The position numbers and the translations under genes are program-made. This document shows positions 1 through 64,000 of a DNA stretch of 64,000 bases, in pieces. Within the stretch, counting starts at the first letter, position 1; every line of letters begins with the position of its first letter. Below the pieces are notes generated by a model, which saw nothing but the letters and a program-made list of their open reading frames with translations, made no database searches and was not told the DNA's origin. The stretch comes from Gammaproteobacteria bacterium. GTDB taxonomy: Bacteria; Pseudomonadota; Gammaproteobacteria; Ga0077536. The stretch is taken from NCBI GenBank assembly GCA_963662545.2, contig CAXXLL010000002.1:1568001-1632000 (forward strand). The letters run 5' to 3'.

Positions 1-16
1 CCGGGAGCGACCCTTT

Positions 17-1207
17 ATGAACAAGCCGAATTATTCCAAGACCCCGTTGTCCCTCGCGCTTGCGGGACTGTGTTTCTCGGGATTCAACAATGCCCAGGCG
101 GACAGCTTCGACGAATGGGGCTTCTGGTCCGGCGGCGGCGCCCCGAACGGCGGCCCCGGCGGCGGTGCTGACGTTCCCGGCGGCAATGGTGGTCTGAACG
201 GCGGCGATCCGAACGACCAGTCCGGCCCCCTCGGCGACGACATCTTCGACACCTTCGTAGCAGGACTGCCCGGCCCGGTGGACGACGAAACGCCAAATCC
301 CTTCGCCTTCGAGGATCCACCGACCGGCACCTGGGACATCTATGCGTCGAACGGGTACGCCGGCACTGGCACCTTCAGCGATGGTGTAGTCGCCACGGGT
401 ACGCTGGTACTCGGGCCGTCGACTCACGGCAACGAAGGATCCGTCTACGGCGACGGCGTCATCAATGCAATGCTGACCGACATGGAAAACCCGGGTATGA
501 CCGATGTTGTCACCGGCGTAGGAGACGCCGCTCCCCCGATGAGCTGCGAAAATGCCTGCGTCTTCGTCGGCAACGACGAGACGGGCGACCAATTCGTACC
601 CTTTGTTGCGTCAGGGGAAGGGATCGAAGGAAGCATCGACACCGAGGGAGAGCCCGGCGATATCGAGGACATGGCGGACTTTTTCGCCGACGGCAGTATT
701 GAGACCGCCGCCGACATGATTACTACAGTCGGTTCGGGGGGAGAAATTGGCCCCGGTAACGGCATTGGCCCCGGTGTTTTTGTCACCGGTCAGCGGACGC
801 CGTCCGCCGATGTGCAGATGATGAACATCGATAACGTCCAGGCCAATTTCCAGGGCTCCAGCTTCTTTACCCAGCACAGCGTCTCGATCGACGTCAGTTT
901 CGGTGGGCAGTCGCCGTCTTGGAACGGCAGTTTCACGGACGGTGCCGTGAATAACCACGAAGGCGCCCACGACTTCAATGCCAGCGGCGGTTTTGATGCG
1001 AACAGCCATGGCGTGTCGAACAGCATCAGCGGCGATTCGACGGCGGGCACGGTGATCTTTTCCTTCTTCGGCCCTCAAGCTGCGAAACTCGGCGGCAACA
1101 TGGATGTCACCGGTCCCGGCGACCAGGGCATGACGCACATACAGGACACGTTCTCGGCCTTGCAGGGCGGTGATGTGATCGAAGGCGGGTTCGAAAACGG
1201 AGACTGA
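17..1207 (+). CDS. Secreted Gly/Pro/Asp-rich protein with C-terminal TbpB/transferrin-binding-like beta-barrel (possible Slam/T11SS substrate)
   Basis: Signal peptide ending AQA-D; low-complexity G/P/N linker; C-terminal VIFSFFGPQAAKLGGNM resembles the G-x-F-F-G-P-x-A-x-x-x-G-G TbpB-barrel motif. Confidence 0.6.
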   Translation: MNKPNYSKTPLSLALAGLCFSGFNNAQADSFDEWGFWSGGGAPNGGPGGGADVPGGNGGLNGGDPNDQSGPLGDDIFDTFVAGLPGPVDDETPNPFAFEDPPTGTWDIYASNGYAGTGTFSDGVVATGTLVLGPSTHGNEGSVYGDGVINAMLTDMENPGMTDVVTGVGDAAPPMSCENACVFVGNDETGDQFVPFVASGEGIEGSIDTEGEPGDIEDMADFFADGSIETAADMITTVGSGGEIGPGNGIGPGVFVTGQRTPSADVQMMNIDNVQANFQGSSFFTQHSVSIDVSFGGQSPSWNGSFTDGAVNNHEGAHDFNASGGFDANSHGVSNSISGDSTAGTVIFSFFGPQAAKLGGNMDVTGPGDQGMTHIQDTFSALQGGDVIEGGFENGD

Positions 1208-1242
1208 GGCGTTAATTGTTCGAACTGGAACAACCAATACCG

Positions 1243-1269
1243 AAAGGGCCCCCTGCGGGCTCTTTTTTT
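1243..1269 (+). terminator. Intrinsic terminator
   Basis: AAAGGGCCC-cctgc-GGGCTCTTT stem followed by a T run, 35 bp after the stop codon. Confidence 0.8.
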
Positions 1270-1334
1270 GTCTCCCGATTAACTCTGAGCCATAATTTCC
1301 CAAGCGACACCGCGAACGAGACCACGGCACCGCC

Positions 1335-2006
1335 ATGCTGAACCGCATCGACAACGTCCTCACGCAAGATGAAATCGCCCGCATCTTCGAGGTGTTCGAA
1401 TCGGTGCCGTTCATCTCGGGCAAGGCGACCGCCAAGGGGGGCGCGCAGAACGTCAAGGACAACCTGCAGCTGCCGCCCGATAACGAGCAAGTCCAGGAAA
1501 TAATGAAACTGGTCCTGGACGCCCTCAAGCGCAACCAGGAATTCTTCATACTGGCCTATCCGCGCCGCGCCTATCCGCCGATGTTCAGCCGCTACGAAGC
1601 CGGCATGACCTACGGCGAGCACGTCGACAATTCGATCATGCGGATGCCAAAACCGATGCGCACCGATGTCGCCCTAACCCTGTTCCTGAGCGATCCCGAC
1701 AGCTACGACGGCGGGGAGCTGGTGGTGAAGATGACGGGCGGCGAAACGGCGGTGAAACTGCCGGCCGGATCCCTCGTCACCTATCCGCCCTACTACGTCC
1801 ACCGGGTCGAACCGGTGACTCGCGGCGTACGCTACGCCGCCGTCACCTGGGCCGAAAGCCTGCTGAGGGATCCCGAGCAGCCTGCCGTGATGCACCAGCT
1901 CGACCGCGCGATTCGGCGCCTGCAGGAGAACGGCCAATTGCCGGACGACCAGACAGAGCTGACTAACGTCTACCACACCCTGATGCGCATGTGGGGCGAA
2001 CCGTGA
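1335..2006 (+). CDS. piuC: PKHD-type Fe(II)/2-oxoglutarate hydroxylase (PiuC/YbiX family)
   Basis: Motifs FSRYEAGMTYGEHVDN, RTDVALTLFLSDPDSYDGGELV, HRVEPVTRGVR; C-terminal LTNVYHTLMRMW. Confidence 0.85.
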   Translation: MLNRIDNVLTQDEIARIFEVFESVPFISGKATAKGGAQNVKDNLQLPPDNEQVQEIMKLVLDALKRNQEFFILAYPRRAYPPMFSRYEAGMTYGEHVDNSIMRMPKPMRTDVALTLFLSDPDSYDGGELVVKMTGGETAVKLPAGSLVTYPPYYVHRVEPVTRGVRYAAVTWAESLLRDPEQPAVMHQLDRAIRRLQENGQLPDDQTELTNVYHTLMRMWGEP

Positions 2007-2056
2007 GCCGATCCGCCGGTGTGCTTGCAACGCGACCGTCTCGTGGAAGTTGAAAC

Positions 2057-2578
2057 TTGGACGGACCGGTATTTCAGATTTTTTCAGACCTCATGCCGGC
2101 GGCCCTGCATCAGGCTGCCTGGGAAACCTGCATGGCGACCCAATGGGGCTTCGGCAACCAGTCGAACGAAAGCAAGAGCCTGCCGTTCTGGAAGATGGAG
2201 CTGGGCGGCGTGCCGGCCATCGACGCCTTGTGGGAACACGGCAGGCCACGGTGCGAGGAGATCGTGCAGCAGCCACTCACGGTCCTGCGCCAATACGCCA
2301 ACGGACACACCTACGGGCAGGGCGGTCAACTGCATCACGACGACAAGCGGCCGGACACCTACACCCTGCTCTATTACCCCATGCCGGAGTGGCACGTGGA
2401 GTGGGCCGGTGAAACCGTGTTCTATGACGGCCAGGGTGAGATCGCCCAAGCCGTCCTGCCCGCGGGCAATCGTGCCATCTTTTTCGATTCGCGCATCGGG
2501 CACGCGGGCCGCGCGCCGAGCCGCTTCTTCGGCGGACTCAGGGTGACGATCGCCTTCAAGCTCGAAGTCGACGGGTAG
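2057..2578 (+). CDS. 2OG-Fe(II) oxygenase (prolyl-hydroxylase-like)
   Basis: YANGHTYGQGGQLHHD (HxD), TLLYYP, WAGETVF, FDSRIGHAGRAP, RVTIAFK; TTG start uncertain. Confidence 0.8.
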   Translation: MDGPVFQIFSDLMPAALHQAAWETCMATQWGFGNQSNESKSLPFWKMELGGVPAIDALWEHGRPRCEEIVQQPLTVLRQYANGHTYGQGGQLHHDDKRPDTYTLLYYPMPEWHVEWAGETVFYDGQGEIAQAVLPAGNRAIFFDSRIGHAGRAPSRFFGGLRVTIAFKLEVDG

Positions 2579-2626
2579 TATTTCCGTTCGCCCGTCAGCC
2601 CAGCGACGCCGCTTGACCCGCGCCGC

Positions 2627-3420
2627 GGTATTGTCACGTTAACTCCAACTCGACATGTCATGCACCGAGTTGTGGTCGTTTAGGAGCTGGTTGCAATCTG
2701 CCAAGACCTGAACGCCCGTAACCTGAATAAACGATAGTTTTTGGCGGCCAGCAAATGGCGGCCCAGCTTGAATCAATTTTGAACCGCGGCATGAATTGAT
2801 AGAAAACGCTGTGCCTGAGTAATTAATTTGAATCGCCGCATTCGCCATTCTTGCCGTCGCGTCGACTGGTGAAAAAGTTCTGCACGATTATTCGCATACT
2901 GCTCGGCAACGTGAATTGAGTCGGGCATGCTATCTTTAGCGGCAGGCGGATAGCTCTTCAATTGATCAGTGACGAGGACCCTTGGGGTTCCCCTGTGACG
3001 CTTAACCCGCCTTCGGAAGAACTTCTTTGCTGCGCGAGCGTCGCGTTTCTTTTGCACAAGAATATCAATCACATCGCCATCCTGGTCGACGGCCCTGTAT
3101 AGATATCGCTGCCTACCCTCAAGCCGGACGAACACCTCGTCGACGTACCAGATATCACCATATCCACTGTTACGCTTCCTTAGGCATGATGCATATTTCT
3201 GGGCCCGAACTTTATGCACCAGCGAGGAACTGGCTCATAAGACACCTGGATCTCTCGCTCGGCGAGCAAATCCTCGAGAGCACGAAAGCTTAGACTGCAT
3301 CGAGGATAGCGTCAGACTGTGTAGGGGATGATTTCTGGTGGGAAGCGGTGGCGGTGATACTGACTGTTGGACGTTTTCATCCCGCCACTTTGCCTAATCG
3401 TCGATTAACGTGACAATACC
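2627..3420 (-). mobile_element. IS6-family element with degraded transposase (pseudogene, start about 3380)
   Basis: Perfect 16-bp terminal IRs GGTATTGTCACGTTAA (2627-2642 and 3405-3420); transposase motifs HRHRFPPEII, WYVDEVFV, YLYRAVDQDG, YANNRAE interrupted by a stop and frameshifts; no target duplication seen. Confidence 0.9.
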
Positions 3421-3437
3421 TCCGGAGGAGTTGAAGA

Positions 3438-5708
3438 ATGTATTCTGTACTGGATACAGACTGTGCGCGTCTTGCCGGCTGGGCGACATTTTTGCGCGGT
3501 GTCTGCCTCGGCATCGGTTTGGCGTTTACGGCAATGTCGGCCTCAGCCCAGGAATCCCGTTCTCCCCTCATGGAAGAATTCGTCATCACCGCGACGAAGA
3601 AGAACGTCGAGGAAACCGTCCACGACGTAGCGCTGGCGGTCACCGCCTACGGGGCCGATCAGCTCGATGCATTGCACGTGCGCGATCTGACCGACCTCTC
3701 CTTCTCGATGCCGAACGTCCAGCTCGACGATATCGCGACGGCCAAGGGCGTGGCCAACTTCTCGATCCGCGGGCTCGGCACCAACAGCTCTATCCCGTCG
3801 ATCGACCCGACCGTTGGTGTTTTCGTCGACGGCATGTACATGGGCATCACCTCCGGAGTGCTGCTGGACATGTTCGACCTCGAAAGCATCGAAGTGCTGC
3901 GCGGTCCGCAGGGATTGCTTTTCGGCCGCAACGTCACCGGCGGCGCGGTCGTGATCAATACCAAGGATCCCGGCGACGAGTTCGCGTTTTCGGCGAAGAC
4001 CGTGGTCGAGGGCCGCCTGGGGGAGGGCACCGGGCCGAACTATTACGCGATGGCATCGGTAACCGGCCCCATCGTCGAGAACCTTGCGGCGAAGCTCTCG
4101 ATGTACATGAACATCGACGAGGGCTGGCACGAGAACCTGTTCGACGGGCGCGATTTCGGCAAGACGGAGAATTACATCGCGCGCCCCTCGGTGAAGTGGA
4201 GTCCGACGGCAGACATCGAGCTTCTGGTCAAATACGAGCACGGCAAGCTCGATGCCGATGGCCCGGCGGCGCAGAATGCGGCGCTGTTCGATAAGGACGA
4301 ATTCGACTTCTCCGTCGATGAACGAGGCTTCTCGGATCACGATTGGGACCAGGTCATCGTCGAAGCGAATTGGGACGTGTCTTTCGGCGACGGCACCTTG
4401 ACCAACATCTTCGGCTGGCGCGAGTACCAGGCCACCGCACTGGTCGACGTCGACGCTACGCCAACATTTCTGTTCCACAGCACCGCGATGATCGATCAGG
4501 AGCAGTACAGTAACGAGTTCCGCTACGCTGGCCGCTTCGTCGACGCCTTTTCGGTCACCGGCGGAATCTATTATTTCACCCAGGACCTGTCCTACCAGGA
4601 AACGCGGTCACTGCCTGCAACGCTGGCTTCGCTCGGGTTCGCGACCGTGTTTGAAGGCGGCGGCATTCAGGATCACGACACCTGGGGCGTGTTCCTAAGC
4701 GTCAACTACGATTTCCTCGATCACTTCACCCTGACCTTTGGCGGACGCTACACCGAGGAGGACAAATCGGTGAAGATCGCGTCGCTCAACGCTAACATTG
4801 CGGCGCTGCCAGCGGGCAACCTGCTGTCGGGCATGGCCGTGAGGCCCTTTCTCGCGTGCGACGTGATCGGCGAGGCCTGCGCCTTCGTCGACGAGGACAG
4901 CTGGGACTCGTTCACGCCGAAGATCGGCCTGCAGTGGCGGCCGAGCGACGAGATCCAGGCCTATGCTCACTGGACGAAAGGCTTTCGCTCGGGCGGCTAC
5001 AACCTGCGCAACACCGATCCTACGATCGGCCCCGGTCCTTTCGACCAGGAAGAACAGAATTCCTACGAAGTGGGGATCAAGTACCGCGCTGCCGATCGCC
5101 GGGTTAACTCGAGCCTAGCGCTCTACTGGAACGACATCGAAGACATGCTGCGTGAGATCATTACGCCCGGTGTCGCGGGCGCGGTCCAGGTGGTCCGCAA
5201 TACCGCCGCGGCAACCATCCGCGGCTTCGAGGTTGAAACCTTGTATTGGGCCTCGCAGAACCTCGTCATCAATTTCTTCGTCGGCTACACCGACGGCGAG
5301 TATGACAAGGTCGTCTTCGATCTCAACGGCGACGGATTGGTCAACGGGCTCGACGAGGATCTCGATATCCCGCGGTTGTCGCCCTGGACCTACGGCGCGG
5401 GCTTCGTCTATGCGCGGCAGGTTCCGCGCCTGGGCATCGCGTCCGCACGCCTGAATTTCAACCACCGCGACAAAGCGGCCTCCACGGACAACAACATCGG
5501 CCAGCTCCGGGAAGTGGACCACCTCGACTTCAGCCTGTCGCTGACCTTGCCCTCGCGGCGATGGACCGCCCGGCTGTACGGTAAGAACATGCTCGACGAC
5601 GTGGCGATCGGCGGTGACACGATCACGCCGTTCGGGGTGCCGTTCGGCACGTTCTCGCCGCTCAGCACCGGCCGGATTGTCGGAACGGAACTCAAATTCG
5701 ACTATTGA
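3438..5708 (+). CDS. TonB-dependent receptor
   Basis: Signal peptide; TonB-box-like EEFVITA; plug motif IEVLRGPQGLLFGRNVTGGAV; KGFRSGGYN; C-terminal aromatic residue; RBS GGAGGAG. Confidence 0.95.
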   Translation: MYSVLDTDCARLAGWATFLRGVCLGIGLAFTAMSASAQESRSPLMEEFVITATKKNVEETVHDVALAVTAYGADQLDALHVRDLTDLSFSMPNVQLDDIATAKGVANFSIRGLGTNSSIPSIDPTVGVFVDGMYMGITSGVLLDMFDLESIEVLRGPQGLLFGRNVTGGAVVINTKDPGDEFAFSAKTVVEGRLGEGTGPNYYAMASVTGPIVENLAAKLSMYMNIDEGWHENLFDGRDFGKTENYIARPSVKWSPTADIELLVKYEHGKLDADGPAAQNAALFDKDEFDFSVDERGFSDHDWDQVIVEANWDVSFGDGTLTNIFGWREYQATALVDVDATPTFLFHSTAMIDQEQYSNEFRYAGRFVDAFSVTGGIYYFTQDLSYQETRSLPATLASLGFATVFEGGGIQDHDTWGVFLSVNYDFLDHFTLTFGGRYTEEDKSVKIASLNANIAALPAGNLLSGMAVRPFLACDVIGEACAFVDEDSWDSFTPKIGLQWRPSDEIQAYAHWTKGFRSGGYNLRNTDPTIGPGPFDQEEQNSYEVGIKYRAADRRVNSSLALYWNDIEDMLREIITPGVAGAVQVVRNTAAATIRGFEVETLYWASQNLVINFFVGYTDGEYDKVVFDLNGDGLVNGLDEDLDIPRLSPWTYGAGFVYARQVPRLGIASARLNFNHRDKAASTDNNIGQLREVDHLDFSLSLTLPSRRWTARLYGKNMLDDVAIGGDTITPFGVPFGTFSPLSTGRIVGTELKFDY

Positions 5709-5750
5709 GGCGCGCAGCACGCACGACCGCACGCCGACATTCGTTGAAAA

Positions 5751-5845
5751 GGTACTGACAAATTAAACGACTTTAAGTGACAATTCCTGGATGAACCAAT
5801 GATCTAGCCTGTACCAACGTCACAGATACGCACCTACGATCATTA
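5751..5845 (+). mobile_element. Truncated left end of the IS6 element found intact at 58271
   Basis: GGTACTGACAAATTAAACGACTTTAAGTGACAATTCCTGGATGAAC is nearly identical to the sequence from 58271, then degenerates. Confidence 0.85.
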
Positions 5846-5930
5846 GACCGCTGGCGGCAACCAGAATGGCGCTTCAGATCGGGAGTAACAACGTGTAGAG
5901 GAGAGGACAATCCGGGACACCGATCGAGGC

Positions 5931-7415
5931 TCAACCTTCAACAGCGATTGACATTCCGGCCTCGACGTACTTGCGCGCTGTACGGGGATCCAGCGCGGTT
6001 CGTTCGGCCACCGCTGCGTAGGTTCCCAGACGTCGATATAGTGCGGCGCAGTAGCGCTCCAGCAAGGCGGTCGCGGTGAGTTGTCCCGTACGTACTGCTT
6101 CGACCAGAATATCGTCCTGGTCGGTTGGCACGTCCGCCAGGTCTCCTCGGTAGCGTCCCGTAACCAGCACGCGGCGTACCGCCTGCTCGAGTTCGCGCAC
6201 GTTGCCCGGCCACGCGTAGCCGCGGGGGACGCTGTGTTCCAGCCTCTCCAGCACGTCCGCGATAAGAAGCGTATCCGGGGTGCCGACGATGCGATCCACG
6301 AGCAGGCACACGAGGTCGTCGCGTTCGCCGGGGTTTTCCGCGAGCCGCTGGCGCAACGTCGGTACCTCGATCACGTCCGAACACAGACGATAGTAAAAGT
6401 CGTCGCGAAACCGGCCCGCCCGACGCAGGGCTGCCAGCGGTTGATTCGTTGCTGCAATCACACGCCCCGAGAATCGCTGCTTGTCGCGTCCCCCCAGCGG
6501 CACGAAGATCCTTTCCTGTAACACCTGGAGCAGCTTAATCTGCACCGGGATCGAAATCTCCCCGATCTCGTCGAGAAACAAGGCGCCGTGGGCGCTGCAG
6601 CGTGCGAGCACCCCGTCATGGTCGCGGATCGCCCCGGTGAAGGCGCCCTTGCAGTGCCCGAACAGTTCGGACTCGATGAGTGTTTCGGGGAACTGGGACA
6701 GGTTCAAGGCGATGAAGGTATCTGCGAAATTGACCGCAAAGCGCCGCTCGGTAGCAACGTAAGGGATGAATTCGGAGCGCCCGATCGCGGCCGCCGCCGA
6801 GCCCTTGCCAGTCCCCGTGGCGCCCAGCAAGAGCGTCGAGAAGTCCTCCATGCGATCGTAGAGCGAAGCGTCATAACGCCGCATATCGTGCGTGAAGATG
6901 TTGTTCCACAGCGCCTTACGGAGTTTCTGCATGGACTCGCATTTGCCCGCCAGCGAGCCGTGGATGAAATAGAAAGCGCGGCGAAGCTGAAAGAACAGGG
7001 CGAAATAACGCTCGGCTCCTGCTTCATCCAGACCGCATTGAGCTAACTCAGCGATTGCCGTCTCGGCGAAATCTACCGCTGGTGTGGACCCGCTGCGCCG
7101 TGCCTGGCGCTCGATGAGAGCATCCAGCCGTGGGACCAGCCGGTGATAGCAGATGTAACGCTGACCGAGTTCTACGCGGTGCCGATCGTCTGCTTCGAAT
7201 CGCCGAAATCCCTCCGCGCCGACAATTCGGTGAATACGGGCCTGAACAATCTGCGCCAGCGCTTCGCGGTGGCCCGTCAGATCGCCAACCGGTACGTCCG
7301 GTGCGAGCTGCGCGATCAGTCCGGCGCGTTGCCCCGAATAAGGGTTGCCGAAAATAACCTCAACGAGCTTGTCGAAGAAGTCGCGGTCGGCGGGGCTCAG
7401 GCGGGCAGCGGGCAT
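5931..7415 (-). CDS. Sigma-54-dependent transcriptional activator (bacterial enhancer-binding protein)
   Basis: Walker A GATGTGKG, ESELFGHCKGAFTGA, LFLDEIGE, RVIAATN, FRDDFYYRL, WPGNVRELE; C-terminal HTH. Confidence 0.95.
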   Translation of the reverse strand: MPAARLSPADRDFFDKLVEVIFGNPYSGQRAGLIAQLAPDVPVGDLTGHREALAQIVQARIHRIVGAEGFRRFEADDRHRVELGQRYICYHRLVPRLDALIERQARRSGSTPAVDFAETAIAELAQCGLDEAGAERYFALFFQLRRAFYFIHGSLAGKCESMQKLRKALWNNIFTHDMRRYDASLYDRMEDFSTLLLGATGTGKGSAAAAIGRSEFIPYVATERRFAVNFADTFIALNLSQFPETLIESELFGHCKGAFTGAIRDHDGVLARCSAHGALFLDEIGEISIPVQIKLLQVLQERIFVPLGGRDKQRFSGRVIAATNQPLAALRRAGRFRDDFYYRLCSDVIEVPTLRQRLAENPGERDDLVCLLVDRIVGTPDTLLIADVLERLEHSVPRGYAWPGNVRELEQAVRRVLVTGRYRGDLADVPTDQDDILVEAVRTGQLTATALLERYCAALYRRLGTYAAVAERTALDPRTARKYVEAGMSIAVEG

Positions 7416-7496
7416 ACATTAAATGTAGTCGTTACCTGCATGAAATGCTGGTCTTGGATCCGAAGTCGAACCATTTCTGGAATAAAATACCTTTTA

Positions 7497-7509
7497 AATC
7501 ACATAGTTG
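7497..7509 (+). promoter_or_regulatory. Putative IHF-binding site
   Basis: AATCACATAGTTG, one mismatch to WATCAANNNNTTR, in an AT-rich tract just upstream of the sigma-54 promoter. Confidence 0.5.
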
Positions 7510-7515
7510 AACGGA

Positions 7516-7531
7516 TGGCACGGCCGTTGCT
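7516..7531 (+). promoter_or_regulatory. Sigma-54 (-24/-12) promoter
   Basis: TGGCAC-GGCCG-TTGCT matches TGGCAC-N5-TTGCW; divergent from the enhancer-binding protein gene. Confidence 0.9.
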
Positions 7532-7576
7532 CTTTTGTTCCTCATATTAATGCCTGGGCACGAATCGGGGGAGGCC

Positions 7577-8656
7577 ATGCACCAAGTCAACCATTCCAGA
7601 CCACCGAATAGGGTAACGCGACGACGGCGCGCGGGCGAAGATCCGGCGCAGGACTCGACATTTCGTCGCGACCACCACTTGTTTCGCGCACTGCGGGCGG
7701 AACTCGATGTCGCCGGTTGCTTTCGCGCCGCGCCGGCGCGCGCCATGGGTTACGGCGCCCTGATAGTCGGTGTCTATTCGGCCGCGTACGCGACGCTGCT
7801 CGCTGATCCGGACATTGCGCTGTGGCTGTGTGCGGTTGTGGCATTGTTGTTCGCCAACGTACACGCGGGAATTTTGGCGCACGAGGCGGGCCACGGCGCG
7901 CTCACGCGCAATCGACGCATCGCCGTGGCATTCGGCCAGGTGTTCAACACGCTGTTGACGGCGCTGTGTTACTCGCACTTCCAGCATATCCACCGCGCTC
8001 ACCACCCGCATTGCAACGACCGCGATCGCGATCCGGATATGCAGTCTGGGGTCTTCAGCATGTACACGGAGTCGGCGCGGCAGAAACGTGGGCTGGGAGG
8101 CTGGATCAGTCGGCACCAGGCAGTGCTGATCTGGATTCTCGTCTGGCTTCAGGGGTTCACGCTGAAGATCGACAGCCTGCAACACCTGCGGCGCAATCCC
8201 GACACCACTCGCGCGGATCACGTCCTCGTGACGCTGCACTATCTGATCTGGTTCATTCCACCGGTGCTAATCCTTGGCCCCACCGCTGCACTGACCAACT
8301 ACCTGGTGATGACACTGCTCATCGGGCCCTATCTCGGCGTGATATTTCTCGTCAACCACATCGGCACGCGCGTCATCGAACCCGACGAGCAACTCTCACA
8401 CTTCGAACACGAGATCGCCGTGACCCGCAACCTGGGCGATTCGCGCCTTCACGACCTCCTGTTCGGGGGGCTCAACCATCACATCGAGCACCACCTTTTC
8501 CCGACAATGCCGACGGCGCGACTGCGCAGTGCACGAAAAATCACTCGAGCATTCTGTGAATGCCACGGCATTGCATACCGGGAGATGTCTTGGTTCGCCG
8601 CGGTGGGCGAGGTCACGCGGCACTTCAAGGCGATGTCCGCCATCGTACCGCGGTGA
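7577..8656 (+). CDS. Membrane fatty-acid (acyl-CoA/acyl-lipid) desaturase
   Basis: Three His boxes HEAGH, HIHRAHH and HHIEHHLFP; DPD after box 2; TM segments; RBS GGGGAGG before ATG 7577. Confidence 0.9.
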   Translation: MHQVNHSRPPNRVTRRRRAGEDPAQDSTFRRDHHLFRALRAELDVAGCFRAAPARAMGYGALIVGVYSAAYATLLADPDIALWLCAVVALLFANVHAGILAHEAGHGALTRNRRIAVAFGQVFNTLLTALCYSHFQHIHRAHHPHCNDRDRDPDMQSGVFSMYTESARQKRGLGGWISRHQAVLIWILVWLQGFTLKIDSLQHLRRNPDTTRADHVLVTLHYLIWFIPPVLILGPTAALTNYLVMTLLIGPYLGVIFLVNHIGTRVIEPDEQLSHFEHEIAVTRNLGDSRLHDLLFGGLNHHIEHHLFPTMPTARLRSARKITRAFCECHGIAYREMSWFAAVGEVTRHFKAMSAIVPR

Positions 8657-8664
8657 CGGAACGC

Positions 8665-9513
8665 ATGCCCATGTTCCGCATACTCGTCCTTTGTGCGCTG
8701 CTCGCCACGTTGAATGCCTGCGCGGTGCGTGAGTTCTCGGCAAGGTTGATCGGTGATGCGGTAGCCGAGGGTCCCACAACCTTCGCCAGCGACGAAGACC
8801 CGGAACTGGTGCGTGAGGCAGCCCCGTTCAGTCTCAAACTGATTGAGAGCCTGCTGCAGGAAAACCCGCGTCACAAAGGCTTGCTACTCGCAGCGACGCG
8901 CGGTTTTACGCAGTACAGCTACGCGTTTGTGCAACTCGACGGCGATATGGCTGAAGACGTGGACCTCGCCCATGCCCGACGTCTGTTGGTGCGCGCGCGG
9001 TTGCTGTATCGCCGAGCGCGCGACTATGGACTGCGCGGCCTCGCCGAGGCACCCACGGACGTGGCGCTGCTTTACTGGACTGCTGTTTCCTGGGCCGCGC
9101 TCATCGGCCTTTCGCTGGACCAACCGGAGTTGATCGCTGACTTCCCGCGCGTGTGGGCCCTGAGTCAGCGCGCGCTCGAACTGGACGAAACCTTCGACCG
9201 GGGCGCGATCCACAGTTTGCTGATTCCCCTCGAAATGGCGCGTCCGGGTTCGGGGCAGCGGGCCGCGGCAAGTGCCCGCCGTCACTTCGCGCGTGCCGAG
9301 GAGTTGTCCGCGGGCACAGATGCGGCCCCGTATGTGGCACTCGCCGAAGCCGTGAGTGTCCCGCAGCAGCGTCGCGATGAGTTCGAACGGCTGCTTCTGA
9401 AGGCGCTCGCGATCGATCCGGCAAACAACCCCGAAAATCGCCTCGCGAATCTCATTGCACAGCGCAAGGCCCGCTGGCTGCGCGCCCGCGCCGAGCGGCT
9501 TTTCCTGGAATAA
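8665..9513 (+). CDS. TRAP-associated TPR lipoprotein TatT
   Basis: Lipobox LNAC; DEDPELVREAAPFSLKLIESLL, GFTQYSYAF, ALELDETFDRG, ANLIAQRKARWL; lies directly upstream of dctP. Confidence 0.85.
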   Translation: MPMFRILVLCALLATLNACAVREFSARLIGDAVAEGPTTFASDEDPELVREAAPFSLKLIESLLQENPRHKGLLLAATRGFTQYSYAFVQLDGDMAEDVDLAHARRLLVRARLLYRRARDYGLRGLAEAPTDVALLYWTAVSWAALIGLSLDQPELIADFPRVWALSQRALELDETFDRGAIHSLLIPLEMARPGSGQRAAASARRHFARAEELSAGTDAAPYVALAEAVSVPQQRRDEFERLLLKALAIDPANNPENRLANLIAQRKARWLRARAERLFLE

Positions 9514-9524
9514 GGAGAACCACC

Positions 9525-10541
9525 ATGAAACCTCGAGTACTTGCGTTAGCGCTATCACTCTCGCTGCTCGCGCTGCCCTTAGTGCAGGCGTCCGACACAG
9601 TCAGGATACGCCTCGGAACACTCGCACCGCGCGGTAGCGCTTGGCATCAGAACCTGCTCGATATCGGCGCGGCCTGGCGTACCGTCCAGGGCCGGGAAGC
9701 GCAGTTCATCATCTACACGGACGGGTCCCAGGGCGGCGAGGCGGACATGGTGCGCCGCATGCGCATCGGTCAGCTAAATGCCGCCCTGCTAACGGTCGTT
9801 GGTCTCGCGGAGATTGATGATTCCGTCTCGGTACTGCAGAAGATGCCGCTGGTGTTTCGTTCCTGGGACGAGCTTGACTACGTACGCGACAAACTGCGAC
9901 CGGACCTCGAGCGGCGGATCCTGGACAAGGGATTCGTGGTCCTGTGTTGGGGCGACGCGGGGTGGGTGCGCTTCTTCTCGAGCCAGCCCGCTTTGCGTCC
10001 CGCGGATTATCGCCCGATGAAAGTTTTCGCCTGGGCGGGCGACGCGCCGCAGGCCGAAATCATGAAATCGCTCGGTTATCGCCCGGTAGTACTGGAAGTT
10101 GCCGACATCCTGCCGGCGCTCCAGACGGGGATGATCGACATGGTACCGAGCTCGCCCTTCTGGGCTCTGACTCTGCAACTTTATCCGCACGCGCCGCACA
10201 TGCTCGAACTCGATTGGGCACCGATAGTGGGTGCAATTGTCGTCACGCGACGGTTGTGGGATCAGTTATCAGGCGAGAGTCGGACCGCGTTGCGTGCGGG
10301 TGCCGAGGCGAGCGGCGTGCGCATGCGCGCGCTCAGCCGCCGCGAACAGCGCGAGTCGGTCAAGGCGATGCGCAAACGTGGCCTCGTTGTCCACACGCCG
10401 TCGTCGGAGGTGGAAGCCGAATGGCGCACCATGGCTGAATCGCTTTACCCGAAGATTCGCGGGCGCATGGTGGCGCAGGAATTGTTCGACCAGGTGATGA
10501 GCCTGTTGCGCGACTACCGCGCCATAGGGACTTCGCAGTGA
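9525..10541 (+). CDS. dctP: TRAP transporter substrate-binding protein (DctP/TatP)
   Basis: IRLGTLAPRGSAW, GGEADMVRRMRIGQL, ILPALQTGMID; signal peptide. Confidence 0.9.
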   Translation: MKPRVLALALSLSLLALPLVQASDTVRIRLGTLAPRGSAWHQNLLDIGAAWRTVQGREAQFIIYTDGSQGGEADMVRRMRIGQLNAALLTVVGLAEIDDSVSVLQKMPLVFRSWDELDYVRDKLRPDLERRILDKGFVVLCWGDAGWVRFFSSQPALRPADYRPMKVFAWAGDAPQAEIMKSLGYRPVVLEVADILPALQTGMIDMVPSSPFWALTLQLYPHAPHMLELDWAPIVGAIVVTRRLWDQLSGESRTALRAGAEASGVRMRALSRREQRESVKAMRKRGLVVHTPSSEVEAEWRTMAESLYPKIRGRMVAQELFDQVMSLLRDYRAIGTSQ

Positions 10542-12507
10542 TTGAAAACCTGATTCTCGCATTCGCGATGGTGTCCATGGCGCTGATTCCGGTAATCGAG
10601 ATCGGTTTGCGCGCCATGCTCGGCACCGGTATCGCCGGCGCGGCGTCTTTCACGCAACATTTAGTGCTCATCGTCGGTATGCTCGGCGCCGCCGTCGCGG
10701 CCCGCGAGGGCAGGCTCATTTCGCTGGCAGCGGTGCCGGCGATGCTTCGAGGACAATGGCTCGAAGTGGTGCGCCTTATTGCCGGCGCGGTCGCCGTCGT
10801 GGTCAGCGCGCTGCTCTGCGCGGCGAGTTTGCAACTCGTGCAAGCCGAGCGCGCGGGCGGTAACGTCATCGCCTACGGGATCCCGGTGTGGGTAGGGCAG
10901 GCCATTCTGCCGGTAGGTTTTGCTCTGATCGCCTGGCGGACTGCGCGTGCCGCCTCGCAACGGTGGCCGGTGCGAATCGCTCTCGTTGCTGCGGCTGCCG
11001 TCGCCGCCGTTGCTGCCGCCGACGGCATGCCCTTGACGGACAGCGTGGCGTGGGCCGCGATTGCGGTCTTGATCCTCGCCGCTGTGCTAGGTGCGCCGGT
11101 GTTCGCAGCTGTCGGCGGTACGGCGCTGCTACTCTTTTGGAGCGACGGTCTGCCGATCGCCGCAGTGGCACTCGATCACTACCGATTGGTCTTGAACCCT
11201 TCGCTGCCCATGCTTCCGCTGTTCGCGCTCGTGGGCTATCTCCTTGCGGAAGGCGGCGCACCACGGCGATTGATCCGCGTCTTCGAGGCGTTCTTCGGTG
11301 CTTCCAGCAGAGGTGCCGCTTTGGTCACTGTACTGGCCTGCGCGTTCTTCACCTGTTTCTCGGGAGCCTCCGGCGTCACTATCATCGCGCTTGGCGGCAT
11401 GCTGCTACCACTCCTGCTGAAGGCGGGCTACAAGGAAAAGCGCGCACTCGGGTTGCTCGCAGCTGCAGGATCGCTCGGCGGACTGCTGCCGCCTGGTCTA
11501 CCGCTGGTGCTGTATGCCGTCGTCGCCAGGATACCGATCCGTGACATGTTTCTCGCCGGCATAGTGCCCGCGTTGCTGATGCTGACCCTGGTTACGCTAT
11601 GGGGTACCGCGCGGGGCTCGAGACGTAACGATGTAAGGCATCTTAGATTTCCAAGTGAAGTGCAACAAACATAATGCTGGAGTCACGCGCAAATTGCGAG
11701 AATAAATCACGACGCGTATCGCGCAGCCTATTGTTCTACCTGCAGATTTTTCGTGATCCTCTTGCAAGCTATTGAGGAGCATGAAAAACCTGCGTGTTGC
11801 ACTTACTTTGTGAATCCGGGCATAGTATCAGCGGGCGCGAGGTGGCCGCGGCGCTGTACGACGCCAAGTGGGAACTTGCGTTGCCGCCGGTAGTGTTTCT
11901 TGCGCTTTTCACCGGGCTGGCCACACCCGTCGAGGCGGCGGCAGTCGCCGTCATCTACGCATTTGCCATCGAGGTGCTGGTTTACCGCGACCTGAGCGTG
12001 CGGCTGGACCTGCCCCGCGTTCTCAAGGAGTGCGGTTTGCTCGTCGGCGGAATCCTGTTGATTCTCGGCGTGGCACTAGGTCTCAGCAACTACCTGGTCG
12101 ATGCGCACATTCCGGTGCGCGCCGCGGAATGGGCCGTCGCCGTTCTGCCGGAGCGCTGGATGTTCCTTGTCGTACTGAACCTGTTTCTCGTCCTCGTCGG
12201 ATGTTTCCTGGACATTTTTTCAGCGATCGTTGTACTGGTGCCGCTGCTGCTACCACTGGCGAGCGCTTTCGGAGTGGATCCGATCCACCTGGGCATAGTC
12301 CTGCTCGTCAACCTGCAACTCGGATACCTGACGCCCCCGATCGGGATGAACCTGTATTTCACGGCCAGTCGTTTCAACAAACCCTTGCCGGAAATCTTCC
12401 GTGCCGCGCTTCCCGCCGTCGGCGTGTACGCAATGGGAATGGTCGCTGTCACTGCGTTGCCGCTCCTGTCCACCGGACTGCCACGTTTGCTAGGGAGTCA
12501 ACTGTGA
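10538..12507 (+). pseudogene. dctM: Fused TRAP DctQ-DctM permease interrupted by a MITE
   Basis: FSGASGVTIIALGG, ATPVEAA, GVDPIHLG, GYLTPPIGMNL; removing 11642-11823 rejoins RNDVRH-SISGREV in frame (about 595 aa). Confidence 0.9.
11642..11820. mobile_element. IS30-type MITE (179 bp)
   Basis: Imperfect 26-bp IRs ending AAGTGCAACA (11642-11667, 11795-11820); 3-bp target duplication CAT (11639-11641, 11821-11823); AT-rich, no transposase. Confidence 0.85.
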
Positions 12508-12628
12508 ACGCCGATCCGGTTCAGCGTTCCCACCCGCAGCATCGCCCTTACGGTCGGCACGCGTGCGGTTCGACTCCACGAACAGCGGTCCACGTCGTAC
12601 ATGGCACACATCTACGAGGGTTCGCCGA

Positions 12629-14104
12629 ATGAGCAAGACCGAACAAGAAGTCATAGTCGTGGGCGCCGGCCTGGCCGGACTCGCCGTCTCCTACTACCTT
12701 GCGCGCCAGAATATCTCGCACCTGATACTGGAAAAGTCGCGCCGGGTCGGCGGGATCTGGAGTTCGATGCACTGGCCGGGTCTGCGTTGCGACACCGAGA
12801 TTCAGAACTACTCCTACAGTTTCAACCCGTTCATCTCGTCGCAATACCTGGTGTCGGGAGAAACGATCGCGAAATATCTGCGCTCGACTGCGCAAGGATT
12901 CGGGATGATGGAACGAGTTTGTTTTGATACGCGGGTCGAGCGCGCGCAATTCTGCAGCCGGGATGCGCGTTGGACCCTGACGACCAATCGTGGCGTATTT
13001 CGTACCCGTTTCCTCGTCAACGCTAACGGCTATTTCGATGATCGCCCCTATATCCCCGAACTTGTTAACCGCGATGTATTTGCAGGTGAGGTCGAACACC
13101 TGTTCGACTTGCACGATGTGGCGAGACTACGCAACCGGCGCGTCCTGCTGGTTGGTAGCGGAGCCTCGGCGATTTCCGCAACGCCGGCTATCGCTGCGGC
13201 CAGCAAATCGTTGACTCTGCTGCAGCGTTCGCCTTCATATATCTACGAGCAGGACAATCGCATCGGGCTATTCGCGGACCTTGCCCAGCGCTGCTACTGC
13301 AGGGGTTATCCAATGGTGCTCAGAGTCTACAACTTTCTGCTGCAGCTCAAGTACGACCTGCTCTTCGTAACGTTCCGTGCAGCGCCGTGGGTCGGCCGAC
13401 TCTTCTTTCGTAATCATTGGAGAAAGTCGGTGAGTGGGCGGACCTATGCCAAGCAATTCACGCCGAGTTACAACCCGTGGGAGCAACGCATTCCTGTGGC
13501 TCTAGGGTTGCGCAAACTGCTTGAGACGAACGCGATCGACGTCGTTACCGGCAACATTGAACGCTTCGATCGAACTGGTGTTCGCCTCACCGATGGCCGC
13601 CGAATCGAGGTCGATCACTGCGTACTCGCCACCGGCTTCAACCTCAATTTCTTCCGTTTCGAACTAGCCGTGGACGGTCGTGATGTCGATACCCGACGGA
13701 TCAACTTCTACAAAGGAATGATGATGGGTGGTATCCCGAACTACTTCCAGCCCTTCGGATCGCCGCATACGTCATTTACCCGTCGCATTGAAACCGTGTC
13801 AAAGCTGATCGTGCGGATTCTGTGCCACATGCACCAGCGCGGTCTGGATACGGTATCGATTCCGCGCCGAAGCATCCGCCAGAATCCGCGCATCACGCCG
13901 GGGTACATCATGCGCGATTTGCCTCGTCTGCCGGCGTTTCATGGATCGCTTGAATTGCCTTCGATTGATAACCTGCTGTTTTATCGCTTTCGGCCGCGCA
14001 GTTATCGATTCGGCAAGATCGATGAACGACCATCTGCCAACGCGATTGTGGACATGCCGCAGATTGATAGCGACCAAGCTCGGGAATGGAATTATGGAAG
14101 CTGA
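12629..14104 (+). CDS. Flavin-containing (Baeyer-Villiger, EthA-like) monooxygenase
   Basis: VVGAGLAG, GGIW..WPGLRCD, VFAGEVEH, LVGSGASA, LQRSPSY, VLATGF. Confidence 0.9.
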   Translation: MSKTEQEVIVVGAGLAGLAVSYYLARQNISHLILEKSRRVGGIWSSMHWPGLRCDTEIQNYSYSFNPFISSQYLVSGETIAKYLRSTAQGFGMMERVCFDTRVERAQFCSRDARWTLTTNRGVFRTRFLVNANGYFDDRPYIPELVNRDVFAGEVEHLFDLHDVARLRNRRVLLVGSGASAISATPAIAAASKSLTLLQRSPSYIYEQDNRIGLFADLAQRCYCRGYPMVLRVYNFLLQLKYDLLFVTFRAAPWVGRLFFRNHWRKSVSGRTYAKQFTPSYNPWEQRIPVALGLRKLLETNAIDVVTGNIERFDRTGVRLTDGRRIEVDHCVLATGFNLNFFRFELAVDGRDVDTRRINFYKGMMMGGIPNYFQPFGSPHTSFTRRIETVSKLIVRILCHMHQRGLDTVSIPRRSIRQNPRITPGYIMRDLPRLPAFHGSLELPSIDNLLFYRFRPRSYRFGKIDERPSANAIVDMPQIDSDQAREWNYGS

Positions 14105-14876
14105 CTGGATGCATGATCGTGCTGACGGAGAGTCGGCCCGCCAGTTCGCACAGCACCGGGGCTGGGGCTTCAAACCATTCTGGTTGGTTGCATGTCTGAT
14201 ATCCGTGCCGCTGGTGGCCAGTCTTTTCTGGTGGCTCGGTACTCGTTTCTTCGATTCGGAGCTGAGCTTCATCGAGTTTCACCAGTTTGGCGTCGTGCTC
14301 GCCGCAGTAGTTGCCGGCGCCTATCAATTGTATTTCTGGGTGCAGCGCAACAATCGGCATGTTGCCACGCGCTGCATGCGGACGCCGATCGACGATCACA
14401 TTCCCTTCTGGCCGAGCTGGGTTTGGTTTTACAGTTTTTTCTATTTCATCGTGATCGGTCTGACCGTAGTGTCGATTCGCGACCTGGCTCATGGCGTGCA
14501 CCTCATCTTTGGCGGCGTGATGCTGGTGGTGATCGGCTCGGTGATCTTCTACGTCTTTCCGACCGAAGTTCCCAATTCGTACCGCCGCTTCGAGATCACC
14601 GGCCTGGCGACGCGCTACCTCGCGTTCATCCAGTCGATGGACAATAGTCGCAATGCGTTTCCAAGTATGCATTGCGCGATCGCGACGTACATCGGGCTAG
14701 TCGTGAGCAGCCTGCCGGACATTGGCGCATGGCTTGGCATCGGTCAGGTCGTGACGATCGCAATCAGCTGTGTCGTGGTCAAACAGCACGTGCTCGTCGA
14801 CACCGTTGCCGGTATCGCCCTGGGCGCGGTCGTGTACTACCTCAATTTCGGCCTGACGTTGTTATTGTCAGTTTGA
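14094..14876 (+). CDS. PAP2-superfamily membrane phosphatase/phosphotransferase (IPC-synthase-like)
   Basis: TPIDDHIPF, FYVFPT, NAFPSMHCA, KQHVLVDTVAG; multiple TM helices; overlaps the upstream stop codon. Confidence 0.8.
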   Translation: MEADWMHDRADGESARQFAQHRGWGFKPFWLVACLISVPLVASLFWWLGTRFFDSELSFIEFHQFGVVLAAVVAGAYQLYFWVQRNNRHVATRCMRTPIDDHIPFWPSWVWFYSFFYFIVIGLTVVSIRDLAHGVHLIFGGVMLVVIGSVIFYVFPTEVPNSYRRFEITGLATRYLAFIQSMDNSRNAFPSMHCAIATYIGLVVSSLPDIGAWLGIGQVVTIAISCVVVKQHVLVDTVAGIALGAVVYYLNFGLTLLLSV

Positions 14877-14960
14877 TGTCATGCGCTTTCGGCATCGATC
14901 CCCCATCCGCTGCTACCTTGTCAGCCGAGCGAGAGTCAAAGGAAGCAAAGGGGACAGTTT

Positions 14961-16314
14961 CTGAAGGCTCCCCATGAATACAACAAAAAAACGAATGGGA
15001 AATAGCCATTTAGGAAAATAAATAACGAACAATAGGGAACATGCATGACGCTCGGTGATCAATAACGGTGACGAAACCCAATGGGTCACGGGAGAACGCC
15101 ATGCATGCACTGAGATTGTTGCACAAAATGATGGCGCAAGCCTGTCCGCAGATACACGCGGTAAGGCTAACGGCATTGATGGCGAGCGTTGAGGCGCTGC
15201 TGGTAGGTCGTCAGATGAGCTTAGCCGGTCTTGGTCGCGCCATGGTGTCGGGGGCGCGAGTCAAGCACAACATCAAGCGAGTCGACCGGTTAATTGGCAA
15301 CCGTCATCTGTGGGGAGAACGAACGGAACTCTATGGGGCGATGGCGGGGCTGGTGCTTGGACAAGGACCACGTCCGGTAATTATTCTGGACTGGTCGGAT
15401 ATGCGCGAAGATCGGTCATGGCAGTTGTTGCGTGCGGCGGTTCCGGTGGGAGGCCGTTCACTGACGCTCTACGAAGAAGTACATCCCTTGTCGGCGTATG
15501 ACAACCGGGGTGTCAGGAAACGGTTTCTAGACCGTCTTCGAGAGATCTTACCACCGGGGTGTCGCCCGCTCTTAGTCACGGATGCCGGCTTCCGGACGAC
15601 TTGGTTTAGACAGGTCGAAGCGATGGGTTGGGACTGGGTCGGTCGGGTCCGCGGGCGCACCCATTTCCGGCTGGACAACCAGGCAAGCTGGCAACCGTGC
15701 CGGACGTTGCATGCGATGGCCAACTCACGTGTGCGGCATATCGGGACAGTCGAACTAACGGTATCGAATCCATTGGCCTGTGACCTGTACCTGGTGAAGA
15801 AGAAAAAGCGTGGCCGTCAACAACTGACCTGCCGCGGCACGCGTGCCCGTGGTGGCCGCAGCCTTAGCTGTGAACGACGCCAGCGCGAACCCTGGATATT
15901 GGTCACCTCACTGGGGTCGCGCGCGGCCCAGCAGGTGATGCGGTGTTATCAGTTGCGCATGCAAATTGAGGAGAGTTTCCGGGATATGAAAAATGCCCGT
16001 TTGGGACTGCACTTCCGCAGCGCGCGTTCCAACAGCGCCGAGCGGCTCTCGATCCTCGTCCTGATTGGTACGTTGGCAACATTAGTCGCTTGGTTAGTCG
16101 GCCAAGCGATGCAGCGTTTCGGGCTGCAGCGCCATTACCAAGCGAATACAACCCGGCATCGGCCGGTACTCTCCACCGTCTTTCTGGGCTTGCAAAGTTT
16201 TCGCAGGCAACCCGTAAAGCTTATGCTGGCGGACATCAAGCAATCGATTATCGCCTTACATCAAATTACTTCAATCCCGTTGAGTTATGCGTGAATTTCG
16301 TGGGGATCCTTCAG
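14961..16314 (+). mobile_element. IS4-family (IS10-group) insertion sequence
   Basis: IRs CTGAAGGCTCCCCATGAA and CTGAAGGATCCCCACGAA; 9-bp flanks GGACAGTTT/GGACAGATT (8/9 match). Confidence 0.9.
15101..16294 (+). CDS. IS4-family transposase
   Basis: KHNIKRVDRL, IILDWS, VTDAGF, WDWVGRVR, YQLRMQIEESFRDMK (YREK motif). Confidence 0.95.
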   Translation: MHALRLLHKMMAQACPQIHAVRLTALMASVEALLVGRQMSLAGLGRAMVSGARVKHNIKRVDRLIGNRHLWGERTELYGAMAGLVLGQGPRPVIILDWSDMREDRSWQLLRAAVPVGGRSLTLYEEVHPLSAYDNRGVRKRFLDRLREILPPGCRPLLVTDAGFRTTWFRQVEAMGWDWVGRVRGRTHFRLDNQASWQPCRTLHAMANSRVRHIGTVELTVSNPLACDLYLVKKKKRGRQQLTCRGTRARGGRSLSCERRQREPWILVTSLGSRAAQQVMRCYQLRMQIEESFRDMKNARLGLHFRSARSNSAERLSILVLIGTLATLVAWLVGQAMQRFGLQRHYQANTTRHRPVLSTVFLGLQSFRRQPVKLMLADIKQSIIALHQITSIPLSYA

Positions 16315-16322
16315 GGACAGAT

Positions 16323-16500
16323 TTATTTGGCAGGTTGCTTGGGTTGATTGCCGGGCGCCCGGTGTTCGATGCGCCGACCAATTATCTGCTCCACTTGGTC
16401 AATAAACCGATTGTCCCCGGTTAGTTGCCCTCGCTGTAGCGCCGTTCTAAACAATGAGAGTTCTTCTTCAGGCAACCCTTGCTCGACAAAAGAAATATAT
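16323..16500 (-). pseudogene. C-terminal remnant of a REP-associated tyrosine transposase (RAYT)
   Basis: YISFVEQGLPEEELSLFRTALQRGQLTGDNRFIDQVEQIIGRRIEHRAPG resembles RAYT C-termini; flanked by GGGGACAGATTTATTT and a REP-like palindrome. Confidence 0.6.
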
Positions 16501-16512
16501 CTGCATAGGGAT

Positions 16513-16570
16513 CCGGGGTCGGATCTTGCGTTTTGCCTACGCGTTAGCAAAAGGCAAGATCTGACCCCGG
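16513..16570. repeat. REP/REPIN-like palindrome
   Basis: CCGGGGTCGGATCTTGCGTTTTGC-N10-GCAAAAGGCAAGATCTGACCCCGG. Confidence 0.8.
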
Positions 16571-16671
16571 ATTTCCTCCGATTATATGGCGCGGATACGC
16601 GCAACGTACGCGGGTTTAAGGGTGGCTCGCTTGTTAGCGGGCCGGCGGCTATTATCACTTGCGGGAGGGTA

Positions 16672-18816
16672 ATGAACGTGGATAAACGAGTCGAGCGGCG
16701 CTACCGTAACTGCCACATGTGCGAGGCGGTCTGCGGCCTCGAATTCGAAATAGCGAATGGCCGGGTGCTCGCGATTCACGGCGATAAGGACGATCCCCTA
16801 AGCCGGGGTTACATCTGCCCCAAGGGCGTCGCGATCAAGGACATGTACGATGATCCGGACCGCTTGCGGCAACCGGTCAAACGCGTCGGATCGGATTGGC
16901 AGGCGATCGGTTGGGACGAAGCCTTGGATTACGCCGCGGACGGCCTAGTCGACGTGCAGCGCCGTTTCGGCAACGATGCGGTTGCCGATTTTATCGGCAA
17001 TGCCTACGGCTGCATTTACGGTATCTTGACGCATATCGGCTACCTGCGTGCCGCGTTGGGATCGCGCAACAGCGCCTCACTCGCGTCGATCGATCACATC
17101 GCCCACTTGATGACGAGCGTCGCGATGTACGGTCATCAGTACCTGTTGCCCGTGCCCGATCTGGATCGTACCGAGTATCTCGTAATCGCGGGCGCCAATC
17201 CACTCATGTCCAACGGTAGCCTCATGACCGCGCCGGGCGCGCGCGACCGATTCAAAGCCATACAGGCGCGCGGCGGAAAAATCGTGGTCATCGACCCGCG
17301 GCGAAGTGAAACCGCCCGGCTCGCGAACGAACATCATTTCATCAAGCCGGGGACCGATGCGGCGCTTGCCGCCGCCGTGCTCAACACGCTGTTCGAGGAA
17401 GGACTGACCAATCCGCGCGCATTGACCGGCATGTTGAACGGAGTCAACGAAGCCGCGGCTCGGCTTACGTCATTCACGCCGGAGCGCGCCGCCGCGGTTA
17501 CGGGCATTGAGGCGGAGACCATTCGTCACATCGCGCGCGATTTTGCCGCCGCCGACCGCGCCGTGTGGTACGGCCGCGTCGGCACCTGCGCCCAACAATT
17601 CGGCACGATCACCCAATGGTTGTTCAGCCTGATCAACGTCGTCACCGGTAACCTCGACCGGCCGGGTGGATTCATGTGGACGACGCCCGCGGTCGATCTA
17701 ACCGCCGATCCAAACGCCGATCCAGGGCGCTATGCCGAGTGGCGAACGCGGCTGCGTGGATTGCCATCGTTCGGTGGCGAGGTACCGGCGGCGACCTTCG
17801 CCGAAGAGATGCTGACCGAAGGCGAAGGCCAGATCCGCGCGTTCGTCAGCATTGCCGGCAATCCGGTCTTATCGTTCCCGAACGGACCGCGCGTCGACGA
17901 AGCACTCGCATCACTCGAGTTCATGGTCGCCTTGGAACCGTATATCAACGCGACCTCGCGCCATGCCAACGTCATCCTGCCCGCGCCCCGCGCGCTGGAA
18001 TGCGACCATTACGAAATGGTTTTTTATAGTTTCGCCGTACGCAATGTGACCAAATACATGCAACCCGTATTTCCTGTCACCGACGGCGCGATGCTCGACT
18101 GGGAGATCATGGTCGCCCTCGGCCAACGGATCGCCGAGCGCAAGGGCGAGCCTGTAATGCCAACCATGAGCCCCGCTGAGATGATGGACCTGGCGCTGCA
18201 AAGCGGACACTACGGCAAAGCCGCGGGCCACCCGTTAGAACTGAACCTCGACAAGCTGAAGGCGCATCCCAACGGTATCGATCTCGGCCCGCTGGAATCC
18301 CGCTTACCGGATTGCTTGCAAACGCCGGATCAAAAGATTCACTGCGCGCCGCCCGAACAGATGGCAGATCTCCAGCGCCTCGAAACAGAGCTCTTCAGTG
18401 GGCGTACGAATGATGATCTCGTACTCATCGGCCGCCGTCACGTGCGCAGCAAAAACACTCAAACTCAAAATTGCGAGCGCTTGATGCGCGGCCCTAATCT
18501 CTGCACGCTGTTCATGCATCCGGACGATCTAGCAGAGCGCCAACTGCAAGACGGTCAATTGGTGCGTGTCGCCTCGCCAGTGGGCGCCGTAAATCTGCCG
18601 GTCAAAGCGACCGATGAAATCATGCGCGGCGTCGTCAGCATCCCGCATGGGTTTGATCACGGGCGCGCGGGTACGCGCTTGAGCGTTGCGTCAAAGCATG
18701 CGGCAGTGAGCGTAAATGACTTGACTGACGATCGGCACATCGACGTCGTAACCGGCATGCCGGCATTCAACGGCGTGCCCGTTAGTGTCGATCGCGCTCC
18801 GGAAAAAACCACCTAA
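16672..18816 (+). CDS. Molybdopterin (bis-MGD) oxidoreductase
   Basis: CHMCEAVC...GYICPKG 4Fe-4S motif, DPDRLRQP, GANPLMSNGS, VIDPRRSETA, MHPDD, GVVSIPHGF; RBS GGGAGG before ATG 16672. Confidence 0.9.
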   Translation: MNVDKRVERRYRNCHMCEAVCGLEFEIANGRVLAIHGDKDDPLSRGYICPKGVAIKDMYDDPDRLRQPVKRVGSDWQAIGWDEALDYAADGLVDVQRRFGNDAVADFIGNAYGCIYGILTHIGYLRAALGSRNSASLASIDHIAHLMTSVAMYGHQYLLPVPDLDRTEYLVIAGANPLMSNGSLMTAPGARDRFKAIQARGGKIVVIDPRRSETARLANEHHFIKPGTDAALAAAVLNTLFEEGLTNPRALTGMLNGVNEAAARLTSFTPERAAAVTGIEAETIRHIARDFAAADRAVWYGRVGTCAQQFGTITQWLFSLINVVTGNLDRPGGFMWTTPAVDLTADPNADPGRYAEWRTRLRGLPSFGGEVPAATFAEEMLTEGEGQIRAFVSIAGNPVLSFPNGPRVDEALASLEFMVALEPYINATSRHANVILPAPRALECDHYEMVFYSFAVRNVTKYMQPVFPVTDGAMLDWEIMVALGQRIAERKGEPVMPTMSPAEMMDLALQSGHYGKAAGHPLELNLDKLKAHPNGIDLGPLESRLPDCLQTPDQKIHCAPPEQMADLQRLETELFSGRTNDDLVLIGRRHVRSKNTQTQNCERLMRGPNLCTLFMHPDDLAERQLQDGQLVRVASPVGAVNLPVKATDEIMRGVVSIPHGFDHGRAGTRLSVASKHAAVSVNDLTDDRHIDVVTGMPAFNGVPVSVDRAPEKTT

Positions 18817-19152
18817 ACAAAGGGAGAGTCTCACTCGAGGTCCTTGCCTAATCCAATCCTGTGGCTGCAGCGTTAAGCCAAAAACCGTGTCGAGGCGCAA
18901 AAAGCATTTACCTCGGATCCCGAGGTCGTCGAGCGCGCGCAAGATGAACGCGGCCTATCTCAAGGCCGTGGAGAATGGAGAAGGCGCAGCCCAAGTCGAC
19001 GCGTTTCTCGTCGACGCTGCCACGATGCGCCTGTACGGCAAAGTATTGGAGATGGCCGACCGGATTGGCATGTAGGCGGGAGTCATTGCGATCGTATTTG
19101 GGTGCCGGGACTTAAGAAATGGTCCATGAGCCGGAATTAAGGGAGCACGTTA

Positions 19153-20013
19153 ATGAAACTAGGGGTGTTGAGTTTTAACACGGAATACTCGATCAGAGCC
19201 GACGATTTGGCGATCGCCGCTGAACAACGAGGATTCGAGTCGGTGTGGTTTCCAGAGCACACGCACATTCCCGCCAGCCGTGAAACTCCCTGGCCAGGGA
19301 ACGGCCCCCTGCCGAAGGAATACGTACACATGTCGGATCCCTTTGCGAGCGCGGCCGCTGCCGCGGTGGTGACGAAGACGCTCAAAATCGGCACCGGCAT
19401 CTGCCTCGTCATCGAACACGAACCGATCGCGCTGGCGAAGACGGTCGCGACGGTCGACCGCTTATCCGACGGGCGGTTTCTCTTCGGCGTTGGCGCGGGA
19501 TGGAATCGCGAGGAGATGGAGAATCACGGCACGCCCTATGAAGAGCGATGGAAGATATTGGAAGAGCACGTCAAGGCGATGAAAGAGCTTTGGACCGCGG
19601 AAGAAGCGACTTTCCACGGAAAATACGTCAATTTCGATAAGATCTGGTCTTACCCTAAGCCGGTGCAGCAACCGCATCCGCCCGTGATCCTCGGCACCTT
19701 CGGCTCCAAGTGGGGCCGCCAACGGGTCGCCGATTTCTGCGATGGCTGGATCCCCATCGATCTATTTCACGAGGATATGAAGCACGACATCGAGGACCTC
19801 GACAAGCGACTGAAGGCGAACGGGCGTAGCCTTGAGGATGTGAGTATCTCGATGTTCGATATTTTTGAAACGCCGGAAGACGATCTCAAGCGTTTCGTCG
19901 ACATGGGCTGCGTCGAACGTGCGATCCCCCGGTGCCCCACCGAAGACCGGGATACTGTGCTACGCTGGCTCGATCGATATGCCGAAATCGGACGCCGCAT
20001 CGGCGCGATTTGA
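19153..20013 (+). CDS. LLM-class flavin/F420-dependent oxidoreductase
   Basis: AEQRGFESVWFPEHTHIP, LAKTVATVDRLSDGRFLFGVGAGWNREE, YPKPVQQPHPP. Confidence 0.9.
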   Translation: MKLGVLSFNTEYSIRADDLAIAAEQRGFESVWFPEHTHIPASRETPWPGNGPLPKEYVHMSDPFASAAAAAVVTKTLKIGTGICLVIEHEPIALAKTVATVDRLSDGRFLFGVGAGWNREEMENHGTPYEERWKILEEHVKAMKELWTAEEATFHGKYVNFDKIWSYPKPVQQPHPPVILGTFGSKWGRQRVADFCDGWIPIDLFHEDMKHDIEDLDKRLKANGRSLEDVSISMFDIFETPEDDLKRFVDMGCVERAIPRCPTEDRDTVLRWLDRYAEIGRRIGAI

Positions 20014-20152
20014 AGCGGCCGCGCGCGGATAAATTCCTCGTGCGTTTAAAAACAATTAAGTTTGATGAGGGCCCCAAGGCAATGCGATCCCCATTCAGCC
20101 GCAGTACGGCTTGGGATCGTCTTTAAAATGAGACCAGAGGAGGTCGAGAACG

Positions 20153-20803
20153 ATGATCAAGTTGTATGGAATCGGTTTGAGCAATTACTACAACATGGTG
20201 AAACTGAGTCTGACGGAAAAGGGCCTGGACTTCGAAGAAGTGATGGCCGAGCCCAGTCAGGAATCGGATTACACTTCCAAGAGCCCGATGGGTAAGGTGC
20301 CCTGCATAGAAACGCCCGACGGTTTTCTATCTGAGACTGCAGGCATCATGAGTTACCTGGAAGCCCTGCAACCCAGTCCGGCGCTGCTACCTTCCAATCC
20401 GTACGCGCGCGGCAAGGTGCTGGAAATGATGCGGATCATGGAACTCTACATCGAACTGCAGGTGCGGCGGCACTATAACGAAGTCTTCTTCGGGGGCGAG
20501 CGCAACCAGGCGGCGTTCGACGAAGTGAAGCCCGTGATGGAGAACGGACTCAAGGCATTAAAGCAGGTCGGAAGCTACGGCCCCTACGTCGCGGGCAGTG
20601 ATTACACTTTCGCCGACATCGTTGCCGCCTATACATTCTGCTATGCGGTGCCGACCGCCCAGGCCATCTACGGCTGGGACATCATGAGCGAAGTGCCGGG
20701 GATGCAGGGCGCCATCGATGCGACGAACGCGCGTGAAGCGGGTGCGAAAGTCGCTGCCGATCACGGGGCCGCATTGAAGTCCTTCCAGGAAGCAGCCGCG
20801 TAA
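20153..20803 (+). CDS. Glutathione S-transferase
   Basis: SNYYN, SPMGKVP, LSET, YTFADI. Confidence 0.9.
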   Translation: MIKLYGIGLSNYYNMVKLSLTEKGLDFEEVMAEPSQESDYTSKSPMGKVPCIETPDGFLSETAGIMSYLEALQPSPALLPSNPYARGKVLEMMRIMELYIELQVRRHYNEVFFGGERNQAAFDEVKPVMENGLKALKQVGSYGPYVAGSDYTFADIVAAYTFCYAVPTAQAIYGWDIMSEVPGMQGAIDATNAREAGAKVAADHGAALKSFQEAAA

Positions 20804-20822
20804 AGCGAATCGACCAGGCATG

Positions 20823-20855
20823 AAGCGGGCTCTCTCGACGAGAGCCCGCTTTTTC
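20823..20855 (+). terminator. Intrinsic terminator
   Basis: AAGCGGGCTCTC-tcgac-GAGAGCCCGCTT followed by Ts. Confidence 0.85.
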
Positions 20856-20870
20856 TTAAGGGATTCAACT

Positions 20871-21272
20871 ATGGGCTCGGGAATAATATTGCCGGTCGAC
20901 TCCATTCGCGATCGCTTGAACGACGATAAAGAATTTCTGCTGAGCGCCCGGTACTGGACCTGCGATCTGCGCTTCGTCGTGGGTGCGGACCTGTATTTCA
21001 TGTCCGTCGACAAGGGCAGGGTCGCGCGTTTCCAGCACGGCACCCAAGGTTTCGATCCCTACACCATCAACATCGGTGGTCCGGTCGAAGTTTGGGAGCA
21101 AATGCTTCTCGAGGTGCCGAAACCTTTCTATCACGACTGGTTTGCGGCTTCGTTTCATCACGAATTCGAGTTCGGCGGCGATCTCGAAGCCCTCTATGCG
21201 TATTACTACGCGATCAGGCGTATCAAACTCATCATGGGTGAATGCGTACGCGAGCTTGAGCAGGCCGCGTAG
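20871..21272 (+). CDS. Hypothetical protein (possibly SCP2/sterol-carrier-like fold)
   Basis: ATG after the terminator; LNDDKEF...W, GPVEVWEQM, FGGDL pattern; 14 bp upstream of the hydrolase gene. Confidence 0.6.
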   Translation: MGSGIILPVDSIRDRLNDDKEFLLSARYWTCDLRFVVGADLYFMSVDKGRVARFQHGTQGFDPYTINIGGPVEVWEQMLLEVPKPFYHDWFAASFHHEFEFGGDLEALYAYYYAIRRIKLIMGECVRELEQAA

Positions 21273-21286
21273 CGGAGGACATAGCC

Positions 21287-22159
21287 ATGGCGCGTTTCTC
21301 GGATATCTCCGGACGTTACTTCTACCTCGATGTCGACGGTACGGAATACCGTGTTTACCTGGAAGAAGCCGGAAAGGGCATACCGCTCGTCTGCCAGCAC
21401 ACGGCGGGCGCCGACGGGCGCCAGTTCCGTCATCTTCTCGAAGATTCGGCGATCACTTCGCGCTTTCGGGTAATTTCGCCCGACCTGCCTTATCACGGCA
21501 AATCGCTGCCGCCGGCGTCGCGGCGTTATTGGGAAGAGGAATATAAGCTCACCCAGGACTGGTTCATGAATTACTGGGTGCGGCTCGTCAATGAGCTTGA
21601 ACTCGATCGGCCGGTGTTCATGGGGTGTTCCATGGGGGGGCACTTAGCCGGGGATCTGGCCCTGCATTATCCAGATGAATTCCGCGCCTGCATCGGCCTG
21701 GAAGCGTCCTGCTGGAGCGGCGACCTGAACCGGTTGATCGACGAATGGTTTAACCATCCGCGCCTCTCGAACGCCTCGAAGCCGGCCTTGATGATGAGCC
21801 TTTGCTCGCCCAGCGCGCCCGAAGAGAGCGTGCGCGAAACGGTGTGGACTTATAGCCAGGGCGCGCCGGTCGTTTTTGCGGGCGATCTAAACTATTACGG
21901 CAAGGAGCATGACCTGCGTGAAACCGCAAAGAACATCGATACGGGCAGGTGCATGCTGTACGTAATGAGTGGGGATTACGACTGGTCCGCCTATCCGGCG
22001 GCAGCCCAAGAGTTGGCCGACAAGGTGCCCGGCGCCGCCTATACCCTGATGGAAGGCATGGGCCACTTTCCGATGTGCGAAGACCCCGTGCAGTTCAAAA
22101 AATACCTGATGCCTGTTTTAGATGATATCGAGGCCCGCTCGGTCGGCAAGGCCGCCTGA
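21287..22159 (+). CDS. Alpha/beta hydrolase
   Basis: HTAGADGRQ, DLPYHGKS, GCSMGG nucleophile elbow, GHFPM. Confidence 0.9.
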   Translation: MARFSDISGRYFYLDVDGTEYRVYLEEAGKGIPLVCQHTAGADGRQFRHLLEDSAITSRFRVISPDLPYHGKSLPPASRRYWEEEYKLTQDWFMNYWVRLVNELELDRPVFMGCSMGGHLAGDLALHYPDEFRACIGLEASCWSGDLNRLIDEWFNHPRLSNASKPALMMSLCSPSAPEESVRETVWTYSQGAPVVFAGDLNYYGKEHDLRETAKNIDTGRCMLYVMSGDYDWSAYPAAAQELADKVPGAAYTLMEGMGHFPMCEDPVQFKKYLMPVLDDIEARSVGKAA

Positions 22160-22271
22160 GAATACAGTTTTTGTTCGCCCGCTTGCGGGCGAATAGGATC
22201 CTCAGCGGCCACTAATTCGTTCCGACCAGACGAATACCGGTTCAAAGCCCGCAGCAACAAGGGGCAGCGCA

Positions 22272-23822
22272 GTGTATCCGGGGATTTACGCCAGACAACG
22301 GGCCAACCAGCCTTGTTTCATCATGGCCGCTTCGGGCGAGACGGTCACTTACGGCGAGTACGAGGCGCGTACCAATCGGCTTGCGCATCTGTTGCGGGCA
22401 AGCGGCCTCGTGCCGCTCGATCACTATGCGATCTTCATGGAGAACAATTCGCGCTTTCTCGAAGCCTGCGGAGCGGGAACCCGTGCCGGTCTGTACTACA
22501 CCTGCGTCAACTCCTATCTCAATGCAGAGGAGGTGGCCTTTATCGTCAACAACAGCGAATCAAAAGTCGTCATCAGTTCGCGTGAAATGCGCGACGTTGC
22601 AATCGCGGCCATGGCGCAGTGTCCGAATGTACGCCTGCATCTTATGGTCGGCGCCACCGGCGACGATGGACCCTTCGTCGATTTCGAGCAGGCGGTAGCG
22701 AATTTTCCCGCGACGCCGATCGCGGACGAACGGCTCGGTACGGCCATGCTGTACTCGTCCGGCACCACCGGCCGGCCCAAAGGCATCCTGCGGCCTTTGC
22801 CCGATTCGCCGCCCGACGAGCTGCTGCCGCTCTACGAATTTCTCACTCGTATGTGGCGCTATCGGGAGGGCATGGTTTATCTATCGCCCGCACCCTTGTA
22901 CCACTCGGCGCCGAATGCGGCCGTTAGCCTCACGATCCGGATCGGGGGCACGGTGATCATCATGGAGCGCTTCGACCCGGAGCAATATCTCGCCCTGATC
23001 GAAAAGTATCGGATCACACACACCCAGCTCGTCCCTACCATGTTCAGCCGCATGTTGAAGCTGCCGCCAGCGGCGCGAAACCGCTACGACGTATCGTCTT
23101 TGGAATTCGCCGTGCACGCCGCGGCCCCCTGTCCGGTGCCGATCAAGCGGGACATGATCGAGTGGTGGGGGCCGATCATCCACGAGTATTACGGCGCGAC
23201 CGAGGGTCTCGGCTTTGCCGCCTGTGATGCCGGCGAATGGCTTGCGCATCCGGGCACGGTCGGACGGGTGCTGCTGGGAGAGCTACACATCCTGGACGAG
23301 GACATGAAGGCCTGCCCCATGGGTACGCCCGGTGCCGTGTGGTTCAAAACGGCGACGCCTTTCGAGTATTACAAGGATCCAGAAAAGACTCGTGAGGCCC
23401 GATCAGATGACGGGTCGATGAGCACGGTCGGTGACGTGGGATACGTCGATGACGACGGTTTCCTATACCTGACTGATCGCAAGACCTACATGATCATTTC
23501 CGGCGGTGTAAACATCTATCCGCAGGAGTGCGAGAATCTGCTGATTACCCATCCGAAAGTCGCGGATGCCGCGGTCTTCGGCGTGCCCAACGAAGACCTC
23601 GGAGAAGAGGTCAAGGCGGTGGTCGAGCCCATGCCGGGCAGCGAACCGGGGCCCGCACTCGAACATGAATTAATCGCGTTCTGCCGCGAACACCTGTCGC
23701 ACCAGAAATGCCCGCGCTCGATCGATTTCGAAAGCGAACTGCCCCGTCTGCCGACTGGAAAGCTTTACAAGCGCCTGCTGCGGGATCCTTACTGGAGCGA
23801 AAAAGACAACCGGATCGTCTAA
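22272..23822 (+). CDS. Acyl-CoA synthetase (AMP-binding)
   Basis: YSSGTTGRPKG, YYGATE, VGDVG, ISGGVNIYPQE, LPTGKL. Confidence 0.95.
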   Translation: MYPGIYARQRANQPCFIMAASGETVTYGEYEARTNRLAHLLRASGLVPLDHYAIFMENNSRFLEACGAGTRAGLYYTCVNSYLNAEEVAFIVNNSESKVVISSREMRDVAIAAMAQCPNVRLHLMVGATGDDGPFVDFEQAVANFPATPIADERLGTAMLYSSGTTGRPKGILRPLPDSPPDELLPLYEFLTRMWRYREGMVYLSPAPLYHSAPNAAVSLTIRIGGTVIIMERFDPEQYLALIEKYRITHTQLVPTMFSRMLKLPPAARNRYDVSSLEFAVHAAAPCPVPIKRDMIEWWGPIIHEYYGATEGLGFAACDAGEWLAHPGTVGRVLLGELHILDEDMKACPMGTPGAVWFKTATPFEYYKDPEKTREARSDDGSMSTVGDVGYVDDDGFLYLTDRKTYMIISGGVNIYPQECENLLITHPKVADAAVFGVPNEDLGEEVKAVVEPMPGSEPGPALEHELIAFCREHLSHQKCPRSIDFESELPRLPTGKLYKRLLRDPYWSEKDNRIV

Positions 23823-23901
23823 TCCGGTAAATAGCCGTTCCGAATTTCAAGCGTCTGGCGCGGCGCAGCAGCGGAAATCGGGTGCGTGTTCCGCCCATTC
23901 G

Positions 23902-24585
23902 TTACGCCGGTTTCTTCAGGCCCAGGCGCTCATAGTATTTCATGGGGACCTTGTCCGGATCCTTGTATACGATCATCGTACAGTACTCTTTGCCGAGCTT
24001 CTCAGCCGGTTCGACGACGACGAAAGGCGTGCCGTTTTCCTCGATATCGACTTTTTCCATCGCGTATTCGTGCGCGCAGTAGACCGGGAAATTCTTGCGG
24101 CCGTAGGTTAGCGGCTGTGCCTTCTCGATGGTCAGAAACGCGTCCTTTCCTTCGTACTTCCCTTCGGAGATCAAGCGCCCCCCGCTGCCGCAGGGGCAGA
24201 GCTTGATCGCAATCTTCTCATCGTCCTCGGTAATCGAAAGTGGTTGCAGGTGACCATGCAGGCCGGCGACAAACATCTTGACCTTCGCCGGCATTGAATC
24301 GGGACCGTCTGGCAGGCTCGCGACGATGGGTTTCCACCAGGCCCTGACCCCCTCCGTCATGATTTCCTCCAACGCCGCATCGCCGTAGCGCCGCCCAACC
24401 TCACTCAACGTTGCGGTGATCCAGTTGCGATACAGATCATGCATGCTCAGGAATTCGTTATACATGCGTTTCGCAATCTTCTTTGCCTTTTCCGAATCGC
24501 CTGATTCGATCGCGTCCGTCAAGCGGTCGACGGTACGCTTCTCCATCTCCCGCAATTCGTCTTCACTGAAAAATCGCTCTGCCAT
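23902..24585 (-). CDS. Hypothetical protein with Cys/His motifs
   Basis: Strong RBS GGGAGGA; CPCGSGGRL and VYCAHE motifs. Confidence 0.7.
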   Translation of the reverse strand: MAERFFSEDELREMEKRTVDRLTDAIESGDSEKAKKIAKRMYNEFLSMHDLYRNWITATLSEVGRRYGDAALEEIMTEGVRAWWKPIVASLPDGPDSMPAKVKMFVAGLHGHLQPLSITEDDEKIAIKLCPCGSGGRLISEGKYEGKDAFLTIEKAQPLTYGRKNFPVYCAHEYAMEKVDIEENGTPFVVVEPAEKLGKEYCTMIVYKDPDKVPMKYYERLGLKKPA

Positions 24586-24617
24586 GGGTCGTCCTCCCTT
24601 TAATTCGATTATTTATC

Positions 24618-25457
24618 TCAGACGGGCCTGTCGCCCTCCAGCGTGACCCGGTGCATCACCCGCCGGTGCCCATGGTAATCGTTGAGCGCATTGTGCTGCG
24701 CGCAGCGATTATCCCAGAAAGCGACGGATCCCGGTTCCCAATGAAACCGACAGCCGAAATCATCGCGCTGCTGAACACTATAAACGTACTCGAGCAACGG
24801 ACGGCTTTCTTCCGGCGTCATTCCTTCGAGGTTCACGGTATGCGCATTGCTGCAGTAAAGACACTTGCGTCCGGTTTCGGGATGAGTGCGCACGATCGGG
24901 TGGGACGATGTCGTGACGACGTCCGTGGCGTCCTTCGGGCTTTCCGCAATCCGGTGCGTCCGCGTCACTGCGGCATCGGGCTTCTCTGAACTGTTCACGC
25001 CCCGCAGTCCGTCAAGCAGGTCCTTCATGGTGTCGGACAGGGATTCGTAAGCCAGATACATGTTGGCGAAAAGTGTGTCGCCGCCGCTTGAAGGTACTTC
25101 TTTGGCGTACAAAATCGACCCCAGGGGCGGTGTTTCGAGATAACTCGTATCGGTGTGCCACAGCCCGCCGAAATTGATCGCCTCGTCCTCCCTTTTTACG
25201 ACTTCGACGACTTCCGGTTGGTCCGCCATGCCTTCGACAAACGGGTAGTAGCCGATTTCACCGAAGTGTTTCGCGAAGTCGACGAGTCGAGCGGGGTTCA
25301 GAGACTGCCCGCGAAAGAAGATCACCAGCCGATCGAGCAGTGCGGAACGGATTTCCCGGATGACCGGATCTGGCAGGTCTTCGGAAATATCGACGCCGGC
25401 AACGATGCCGCCGATGGCGGGCGTCATGGGCTCAACGGTAATCGTTTGGTAATTCAT
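24618..25457 (-). CDS. TauD/TfdA-family 2OG dioxygenase
   Basis: WHTDTSY, GGDTLFANM, HPIVRTHPETGRK, WDNRCAQH, RVMHRV. Confidence 0.95.
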   Translation of the reverse strand: MNYQTITVEPMTPAIGGIVAGVDISEDLPDPVIREIRSALLDRLVIFFRGQSLNPARLVDFAKHFGEIGYYPFVEGMADQPEVVEVVKREDEAINFGGLWHTDTSYLETPPLGSILYAKEVPSSGGDTLFANMYLAYESLSDTMKDLLDGLRGVNSSEKPDAAVTRTHRIAESPKDATDVVTTSSHPIVRTHPETGRKCLYCSNAHTVNLEGMTPEESRPLLEYVYSVQQRDDFGCRFHWEPGSVAFWDNRCAQHNALNDYHGHRRVMHRVTLEGDRPV

Positions 25458-25492
25458 GCGTACCGCCGAAAATGGCAATTTCGGGTTACGGG

Positions 25493-26329
25493 CTAGCTTA
25501 GTCCAGCACGTATCGACCCGTCGATCGCATCGACGATTTCCGCGTACTGCGCCGGACTGTCGTAACCCTGGGTATGCACAAGGTGCGTGACTCCCGCGTC
25601 TTGATAGGCTTGCGCGAGTTCGCTTGCCTGGGCCATGTCTTCCAGTGGCAGCGTCTTCATAGCGACGATCTCAGGCGGATTCTTGTCGAGGTCCGCGGCC
25701 TGTTGCCGAAAGGACTTGATCTCACCCTCGAGCTGTTCGGGCGACAGGCCGACCGGCATCCAGCCGTCTCCGTATTTGAGCGAGCGTGGAATCGCGATTT
25801 CCGCCTTGCCGCCGATGTAAATGGGTGGGAGGCTCAGGGTCGGATTGAGCAGAAAGGGCTGGCCGTTCGATTCGATCAGCGGATTGGTCGAAGTCTCGCG
25901 CAGGAATGCGAGCGTCTCGTCGGTTATCTTGCCGCGGCGTGTTCGCGGCACGCCCAGCGCCTTGAATTCTTCCTTGAGGTAGCCGGGTCCGATACCGAGC
26001 AAAAAGCGGTCGTTCGACAGCACCTGAATGGTCGCGATGAGTTTGTTGGTCAAAATCGCGGACCGATAAGGAATGATCAAAACGGCCGTTCCGAAGTGGA
26101 TTCGGCGGGTGACGGCGGCGAGGAAATTGCCGAACGCCAGCGGATCCAGGATCGCTCCCATGTCGTCGGGGATACCGTAATCGTTGTTGTCAATTGTCGG
26201 CGGCAGACCGATGTGATCATTGAACCAGATCGCGTCCAGCGTCGAGCGGTCGGCGGCCTCCGCGCAGGCGCGAAGAAAATCAGGGGTTGCGGTCGGACCC
26301 CAGTTTCGAATGTTCATTCCCAGTTTCAA
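25493..26329 (-). CDS. LLM-class flavin/F420-dependent oxidoreductase
   Basis: IWFNDHI, FGTAVLIIPYR, RFLLGIGPGY..EF, GDGWMP. Confidence 0.85.
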   Translation of the reverse strand: MKLGMNIRNWGPTATPDFLRACAEAADRSTLDAIWFNDHIGLPPTIDNNDYGIPDDMGAILDPLAFGNFLAAVTRRIHFGTAVLIIPYRSAILTNKLIATIQVLSNDRFLLGIGPGYLKEEFKALGVPRTRRGKITDETLAFLRETSTNPLIESNGQPFLLNPTLSLPPIYIGGKAEIAIPRSLKYGDGWMPVGLSPEQLEGEIKSFRQQAADLDKNPPEIVAMKTLPLEDMAQASELAQAYQDAGVTHLVHTQGYDSPAQYAEIVDAIDGSIRAGLS

Positions 26330-26400
26330 AGATTTATTCTCCTTTCCCGTAGGGTCCCGCGAACGTGCGATCCGCTACCGGGCTTCGATGTTGGAACAGT

Positions 26401-27957
26401 TCAATTGACTTTGCTCTCCTTGCCTTCCCAGAAAGGCTTGCGCAGCTCCGTCTTGAGCACCTTGCCGGCGCCGGAAAGCGGCAGGGGGACCTCGCTAAAG
26501 CTGATCGAACGGGGGCATTTGAAGTCCGCGATCAATGTTCGGCAGTGGGCCATGAGATCCCTGGCGTCGGGACTGGCGCCTTCGGCTGGCACCACCACAG
26601 CGTGTACGCGCTCGCCCCATTTGTCATCGGGAACGCCGATGACGGCACATTGCCCGACATCCGGGTGCTGATACATCGCGTTCTCGACTTCGGTCGAATA
26701 CACGTTTTCTCCGCCTGAGATGATCATGTCTTTCAAACGATCGCCGATGAAGATGAATCCGGCTTCGTCCATATGAGCGACGTCGCCGGTGTGTAGCCAG
26801 CCGCCGCGCAGGGTTTCGACGGTCAAATCGTCGCGCCCCCAGTACCCTTTCATAATATTAGGGCCGCGCGCGACGATCTCACCGATCTCGCCGCGCGGCA
26901 CTTCCTTGCCATCCTCGTCGACGATCTCGAGATCGACCGCGGGCAGGGCGCAGCCGCAGGAGCGCAAGCGTCCCGCGGCGGGCCCAACGGAGGTGTGATA
27001 GCGCGAGGGCAGGGCGGTCAGCAGGGGTGCGGCTTCGGTCTGGCCGTACAGGTGAAACGCCTCCACCCACGGGAGTTTTTTGCCCAATTCAACGGCCAGC
27101 GCTTCCGGCATGGGCGACGCGCCGTAGAACAACCTCTTGAATTTCGTGAGGTCGAATTTTTTAAAGCCCGGCTGTTCGAGCAGCATCTGGATCATGGAGG
27201 GAACGAGGATGGTGTCGGTGACGTGGTGGTCTTGCAGGGCCTGTGCACAGGCCGCCGGATCGAAGCGGGGCATGAAAATATGCCGGCCGGCGATATGCGT
27301 GATCAGGTAGACGTACTGTGCATCGGCGATGTGGAAAGTCGGCGCGGCATGCAGGTAAATGGTGTCCGGTAGCGCGCCGACCATGGTCACGAATTGCAGG
27401 GTGTTGGTGACGTGGTTTGCGTGGGTTAGCATCACGCCTTTCGCACGCCCCGTGGTCCCACCGGTATAAAAGATGCCGGAAACCGTATCGGAATCGTTGG
27501 GGTATTCTTCGATCGGTTGCGAGTTTTCGACCAGTCCGTCGTGCGTGGCATCGCGGCCGTCGAGATCGGCATCGACGCAAACAATTTTGAGCCCGTGGTC
27601 GACCTGTTCTCGGAGCTCCGGGACCAGCGACCAGAATTCCCGGTCGACGAACAGGACCTTGGTACCGGAATCGTTGAGGGCATACGCAATTTCGGGCGCC
27701 GACCACCGGTAATTTACTGGAACGATGATGCCCCCCGCCCAGGGAACGGCGAAGAATACCTCAAGGTAGCGATCGGAATTTAGAGCGACAATCGCGACGC
27801 GATCGCCGGGTGCGACCCCAAGTTGCTGGAGTCCACCCGCGAGCCGCGCGATACGGTCCGCGAGCTGTACCCAGGTGTGACGACGCTCGCCGTCGATCGT
27901 CGCGATCTGATCGGGTATCTGTTGGGTGTTTCGCTGCAGTGGCTGCGTGACGCGCAT
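26401..27957 (-). CDS. Long-chain fatty-acid--CoA ligase
   Basis: YTGGTTGRAKG, YGQTE, HTGD, ISGGENVY, GAGKV. Confidence 0.95.
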   Translation of the reverse strand: MRVTQPLQRNTQQIPDQIATIDGERRHTWVQLADRIARLAGGLQQLGVAPGDRVAIVALNSDRYLEVFFAVPWAGGIIVPVNYRWSAPEIAYALNDSGTKVLFVDREFWSLVPELREQVDHGLKIVCVDADLDGRDATHDGLVENSQPIEEYPNDSDTVSGIFYTGGTTGRAKGVMLTHANHVTNTLQFVTMVGALPDTIYLHAAPTFHIADAQYVYLITHIAGRHIFMPRFDPAACAQALQDHHVTDTILVPSMIQMLLEQPGFKKFDLTKFKRLFYGASPMPEALAVELGKKLPWVEAFHLYGQTEAAPLLTALPSRYHTSVGPAAGRLRSCGCALPAVDLEIVDEDGKEVPRGEIGEIVARGPNIMKGYWGRDDLTVETLRGGWLHTGDVAHMDEAGFIFIGDRLKDMIISGGENVYSTEVENAMYQHPDVGQCAVIGVPDDKWGERVHAVVVPAEGASPDARDLMAHCRTLIADFKCPRSISFSEVPLPLSGAGKVLKTELRKPFWEGKESKVN

Positions 27958-27983
27958 GTCGATTTAAGCCTCTTCGATGGCGA

Positions 27984-28967
27984 TCAGCGGGTCGCGCTGC
28001 GGAGTTCGTCTACCAATTGTTGAACGATCTCCGCGGCCGGCATGACGCGGTCGATCCGTTCGACCGACTCTCCTGCGTAAAGCGGTAAAGCTTCGAGGTC
28101 GCCCTCAAACCCTTCCATCGGAGGAATGACGGTATAACGCGACAAGGGGATCTTCTGATCTCCCAGGGTAATCGTGCCGATCTCGTCGTTTTCGCCGGGT
28201 CGATCGCCCGGTGCCGGCTCGCCGGCTTTTTCCCAGTCGTCGTAGGTCTTATTGCGAATGACGCGGTGGTTGGCGTCCGGCCAGCCGAGGTCGAACAGCT
28301 TGGTCAAGACCGTGTCTGCGGCCGTGGATTTGACGATGCGATCCTTGTATTCACCGAGCGCAAAAGCCTCTTCACTCGCGACGAAGCGCGTTCCGATGGA
28401 GACGGCGCGTGCACCCAACTCGAGTACCTCGGCGATGTCGGCGCCGGTTGCGATCCCGCCCGCGGCGATTATGGGAATGGGACCCAACTCCGAAACTGTC
28501 TGGGGCAGGGTCACTTTCAGAGATTCCAGCGCCTTCACGTGCCCGCCAGCCTCGGTGCCCTGCACGATGACGGCATCGACGCCCGCGTCGGCGGCGGCCA
28601 CCGCTTCAGCGGCACTGCCGACCTGCGACACCACGAACATGTCGCGCTTATGCGCATCGCCGACGAAAGGTTGCGGATCGCCCCAAAACAATACGAGGAC
28701 CGGTACGCGTGCCTCGAAACACGCTTCGATATCCGCATCGTCGGACATCGGCATGATGATATTGGTGCCGAAAGGACGTGTAAGAAGTTCGCGGGTGGTC
28801 GCGATCAGCGAAGTGACGAGATCGCTCGGTACGGCGCCCGCGCCGAGGACGCCGAAGCCTCCGGCATCGGATACCGCCGCGACCAGCGCGGGTCCAGCGA
28901 GTCCGCCTCCCATGCCCGCGCTCCAGATCGGAAGTTTGATCCCCAGTCGTTCGATTAGGTCGGCCAT
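27984..28967 (-). CDS. Nitronate monooxygenase family (FMN) protein
   Basis: AGMGG, QGTEAGGH, AAGGI, GTRF. Confidence 0.9.
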   Translation of the reverse strand: MADLIERLGIKLPIWSAGMGGGLAGPALVAAVSDAGGFGVLGAGAVPSDLVTSLIATTRELLTRPFGTNIIMPMSDDADIEACFEARVPVLVLFWGDPQPFVGDAHKRDMFVVSQVGSAAEAVAAADAGVDAVIVQGTEAGGHVKALESLKVTLPQTVSELGPIPIIAAGGIATGADIAEVLELGARAVSIGTRFVASEEAFALGEYKDRIVKSTAADTVLTKLFDLGWPDANHRVIRNKTYDDWEKAGEPAPGDRPGENDEIGTITLGDQKIPLSRYTVIPPMEGFEGDLEALPLYAGESVERIDRVMPAAEIVQQLVDELRSATR

Positions 28968-29136
28968 ATGAACGTGCTCTTGAATTTCGTGCTCGGGCGG
29001 TGCCGGAGCAATCTATGTAAATGCCCGTGGTTTTGCAATCGGCGTCGCTTGTGAACTCGCCGCGCGGCACGGTGGCGCGCCCCGGCATCGTTCCAGGCTA
29101 TTTTCGAGTGCATTTCAAAGCCGTATACAGTTGGTA

Positions 29137-30384
29137 TCAAGCGGCGTCGCCGAAGGCGCCCGCGGCGCCAAGGCGCTCGATTTCCGCGGCTTCGTACCCC
29201 AGAAAATCCCGCAGAATGGATTCCCCATGCTGGTGAAAATGAGGCGGGGGTTCAGGGGTGGACAACACCGCAGCGTCCCCGCCAAGCGCCACCGTTCGGA
29301 CACCGCGCAAGAGGCGCCCGTCACACTCGCTTTCCAGTAATAAATGGCGAGCCCCGGGTTGCTCGAACACCGCGGCCATGTCATTCACGAATCCATAGGG
29401 CACCTTGGCCGCCTCGAATCGACGCGCGAGCTCGTCCGATTCGATCTTCGCAGCCTGGGCGCGGATCCGGTCGAGCAGCTCAGTGCGGCGTTCGACGCGT
29501 TGTTGACCGGTGGCGAATTTCGGATCTTCGGCGAGTTCCGGCAACCCAAGCGCGCGTACGAGTTCGCGATATTGGCGCTCGGTTGCGGCGGCGATGACGA
29601 GTTCGCGTCCGTCGCTGCACTCGAGTATCGAGCCGTAGGGCACGATGTTCGGGTGTTCCGAACCCATGCGTTGCGGAACGGTATCGGCGACCAGGTAATT
29701 GGTCGCCTGGTTAGCCAGCGACGCAACGCCCGCTTCGAGCAGCGAGGTGATCACCAGCGATCCTTGGCCGGTGCGTTCGCGTTTGAGCAGCGCGAGGAGC
29801 AGGCCTTGCTTCAATTGGTGTGCAAGCAAGATGTCGACCAACGCCACGGGCATTTTCGTCGGTGGCCCATCGGGTTCACCGTTCAGGAACGTGAAGCCGC
29901 TTTCGGCCTGCAGGATCGCATCGAATCCGGGGCGCGGATCGTCAGGACCGTAGGCCGTGATCTGCCCGTAGATCAAGCGCGGGTTGATCGCTGCCAGGGT
30001 GGCGTAGTCGAGCTTCAACTTATTTTCGTCGCCGGGCTTGAAGCTCGCGACGACGATGTCCGCGCGACGAACCAGCGCGTGCGCTACTTCGAGCCCGGCC
30101 GGCTTCATGTAGTTGCAGGCCAGCGATTCTTTCCCCCAGTTGGCGCAGGCGAAATAGGCGGAGATATCGGTGTCCCGGGGTTCGCTCACCAGCTTCCATC
30201 CCCGGGTTGCATCGCCTTGCGTGCGCGGATTTTCCAGTTTAATTACCCGGGCTCCGAGTTCGGCGAAGCTCATCGTTGTGAGCGGACCCGCGAGGATGTT
30301 GGCGAGTTCAAGAACGATGAATGAGCGATCAAACACGGTTTTTCCGGTGGCGGCTCGATGCAGCCGCAATATCTGGGTGGACAA
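29137..30384 (-). CDS. Family III CoA-transferase (CaiB/BaiF)
   Basis: LAGP, ELGARVIKLE, NWGKES, PGFDAILQAESG, HPNIVPY; start uncertain. Confidence 0.9.
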   Translation of the reverse strand: MSTQILRLHRAATGKTVFDRSFIVLELANILAGPLTTMSFAELGARVIKLENPRTQGDATRGWKLVSEPRDTDISAYFACANWGKESLACNYMKPAGLEVAHALVRRADIVVASFKPGDENKLKLDYATLAAINPRLIYGQITAYGPDDPRPGFDAILQAESGFTFLNGEPDGPPTKMPVALVDILLAHQLKQGLLLALLKRERTGQGSLVITSLLEAGVASLANQATNYLVADTVPQRMGSEHPNIVPYGSILECSDGRELVIAAATERQYRELVRALGLPELAEDPKFATGQQRVERRTELLDRIRAQAAKIESDELARRFEAAKVPYGFVNDMAAVFEQPGARHLLLESECDGRLLRGVRTVALGGDAAVLSTPEPPPHFHQHGESILRDFLGYEAAEIERLGAAGAFGDAA

Positions 30385-30552
30385 GGAAAAGAGCGGGGAT
30401 CGTTCCCCGCTGCCACCTCGATTCTATCGCATCAGCGTTCCGAGCTGCGTTATTCAGTATGTCCTGGGTCCGGCCCAGCCGTTCGCGTTGCGCAGGTCGA
30501 AGCGTGTGCGTTAACTTGGCGGTTCGCTGCAACCGGGTCGACGAGACGACTG

Positions 30553-31518
30553 ATGAAACTCAAGACACGCTTGACTGATTTGTTGGAGTTGGAACACCCG
30601 ATCGTGCTCGCGCCCATGGCGCGGGTCGCCGGCGGGCGGCTCGCGGCGGCCGTGTCGGACGCGGGCGGACTCGGCCTCATCGGCGGTGGGTATTGCGAAC
30701 CCGAATGGATCGGGGCGGAGTTCGACGAGGCCGGGGAGGCGGACGTTGGGATCGGTTTCATCACCTGGCGTCTCGACCAGGCGCCCGGGGTACTCGACCT
30801 CGCACTGGAACGTCGTCCGCGGGCGGTGTTGCTGTCGTTCGGCGACATCGCACCGTACGCCGACCGCATCAAATCAGCCGGCAGTGTCCTGATCGCCCAG
30901 GTCCAGACACTGGCGCAGGCGGTCGCAGCGTGGACTGCGGGCGCGGACGTGATCGTGGCACAGGGTGCGGAGGCGGGTGGCCACGCGGGGCACAGGTCTA
31001 CCCTGCCGTTGGTGCCGGCGATCGTCGATCGGGTTGCGCCGGTGCCGGTGATCGCCGCCGGCGGCATCGATGATGGCCGCGGTGTGGCGGCGGCGCTGGT
31101 ACTTGGCGCTGCGGGTGCCATGCTGGGCAGACGTTTTTACACCTGCCGTGAAGCGCTCGCCCATGCGAATGCGAAACAGCGGGCGGTCGAGGCAGGCGGT
31201 GACGATACCGTGCGCAGCAGCGTATTTGATCGTTTGAGGCGGTGGAACTGGCCGGCGGGCTATGCACTGCGTACGCTCGCGAACGACATGACTCGGCGCT
31301 GGACGGACGATCCGGGCGCGCTGGCCGATGAGTTAGAGCGCGAGATCAATGCATTTGACGCCGCGATCGAAGTCGGCGATACGCGCATCGCTCCGGTCAT
31401 CATCGGAGAAGCTGCGGATTTAATCGGCGATCTACGCGGGGCCGGGGAGCTGGTTCACAGCTTAGTGGACGATGCGGCTGCGCGACTCGAGGCCGCGGTG
31501 GACACCTTGGAAGCGTAA
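30553..31518 (+). CDS. Nitronate monooxygenase family protein
   Basis: HPIVLAPM, GGLGLIGGG, QGAEAGGH, AAGGIDDGRG. Confidence 0.9.
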   Translation: MKLKTRLTDLLELEHPIVLAPMARVAGGRLAAAVSDAGGLGLIGGGYCEPEWIGAEFDEAGEADVGIGFITWRLDQAPGVLDLALERRPRAVLLSFGDIAPYADRIKSAGSVLIAQVQTLAQAVAAWTAGADVIVAQGAEAGGHAGHRSTLPLVPAIVDRVAPVPVIAAGGIDDGRGVAAALVLGAAGAMLGRRFYTCREALAHANAKQRAVEAGGDDTVRSSVFDRLRRWNWPAGYALRTLANDMTRRWTDDPGALADELEREINAFDAAIEVGDTRIAPVIIGEAADLIGDLRGAGELVHSLVDDAAARLEAAVDTLEA

Positions 31519-31541
31519 AACGTAGCGAGCGGTGAGCGCCG

Positions 31542-32351
31542 TCAGGATGGCGCAAGCAGGATCGTTTCGTGCCAGCTATTGCCTTTCGAGTCCGAGATCT
31601 CTGCGGTGAGTTCACCACTCGAATCGGACTTTAGAAAAAAACGGAAGCTGGGGTCCTCGCTGACCGCAATGCCGGTCTCGGCAGTCATGACCGGTTCACC
31701 GTTCAGCAGGATTCGAATCGTCTTGATGAAATGCGCAGGCCTGATCGCGTAGATCTTATAGTCCATCTGCATGCCGGTGAAATTAGGATGACGCACGCGC
31801 AGCTGCGTCGGCATTCCGCCGTTTTCCGCCGACTCGTCGAGCGATCGAAGTTGAATCTTGCCGAGGCCCGCCATCGCTTTCTTGTAGTCGATGGCAATGG
31901 GGATCGCGCATCCGCCCTGGGCCTTGACGAAGCGCTTCACCATGTGATGTTCGCCGGTATTGAGTACCGCGACGGCACGCACGTTCGTGTAGTTGTCGAT
32001 ACGGATCCGCAGGGCCAGACTGGCCCGGCTGGTCGCGGGCGTAAAATGAAATGTCCCGACCTTGGGTTCCGGGTTGTCGTCGACGAAGAGATGAATGGTC
32101 TCGATGTAGCGCTCAGGCGTCTGCGGGATTATCGCTTTAATGCGAATTGGGGTAACCGCCGCGTCTTCAGATCGGTAGGGCGCGCTCATATCGATCACTG
32201 TCGCGTCCTCCACGATCCCGATGCCGGGAAAGTGGTGGGGTTTGAGCAAGGCGTCCCAGATTTCAACCGGAGATTGCTGCGCCTCGATCGGTTGGACGCT
32301 GAACGCGAGGATCAGCGTCACGATGGCGAGAAAAGCAATGGGTAAGCGCAT
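31542..32351 (-). CDS. Fused SoxYZ-like carrier (quinoprotein-dehydrogenase-associated type)
   Basis: Signal peptide; APYRSEDAA, VDDNPEP, VKAQGGCA, HPNFTGMQMD, SEDPSFRF. Confidence 0.85.
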   Translation of the reverse strand: MRLPIAFLAIVTLILAFSVQPIEAQQSPVEIWDALLKPHHFPGIGIVEDATVIDMSAPYRSEDAAVTPIRIKAIIPQTPERYIETIHLFVDDNPEPKVGTFHFTPATSRASLALRIRIDNYTNVRAVAVLNTGEHHMVKRFVKAQGGCAIPIAIDYKKAMAGLGKIQLRSLDESAENGGMPTQLRVRHPNFTGMQMDYKIYAIRPAHFIKTIRILLNGEPVMTAETGIAVSEDPSFRFFLKSDSSGELTAEISDSKGNSWHETILLAPS

Positions 32352-32543
32352 GATTTCGACTTCGAACAGGAGCGTGTTAAAAAATTGTTCCGAACGACGA
32401 GTCAGATCGTATTTTGCCGCAGGCGGGCGAAAGATTGCGCACCGTTAGGAATAACAAAGCGTCGTATCATTCTCATAGCCCCATATAGTGTAGCTGAGCC
32501 CACATGACCGGCCCAATCTGAAAGCACTGGAGACGACCAACTA

Positions 32544-32978
32544 ATGAGTAGCGCAAGCATATGGAAACACCCGGATCCAGTCGCCGAAGCGGCGCGCGTT
32601 TCCGCCAAGCTCATGCCCGGGCGCCTCGGTATCGAATTCTTGGAGGCTGGGGACGATTGGCTGACGGCGCGCATGCCGGTGGACGATCGAACCCGCCAGC
32701 CGGCGGGCATTTTGCACGGCGGCGCATCGCTGGTGCTGGCCGAAACCCTGGCCTCGACTGCCGCGTACTTCTGTATCGATGCAAATTTGAAGATGTGCGT
32801 CGGCCTCGAGATCAACGCCAATCACGTTCGTTCGGTGCGCGAAGGATACGTCTACGGCCGCGCGTCGCCGCTGCACATGGGACGCAGTACGCACGTCTGG
32901 GAAATTCGGATTACCGACGAGCAGGGCCGGCTCGTGTGTATTTCGCGCTGCACGCTTGCGATTCTCGACGCGCGCTGA
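32544..32978 (+). CDS. Hotdog-fold thioesterase (PaaI/MenI-like)
   Basis: QPAGILHGGASLVLAET, VGLEINANH. Confidence 0.9.
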   Translation: MSSASIWKHPDPVAEAARVSAKLMPGRLGIEFLEAGDDWLTARMPVDDRTRQPAGILHGGASLVLAETLASTAAYFCIDANLKMCVGLEINANHVRSVREGYVYGRASPLHMGRSTHVWEIRITDEQGRLVCISRCTLAILDAR

Positions 32979-33104
32979 TGTATACACTGAAAAAGATCGG
33001 ACGAGCGATTGCCGGTGGAACCGCCGCACAGGTGCTTGAAACCGCCGTGTACGAGATCAGCCTGTTATATTATTGAATCGGGATGATGCTAGAGCGCAAA
33101 CGTT

Positions 33105-33584
33105 ATGACAGAAATTCGCACGCTTGAAGATCGAATCGCCATTGCGCACGTGATCCAACAGGTCGCGAGGGCCTTCGACGAAAAAATGCATGACGAGCTT
33201 TTACCCCAGTCTTTCACTGAAGACGCAAAAATACTCTATCGGTTACGCGGATCCCTTATCGACTTTTCTATGCCAGACGGTATAGCGAAATTCAAGCACT
33301 ACCATGATCGCTGCTTCTGGACACAGCACCTGGTGTCGCCTCATATCGTTGCACTTGAAGGCGATACGGCGCGAGCGAGTACGCCTGTTCACGCCGTGCA
33401 CGTTCAGGTTCGCGACGATGGCACTCGCAACAATTGGTTGATTGGCGCCGTTTATCACGACGAACTGGTGCGCACGCCGAAAGGTTGGCGCATAAAGGCC
33501 CGGACCGTGCCATGTCCCTACGTCGAAGGTGATTTTCTAGAAACTGGCGTACGTGCCTTTCTAACGCTCCCGTCCTACGACTAA
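33105..33584 (+). CDS. SnoaL/NTF2-like protein
   Basis: LEDRIAI, FTEDA, TQHLV, YHDELVRTPKGWRI. Confidence 0.85.
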   Translation: MTEIRTLEDRIAIAHVIQQVARAFDEKMHDELLPQSFTEDAKILYRLRGSLIDFSMPDGIAKFKHYHDRCFWTQHLVSPHIVALEGDTARASTPVHAVHVQVRDDGTRNNWLIGAVYHDELVRTPKGWRIKARTVPCPYVEGDFLETGVRAFLTLPSYD

Positions 33585-33657
33585 TCGCTGCTGTTTCGAC
33601 CGGCATTTAGCTGCGATCACTTGACCCCGCTCGTCCGTGTTTTCAAGGCCACCGTGT

Positions 33658-34320
33658 TTACGGCCCTTCTTCCATAATTGCCGCCGCCAGACCGGCGTGA
33701 CCGAAACAGGCGCCGGCGCCCATTTCAATCGCGACCCACACGGCTTCGACGATCTCTTTCCGTTCGTATCCCGCGTCAAGCGCAGCGCGCACGTGGGTGT
33801 CGATACAAAACGGACAACGCGTATTGTGCGCGCATGCGACGGCGATGAGTTCCTTGAATTTCCGCTTGAGTGCGCCGTCGCTGAACGCCGCGTGATGCAG
33901 CTCGGTGTACGCTCCGTAGGCGGCCGGGTGGAGCGCCGCCAAATCGCCTAATCGCTCTTTCGTATCCGGGGCGTAGTATTCACCCGAACCGCCGTCCATC
34001 GACTGCATTGCGATCGCAGCATGGCCGTAGCAGGCGCCGGCGCCCATGGCGACGCCAACCCAGATCGCTTCGGCGATTTCGGGCTTTCCCGCGCCCGCCT
34101 CGAGCGCCAATCCAACGTGATAGTCAATGCAATACGGACAGCGCAGCACGTGGGCGGAGCCGACGGCGATCAACTCCTTTTCACGACGGGACAGGGCCCC
34201 ATCCTGAAAGCACGCTTCCGCCAGGCGACCAAACGCGTGTAGCGGTTCGGGCGCCCATCGTTCGTACAATGCCGTCTTTTTGAGATAGGTGGAATGCGAC
34301 AAGGATGCGAGTCTGTTCAT
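33658..34320 (-). CDS. Tandem AhpD/carboxymuconolactone decarboxylase-family protein
   Basis: Two repeats of DGAL..KELIAV..CP(Y/F)CID.H; RBS GAGGA before ATG 34320. Confidence 0.9.
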   Translation of the reverse strand: MNRLASLSHSTYLKKTALYERWAPEPLHAFGRLAEACFQDGALSRREKELIAVGSAHVLRCPYCIDYHVGLALEAGAGKPEIAEAIWVGVAMGAGACYGHAAIAMQSMDGGSGEYYAPDTKERLGDLAALHPAAYGAYTELHHAAFSDGALKRKFKELIAVACAHNTRCPFCIDTHVRAALDAGYERKEIVEAVWVAIEMGAGACFGHAGLAAAIMEEGP

Positions 34321-34445
34321 GGCATGTCCTCTTTCCGCAGGAGAGTCGAAAACGGGCTGTAGAGATATTAGCAAGGCCGCCGTCGAGTGCCGCCCAGCCG
34401 CTTGCAAACGGACTCTATTCGCCTATAGTGGAGTCATCGAGCGAA

Positions 34446-34521
34446 GCTAGGGGTGCTCCTCCGCCGGGGCTGAGAACATACCCTTCGAACCTGAACCGGT
34501 TCATGCCGGCGTAGGGAAGCA
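34446..34521 (+). ncRNA. TPP riboswitch
   Basis: GGGGTGC...GCTGAGA...ACCCTTCGAACCTGAACCGGTTCATGCCGGCGTAGGGAA directly upstream of thiC. Confidence 0.95.
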
Positions 34522-34565
34522 GTGGCCCTCCTAGACGCAGCGCGATAATGACGCAAGCAACGTAA

Positions 34566-36458
<1,893 letters not shown>

Positions 36459-36577
36459 GCGCGCGAAGATCGGTCTAACAAATCGTTAAATCAGGTGTAT
36501 TAGCTCACATCTGATCTTAGAATATTCGGCGCCTTCATCGATCCCGGATCGAGTCTTTTGCATTCTCTCAACCAGCG

Positions 36578-36961
36578 CTAAAGCGTGTCGAGGAGAGGCT
36601 GCAACGTCACCACATCCCAATAGTCGTCCCACTGCGCTATCAGTCCGTCGCGAACGACGAAGACCCCGGCGCAAGGTAAATCAACGGTAACATCGGCGTT
36701 CTCCCAGCGTTCAATGCGCGCATTCATCACAACCTCCCCATCGGCGACGCTATGAAGTATTTCCATGATCTTAAGCGCGCTTGCCGGACGATGGATCCAT
36801 GGGTCAAGCACCTCGCGAACGCCCGCGTGCCCATTCACCGGCCCCCACGGCTTGTTGTGGTAGATCACCTCGTCGCTTAGATAGTCGACAGTTTTTACCA
36901 TATCGCCAGCGAGCAGGGACTTCAACATGTCAGTGACAATTCGAATGTTGGTGTCGGTCAT
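36578..36961 (-). CDS. Limonene-1,2-epoxide hydrolase/SnoaL-like protein
   Basis: IYHNKPW, VMNARIE, GVFVVRDGLIAQWDDYWD. Confidence 0.8.
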   Translation of the reverse strand: MTDTNIRIVTDMLKSLLAGDMVKTVDYLSDEVIYHNKPWGPVNGHAGVREVLDPWIHRPASALKIMEILHSVADGEVVMNARIERWENADVTVDLPCAGVFVVRDGLIAQWDDYWDVVTLQPLLDTL

Positions 36962-36992
36962 TGAGTCGGTCTCCGGTTAGGAAACGCGGGAG

Positions 36993-37065
36993 TTCCGGGG
37001 ACAATTTACTTATCTCGATATTTTTCACCCAAATCGGTGCCGAGATAAGTAAACTGTCCCCGGAA
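36993..37065. repeat. REPIN-like intergenic palindrome
   Basis: 25-bp arms TTCCGGGGACA(A/G)TTTACTTATCTCG, 24/25 complementary. Confidence 0.85.
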
Positions 37066-37083
37066 TCGCGGAATTGCCACGTA

Positions 37084-37728
37084 TTACAGGTTCGCGATGT
37101 CGTTCAAGGTTTTTTGCGGCTCAGGACGGTTGGTGTAATCCGGGTCTACGTCGGCCGCGCGAACGATCCCATCCTGGCCGATCACGAACCGGGCCGGCAT
37201 GGGCAAGGTCCAGCTATCTTCCGCATTGTGGGTCGGAAGATCGATGCCGAAACCTGAGTAGACTTCACGTAGGTCGTCTGGGAGCGCAAACTTGAGGCCC
37301 AATTTTGCGGCATATTCGTTGCCCGGGTCCGACAATAGATCGAAGTTTATCTTGTTCTTTTCGCGCATGATCAAGCTATGGTCCGGAGATTGCGGGGTGA
37401 TTGCGACGACGGTGACGTTCTTTTCTTTAAGTTCGGCTGCAATTTCCTGCAAAGCATACAGCTCTGCAATGCAGTAGGGTCACCAACTACCGCGGAAGAC
37501 AGTCAGCACCACCGCGCCTTGGGACAACAGGTCGGACGAGCGAACACTATCGCCTTCGGCGTTTTTCAGCTCGAAGTCGGGCAATCGGTCGCCCACTTTC
37601 AGCACCCCGTCCATAATGCCCGACGCCCGCAAATTTTTGGTCGCGCGCAACATAATCTCGAACCGGTCGGCTGGGATCCTTTTTTGCGCCCCTTCTTTAA
37701 TCTCGTTCAACTTCTCAGCTAATGACAT
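37084..37728 (-). CDS. Selenocysteine-containing AhpC/TSA peroxiredoxin-like protein (214 aa with UGA read as Sec)
   Basis: ORFs 37480-37728 and 37084-37452 share a frame, joined by TGA at 37480-37482: FRGSW-U-PYC in place of the family motif YRGxWCPYC; a hairpin follows. Confidence 0.85.
37447..37474 (-). promoter_or_regulatory. Putative bacterial SECIS element
   Basis: CTGCATTGCA-GAGC-TGTATGCTTTGCAG hairpin starting 6 nt after the UGA, with a G-led apical loop. Confidence 0.55.
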
Positions 37729-37827
37729 CGATGTCTTCCTCCGATGAGACCGAGCAGGCAGCGGGTTCCTCCGCCAGCCCTGTTACAATGACACTTCGGG
37801 CAAATAGGCCGGCTACAAAGGCAAGGT

Positions 37828-38121
37828 TCACCCGTCGAATTTATCGTAGACGACGATTGTCGGCGGCGCCGACATCATGTTGCCAAGTGCTTCCATTACT
37901 CCGGTTTCGGTGCGCCACTGGATGTATTTTTCCCGATGCTGGCGCGTGTCCCAAATCTCGTAAAACAATACGTGGCCGGGTTTATCCTGGTCGATCCAAA
38001 TATCGAATGATTGGCACCCATCGTAGGCGCGGGTTTCAGGCGCGGCGCCTTTGATTGCGGCCAGAAATTCGCCCATCTTGTCAGTGTCAATCGTAAGGTC
38101 GAGTGTGACGCATACGGCCAT
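37828..38121 (-). CDS. Antibiotic biosynthesis monooxygenase (ABM) family protein
   Basis: TRAYDGC, YEIWDT..H..Y..WR. Confidence 0.85.
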   Translation of the reverse strand: MAVCVTLDLTIDTDKMGEFLAAIKGAAPETRAYDGCQSFDIWIDQDKPGHVLFYEIWDTRQHREKYIQWRTETGVMEALGNMMSAPPTIVVYDKFDG

Positions 38122-38165
38122 TGCCAGCTCCTTTTATTCGTTACGCGATCGGACTATGCGTATTA

Positions 38166-38185
38166 TTTACACCACGTAGTGTAAA
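38166..38185. promoter_or_regulatory. Palindromic operator 1 (putative TetR site)
   Basis: TTTACAC-N6-GTGTAAA upstream of the ABM gene. Confidence 0.7.
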
Positions 38186-38372
38186 ATAGCAAACCCTGCA
38201 ATTCCTGAGCATCACCAAGATGACACCGTTAGCGGAGCGGCGGTAGCCAGATGTCCGTAAAATTTCGGAATCTTGGTCCACTAAAAATCTCTTGAGCATC
38301 GCGACGAGACGAAAAGCTGGTGAGAATCTGCGTACCATTGTTGGCATTCACCCAACCATTAGGGGTTGCTTT

Positions 38373-38392
38373 TTTACACCGATAGTTGTAAA
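38373..38392. promoter_or_regulatory. Palindromic operator 2 (putative TetR site)
   Basis: TTTACAC-CGATAG-TTGTAAA immediately upstream of the TetR gene. Confidence 0.7.
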
Positions 38393-38400
38393 TAATACGC

Positions 38401-38982
38401 ATGGCCCGCCCCCGTGAATTCGATGTCGACATCGTTACCAATCGCGCCCTGGGCTTGTTTGCGCGCGAGGGCTATGAGTGCACGTCGTTAGCAGACCTGG
38501 AAAACGAGACCGGCGTTGATCGCAAAGGGCTGTATAACACGTTCGGCAGTAAACGCGGCTTGTTTATCGAAGCCCTCAAACGATATGAAGAGCGCGCCAT
38601 TGAAGTGCTCGTCGCGCCGCTGGAATCGGCGGGCGCCGGGCGGCCAGAAATCGTACACGTCTTCGGTATCATGGCGTCCCAAAGAGGGCAGCTGAAAGAG
38701 AACCGCGGGTGCCTGTTCTGTCTGACCGCACAGAGCGACGTGGCACAGTCGGAGGAGGTCGCCGATCGCGTGCAAGGATTTTTGCAGCGGTTCCGACACG
38801 GCTTCGCCAACGCATTGCGCGGCGCAAGGACAGTGGGAGACCTTGCCCCGCATAAGAAGCCCGAAGTCATGGCCGATTTTTTAATGGGTACGGTGATGGG
38901 CCTGTCCGCGATGGTGCGCGCCCGTCGTCCCAATGCACAGATAATGCACTACGTTGATACCGCCTTGTCCACGCTCGACTGA
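38401..38982 (+). CDS. TetR/AcrR-family regulator (NemR/ComR-like)
   Basis: MARPREFD, GYECTSLADL, GLYNTFGSKRGLF, GCL. Confidence 0.95.
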   Translation: MARPREFDVDIVTNRALGLFAREGYECTSLADLENETGVDRKGLYNTFGSKRGLFIEALKRYEERAIEVLVAPLESAGAGRPEIVHVFGIMASQRGQLKENRGCLFCLTAQSDVAQSEEVADRVQGFLQRFRHGFANALRGARTVGDLAPHKKPEVMADFLMGTVMGLSAMVRARRPNAQIMHYVDTALSTLD

Positions 38983-39013
38983 GTAGGGCACGGCGGAAAT
39001 TTTTTTGCCTGAT

Positions 39014-39033
39014 AAAACACCGATTAGTGTAAA
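39014..39033. promoter_or_regulatory. Palindromic operator 3 (putative TetR site)
   Basis: AAAACAC-CGATTA-GTGTAAA upstream of the GST gene. Confidence 0.65.
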
Positions 39034-39065
39034 AATTCGAAGAATTCAAAGGAGCAACAAGCAAC

Positions 39066-39746
39066 ATGATTGATCTGTATACCGACGCCACGCCGAACGG
39101 GTGGAAAGTCTCCGTAATGCTCGAGGAAATCGGCATGGCGTACACCACCCACCATATCGATATCATGACCGGCGCACAGAAGGAGGAATCGTTTCTCAAG
39201 CTCTGCCCGAACGGCCGCATCCCGGCTATCGTCGATCGCGACAACGATGATTTGGCGATCTTCGAATCGGGCGCGATCATGCTCTACCTGGCGAAAAAGT
39301 CCGGGCAGCTCATGCCGCTGGACGACAAGGGCGAATCGCGTGTCACACAGTGGTTGATGTTCCAGATGGCCGGCATCGGACCGATGATGGGACAGTCGAA
39401 CGTATTCTTTCGTTATTTTCCCGAGAAGATCCCGGCCGCGATCGACCGTTACCACAATGAGTGCAGGCGTCTGTACGAAGTGCTCGACAAACAACTCGAA
39501 GGGCGCGACTACCTGTGCGACGTCTATTCGCTCGCGGACATCGCGAACTGGTGCTGGGTACGCATTTATTTCTGGGGCGGCACCAACATCGACGGTCTGG
39601 ATAACCTCAAGGCGTGGATGGACCGTCTCGAAGCACGCCCGGCGTGCCAACGCGGCATTGCCGTACCCCACCCAACGGATTTCGAGAAGCTTGAAGCAGA
39701 TTTAGCGAAAGACGACAGCAATATACTGTCGCTGGTCACGAAATAG
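39066..39746 (+). CDS. Glutathione S-transferase, Nu class (YfcG/YghU-like)
   Basis: [34 protein letters not shown]. Confidence 0.92.
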
Positions 39747-39813
39747 GGGCGACCGCGAGCTTATGCGCGTACCCCGGCGCGATAACAACACGATAACGAT
39801 GAAAGGATAAAAA

Positions 39814-40578
39814 ATGGAATATGTCGATATTGATAAAGCGATAAGCACTGACGGCTTGCGCATCATCCTGGTGCAGGGCTTCCCGAGTCCCTGGGGGCAG
39901 GCCGCCAAGGCCATGATGGAACACAAAGGTCTCGACTACTTCGTCGGACCCCAGCAAGCCGGCGGCCCCAATCCCGAAATCGTCGCCTGGTCGGGGGTTA
40001 ACAGCGCCCCGGTAGTCGCTTGGAATGACGAGAAGCCGATCAATCGTTGGGACGACATCCTGCTGCTCCTCGAGCGGCTCGCACCAGATAAACCACTGGT
40101 CCCGCAGCGCGGAACCGAAAGGGTACAGCTGTTCGGTCTCGGTCACGAGATCTGCGGCGAACTCGGCTTTGGCTGGAACCGACGTCTCGACATGTTCCGG
40201 CCGGCAATGGAATCCGGCGAGGCGCCGGAAGGCGTCGTCAGTATGTGCGACAAATACGGCTATAACGAGACCGACGTCGCGCTAGCCAATCAGCGCACGA
40301 TCGCGCTTCTCGAACTCCTGACCGAGATGCTCACGGCGCAGAAAGATAAAGGCAACGATTACCTGATCGGTGCACAGCTGACGGCGGCTGATTTCTACTG
40401 GGCTGCATTCAGTAATCTCGTCGTCATCCAACCGCCCGAGGAATGCCCGCTCGACCCCGGCGTCCGGCCAATGTTCGAGAATACGCCGGCCGACGTCGCC
40501 GCCGCGGTCGATCCAATTCTCATCGAGCACCGTAACAGGATCATGCAAGCGCATTTCAAGATCCCGATGGAGCTCTAA
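39814..40578 (+). CDS. GST-like protein
   Basis: PSPWGQAAK, SAPV, LTAADFYWA. Confidence 0.75.
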   Translation: MEYVDIDKAISTDGLRIILVQGFPSPWGQAAKAMMEHKGLDYFVGPQQAGGPNPEIVAWSGVNSAPVVAWNDEKPINRWDDILLLLERLAPDKPLVPQRGTERVQLFGLGHEICGELGFGWNRRLDMFRPAMESGEAPEGVVSMCDKYGYNETDVALANQRTIALLELLTEMLTAQKDKGNDYLIGAQLTAADFYWAAFSNLVVIQPPEECPLDPGVRPMFENTPADVAAAVDPILIEHRNRIMQAHFKIPMEL

Positions 40579-41210
40579 GCCCGGCGTCGACGATCAAACG
40601 CAAAAAACGTCGAGTGAAGTTCTTAAACGAATAGGTAAATGCGGAGTTGGGTACCAGGTCTTGCCTTTTGCCCTCGCGGCGCAGGAAGTCTCCACAATCC
40701 GATTGACGCGCAAGTAGCGCGATCCGAACAGGCGCCAATTTGCTTCAGTGGATAGCCGCCGCGTTCATAGGCTTTTGCGGTCGAAGTATCTCGATACGAG
40801 CCGTCTTCGAGAATTTTAAGGGGCCGGTCAATTTACAAGGATCACTTCAACGCCATGCATGATCACGTTCGAGCACGCTATACCGTACTTCGAAAAACGG
40901 CCGATGGTAATCGTTTAATACATGCGAATGCTTCTTATTAAAAAGGCGTTCCCGCGGAGACGTATTGTGAATCTGAGCGTAAGCGTTCCTTAAACTGAGA
41001 CAGGTCTGTGTTCACTAACAACCAGGTTCCTATATTCGCAACTCCGTAGGAGTCCGCTTGCGAGGGAACTATGTGTAAAAAGTCAGACTCGATCTGACAA
41101 ACTATAAGCGGAGCTAAGACTTGCTCCGAGAGTTCCGCCATGTGAATTGATGTCCACTATCGAAGACATTCCGGCCAAACTTCGACGTGACGATTTCGGC
41201 AGCAGTCGAT

Positions 41211-41370
41211 CTATTGTGTTGAAAAAGTCGTACCGCATACGATTTCGATATATTTGCGGGTCGCTAAACCATTCCCGGAGTGCCGATCGTCGCTTACAGG
41301 CGATCCTACGCGGTCGGTTTTTCTGCACACGTCGCGACCGACGGCGAATCGGACTTTTTCAACAGAATAG
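41211..41370. mobile_element. MITE (IS5/IS1182-type ends, 160 bp)
   Basis: 19-bp IRs CTATT(G/C)TGTTGAAAAAGTC (18/19 match); no clear target duplication. Confidence 0.7.
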
Positions 41371-41871
41371 GCCAGAAGCGGCCACTGCGAAATACCGTGT
41401 CAGGCCGCATATTCGGGGATCTACATCGGGCCTGTTGCTGCTGACAAGGGGTAATGCCCACCATCGCTTGATTAGTCGATTATGGCCTGCCCCAAGCTAA
41501 AGTTTTTCGCGATACGGACGCCATCAGGAAAATGTACTTCATGGCGCCCTCTGGTTGCCGGAGAGATGCATAAAGTGAACCTCGACCTGACGGTGGAAAG
41601 CTATTGCGGTTACGACTGGGAGACGGAATTAACCTTAAACGGCTGCATTTTTCTGGCAGCTAAACATCTTGGTTTGGTGGCGCCTGATGCGACCGGATTT
41701 GGTTGGAACAATGCACAAATCTGTGATTTGGCCGACAGGGTTAGGGTCAGCATCGATTCCGACCCAACTGTGCTGGATGCTTTGCCGAATCACGTCCGAG
41801 TCCAGCTATTCGAGGGTCTGAATCTTTCCCCCGCGGCTCATCAAACAACTCCAGACTAATAATGGTGAGAT

Positions 41872-42318
41872 GTGAACAGTTCAAATGTTGACGAGGCGAG
41901 CAGCAATCGGAGCCTGCTATGGCAGGAGATAGAAAACCTTGACGAACAGCGACGCTACCCTCGGGTTCCGCTGAACATCCAGGCGGCTTTTGTAACCGAT
42001 ACGGGCCGTACATTCTCAGTTGAGATTTTTAATATTTCTCCGGATGGGCTGCAGGTACGATGCTCAGTCGAAAATGCACACTTCATTCGTCCCCAAGGTA
42101 GCAACATCAATCCGCTCAATGCGCCCTGCATAAGCGCGGCCATCGCGTTGCCCGTGGGTCACGGCAGTAGAACATTGGGATTACGCTGCCAGATGCTCTA
42201 CCTCAAAACGATTGACACTGAACTTGGCTGCATTGTGGGCTTGCGCTATGTCCAGCTCGACCTGCGATCCGAACGGATTCTTAACGCGTTCTTCGCCGAC
42301 CACCTCATCCACGAGTGA
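41872..42318 (+). CDS. PilZ-domain protein
   Basis: EQRRYPRV (RxxxR) and NISPDG (D/NxSxxG) c-di-GMP motifs. Confidence 0.8.
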   Translation: MNSSNVDEASSNRSLLWQEIENLDEQRRYPRVPLNIQAAFVTDTGRTFSVEIFNISPDGLQVRCSVENAHFIRPQGSNINPLNAPCISAAIALPVGHGSRTLGLRCQMLYLKTIDTELGCIVGLRYVQLDLRSERILNAFFADHLIHE

Positions 42319-43115
42319 ACCGACACAGAAGTCGCATAAGCATAGGTCAATTGGCCCACCCTCAAAGGCCGCAAAAGAAAGCGCCCCGAAGGGCGCTATG
42401 TAGAGTGCTGTCCTTGGCGCATAGCTCGTATGGTCGGCTACGAAGGCCGTTTCATGGCCTTATGGGCGATTCAGGCGGGGCAAAATAAGATGGCCTTTGA
42501 TATTCGGCATGTCCCAACTTCCCGCACTGCCACCCAATTAAAGGGAGAAGCCCTTATTGCCGTTACCGATGCTAGTTCGTCCCTTTTGGCGGGAGATGGA
42601 ACATGAAGCACAGAGAATTCAACTGGACTCCCCCTCCGGTGCGTTTAGCGTACAGCAACACCGGCAAAGTCGTTTGCCCCGGTGTCGAAAAGCTACCCAG
42701 AACCGGATACGACATCCACGTCGTTGAATACGACAAGCGTTTCGCTGAAACGACCGAGCTCGGCCCAGCCTGATTGGTTCGTTATCTCCTCATGGAAAAC
42801 ATTCTCATAGCGCTTTACTACGTCGTTACAATCATAGTCATCGTTGGACATTACATCGGAAGGCTCGAAGGACGCGGATTCGAATGGATGGCCTATGTCG
42901 TTGCCGTTTTTATGTTTCCGATGTTGTACTTCGCCTACATCCCCTAGAATCCACCTCTTTCAGCCCGCCAGTGGGAATGCAAAAGAAAGCGCCCAGAAGG
43001 GCGTTTATTTGCCGGAAGCGGAAGTGCGAACGAAGGTACGCTCGTCGCATCGGGGTGTCCGTTTTAGAGTGTTAAGCAGTCCTTTTTATCCGGCATTCAA
43101 ACAGCGCGGATGCGT

Positions 43116-43433
43116 CTAAAGGACCTCCTCAAACGTCTCTAGGTTCGGATGGCCGAGGTAGGTTCCCTTGGGTGCGCTCGCCTGGGCGTGGGCTTTGCGG
43201 AAATGATCGGATTCCGTCCACGCCTCAAAGGCGATGCGGGACTCCCAGATGGTGTGGCTCGCATAGAGTACATAGTCGTCGCCGCCCGGCATTTCGACTT
43301 GCGGACCCTTCAGCAACGCGAAAGACTGGAAACCCGGGACCTCGGACAGGTAGGTGTCGCGTTCGCGCCAGACCTTCTCGAAGCCTTCCTCGAAACCGGG
43401 CGAGATTTTGAACCGGTTCATCGCGATGAACAT
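43116..43433 (-). CDS. ABM-family monooxygenase (heme-degrading IsdG/HmoA-like)
   Basis: MNRF, FEKVW, WESRIAFEAWTESDHFRKAH. Confidence 0.85.
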   Translation of the reverse strand: MFIAMNRFKISPGFEEGFEKVWRERDTYLSEVPGFQSFALLKGPQVEMPGGDDYVLYASHTIWESRIAFEAWTESDHFRKAHAQASAPKGTYLGHPNLETFEEVL

Positions 43434-43897
43434 GACGTTTAACCTTTCGCAGATGCTGCGGCTATTCTAGCGTGTTGCCAGTCCCTTGACCTGTTCCGGT
43501 CCGGAATCCTCCCGGCGGCCGAAGCTGCGCCGATAGAATCCACAACAATGTTCATGTTTGTGCTCATCGGGAATGCTGTAACGATGGCCATACTGAGTAA
43601 GGCGCTGTGGCCGGAGGGTGGGGAACAATAGTAAAATCGATCAGCGGTCACCTGTCCCAAATGACGTAATCGTTTTCTTGCATTGCTGATTTGAGCATCT
43701 CGATCAGTGGCAGGGCGCGATGCGCCATGCTTACTAACGGTTCGCGTTTTTCATCGTCTTCTGAATCGTTACGGTCGGCTTTCAGGGGTCGATCCGGGCC
43801 GGCTGTCACCGCTTGTTCCAGGCCCTCCAACGCCGCCCGGATGTCTTCGGCGGCAAGAGATCCGGGAACTGTACCGCTGTGGCCCATTAACTTAATT

Positions 43898-45282
43898 GGG
43901 TCTACGCGGAAACGTGTGGGTTGATATTGGCATTTCTGGGTAGTGGCGGAAGAAATGCCGCAATGATTTTCAGTTTGAGGAATTCCTCATCACGATAGCC
44001 ATAGGCGCGTCGTTGCAGGACCCGGATTTTGTTGTTGACCCCTTCGACCAATCCAAGACTGACTTTATTCTTAGCATCACAATAGGAAGCAATGCCATCC
44101 CAATGGGATTCAATCAGCTCAGCAAACTTGCGATACGGCGCCAATCGCTGCCATTTCAGACTGTCCTTCCAGCGCTCGAAAAAGGCACGCGCGCCGCGCT
44201 CGGTACGGTAGTCCCAGAGTTGGCCGAAGGTTTCCTTGAGGACGTAGGCGGTGTTCAGACGCCGGTTGGCCTGGAGCAGTTTTTTCAGGGCTCGTCTGCC
44301 ATCCAGATTCAGGTTCTCGCGTCGCGAGAGCAAGGTATATCGCTGGCCTTTGATGTAACTCCTGTCCTTGCCGCGGAGACGTTTGTATTCACGGCGCCGG
44401 ACTTCATCGAGAGCCTTTGAGAGGTGGCGCATGATATGGAACTTGTCATAGATGATCCGCGCCTGCGGTGCGTTGTTCATGACCGAGTTACGGAACGGCT
44501 TCCACATGTCCATCGCCGCCAGTTCGATGCGAGCGCTCTTGTTCTCGCCCAATGCCTGGAAAAACAGGTCGATGTCAGCCTCTTTGCGACCTTCACCACC
44601 GACCCAGATAGGACGCCCCCGATCCAGGTCACTGACGATGACCCGGTAGTTATGTCCTTTGCGGATGGAGATCTCATCAATACCGATGGCCCGGGGTGCT
44701 GGCATGCCCGCCAGCTCAACCTGCTTTTGCATGTACAGCTTATCGAGGTCTTTCACCGTGCTGTGGTGCAGGCGTTCCCTCTCGGCGACAGCCTGGTTCG
44801 GCATGTCCCGGCACAGCTTGCCCACCTGCATGGCAAAGCGCTGCGTATAGCGAGGGTTCTTTGCCAGCCAGTCAAGATGTTCTACCTGCACGCCGCCGCA
44901 CCTCCGGCAACTGACACGCCAGCGTTCGAACTCCAGGTAGATTCGCCATCCGGCAACTGACAGGTCTCGTACTCGCAGCACCTTCTTGTCGTAACGCCCG
45001 CGGCACCGGTGAGCACAGTGAGAACAGATCGCTGTTTTTTTCGCCTCTTGAGTTGGATCACACGGGCATACCGATCACCAAACATGCCCACCAATTTCGA
45101 TGCGGCGGTAAAACCAGGGAACGCAAACAGCGCTCGGATCGACTTGGGATTCTTCATGGCCTTAGCCTACCCACAAAATGAAACCACTTTCACCCCATAC
45201 GAAATCTCTGAATGTCTACATGATTTCAATGGTTTACACTTGGTCTAATTCAGAATTTACCCACATGAATCCGCGTAGACCC
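43898..45282 (-). mobile_element. ISL3-family insertion sequence
   Basis: IRs GGGTCTACGCGGA; 8-bp target duplication ACTTAATT (43890-43897, 45283-45290). Confidence 0.95.
43902..45157 (-). CDS. ISL3 transposase (two frames joined at an A7 tract)
   Basis: IGIDE, MDMW, YDKFH, EGVNNKI, RRAYGYR; N-terminal ORF joined by a -1 shift at 45035-45041. Confidence 0.88.
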
Positions 45283-45515
45283 ACTTAATTAGTTCGAGAG
45301 CCACCGCCTCGAGCATCATGATGTTCGGTGAATGTCTGCTTTTGAAAATAATGGGCATGATGCAGCATGCAATTCTGACTGAAGGTGACCAGGCCGGGAG
45401 TTCGTGCCCCTGATCCACGCACTACACACTAGCTTGATCATGCGCGCGCGGAAAGGCCGAACCGTTGACGTTCTAGCGCTGTATCGGATTGGGGATCCGG
45501 GTCATGATATCAACC

Positions 45516-46526
45516 ATGCGCCACCGCACATCGGGACCGGCCGCGTTGCTTGCTGCCTTGTTGGTTGTCGTTATCGGAGCGGGACTGTTGATCATCACGA
45601 AAATGCCCGGACGTTCCTTCCGGGGGCCGTTGGCGGCGCTCTCCGCGGAGCAAATCGATCTCGAGGGGCGTCTGAGAGTCCACGTCGAGACCCTCGCCAC
45701 GCGCATCGGTGAGCGTAACTTGTTGCGGCATTCGGCCCTGACTCGCGCCGCCCAATACATCGACGACACGCTGGCGACCGTGGGCTTTCGATCGCAGTCG
45801 CAGGAGTACTATGTTCAGGGCAAACCGGTACGCAATATCGAGGTCGAGTTGACCGGCGCGGAGCCAAGCCGTGGGATCGTGCTGGTTGGCGCACACTACG
45901 ATTCGGTAGCAGGCTCGCCCGGCGCGAATGACAATGGCACTGGCGTCGCGGCCCTGATCGAGCTGGCGCGGGCGCTTAAAGGCCACCGGCTGCGACGCAG
46001 CGTGCGTCTGGTTGCATTCGTCAACGAGGAACCGCCGTTCTTCTACTCCGACGCGATGGGTAGCCTGCGCTACGCGAAGCGCATGGCCGAACGGAGCGAA
46101 GAGCTGGTGGCGATGCTGTCGCTCGAGACCATCGGCTATTATTCCGATGCTCCCGGAAGCCAGCGTTACCCATTCCCGTTGGGCTTCTTCTACCCCGATA
46201 CCGGGAACTTCATCGGCTTCGTGGGCAACCTGCGCTCGAAAGCGCTGGTGCGCCGAGCCGTGCAGAGCTTTCGTGAGCACGCCCGCTTCCCGTCCGAAGG
46301 TCTCGCTGCTCCCGGCTGGCTCACCGGCGTCGGCTGGTCCGACCATTGGTCGTTCTGGCAAGCCGGGTTCCCGGCCATCATGGTGACGGATACCGCGCTA
46401 TTTCGGTACCGGGAATACCACACGCCGGCGGACCAACCCGGGGTCGTGAATTACGGGCGATTCGCTCGGGTGGTGGACGGTCTCGTTCAGGTAGTCATCG
46501 AGCTGGCCGACGGCGACGCGCCATAG
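45516..46526 (+). CDS. M28-family metallopeptidase
   Basis: GAHYDS, PGANDNGTG, NEEPP, SDHWSF, YHTPAD; start may be 45504. Confidence 0.9.
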   Translation: MRHRTSGPAALLAALLVVVIGAGLLIITKMPGRSFRGPLAALSAEQIDLEGRLRVHVETLATRIGERNLLRHSALTRAAQYIDDTLATVGFRSQSQEYYVQGKPVRNIEVELTGAEPSRGIVLVGAHYDSVAGSPGANDNGTGVAALIELARALKGHRLRRSVRLVAFVNEEPPFFYSDAMGSLRYAKRMAERSEELVAMLSLETIGYYSDAPGSQRYPFPLGFFYPDTGNFIGFVGNLRSKALVRRAVQSFREHARFPSEGLAAPGWLTGVGWSDHWSFWQAGFPAIMVTDTALFRYREYHTPADQPGVVNYGRFARVVDGLVQVVIELADGDAP

Positions 46527-46651
46527 GGGTTGGCGCCTTCTTCGTTGAAGCACTTCCTCAAACGGAACATAAATAGATTCGGGACGAATAACACGCCTGC
46601 CGAAACGGGTGGACTTCACGTGTCAAAGTAAAACGGGCCAGGTAGCCAACT

Positions 46652-48640
46652 ATGCCGAGAACACGCGTGGGCCGACCTCCAATCCTCATGACTGTACGCG
46701 GCGTTACCAAACCGCTACAGCAATGGGCGGCTGACAACGGGCTCTAAAGGATCCCCACGAATTCATACGAATTCAGCCTGGCCGGTGATTAAGGCGTTGA
46801 GTTGTGGAAAGGCGCTTTCGAGGTCAGCGCGCGACAGTTTAAAGCGGTGACTGCGCCACAGCTGATGTCCCAAAAAAGGTAGAGACAACACCGGTCGTCG
46901 TCGTTCGGTATTCGCCTGAAAATGGCGTGCCCACTGTTTGGCTTGCGCGGCAAGGCCGGTAATCCAAAGGACGAGGCTCGCTAATAGCGCGATGAGCAGC
47001 AAGATCTCAAGGCGTTTCGTATCGGTGCACCGTGCATAGCGTAAGGCGAAGCCCCAACGATGGTTTTTGAGGTCCCGAAAGGCTTCTTCAATTTGCATAC
47101 GTTGAGCGTAAGCGCGCATGATTTTGTTGCCGCTACCGCGAGCATACGGTAAGGAGGTAGCGAGCAGCCAGGGAGCGCGGTGTAAGCGACGATATAAGCG
47201 GCCATTGGTACCGTAACTTTTGCGTTTCGCGTGTCGTCCCGGTGCGCGATGATAGGCACGCACGAGATAGAGCCGACACCAGTAACGATGGCGTTTGGAC
47301 AGGCAGCGTTGACCGATATGTTGAACCTTGGGCGTCGCTTGCGGGTAAAGCGAATGAACGTAGCACCAGCGTCCAGTCTCGGGTTTGAAGTACTTGATGG
47401 TATTTCGGATGCGTCCGATCCAATCCCAGCCCAATGCTTCGACCGCTCTAAACCAGGGGCCACGGAAGCCGGCATCGGTGACGACGATGGGGCACACCTC
47501 ACGGGGTAGTATTCGATGAAGGGTTTTCAGGAACAGGCGATGGATTCGGGGGTTATTATAGCGCCGTAGCGGATGCACTTCCTCGTACAGCGTGATGGCT
47601 CGACCGGCGATGGGGACAGCCGCTCTTAAGATGAGCATCTCTCGTTCAAGCTCGCAATCGGCCCAATCTACAATGATGAGCGGGCGCGCTATCCCTGACA
47701 ACACAGTGCGGGCCAGGGCGGCGTAGATGCCGTGTCGTTCTTGCTGAAGATGACGGTTGCCAAGTCAGGCGGTCTACGGCTTTGATGTGATGTTTGACGA
47801 AAGCTGAGCCGCTGCGATGTCGTCCTAGGTGTGTCAATGCCAGCTTGCCACCATCGAGTAGTGCGACGACTACCCGGAGCGTGGCATCGAGTCGCGCCCG
47901 ATGTCCGATGACGGCATTGCGCTCGCACCATTTTTTTAACAAGCTAATAGCGTGCATGCTGCTGCTCCTGACCTTAATGATTGTGTGGTAACGACCATTA
48001 GATCAGGCGGCAGCAGGCACGTCGATCATCTAACTGTTTGTATTCTTTGCATGAAACGTCTTAAATCGTGGGGATACATCAGCAAGGGCTACACCCCCAG
48101 TCCATTCGCAGACGACTGAAAAAGGGCGCAACCCCAGCGGAAGCGGTTGCCAAAGTTCAAAGCAGAACCCGACTCATTACCATTAACGGTAAGACGCGTT
48201 CGCTTGCCGAATGGCTGCGGCATTACAACCGCAACGACGTGACATTCTATTGGCGTATCGCCCGGGGCTATTCCGAGCAGGATGCAATTACTACCCAGCT
48301 ACAAAAACGAAAATCTGCTTTACCTCGTGCCGATAAATACGACACACCGCTTAAGGGTCGATCGGGCGTTTATTCCATTCGATGCAAGTCAACCAAGCGA
48401 TACTATATTGGAAGCAGCACAAATCTGCTGAATACGAAGACGCGTTGGTCATCTAACCTAAATGCCCAAAGCAAACGCTCATTGCCGAAGCGATTGTTGC
48501 CCGATTTGCAGAAACACGGTGCCGACAGCTTTGAGTTCCACGTACTCACGTTCTGCGAACCCGACCGCATACAATCAAGAAAAGCGACATTGTTACGCCA
48601 AGCACAAAGGAAACATCTGCGTAGGCTCTATAACCCTTGA
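46652..48640 (+). pseudogene. GIY-YIG endonuclease with two N-terminal DNA-binding repeats, interrupted by IS4
   Basis: MPRTRVGRPPILMTVRGVTKPLQQWAADNGL rejoins HPQSIRRRL across the IS; SGVYSIRC...YYIGSS GIY-YIG motif. Confidence 0.75.
46744..48082 (-). mobile_element. IS4-family (IS10-group) element with frameshifted transposase (47957-46763)
   Basis: IRs CTAAAGGATCCCCACGA and CTGATGTATCCCCACGA; flanks CAACGGGCT/CAAGGGCT; KHHIKAVDRL, VTDAGF, RMQIEEAFRDLK; frameshift near 47765. Confidence 0.9.
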
Positions 48641-48922
48641 AAACTCACCGTTCGGCACTAATCGCTTTGGCCAGAGGGTGAGAAAGAGGAATAAGAAGCC
48701 GCCGATCAAGCTCACGTCCGCTTAGCCCGAAAGCAGCCATCATCGGCGATGCAAATCCCACACTTGATCATGACGGCTTACGGCCAACGGACGAAACCGC
48801 TATCGCGGTAGTGGTTAGCGAGGTTGTGGCGGAGTAGTAGTCAGTTCAGTTAGCGAGATGGGCCCGCCCTGTGTTGAGGTTGTTATCGGAAAACAACGAC
48901 CCACAACACAGGAGACAGGCCC

Positions 48923-49804
48923 ATGACCCAGTCTAACAATTCCATCAGCCCTTTACGTCAACGCATGATCGACGACATGACCTTGCGTCAGCTGCAGGAG
49001 AAAACGCAGAGCGGATATCTGCGTTCCGTCAAACGCTTGACGAAGTTTCTGGGTCGCTCACCGGATAGCGCGTCAGCCGAAGACCTGCGCGCGTTTCAAA
49101 AACAGTTGGTTGAACACGGCGCGTCGAGCGCGACCATCAATGCCACGATCCGCGGTCTACGGTTCTTCTTCGAGACCACCTTGGAACGCCCAGCGGCACT
49201 CAAACGGATGAGTCCGGTGCGGGTGCCGGAGCGCTTGCCGGTAGTCTTGAGCGTTGCAGACGTCACCCGCTTACTAGACGCCGCGCCCAATCTGAAGTCG
49301 AAAGCCGCGCTGTCGGTGGCCTACGGTGCCGGCTTACGCGCCAGCGAAGTCTGCCACCTCAAAATCACCGACATCGACAGTGAACGGATGATTATCCGGG
49401 TCGAGCAGGGTAAAGGTTCGCGCGACCGTCAAGCGATGCTCTCGCCCGCTTTGTTAGGTTTACTGCGCGCCTGGTGGCGCGACGGTCATCGCCGCGGCAA
49501 GATGCTCCCCAAGGGTTGGCTGTTCCCCGGCAGGGATCCCGTTGACCCGCTCTCACCTCGTCAACTCAATCGCATGTGTCACTTCGCCGCGGCCACCGCC
49601 GAGTTGGATAAACAGATCTCCATGCACACCCTACGCCACAGTTTCGCGACGCACTTGCTCGAACAGCAGATCGATATCCGGGTCATCCAGGTATTACTTG
49701 GCCACAAGAAGCTGACCACCACGGCGCGCTATGCCCATGTCGCAACGAAGGTGTTGAGCGACGTACAAAGTCCCCTCGACCGGCTGAGCTTACCGACGCC
49801 GTAA
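48923..49804 (+). CDS. Tyrosine recombinase (phage integrase family, IS91-associated)
   Basis: N-terminal SAM-like LRQRMIDDM; GLRASE, QGKG, HTLRHSFATH, LLGH, TARY. Confidence 0.95.
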   Translation: MTQSNNSISPLRQRMIDDMTLRQLQEKTQSGYLRSVKRLTKFLGRSPDSASAEDLRAFQKQLVEHGASSATINATIRGLRFFFETTLERPAALKRMSPVRVPERLPVVLSVADVTRLLDAAPNLKSKAALSVAYGAGLRASEVCHLKITDIDSERMIIRVEQGKGSRDRQAMLSPALLGLLRAWWRDGHRRGKMLPKGWLFPGRDPVDPLSPRQLNRMCHFAAATAELDKQISMHTLRHSFATHLLEQQIDIRVIQVLLGHKKLTTTARYAHVATKVLSDVQSPLDRLSLPTP

Positions 49805-49805
49805 C

Positions 49806-50960
49806 GTGGCGCGGCCACCGCTCGAGGTGGCAGATATTTTTAGACGCGACGGCGCGACCTGGCGTCAAGCGCATGCCGGTCATATCAGCCTCGGCCAACT
49901 CAAGGTCATGTCTGCCATCGAACACTGCCGCACCGAGGCGCTCGGCGGGCACCTGTTGCATTGCGAGCCGTGCGATGCAGAGCGTATTGCCTATAACTCG
50001 TGCAGGAACCGCCATTGTCCGAAATGTCAGGGACGTAAAGCAGCGCAATGGCTCGAACACCGTCAAGCAGAGCTGCTACCGGTTGAGTATTACCATGTCG
50101 TGTTCACTCTACCGGCCCAGATCGCCGAGTTTGCCTATCAGAATAAAGCCGTGGTCTATGACCTGCTGCTCAGAGTGTCTGCCCAGACACTCCTCATCAT
50201 CGCCGCCGATCCGAAACACCTGGGCGCCCAGATCGCAATGACCTCCGTGCTGCATACCTGGGGCTCGGCACTCACCCATCATCCGCATGTCCATTGCATC
50301 GTGCCCGGCGGCGGACTCGATGGCGAGACCTGGGTGCCGTGCAAACGGGGGTTCTTCCTGCCGGTACGGGTGTTGTCGCGACTGTTCCGGCGCTTGTTTC
50401 TGGAGCGGCTCCACCAGGCACACCGTGACGGGCAGCTACACTTCTGCGGTGACTTGGCGACTCTCGCCAACCGCGCATCGTTCGACCAGTATCTGGCACC
50501 ATTGGCGCAAACCGATTGGTTCGTCTATGCCAAACAACCTTTTGCCGGACCCCAAGCCGTGCTCGCTTATCTGTCGCGCTACACCCACCGCCTCGCCATC
50601 TCCAACCATCGGCTCATCGCCCATGATGCGCGTGGCGTCACCTTCCAATGGCAGGACTATCGCAGCAAACGCCGGGTGCGCTACCAACCCATGACGCTCG
50701 CCACCGATGAGTTCATCCGGCGCTTCCTGAACCACGTCTTACCCAGGGGCTTCCATCGCATCCGTCATTACGGCTTGCTCGCCAATCCGGTGCGACGCGA
50801 TAACCTGGCCCGCTTGCGCCGAGCACTCGATATGCACCACGAGCCCGACGTCGAAACACAACCAATTACGACACCTTCGCCGACCTTCGTGTGTCGAACC
50901 TGTGGCGCGCCCTTACAGATCGTCGAGATCCTAAACCCGAGAACTCGGTCACCGCCATGA
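49806..50960 (+). CDS. IS91-family (Y2 HUH) transposase
   Basis: Zn-binding YNSCRNRHCPKC, HVVFTLP, HUH HPHVH, YLSRY (YxxxY), RIRHYG; starts 1 bp after the integrase stop. Confidence 0.95.
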   Translation: MARPPLEVADIFRRDGATWRQAHAGHISLGQLKVMSAIEHCRTEALGGHLLHCEPCDAERIAYNSCRNRHCPKCQGRKAAQWLEHRQAELLPVEYYHVVFTLPAQIAEFAYQNKAVVYDLLLRVSAQTLLIIAADPKHLGAQIAMTSVLHTWGSALTHHPHVHCIVPGGGLDGETWVPCKRGFFLPVRVLSRLFRRLFLERLHQAHRDGQLHFCGDLATLANRASFDQYLAPLAQTDWFVYAKQPFAGPQAVLAYLSRYTHRLAISNHRLIAHDARGVTFQWQDYRSKRRVRYQPMTLATDEFIRRFLNHVLPRGFHRIRHYGLLANPVRRDNLARLRRALDMHHEPDVETQPITTPSPTFVCRTCGAPLQIVEILNPRTRSPP

Positions 50961-51370
50961 CATCGGCTTCTACTGACAACAATGACAGGCAGCACGCAGC
51001 GGTGTTGGCGATCTCTTATTGCCTCAGCCGTGGCAGACACCCGAACCGCGCGATCAAAACCAACCGATCACTCGCTAAAACCGCTCTCAAAAGCATCGAT
51101 AGCGCCGACATCGGACTTCGAATCGCCGCGCACCACCACACCGTCGACCCACTGCCCTAAACAATCCCCATAGCCACGCCCCGCGGTTTCCTCCCCTGGG
51201 CGTTATCGAACATCCGCCTCAACGCTGTCGCAGAACCGCGCCCTTGTGCCGTTGCGGGTGTCCAATAACCCTAACCATGAGCGGATCCGTATGGTGTGTG
51301 TGGTTTGTAATTTGTGTTCCTTTGATGGCGGCCTATTCTTAACAATAGAAAAACGTATGAGAATGGCGTT

Positions 51371-52336
51371 ATGCGAAAACTAGCACTCTGTGCGTTTTGC
51401 GTGTTGTGCGTAGCGTGTACGACTTCTTACCAACCAAATCGCCAAGTCGTAGTTCCTCCAGTTCATAACGACAAGATTGACCCAGCCAGGTCATCTCGGT
51501 ATATCCCGAGCCAGGAAGAAGAAGAAAAAGCGAAGGCGCGCCCTGCTGAAAAAGCTACGGTAAGCCTTATTGAACTGGTCGCGACCCGGACGGCGGTGGA
51601 TGCGTCGAGATACACGTTCGACCTCGTCGTGGAGCTCGCGCCCCAACTCGCGGGCTTCGATCCCGACGTGGCCCATGGAACGGGCACTGGGACGCTTCGG
51701 GGCGCTCGACGTGGCGCGTTGGGCTGCATCAAGGCAGGGGCATGGATGGATATTGGCAGTGGCCACTTTGTTGTCCTCGGGATCCTGCTCTCTCCAGCCT
51801 GCGCTGTTATCGGCGGGTTGGTGGGAGCCGCCTCCGCTGAGTCGAAAGAAGACGCCGCAGCCCGTATGATCGAGGCGCTGAGCAAGACGGCAGCCGACCT
51901 CGGGTATCCTGAAGAGCTGCCCCGCCTCCTGGCGATGGAGCTTCAGGCGAACTCAATCTACCGAATCCACTCCGGGGGTGGACGCGAGACGAGCGGTGCT
52001 GGACAGGAGGAGACACCCAACGCCTCGATCCACGTCCGCATAACCGAGTACGGTCTGACCCGCTTTGGGGTCGGGGCCTACTTTCAGCTGCAGCTCTCCG
52101 CCGTCGTTTGCGTCACCGCAAACGAGACTGGCGAGGCACTCTCGTTCGAGAAGCTGGCGGTGCGTTCCGATGAATTTTACCTGACGGAATCGGGCGCAAG
52201 ATCATCACACTCATTCTTAGAGGCCCTCACGACCGCGCTCACCAGAAAACTGGCCACCTCTGCCGAGGAGGCGTTCGGCCATCTGGTTTCACTCGGGGAT
52301 AAGCCGTCCTGCTCATGGCAAGACGGTCCAACCTGA
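51371..52336 (+). CDS. Hypothetical lipoprotein
   Basis: MRK plus hydrophobic stretch and lipobox-like CVAC; central Gly-rich hydrophobic segment. Confidence 0.65.
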   Translation: MRKLALCAFCVLCVACTTSYQPNRQVVVPPVHNDKIDPARSSRYIPSQEEEEKAKARPAEKATVSLIELVATRTAVDASRYTFDLVVELAPQLAGFDPDVAHGTGTGTLRGARRGALGCIKAGAWMDIGSGHFVVLGILLSPACAVIGGLVGAASAESKEDAAARMIEALSKTAADLGYPEELPRLLAMELQANSIYRIHSGGGRETSGAGQEETPNASIHVRITEYGLTRFGVGAYFQLQLSAVVCVTANETGEALSFEKLAVRSDEFYLTESGARSSHSFLEALTTALTRKLATSAEEAFGHLVSLGDKPSCSWQDGPT

Positions 52337-52410
52337 GGGCGAAGTTCAGATTGCCGCGGAATCTCTGATGCACCCTGATATCTTTTCGCTATCGTCGACT
52401 AAGAACGAAC

Positions 52411-52492
52411 GACCGCTTCGGGTCGTCAGCGGCCGGATCGTGGCAACACAGCACTGCTCTAGATTACGTCTGCAATGCGCTCGTAAGCGGCC
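52411..52492 (+). repeat. 82-bp composite intergenic repeat, copy 1
   Basis: GACCGCTTCGGGTCGTCAGCGGCC...GCACTGCTCTAGATTACGTCTGCAATGCGCTCGTAAGCGGCC; matches 56306-56373 and 60735-60816. Confidence 0.9.
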
Positions 52493-52541
52493 ATTCAGCT
52501 TGTTTAGAAAACATCGCTGGAGGTGACTTCGGCTTCCGGCC

Positions 52542-52716
52542 GAGGCTGTGTCAAAAGTCGAAAAATGGAGCCCGCCGCGAAAATTTTCCCCACTTAGGTA
52601 AGATGAACGGGTCGATGTTATGCACGATTGATTAAGGGAACGCACCGCCTAAGGTAGGCGAATCGGGTTAAACTTCTCCCACTTTCAAAATTCGAAAATA
52701 CTTTTGACACAGCCTC
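52542..52716. mobile_element. IS1182-type MITE (175 bp)
   Basis: Perfect 17-bp IRs GAGGCTGTGTCAAAAGT; 4-bp target duplication GGCC. Confidence 0.85.
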
Positions 52717-52849
52717 GGCCAATAACAGACCTTATGAGTTGTTGCTCTGAGCTCGATTATTCGACGGGCATCGATTTGAAGTGCGCGCGGGTGTCTAACG
52801 GAGTTACTCTTGACAGTGGGCATACAGCAATAGTGGCGAGGAGTCGAAT

Positions 52850-53716
52850 ATGGCGCGCGTTGGAGTGATAAAGGAGATTTGGCGTTTTCCGGTGAAATCG
52901 ATGCAGGGCGACACAATCGAGCGCTGCAAGGTCACTCAAACCGGCGTCGCGGGTGACCGGTGCTGGGCGATGCGCGACGAGGGACGGGCGGAGATTACAT
53001 GGGGCAAGCGTTATCCGCAGCTCATGCTGTGCTCGGCGCGGTATCGCGCCGAGCCGAGCGATGATGCGATCACACCGGTCGTTATCACGTTCCCCGACGG
53101 GCAAACGATCGGCAGCGACGATGCGCGGGTCAACGCTAAACTGAGCGAATTGATCGAGCGTGATGCGACGTTGCGCGCAATCGAACCAGCTAGCAATCTC
53201 GAATTCTACAAGCGCCACAAACCGGACGAACAAGTATTCCTTGAGGAAATGACGGAGCTTTTCGCGCGCGAGCCGGGCGAACCGGTACCGGAGATGTCTC
53301 TGTTCCCAGAGGTGCTGATGGATCATGTCGCGGTCCCCGGCACTTTTTTCGACAATGAGGAGATCCATATGATCACCACGGCGTCGATGGACTACATGCG
53401 CAGGAAAAATCCCGGCGCGAACTGGGATATCCGGCGTTTTCGTCCGAACTTCTACATCGAGACCGACCCGGCGGTAACGGGCCTGGTCGAAAACGACTGG
53501 GTCGGCAAGACTCTGGCGATCGGCTCGGCAACCCTCGAGATCACCATGCCGACGGTGCGTTGCGGTATGACCGTAAGACCACAAGCCGATATCGAATATG
53601 ACAAATCGATATTGCGCACTGTGGTGAAGGAAGGCGACCAATGCCTTGGCGTTGGCGCCCATGTGCGCGTGCCCGGTGAAATCAAACAGGGCGACACGGT
53701 TGAACTGAACGACTAA
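52850..53716 (+). CDS. MOSC-domain protein
   Basis: WRFPVKSMQG, GDRCWA, RRFRPN, RC. Confidence 0.92.
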   Translation: MARVGVIKEIWRFPVKSMQGDTIERCKVTQTGVAGDRCWAMRDEGRAEITWGKRYPQLMLCSARYRAEPSDDAITPVVITFPDGQTIGSDDARVNAKLSELIERDATLRAIEPASNLEFYKRHKPDEQVFLEEMTELFAREPGEPVPEMSLFPEVLMDHVAVPGTFFDNEEIHMITTASMDYMRRKNPGANWDIRRFRPNFYIETDPAVTGLVENDWVGKTLAIGSATLEITMPTVRCGMTVRPQADIEYDKSILRTVVKEGDQCLGVGAHVRVPGEIKQGDTVELND

Positions 53717-53855
53717 CAATTGGACGCGCTGCGCCACTTGGCAGACAAAGAGCGGCGCAATGATATCGAATCACAGCGGCGTCGGAGCAACGCCTGTGTA
53801 ATATGTCGGAGACGGCTATCCGTCCCCGTTCGCACAACGAACTTGGAGAGCAGAT

Positions 53856-54563
53856 ATGGCGGAGCAAGCCCCCAAGAAAATCGACCTCGCAAGCGTCGAT
53901 CATGTTATGAAGACCACGCGCACGGTCCGTCTGCGCCTCGACCTCGAGCGATCCGTTCCGGAATCACTGATCGAAGAAGCGATCGAAGTGGCGCTCCAGG
54001 CACCGACCGGAGCGAATTCTCAGACCTGGCGCTTCGTCGTAGTCACGGATGAACATTTACGCTCGGGTATAGCTGACCTGTATCGCCAGGGGGCGGAGCG
54101 TTACCTGGCCGGTGAAACCGGAGTAACGCGCACCGGCGTGGCCGTCGATAAACAGTACCCTGACGACGACCCGCGTCAGCAAAGAATGCCTCTAATCGTC
54201 AAATCGGCGGTCCATTTAATAGAAAATCTGCACCGCGTCCCCGTACACATCATGCTTTTCCTGGAAAACCGCTTCGACCACGAAGATGTCTTTACCCAAG
54301 GCTCCATGTGGGGGTCCATTCTACCGGCGGCCTGGTCGTTGATGCTGGCGCTCCGCGCGCGCGGAGTTGCGTCGGCCTGGACGACATTCACTCTGATGTA
54401 TGAAAAAGAGATCCAGGAACTTCTCGGCGTTCCTGCGCATTACACGCAGGCGGTACTGCTACCGGTCGCCTGGCTCAAGGGTGGCGATTTAAGACCCGCG
54501 AAACGCTTCCCGGCGCGCGATGTGACGTTCTGGAACGGCTGGGATAAACAGCGCGCTGAATAG
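53856..54563 (+). CDS. Nitroreductase family protein
   Basis: TTRTVR, QAPTGANSQTWRFVVV, LALRARG. Confidence 0.9.
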   Translation: MAEQAPKKIDLASVDHVMKTTRTVRLRLDLERSVPESLIEEAIEVALQAPTGANSQTWRFVVVTDEHLRSGIADLYRQGAERYLAGETGVTRTGVAVDKQYPDDDPRQQRMPLIVKSAVHLIENLHRVPVHIMLFLENRFDHEDVFTQGSMWGSILPAAWSLMLALRARGVASAWTTFTLMYEKEIQELLGVPAHYTQAVLLPVAWLKGGDLRPAKRFPARDVTFWNGWDKQRAE

Positions 54564-54616
54564 CCGCTAATGGTTTGAGGTCAGAGTACAAGAACCTACA
54601 AGGTCTGCTTAGGGTC

Positions 54617-56301
54617 CAGAGTGTGTGAAAACTCGGAATGAAGAGGAATCACGTCGAGAACTCCTCGTCAGACGCAACGCGGCGCGGTTACGACGGCCGC
54701 GCTCGCGGTCCAATGCGATCGGTTAGTTAATGGAACATTCCTTAGAACGGCCCCAGAAGCCGGCAGTGAAGCCGTGGATCAGGGAGTTTTCGAGGCCACA
54801 GAGGGTCTCATGCCGTCATCGCTTCGATGAGCGTAGCGACACCCAGTAGATTCATCACGCGTTTCATGTTGTAAGCGAGCACGTGCAGACTCATTTCCGT
54901 ACCAACGTGTTTCAGCGTGCGCATCTGGAAGTGGGTCGAACCCATCCAGGATTTGATCGTGCCAAATGGATGCTCGACCGTCTCTCGGCGGACACGCATA
55001 GGGTCAGGTTCACGATCCAATCGCGCCTGCACCGCTTCAACAACCGCTTCATGTTCCCAACGGCTGACGCGCCGGTATCGACCCGTTGTGCATTTAGATT
55101 TGATCGGGCAGCGGGGACACGCCGAACTCCAGTAGCGCCGGATCTGCTTGCCTTTCTCCACTCGGGTGAACCGGTAAATCAGTCGCTCACCGGCCGGGCA
55201 TTCATACGCATCCTCTTCGGGTTGGTAAATGAAGTCGCGCTTGCCAAACAAGCCCTTCGCCTGGTTACCCGAGGTCTGCGGTTTCGGCAGATAGGTCGTG
55301 ATGCCGGCTTTAGCGCACGCCAAGATCTCTTCGCCACTGAAGTACCCGCGATCCGCAACGACGGTCAACTCCTTCTTATCCAGCGCCTCTTTGGCTTTCT
55401 CCGACATGTTCGACAGTTGCGCCCGGTCATGACCTACGTTCGTCACTTCATGTGCCACAATCAGATGACTCTTCGTGTCGACCGCCGTCTGCACGTTGTA
55501 CCCCACCATGCCGCTGCCACGGCCGCTCGTCGCCATCGAGCGCGCGTCCGGGTCCGTCAGTGAGACCTGATGGTCCGGCGTCTCCTCGAGCCGTACCTCG
55601 AGCTTTTTTAGGCGGCCTATCTCTTCCTTCAGTACCTCGATCTTGTCCTTCAAACGCTGCGACTTGTCACCTGACACCGCACGCTCCTGGCGGTCGGCAC
55701 TTGCAATTTCCGCCAGGTACCGCTCAACGCTCTCGTCAATCTGCTGCAACCGACGTTTCAGCTTCGCCTTCGTGAAGTTCCGGTCACGGTTGTTTACCGC
55801 TTTGAACTTGCTGCCATCTATCGCCACGAAGGCTTCCGAAAACAGCTGCAGCTTACGGCACAGCATCACGAACTCCCGGCATACCAGACGAATGGCGTCA
55901 CCGTTATCTTTGCGGAAATCGGCAATGGTCTTGAAATCAGGCGCCAGACGACCCGTCAGCCACATCAGTTCCACGTTCCGCTGCGCCTCCCGTTCCAGGC
56001 GACGGCTCGATTGAACCCGGTTCAGGTAACCGTAGATATAGAGCTTCAGCATCGTCGCCGGGTGATACCCCGGTCGACCCGTCTCATGCGCATCGGTTCT
56101 GAAACTCAGACCTGACAGATCCAACTCATCGACGAACACATCGATGACCCGCACCGCACTCTCCTCAGCGACATAATCGTCCAGACACTCGGGAAACAGC
56201 GTTGTTTGGCGGCGGTCCGCGCCTTCAATGAACCCGCTCATCAACGACTCCCCAGGACCGAAAGAGTGATCTTATCTGATGCAGAGTTTTCACACACTCT
56301 G
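54617..56301 (-). mobile_element. IS1182-family insertion sequence
   Basis: Perfect 18-bp IRs CAGAGTGTGTGAAAACTC; 4-bp target duplication GGTC; inserted within the composite repeat. Confidence 0.95.
54808..56244 (-). CDS. IS1182-family transposase
   Basis: SSRRLE, PDFKTIADFRKDN, IDGSK, TDPDA, GYNVQ, ADRGY, VEHPFGTIK. Confidence 0.95.
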   Translation of the reverse strand: MMSGFIEGADRRQTTLFPECLDDYVAEESAVRVIDVFVDELDLSGLSFRTDAHETGRPGYHPATMLKLYIYGYLNRVQSSRRLEREAQRNVELMWLTGRLAPDFKTIADFRKDNGDAIRLVCREFVMLCRKLQLFSEAFVAIDGSKFKAVNNRDRNFTKAKLKRRLQQIDESVERYLAEIASADRQERAVSGDKSQRLKDKIEVLKEEIGRLKKLEVRLEETPDHQVSLTDPDARSMATSGRGSGMVGYNVQTAVDTKSHLIVAHEVTNVGHDRAQLSNMSEKAKEALDKKELTVVADRGYFSGEEILACAKAGITTYLPKPQTSGNQAKGLFGKRDFIYQPEEDAYECPAGERLIYRFTRVEKGKQIRRYWSSACPRCPIKSKCTTGRYRRVSRWEHEAVVEAVQARLDREPDPMRVRRETVEHPFGTIKSWMGSTHFQMRTLKHVGTEMSLHVLAYNMKRVMNLLGVATLIEAMTA

Positions 56302-56305
56302 GGTC

Positions 56306-56373
56306 GTGAGCTGCCTCCTCGCGGCAGTGCAGCACTGCTCTAAATTACGTCTGCAATGCGCTCGTAAGCGGTC
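56306..56373 (+). repeat. Composite repeat copy 2 (left part at 54603-54616, split by IS1182)
   Basis: GCGGCAGTGCAGCACTGCTCTAAATTACGTCTGCAATGCGCTCGTAAGCGGTC. Confidence 0.9.
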
Positions 56374-56577
56374 GTCAAACAACGTTCGGCTGCGTGACCA
56401 TAGTGCAGGGCTGCAGTCGGCCACAAGCGGTCCTCAAACTCCCGCGGCATAGCACTCCGGTTACCACGAATTGACTTGGTAGAAGTGCAAAGTGGTAGGC
56501 TGGCTTCCCGCGCGGTATGGTTGCCCTGAAGCGCGCTTCCGGCTGTTATCTGCTCAGCGAGAAAGGGCTCATCCACT

Positions 56578-58278
56578 GTGAAGTTTTCGGAAATCATCGA
56601 CCAAGCCAGCGACTTACTCCAGCGTAAGCGGCGGTTGTCGTATCGTGCCTTAAAGCGGGAGTTCGGTCTTGACAATGAAGCGCTCGAAGACCTGAAAGAA
56701 GAACTGATTGAAGCCCGCGGCGCGGCGGTCGATGAGAACGGGCGAATCTTGGTCTGGACGGGCACAGAGGTTCGTTCACCGGAGTCCCCGGCCGCCGCTA
56801 CTGCCACTCAGCCCAGCGCGCGGGCGACACCCGTGCCGGCCGACCCACCGCTGCCCGCAGGTGAACGTCGGCAACTCACGGTGATGTTCTGTGACATGGT
56901 TGGCTCGACCACGCTGTCCGAACAACTCGATCCCGAAGACCTGCATACCATCGTGCGCACCTACCAGGCGGCGTGTCGGGAGTTCATTGAGCACTACGAG
57001 GGGTATATCGCCCAATACCTGGGCGACGGCATTTTGGTCTACTTTGGCTACCCGGCGGCGCATGAAGACGATGCTGTCCGCGGGGTTCAAGCGGGCTTGG
57101 ATATCTTGGACCAACTCCAACGCTTGAACCCCGCCCAACCAATCCAAATTCGGATTGGCATCCATACCGGCCCGGTGGTCATCGGCGCGGTCGGGGACGG
57201 CGAGCAAACCGAGCAACTGGCCTTGGGAGAAACACCGAATCTTGCCGCACGCGTGCAAGGGAAAGCCGCAGCCAACACGCTCGTCATTAGCCGGGATACT
57301 TACCGCTTGGTCCAAGGACTCTTTGCGTGTGAAGACCTCGGCTCGCAGGAGTTGAAGGGTTTCTCTGCCCCACTCACGCTCTATCAAGTCACCGGGAAAG
57401 GAGAGGCGCAGAGCCGGTTTGACGTCTCCGTGCAGCAGGGCCTCACGCCCTTCATTGGTCGAGAAGAAGAACTCGAGCTGCTCTTGCGGCGGTGGGAACG
57501 CGCCAAAGAGGGTGACGGCCAAGTAGTGATGCTCAGTGGTGAGGCCGGTATTGGAAAATCCCGTCTCGTCCAGGTGCTGAGAGAAAAAATTACTCACGAA
57601 GACCAATTCGGGACATTCTTTCTCTGTTCGCCCTTTTATCAGAATAGTACGTTGTATCCGGTGATCGGCCAGCTACAGCGCGTCTTGCAATTCACCGAGG
57701 ACGACTCCCCGACCGCCAAATTCACCAAACTCATTCAAGCGCTTGAACCGGTGGCGATGACAGACCCCGAGACTCTTGCGCTCTTTGCGGCCTTACTCTC
57801 AATCCCGCTCCCCGACGACCACCCGCCCTTAGAACTCAGTCCCCAGAAGCAAAAAGAAAAGACCCTGCGAGCGCTAGTGACCTGGCTGCATAAGATAGCT
57901 GCTCAGCAACCCGTCCGGGTGACGGTTGAAGATCTACACTGGGTCGATCCGTCGACCTTAGAATTCCTTGGTCTCCTCATCGAGGAGGCGCCCGATGCTC
58001 GGATGCTGGTCCTGCTTACCTTCCGCCCGGAGTTCACACCGCCGTGGCCGTCGCAGGCGCATGTCCTCGCGATGCACTTGAGCCGGCTGTCTCCGCGCCG
58101 TATCGCCGAGGTGGTGGAACGGGTCGCAGGCAAGCCGCTGCCACACGACATTGTTCAGCAACTCATTACCAAGTCGGATGGCGTGCCGCTGTACATCGAG
58201 GAGATGACCAAGAATCTGCTGGAGTCGGGGCTGCTGACCGAGACGGACAGGCAGTATGAGTTAACCGGCCGGTACTGA
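56578..58278 (+). pseudogene. Class III adenylate/guanylate cyclase + AAA ATPase protein, C-terminally truncated by IS6
   Basis: ERRQLTVMFCDMVGST, YLGDG, RIGIHTG, NLAAR, GEAGIGKS, EDLHW, DGVPLYIEE; the stop codon lies inside the IS6 IR. Confidence 0.88.
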
Positions 58279-59059
58279 CAAGTTAAACGACTTTAAGTGA
58301 CAATTCCTGGATGAATCAATCATCCAGCCTCTACAAACGTCACAGATATCCACCTGCGATCATTCAATATGCTGTCTGGCTCTACCATCGATTCAATCTC
58401 AGCCACCGCGATATCGAAGATCTTCTGGCTGAACGTGGTATTGAAGTCAGTTATGAATCTGTTCGGTTGTGGTGCAACAAGTTTGGGCCGAAATACGCCA
58501 GGCGTCTGAAGCGTCGACACCAAGGATTCGGGGATACGTTCTTTATCGATGAAGTCTTCGTCAAGATCCGCGGCATCCAGCACTATTTGTGGCGCGCCGT
58601 CGATCAGGATGGAGAAATAGTCGATGTTTTCCTGCAGCGACGGCGTGACGGAGCGGCCGCTAAGCGCTTCTTCAAACGCGTATTGAAAAACCACCGATCT
58701 GAACCGAGAAAGATAGTGACGGATAAATTGAGAAGCTACGGTGTGGCCCACCGGGGCATGATCCCCAATACAACCCACGACACAGCGCAATACGCTAACA
58801 ATCGCGCCGAGCTTTCCCATCAGCCAACCCGTGTAAGAGAACGGGGCATGCGGCGCTTCAAATCGATGAAACAAGCCCAGCGCTTTTTGACAGTTCACGC
58901 GGCCGTCTACAATTTATTCAACCTTGGTCGTCACCTTGTTTCAGCGAAGACTTATCGGTTTTTTCGAATGCGTGCCTTTGCGCTTTGGGAGCAAGTTGCT
59001 GCGTAAAAGACAGATTCTGGTCAAGTACGTCCAGACAGAGAACTTAACTTGTCAGTACC
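58271..59059 (+). mobile_element. IS6-family insertion sequence
   Basis: Perfect 16-bp IRs GGTACTGACAAGTTAA; no target duplication. Confidence 0.95.
58311..59006 (+). CDS. IS6-family transposase
   Basis: YKRHRYP, IDEVFV, LWRAVDQDG, VTDKL, NNRAELSHQPTR. Confidence 0.95.
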   Translation: MNQSSSLYKRHRYPPAIIQYAVWLYHRFNLSHRDIEDLLAERGIEVSYESVRLWCNKFGPKYARRLKRRHQGFGDTFFIDEVFVKIRGIQHYLWRAVDQDGEIVDVFLQRRRDGAAAKRFFKRVLKNHRSEPRKIVTDKLRSYGVAHRGMIPNTTHDTAQYANNRAELSHQPTRVRERGMRRFKSMKQAQRFLTVHAAVYNLFNLGRHLVSAKTYRFFRMRAFALWEQVAA

Positions 59060-59170
59060 CTCGTAAGCGGTCGTCGAAGCGCCGTAGGCGCCATGCAGAA
59101 CCCCGACTTCAGCAGTCGGCCAACACCGGACGCCGCTGCTATGATTCCCGCAAGTGGCGGCGCGGCGACG

Positions 59171-60691
59171 TTAAACCATACTCAGGTAGTCATAAAACAG
59201 GTCCGCCGGATCGTAAGTGGCGCGCAATGCGCGCAAGCGCGCCCACGTCTCTGGCGTGTAGCATTGCTGGGCGACATCGGCCTCCTTGGTGAGATCCGTT
59301 TCGCCGACATAGCGGCCTATTTTGTGCGGGTCGAGTAATGCTGTCGCGCCGGCATGCCAGGCACGATTCGTGTCATCGTCAGCCGCATCCGTCCATAGCG
59401 TGTTGTTGTACACGAGATAGCGCCCAAGCCACGAGTATGACGTTGCATTCAATTCGAAAGCCGGGTGGAAACAAACCGCTAGAATGTGGGACATCGGCGA
59501 CGGCGCGCTGGCGTAATGCGCGGGGCTGCCGGTGAGCATTGTCCGGAGCGGTACGTTCGACCAGACGTTGTCCACCACGCAGCGGTGACCGCCCGGCAGC
59601 GTCGCGCCGAGTGTGCCTAAAAACGTGTCGAGATCGGTTGGGACATTCACCGAGGATGACACGGCCCGGCTCACGCGCGGATCGGAATTCAGGGGCTTGA
59701 GTGCCGTCTCCGCGTCGGCCACGGAATCGGAATAGGCGATCGCCATTACAACCCCGACGGTTTCGTTGTCGGCGGCCAGTTCGGGCGGCGGCGCGCCAAT
59801 GGACAGGATCAACAACACATCCCGCGACATCGTGGCCGAGAGGCCGTCCACCAATTCACTCGCCGTACCGATCGCGGATCCGGGAAACACATAGGTGCTC
59901 ATGGTGATCGCGCGTGGGAGAGGGTGAAGCTTCAAGTGATAGCGGGTCGCCACGGCGAAAAATCCTGGACCTGCGCCGCGCGCGGCCCAGAACAAATCCG
60001 CGTGTTCTCCGCTACTCACAGTTAGTTCGCGACCATCGGCGAGCACGAGATCGATGGCGAGGACATTGCTGCACGCGGTGCCCCAACGATTGAAGTTCAG
60101 GCCGTTGCCGCCGTTGAGCAGAAATCCGCTCATGGGGACGGTCGGACAATGGGCGACCGGAAACGCGAGACCGTGCTCGGCCGCCTGCTGGATCAGTTCG
60201 GCGCCCTGAATCGCCGGCCCGATGGTCGCGGTCGCCTGCGCCGCGTCGATTGTGAGCGACCGCATGTGTGACAGGTCGAGAAGAACGCCGCCTTGGCGCA
60301 GTGACGACGCACACCAACTGTGCCCACCTCCTCGCACCGCGACCTGGCGACCCTGCTCGCGGGCCAAGCGCAGTGTGGCGACCACATCGGCTTGTGATTT
60401 AGCCATCACGATGACTTCAGGGCGCCGCTCCGGGAGCATGCGATTCCAGCTGATGCCACGCATGGGCTCGAAACGTTTGTTGTCGGGCAACAGCAGATCG
60501 CCTTCGAGGGTGTCCGCGAGGGCGTGTAAGGCCTTCGCGGTGCGTTCAGCGTCGAAGGCGGCCGGCTGCGCGGCCCAGCTCGACGCGGTGGTTGCGATCA
60601 GGGCAGCCGTCGCCACGCAATACTCCAGGAACTCGCGGCGCGGTATTGATACAGACTCTTGCCCCTTGTGCATGTCGATCCCCTTGTGCAT
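59171..60691 (-). CDS. Tat-exported FAD-binding oxidase (berberine-bridge/VAO family)
   Basis: PRREFL twin-arginine signal; VRGGGHS, DLFWAARG, YDPADLF; start may be 60673. Confidence 0.9.
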   Translation of the reverse strand: MHKGIDMHKGQESVSIPRREFLEYCVATAALIATTASSWAAQPAAFDAERTAKALHALADTLEGDLLLPDNKRFEPMRGISWNRMLPERRPEVIVMAKSQADVVATLRLAREQGRQVAVRGGGHSWCASSLRQGGVLLDLSHMRSLTIDAAQATATIGPAIQGAELIQQAAEHGLAFPVAHCPTVPMSGFLLNGGNGLNFNRWGTACSNVLAIDLVLADGRELTVSSGEHADLFWAARGAGPGFFAVATRYHLKLHPLPRAITMSTYVFPGSAIGTASELVDGLSATMSRDVLLILSIGAPPPELAADNETVGVVMAIAYSDSVADAETALKPLNSDPRVSRAVSSSVNVPTDLDTFLGTLGATLPGGHRCVVDNVWSNVPLRTMLTGSPAHYASAPSPMSHILAVCFHPAFELNATSYSWLGRYLVYNNTLWTDAADDDTNRAWHAGATALLDPHKIGRYVGETDLTKEADVAQQCYTPETWARLRALRATYDPADLFYDYLSMV

Positions 60692-60734
60692 GTCGATCGT
60701 TAGCGGGCGCAGTCTAGTTCAGATGTGCGTCGAT

Positions 60735-60816
60735 GTCCGCTCAGGATCGTCAGCGGCCTGATCGCGGCAGCGCAGCACTGTTCTAGATTACGTCTGCAAT
60801 GCGCTCGTAAGCGGAC
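60735..60816 (+). repeat. 82-bp composite repeat, copy 3
   Basis: GTCCGCTCAGGATCGTCAGCGGCC...GTCTGCAATGCGCTCGTAAGCGGAC. Confidence 0.9.
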
Positions 60817-61009
60817 TCGAGCGGCTTTGAACCCACCTTCTCGGCGGTCGCCGCAGCACCCATTATTAATGCTGTGCGTTCGCTACAGTTTCCTAAAATT
60901 ACCGTTAAATAAAATCGAAGGGCTTACAAAACACATGTCCTTGTTTATATTCATAGCAGGGTATTTCTGCCCGTACATTAACTGATAGACCGACAAGGGG
61001 AGAACCGTC

Positions 61010-61510
61010 GTGAAGCACTTCAGCGCAATGGTTTTGGGCCTTCTGCTAAACGGCGGGCTGTGGGCCGGGGACGACGGAATTCGCACGTTCGACTTACCGC
61101 AAGGGATAACCGTATCGATTCCAGACGGCTGGGTGCTAATTGGCGAAAATCAACTGCGGGCCTACGAGCGAAAACGGGACGCCTTAGTTGGGGACTATGC
61201 GAGCGCGACTGGCGCCCAGGCACATGTGCCTTTCCAAGCGCTGAAACGCACGTCCCAATCGAGCACCGGAGCCATGATGACAGTCATGCCCGGTGAAGCC
61301 ACCCAAGATGAGATCGCACAGTGGGCAGAAGAGGACGGCAGGATCGAGGAGCTTGGTCGATTGCTTGGACAGGCACAGAATCAGGGTCTAGCGGCCGCCG
61401 GTGCGACCGATATTCAAATTGGTCCTGCTGAACTTCTCGACCTGATAATTCAACAACGTTACTCTCTCTCATGGTGGCGTATCCTCTTTGGTTGGCTTGC
61501 TGCTTGGTAA
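61010..61510 (+). CDS. Hypothetical secreted protein, probably truncated near 61435
   Basis: RBS GGGGAG, signal peptide, SIPDGW; the tail runs into AT-rich IS-like sequence. Confidence 0.5.
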   Translation: MKHFSAMVLGLLLNGGLWAGDDGIRTFDLPQGITVSIPDGWVLIGENQLRAYERKRDALVGDYASATGAQAHVPFQALKRTSQSSTGAMMTVMPGEATQDEIAQWAEEDGRIEELGRLLGQAQNQGLAAAGATDIQIGPAELLDLIIQQRYSLSWWRILFGWLAAW

Positions 61511-61575
61511 CAACATTTCAACCAGATACGCCGCCTTTATTCAATTCACTCAAACACCAGATTCAGTTATAACTC
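61430..61575 (-). mobile_element. Probable IS256-family left-end remnant
   Basis: GAGTTATAACTGAATCTGGTG end; GGCGGCGTATC...GATACGCCACC hairpin before ATG of MRESNVVEL; family assigned from recalled resemblance only. Confidence 0.45.
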
Positions 61576-61690
61576 TAGCAGAATGACTGAGCGGCCTAAC
61601 ACCTATGAGGCCCTCGCACATCAAGGGCAATAAGCGCCCGTCGTATAAGATTCGATAGAAATGGTTTTCGAATAGCGCGAGATCTAATCG

Positions 61691-62020
61691 TTGGTCAACT
61701 GCCGCAAATGTGGAAAGAGGTTACCGTTCCGTAGTTTTCTGTTTCCCCCAGGTCTTTCTGTTGCGGATGTGAAATGCCCTTCCTGCCATCTCGTGATGCG
61801 TGCCGGTCGGCGGAGTAAACAAACGATCTGGTTAGGACTACTCATAGGCGGCATCCTCGGTGCGGTTGGTGCACATTGGGCCTACCAGGTTCAGGGCTGG
61901 AGTCGCGGTTCAAGTGCCGGGGTTATATTGGCCGTTGCGATCATGGTTGGCGCGGCGTTGACATGCTATGCGTGGATCAAAAACGACTACGAGGCGAATA
62001 CGGACTCGGCCCGCGAGTAG
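61691..62020 (+). CDS. Small zinc-ribbon membrane protein
   Basis: CRKC and CPSC plus two TM helices. Confidence 0.6.
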   Translation: MVNCRKCGKRLPFRSFLFPPGLSVADVKCPSCHLVMRAGRRSKQTIWLGLLIGGILGAVGAHWAYQVQGWSRGSSAGVILAVAIMVGAALTCYAWIKNDYEANTDSARE

Positions 62021-62091
62021 AGATTTAATCCCTCCAAAAACCATTACAACTTCCCGCCTCAAATTCCGTATACCGACAGCGTTGTTGCAAT

Positions 62092-62116
62092 AAAAAACCG
62101 CCCGAAGGCGGCCTTT
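62092..62116 (-). terminator. Intrinsic terminator (minus strand)
   Basis: AAAAAA-CCGCC-CGAA-GGCGG downstream of the PEP-CTERM remnant. Confidence 0.7.
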
Positions 62117-62137
62117 CATGAAGCGATAGGGTTGCTG

Positions 62138-62215
62138 TTAAGCTGCTTTACGCCTTTGGAAACCCAATCCCGCTACAGCTAATCCCATTGAAGCAAGCGT
62201 GGTGGGTTCGGGCAC
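62138..62215 (-). pseudogene. Orphan PEP-CTERM sorting-signal fragment
   Basis: Translates VPEPTTLASMGLAVAGLGFQRRKAA-stop; an in-frame stop lies 12 codons upstream. Confidence 0.75.
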
Positions 62216-62288
62216 ATGTAGAATTAAAGGGTCGGTGACAACGGAGAATCATTTGCTTTCTCATTTGTCAGCGGCCCCTTTTTCTGAT

Positions 62289-63137
62289 CTACAATCGGAG
62301 GCGAAAAAAGTGGTTCTGCAGTCGGGGCCAGTTAAGCCCGATTGCAGAAACCAACCACGGCACCAGCCGAAAGGTGAGCGGAGCTGCGCACCGCAACGCC
62401 CACCAGGTCAGGGCGCCGAGGGCAGGAGACTCCGCGGGCAAGAACGGCAGTGTGCGGCGGCGAAGTTCGACGAGCTCGACCGCGACTTCCATGGCCGTAT
62501 AGGCGCGGTTCCGACGCACGTCTGGGGAGAAGAAGCCGGCAGCCTGGAACAACTTCCGGTAGAGAGGCACACTGCGATAGACCGCCTGGTACTCGCCTTG
62601 GGAGGCGGTGCTCCCCCTTGGGATCGTGCTCTCCCGTAGGATCACGGAGCCCCCGGTCTCAAGCTTTGCTCCCAGTGTGCGAAGTAGCGCGATCACGTCG
62701 GCATCGTTCAGATACATGCAGAGCCCTCCCAGAAAGATCAGGTCGAAAGGCCCCTCGGGGAGCCGCGCTCGCGCGTCTCCTTGCTGAATTTCGACGTGGG
62801 CCTGCCCCGCCAGCCGAGCCCTGGCGCAGCGCACCATGGATGCGCTCCGCTCAACGCCGATCGCCGTTCCGCACCGTCTCGCGAAGATCTCGGTCCAGGT
62901 ACCGGCGCCGCAGCCGAGATCGAGTACCTTTCCGTCCGCCGGCATCTCGGCCAACCAATCCGTGATGGTGGCTACCTCGCCGCGGAGTCGGTAGCGAACC
63001 GAGTCGGGCGGCAGGTTTTGCGCGTGCGCCATGTAACTGGCCGAAACCGCGGCGTCGGTGGTTATCCCCTCGAAATATTGCTGAACGGCGTCGTCGTCGA
63101 TCTGCTGGCCAGCGATGTCTGGACCGGTGTCGTTCAT
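62289..63137 (-). CDS. Class I SAM-dependent methyltransferase
   Basis: VLDLGCGAG, GVERS, FDLIFLGGLCMYLND, GGSVILRE. Confidence 0.88.
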   Translation of the reverse strand: MNDTGPDIAGQQIDDDAVQQYFEGITTDAAVSASYMAHAQNLPPDSVRYRLRGEVATITDWLAEMPADGKVLDLGCGAGTWTEIFARRCGTAIGVERSASMVRCARARLAGQAHVEIQQGDARARLPEGPFDLIFLGGLCMYLNDADVIALLRTLGAKLETGGSVILRESTIPRGSTASQGEYQAVYRSVPLYRKLFQAAGFFSPDVRRNRAYTAMEVAVELVELRRRTLPFLPAESPALGALTWWALRCAAPLTFRLVPWLVSAIGLNWPRLQNHFFRLRL

Positions 63138-63252
63138 GGCCTCGATGATACTCGCAGTGACCTTTCCCCAAAAAAAAGAATGTAGGAGAGTACCGGAATA
63201 TATGATCAGTGTTGGAATGAAAACGCCACCTAACAAGCGTTCGAGCGGACGT

Positions 63253-63296
63253 GACCGCGGATTCTTCTCAGCGGCCTAATCGCGGCAGCGCAGCAC
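63253..63296 (+). repeat. Composite repeat copy 4, truncated by IS4
   Basis: TCAGCGGCCTAATCGCGGCAGCGCAGCAC followed directly by the IS end. Confidence 0.8.
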
Positions 63297-64000
63297 TAGT
63301 AACGATTCATAGGTCGGATCTTATAACCCGTTGAAAAGAGGGAACCAAAAGCGCTCCACCCGATCAGATCATGAAATCAACATCAATCAACATCATGATC
63401 TGGGAGTATCGGATGGAGCACAAACAAATTAGCACGGTGAGTCGTCAGTTAAAACGCACGCTAGGCGAGCGCACGCTCAACGATTTGGGGCGTGCAACGC
63501 GGTTCTGTCGGCGTGAACGGGAGATTACGCCGTTCCGTTTAGCGGTGAGCCTGATCGAAAGCTTCGGCGGGCACTCGGCGGGTTGCATTGCCGATATTCA
63601 ACGGGCTTTCAATGCCCTGTGCTCGACCACGGTGCGCTACAAACCGTTTCATAATCAGCTCGCTAAAAAGCAGTTTCCGATGTTTATGCAAGCGCTGCTG
63701 AGCGAATTGCTCAATGGCCTGGCCTGCGATGTCCTCCGATTCGAACCCAACAGCCCATTTGCGCAGTTTGACCACATCCGCATCCAGGACGGCACCTCGT
63801 TTGCGTTAAAACCGGCGCTGAAGGACAGCTTTCCCGGTCGCTTCACGACCGTGAGTCCCGCCGCGGTGGAACTCCATGCCGATCTCGACCTGCTCAGTGA
63901 GACCCTGAACGAGGTCGTACTCAGCCCTGACAGCTCAGCAGAGCGGCAGTTCTTGCCGGCGGTTGAAGAGGTCGCTGGCGGTTTGTTGCTGGCCGACCGT
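63297..64000 (+). mobile_element. IS4-family element running off the window; transposase starts at 63413
   Basis: Open frame MEHKQIS...FCRRER...YKPFHNQL...IQDGTSFAL...FPGRF...AAVELH; IR-like TAGTAACGATTCATA. Confidence 0.85.

Follow-up and report, generated by a model that had tools for sequence, protein, structure and literature searches.

Co-oriented arrays of a genus-restricted palindrome-box repeat separate gene modules and receive mobile elements in a marine gammaproteobacterium

Gene modules and repeat units in the window

The window, by which we mean the whole stretch of 64,000 nucleotides analysed, contains an array in which units of one repeat family lie between unrelated gene modules. 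A full, type-1 unit is about 150 nt long and has three direct 24-bp boxes, termed S, M and E, with one conserved and one variable linker between them. The array is headed by a plus-strand gene for a GIY-YIG endonuclease-like protein (48068-48640; Pfam GIY-YIG, 27.5 bits), which scores 48 bits with TIGR01453, under the cut-off of 56. Three homologous copies of this gene are present in the genome, at array heads, each directly 5' of a type-2 unit. The type-2 unit of the window (48663-48788, +; from a six-copy alignment) has an S-like box at 48716-48739 and the left part of an E box at 48772-48788. This E box is split by an IS91-family element with an accessory tyrosine recombinase (48789-51277, +), and its right part is found at 51278-51286.

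Module 1 is a 321-aa ORF (51371-52336, +) with no Pfam or NCBIfam match. It is followed by type-1 unit 1 (52409-52541, +; nhmmer 52409-52565, E 2.4e-34), with its S box at 52411-52434 and its M box at 52468-52492. The left half of the E box extends to 52541 and the right half covers 52717-52730. Between them, at the E-box centre, lies a 175-bp MITE (52542-52716, not assigned to a strand) with GGCC duplicated at 52538-52541 and 52717-52720. Module 2 (52850-54563, +) encodes a MOSC protein (52850-53716) and a nitroreductase (53856-54563). Type-1 unit 2 begins with the left half of an S box, GTCTGCT-TAG-GGTC in the sequence (54603-54616, +), and is interrupted at the box centre by an IS1182-family IS on the minus strand (54617-56301; transposase 54808-56244, NF033551 466.5 bits, cut-off 270), which has GGTC duplicated at 54613-54616 and 56302-56305. 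The remainder of the unit (56302-56441, +; nhmmer 56285-56441, E 8.5e-41) contains the right half of the S box, the M box (56349-56373) and the E box (56409-56432; weight-matrix score 18.1).

Module 3 is an adenylate/guanylate cyclase and AAA ATPase gene (56578-58278, +), covering only part of TIGR03903 (282-746 of 1267). Its 3' end is cut by an IS6-family element (58271-59059, +; transposase 58311-59006, NF033587 215 bits), an end repeat of which recurs at 5751-5844. This element also removed the S side of type-1 unit 3, with the cut at 59060. The remnant (59060-59135, +; nhmmer 59053-59135, model positions 73-155) consists of the right half of the M box, the variable part and an E box at 59108-59131 (matrix score 19.2). 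Next is module 4, a FAD-binding oxidase gene (59171-60691, -), and then type-1 unit 4 (60730-60831, +; nhmmer, model positions 6-108), with S and M boxes at 60735-60758 and 60792-60816, which stops after the M box and has no E box. Module 5 (61010-63236) is single-copy in the genome and combines small ORFs (61010-61510 and 61691-62020, both +) with a methyltransferase gene (62289-63236, -). Finally, type-1 unit 5 is a remnant with an S box and the start of the core (63253-63297, +; nhmmer 63268-63307), cut after 63297 by an IS4-family element with 12 copies in the genome, the transposase of which starts at 63371. Insertion sequences make up about one third of the array stretch.

The original prediction, of co-oriented repeats separating unrelated cargo, agrees well with this map. 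All 13 palindromes it had listed fall inside independently mapped units of one repeat family, Pfam upholds its naming of the MOSC-nitroreductase, cyclase-AAA, FAD oxidase and methyltransferase genes, all nine units of the window array are on the plus strand, and the profile search places no unit in the first 41 kb. Its "half units" have real positions, but they are boxes or units interrupted or cut by the IS91-family element, the MITE, the IS1182-family IS and the IS6- and IS4-family elements.

Structure and genomic distribution of the repeat

Type-1 units have the order S box, 45-nt conserved core, M box, variable stretch of about 45 nt and E box. Type-2 units are shorter, with a different centre between S and E, and are located at array heads. 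The box consensus, GnCCGCT-N3-GGYC-N3-AGCGGnC, is near-palindromic, and the logos show 7-bp inverted arms flanking a 10-bp centre, with GGTC at the S centre (T in 98%) and GGCC at the E centre (C in 93%). The boxes are degenerate, as the strict pattern GTCCGCT-N8-12-AGCGGNC has a single match, at 60735, where 0.07 are expected. Nevertheless, the family is far more abundant than chance would give. A box weight matrix has 71 matches at a score of at least 18, compared with 4 in reversed-sequence controls, and a repeat search of the window returns 78-nt copies at 52413, 56294 and 60737 and partial copies at 59053 and 63268. The 82-bp composite proposed earlier is real and corresponds to S plus M, but is not the whole unit, which continues through the variable stretch to the E box.

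In the whole genome the nhmmer profile finds 121 units, and 112 of them lie within 11 regions totalling 362 kb, or 6.5% of the genome. This clustering, which had been set as a test against an even genome-wide spread, is accompanied by uniform orientation within arrays (33/33, 17/17, 9/9, 8/8, 6/6 and others), with one mixed region (4 minus, 6 plus) as the exception. Strong boxes, those scoring at least 18, are inside type-1 or type-2 units in 68 of 71 cases; the other three are at C2:1603961, C3:862963 and C3:1040864. An isolated box-like match is also present in the window, at 35951 on the minus strand. The matrix scan found no solitary boxes separating genes inside arrays. The type-2 profile has eight full copies, of which seven precede the first type-1 unit of their array, and no gene family common to all array heads was found. 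The mosaic repeat is restricted to the genus.

As an intergenic composite of three boxes and two linkers in 121 copies, the unit is BIME/NIME-like, a class assigned by build only, apart from any sequence relation to named families. BIMEs of enterobacteria are mosaics of REP palindromic units, and the NIMEs of Neisseria are RS segments flanked by 20-bp dRS3 repeats. In common with these, the unit is a mosaic of short palindromic boxes with conserved and variable linkers, found between genes in variable regions and specifically targeted by mobile elements. On the contrary, the boxes here are direct and not alternating, the units keep to about a dozen polar arrays instead of being dispersed, and gene-sized modules appear to be exchanged at the boxes. 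The pdif (XerC/XerD) sites of Acinetobacter plasmids, 28 bp long (11-6-11), in alternating orientation and similar to dif, likewise bound gene modules with short palindromic recombinase-type sites in varied contexts. Compared with them, the present boxes have a length of 24 bp (7-10-7), run in direct orientation, do not resemble dif and invariably belong to a three-box unit.

Boxes as specific landing sites for mobile elements

The IS1182-family IS has inverted ends CAGAGTGTGTGAAAACT/AGTTTTCACACACTCTG. All 14 near-identical copies split an S box at its centre, with GGTC on both sides. Its MITE has 17-bp perfect terminal inverted repeats (21 bp with the flanking GGCC), and the ten near-full copies in the genome are all in E boxes, with GGCC on both sides. 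Furthermore, an IS-type end is found at the S box in 44 of 106 units. Several mobile elements use the boxes as landing sites with high specificity. IS1272 and other members of the IS1182 family are described as targeting inverted-repeat structures (PMC5678879). The target here, for 14 of 14 copies, is instead one defined box family, and every copy has a 4-bp GGTC duplication, whereas the abstract of PMC5678879 reports no duplications.

The IS91-family element encodes the tyrosine recombinase (48923-49804; Phage_integrase, 145.7 bits) and a Y2 HUH transposase (49806-50960; NF033538 423 bits, cut-off 125) with Y2_Tnp and Zn_Tnp_IS91 domains. A 97.9% identical copy, together with copies in another genome, defines its ends. 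This genome has six copies of its own, all in arrays. Five of the six sit in E boxes at one position, a few bases 3' of the box centre and without duplication, and the sixth abuts another copy. The recombinase matches the IntI model TIGR02249 at positions 5-174 and 238-315 only (174 bits, cut-off 265), on both sides of the IntI-specific insert, which it lacks. Its active-site stretch, HxLRHSFATHLL...GH...Y, is conserved in the alignment with XerD and a XerC-like recombinase. Tyrosine recombinases from IS91 elements have been placed in an "Integron-like subgroup" (10.1101/542381), and the element here resembles IS91-family elements with an accessory tyrosine recombinase in gene pair, sizes, missing IntI-specific insert and multi-copy spread in many taxa. 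What sets this genus apart is the single E-box position taken by five of six copies, and no comparable IS91 preference for a palindromic repeat was found in the literature searched.

The integrase-Y2 pair is an ordinary multi-copy IS91-family element. In other genomes it occurs at 78 loci across many phyla, with 18 on a single contig, and plasmids contribute 354 records. The original prediction had taken the pair as the engine of the array, with clustering of units near such pairs across genomes as a test. This role is not supported, as the pair is a common IS that is itself inserted in an E box, a metagenome relative having the empty site. An intact pair was not found in the array-bearing sister species G001 (89% complete) or G002 (95% complete), which hold only Y2 fragments (87 and 55 profile positions), and three other genera have the pair but no detected unit. 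We lean towards the pair in the window being an invader of a box and not the dedicated enzyme of the array, as part of the overall reading given below.

Module exchange and its possible basis

Within a single G001 array, five modules have matches here, spread over at least three different arrays, which bears out the shuffling of modules proposed earlier. Module 2 is present in three arrays, with 99.1% identical copies at C2:2578497 and C3:910014. Module 4 has 95.8% identity over 1661 nt with its counterpart in G001 (C14), where it is flanked by different units, and its homology boundaries are at the E-box and S-box centres. In a small sample of 11 left and 7 right pairs, part of which is redundant or related to insertion sequences, nine left boundaries are at model positions 130-138 (E box), four of these due to the MITE or an IS, and six right boundaries are at positions 9-25 (S box). 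Since homology of shared modules mostly stops at an E box on the 5' side and an S box on the 3' side, the boxes look like exchange joints, and in this small sample neither flanking unit would travel along with a module. Some boundaries fall within the unit, near model positions 25-36, 56 and 66, and can be explained equally well by homologous exchange between conserved cores and by a box joint. Contigs from four public runs have the same modules with no differences, although contigs cannot show linkage or circles.

The genome also has a classical integron, at about C2:982-997.7 kb, with IntI and a canonical attC array. Its attC sites (C2:980000-999900) have the form CCTAAC...GTTAGGY, are about 125 nt long and are unrelated to the units, and the genome-wide profile finds no unit in this region. 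Two IntI matches exceed the TIGR02249 cut-off, at C2:996723 and C3:1527239, both far from unit arrays. With true attC sites elsewhere in the same genome, the palindrome-box arrays are not attC arrays. In likeness to integron cassette arrays, co-oriented imperfect-palindrome sites of about 60-150 nt lie between unrelated modules, each end of a site consists of a pair of inverted boxes, single modules recur between arrays and species, and site-specific insertion sequences invade. The differences are that the S and E logos lack RYYYAAC/GTTRRRY boxes, as had been noted before, that there is no adjacent IntI, attI or Pc platform, that modules do not take the site along, and that neither ORF polarity nor pairing covariation was found. 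Crude longest-ORF calls (240 called, 26 multi-copy left out) place 112 ORFs in the orientation of the units and 102 in the opposite one. Across 42 distinct units, the percentage of S:E pairing is the same as in shuffles at every variable position, conserved positions being uninformative, and no S:E covariation was found within the unit or across the module. Folding z-scores of unit DNA range from -2.9 to +0.2. The proposed processing of the sites as single-stranded hairpins thus receives no signal from S:E pairing.

Our preferred reading, to which we give a probability of roughly 55%, is that of a BIME/NIME-like mosaic repeat that is both insertion target and module joint, with the integrase-Y2 pair as an invader. 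Units punctuate accessory, IS-rich regions as co-oriented arrays, the boxes may be the joints where modules exchange, and a postulated box-directed breakage-and-joining activity would be supplied in trans. Several observations weigh against it. The boundary sample is as limited as stated above and its within-unit boundaries suit exchange between cores equally, no candidate enzyme is tied to the arrays, with no gene family common to all heads, and solitary boxes, predicted by simple box-by-box recombination, are absent inside arrays. As the S and E centres differ, there are no exact duplications around units or modules, and it is unlikely that S and E exchange freely inside the centre. More tentatively, the genus may run a second, IntI-independent module system of polar arrays, in which site-specific recombination at boxes or folded S:E stems is carried out by a trans-acting recombinase or nuclease. 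Candidate enzymes are the IS91-linked integrases, the orphan second IntI and the array-head GIY-YIG endonucleases. Strict array polarity, the distinct head unit, box-centred module boundaries and a box built like a core site, with 7-bp arms and a 10-bp centre, argue for such a system. A possible tyrosine recombinase is the IS91-linked integrase, with all six own copies in arrays, a conserved active site, IntI-model matches around the missing insert and a family that is the closest known relative of integron integrases, in line with the subgroup placement (10.1101/542381). However, this recombinase was not found in G001 and G002, which have arrays, and is present in three genera without detected units. 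S-E covariation, ORF polarity (by the crude calls) and solitary boxes are also missing, some boundaries are inside units, and contigs cannot demonstrate circles or deletion joints.

A reading without dedicated mechanism, in which the units are passive repeats and the arrays grew out of segmental duplication together with homologous recombination among units and among the many identical IS copies within them, is unlikely. The 6.2-kb segments that are 100% identical between C2 and C3, the breakpoints at several positions inside the unit and the 14 identical 1.7-kb IS copies exactly at S-box centres speak for it. Most boundaries nevertheless coincide with the S or E box. The shared sequence there, next to unique DNA, amounts to only about 10 nt, which is not enough for homologous exchange, and boundaries in the 80-nt conserved core are less frequent. 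Strict co-orientation and the type-2 head position would still need explaining. Spread as REP/REPIN elements by a RAYT (Y1 HUH) transposase is very improbable. The boxes are short intergenic palindromes of REP/BIME-like build, so that the REP-like alternative raised earlier holds in that respect, and the genome has seven Y1_Tnp matches. None of the seven coincides with a strong box outside arrays, however, and the sole one to fall within an array is fragmentary, spanning 42 profile positions. The boxes are direct and not inverted pairs, the units are concentrated in 6.5% of the genome, and clustering, polarity and box-centred boundaries exceed passive accumulation. Least probable are ordinary integron arrays without integrase (CALINs) with divergent attC. 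Two encoded IntI and the clustering of co-oriented imperfect palindromes among unrelated genes would suit them, but the genome's own integron has canonical attC unrelated to the units and contains no unit, the units lack RYYYAAC/GTTRRRY, and modules carry no unit along.

Returning to the mosaic repeat as target and joint, if exchange does take place at the boxes, gene-cassette arrays would not be unique to integrons, and both kinds of array could be compared side by side in one cell. If the IS91-linked integrase were the enzyme, the arrays would illustrate how a cassette platform may arise around a transposon-borne Xer-like recombinase. On a conservative reading, the locus still offers clean natural examples of target choice. 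The IS1182-family element and the MITE invariably insert at a single 4-bp centre of one palindrome family, and divergent IS91 elements with an integrase take one position of the same box. Such fixed target choice means that short oligonucleotides would suffice for direct tests of both insertion mechanisms.

Repeat units and their distribution

The 13 palindromes listed in the original prediction all lie inside repeats that our tools recovered independently. In the window, repeat search detected three 78-nt copies (52413, 56294 and 60737) and two partial ones (59053 and 63268) of one family. The 82-bp composite proposed earlier is indeed part of the repeat, but the full unit is longer, as seen when approximately 100 genomic copies were aligned with their flanks. 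This unit, termed type-1, has a total length of ~150 nt: box S is joined to box M by a conserved core of 45 nt, and box M to box E by a variable stretch of ~45 nt. In terms of logos, S and E follow one 24-bp design, GnCCGCT-N3-GGYC-N3-AGCGGnC, centred on GGTC in S and GGCC in E, while M is a related box with a different centre; all three are in direct orientation. The idealised strict pattern has an exact match at 1 site only, so the boxes are degenerate, and profiles were used in its place; regular-expression scans were either too strict or too loose. A shorter type-2 unit, with S-like and E boxes around a different centre, is found at 48663-48788 and has 8 full copies.

Rfam and tRNA scans of the array region gave no match, and RNAalifold obtained no structure from 70 units. 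Mutual information among units was dominated by insertion sequence (IS) flanks in common, and promoter and terminator scans stayed at chance level (3 vs 3.1 and 10 vs 8.2). Elsewhere in the window, a TPP riboswitch is present at 34439-34534 (68.4 bits, gathering score 54.3).

The source genome (58% G+C) is in three contigs of 17.6 kb, 2.59 Mb and 2.97 Mb, and the window corresponds to C2:1568001-1632000. Profile search found 121 type-1 units; 112 of them are concentrated in 11 regions with a combined length of 362 kb (6.5% of the genome). Units of one array are co-oriented (33/33, 17/17, 9/9, 8/8, 8/8 and 6/6), the 9/9 array being the one in the window, which extends past the window end; one exceptional region has two opposed runs of 4 and 6 units. 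A box weight matrix gave 71 matches at a score of at least 18, against 4 in reversed-sequence controls: type-1 units account for 62 and type-2 units for 6, the other 3 lie elsewhere, and essentially no solitary boxes were found between genes. Seven of the eight full type-2 units directly precede an array's first type-1 unit, which gives the arrays a head. No gene family is common to all 9 array heads. Tyrosine recombinases occur near the tails of 4 minus-strand arrays and of no plus-strand array.

Beyond this genome, 40 relatives were searched with BLAST and metagenomes with a single scan for an exact pattern. Among the relatives, the unit was found only in two genomes of the same genus; the metagenome scan returned 8 stretches, 3 with a substantial unit, and plasmids gave no match. 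Literature searches, with subscription journals and supplements outside their coverage, turned up no description of such arrays.

Mobile elements within the boxes

The tyrosine recombinase and Y2 HUH transposase pair at 48789-51277 had been proposed as the engine of the array. The recombinase is Xer/IntI-like, with 293 aa, a full catalytic domain and a conserved active-site stretch that aligns to XerD; its match to the IntI model covers the parts that flank the IntI-specific insert, not the insert itself. In a preprint, recombinases of IS91 elements are assigned to an “Integron-like subgroup” and are noted to be without this insert (10.1101/542381). With the IS91-family model, the transposase reaches 423 bits. 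Element ends at 48789 and 51277 were set by a 97.9% identical copy and by four copies in another genome. When a single genome was scanned for each species, 78 loci in many phyla were retained (18 on a single contig), and 354 plasmid records match the pair, annotated as “IS91 family transposase” and “site-specific integrase”. The element is a common IS. No arrays were present among the repeats around it in a genome of another order.

Five of the six copies in the source genome are inside an E box, after GGCCA(N)(N), and the sixth abuts another copy. Copies with only 64% protein identity sit at this position too in type-2 units, a sign of target choice. Furthermore, a metagenome contig 93-97% identical to the genome has an intact E box (…GGCTCACGGCCAGGAGCGGTC…) where the right end of the element lies in the source genome, giving one empty and one filled site. 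The recombinase is present in three other genera among the relatives; it was not found in the two sister genomes with units (89% and 95% complete), where Y2 matches were limited to fragments (87 and 55 profile positions). Draft assemblies often lose insertion sequences. A common IS that sits in boxes and was not found intact in sisters with arrays is best read as an array invader not needed to keep arrays, and the proposed role of the pair as engine is not supported. Its past action on arrays is possible.

In MAGs of Alphaproteobacteria and other groups (loci L042-L076), the DNA adjoining the element's left end reads ...GTCGA or ...CGACGTN, often after a GTCCGC-like motif. The IS91 and integrase family may favour similar half-palindromes in other phyla.

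Other elements also enter the units. An IS1182-family element (54617-56301, 1685 bp, transposase 466.5 bits) interrupts the centre of an S box and is bordered by GGTC at either end in 14/14 near-identical copies, and its 175-bp MITE (52542-52716) has GGCC flanks within E boxes in 10/10 copies. An IS-type end lies at the S box in 44 of the 106 units with a mapped S side. As 0 uninterrupted E-S junctions were found, we read the IS as splitting a single S box. Targeting of inverted-repeat structures is reported for one member of the IS1182 family (PMC5678879). An IS6-family element (58271-59059), which truncates the cyclase-ATPase gene, and an IS4-family element (from 63298, 12 copies) together cut two further units and one gene. 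The IS6-family end repeat recurs at 5751-5844, 52 kb upstream in the window.

Modules and their boundaries

The median distance from unit to unit is 2.1 kb, and a single ORF is present in 41 of 97 intervals. The MOSC and nitroreductase module of the window is found in three arrays. One array of a sister species (G001) has five modules, including the FAD-oxidase module of the window; their counterparts here show 88-96% identity, are spread over at least three arrays and come in a different order. For the FAD-oxidase module, homology runs from the centre of the upstream E box to the centre of the downstream S box, and the flanking unit bodies are different copies on both sides.

In a survey of unit pairs with only one flank in common, 9 of 11 left boundaries fell at model positions 130-138 (E box), 4 of these due to a MITE or IS, and the remaining ones at 36 and 56. 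As for right boundaries, 6 of 7 were at positions 9-25 (S box) and one at 54. Pairs dropped by the survey filter add boundaries near positions 25, 35 and 66. The metagenome contig with the intact E box has the upstream module in common with the genome as far as the centre of the S box, followed by a different unit body and module. In this small sample, module boundaries appear to favour the boxes and are not exclusive to them.

C2:2578497-2584861 and C3:910014-916378, on the two large replicons, have two successive inter-unit segments (3701 and 2505 bp) in common at 100% identity, which indicates very recent transfer or duplication of a multi-module block. In public data, contigs of 4 runs from 4 studies carry modules with 0-2 differences and break at every repeat; joint sides are only 21-35 nt and may come from other repeat copies, making them uninformative on excision, circles or linkage. 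The stretch 59000-61000 has 0.71-0.99 of its sampled words in runs of four studies with four labelled host organisms, and 0.3-0.5 in sponge and sediment metagenomes. At 61001-61600, single-copy here, summed contig depth is 10-70x that of neighbouring bins in 4/4 public runs, possibly from a gene common to other organisms in the samples.

Possible mechanisms of exchange

The genome also encodes two proteins over the integron-integrase cut-off (462 and 461 bits). The first belongs to a classical chromosomal integron outside the window (C2:~982000-997700), with cassette ORFs mostly on the opposite strand and 9-11 attC sites of ~125 nt, ending in CCTAAC...GTTAGGY, upstream of the IntI at C2:996723. 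Genome-wide profile search placed no units at this array. The second, full-length IntI is at C3:1527239-1528180, with no repeat array in the 17 kb upstream and 14 kb downstream examined. Logos of the units lack attC boxes, unlike the genome's own attC sites, which agrees with the original prediction that the repeats are not attC-type. Judged from these motifs, the unit arrays are not an integron, though a classical one coexists in the genome.

A true second cassette system driven by a recombinase seems rather unlikely. S and E could pair as in an attC-like mechanism, but variable positions pair as often as in shuffled controls, whether compared within units (42 distinct) or across modules (28 pairs). 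Folding energies range from ordinary to modest (z -2.9 to +0.2), and crude ORF calls show no polarity (112 vs 102). Because S and E centres differ systematically, neither units nor modules are simple insertions flanked by exact duplications. Homologous recombination and duplication alone, which could yield identical blocks, are a still more doubtful explanation, since the boundary positions favour box regions, where the shared sequence next to unique DNA is very short. No RAYT-type association of boxes was seen.

A GIY-YIG endonuclease-like gene occurs in three diverged copies, at 48068-48640 in the window, C2:~606 kb and C3:~385 kb, each at an array head with a type-2 unit within ~25 nt downstream. 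Its product is a possible candidate for a box-directed nuclease. We favour, with a probability of about 0.55, box-directed exchange by some agent, with the integrase and transposase pair as a parasite. The data fit a mosaic repeat in which the boxes draw in several mobile elements and form the junctions where modules are exchanged.
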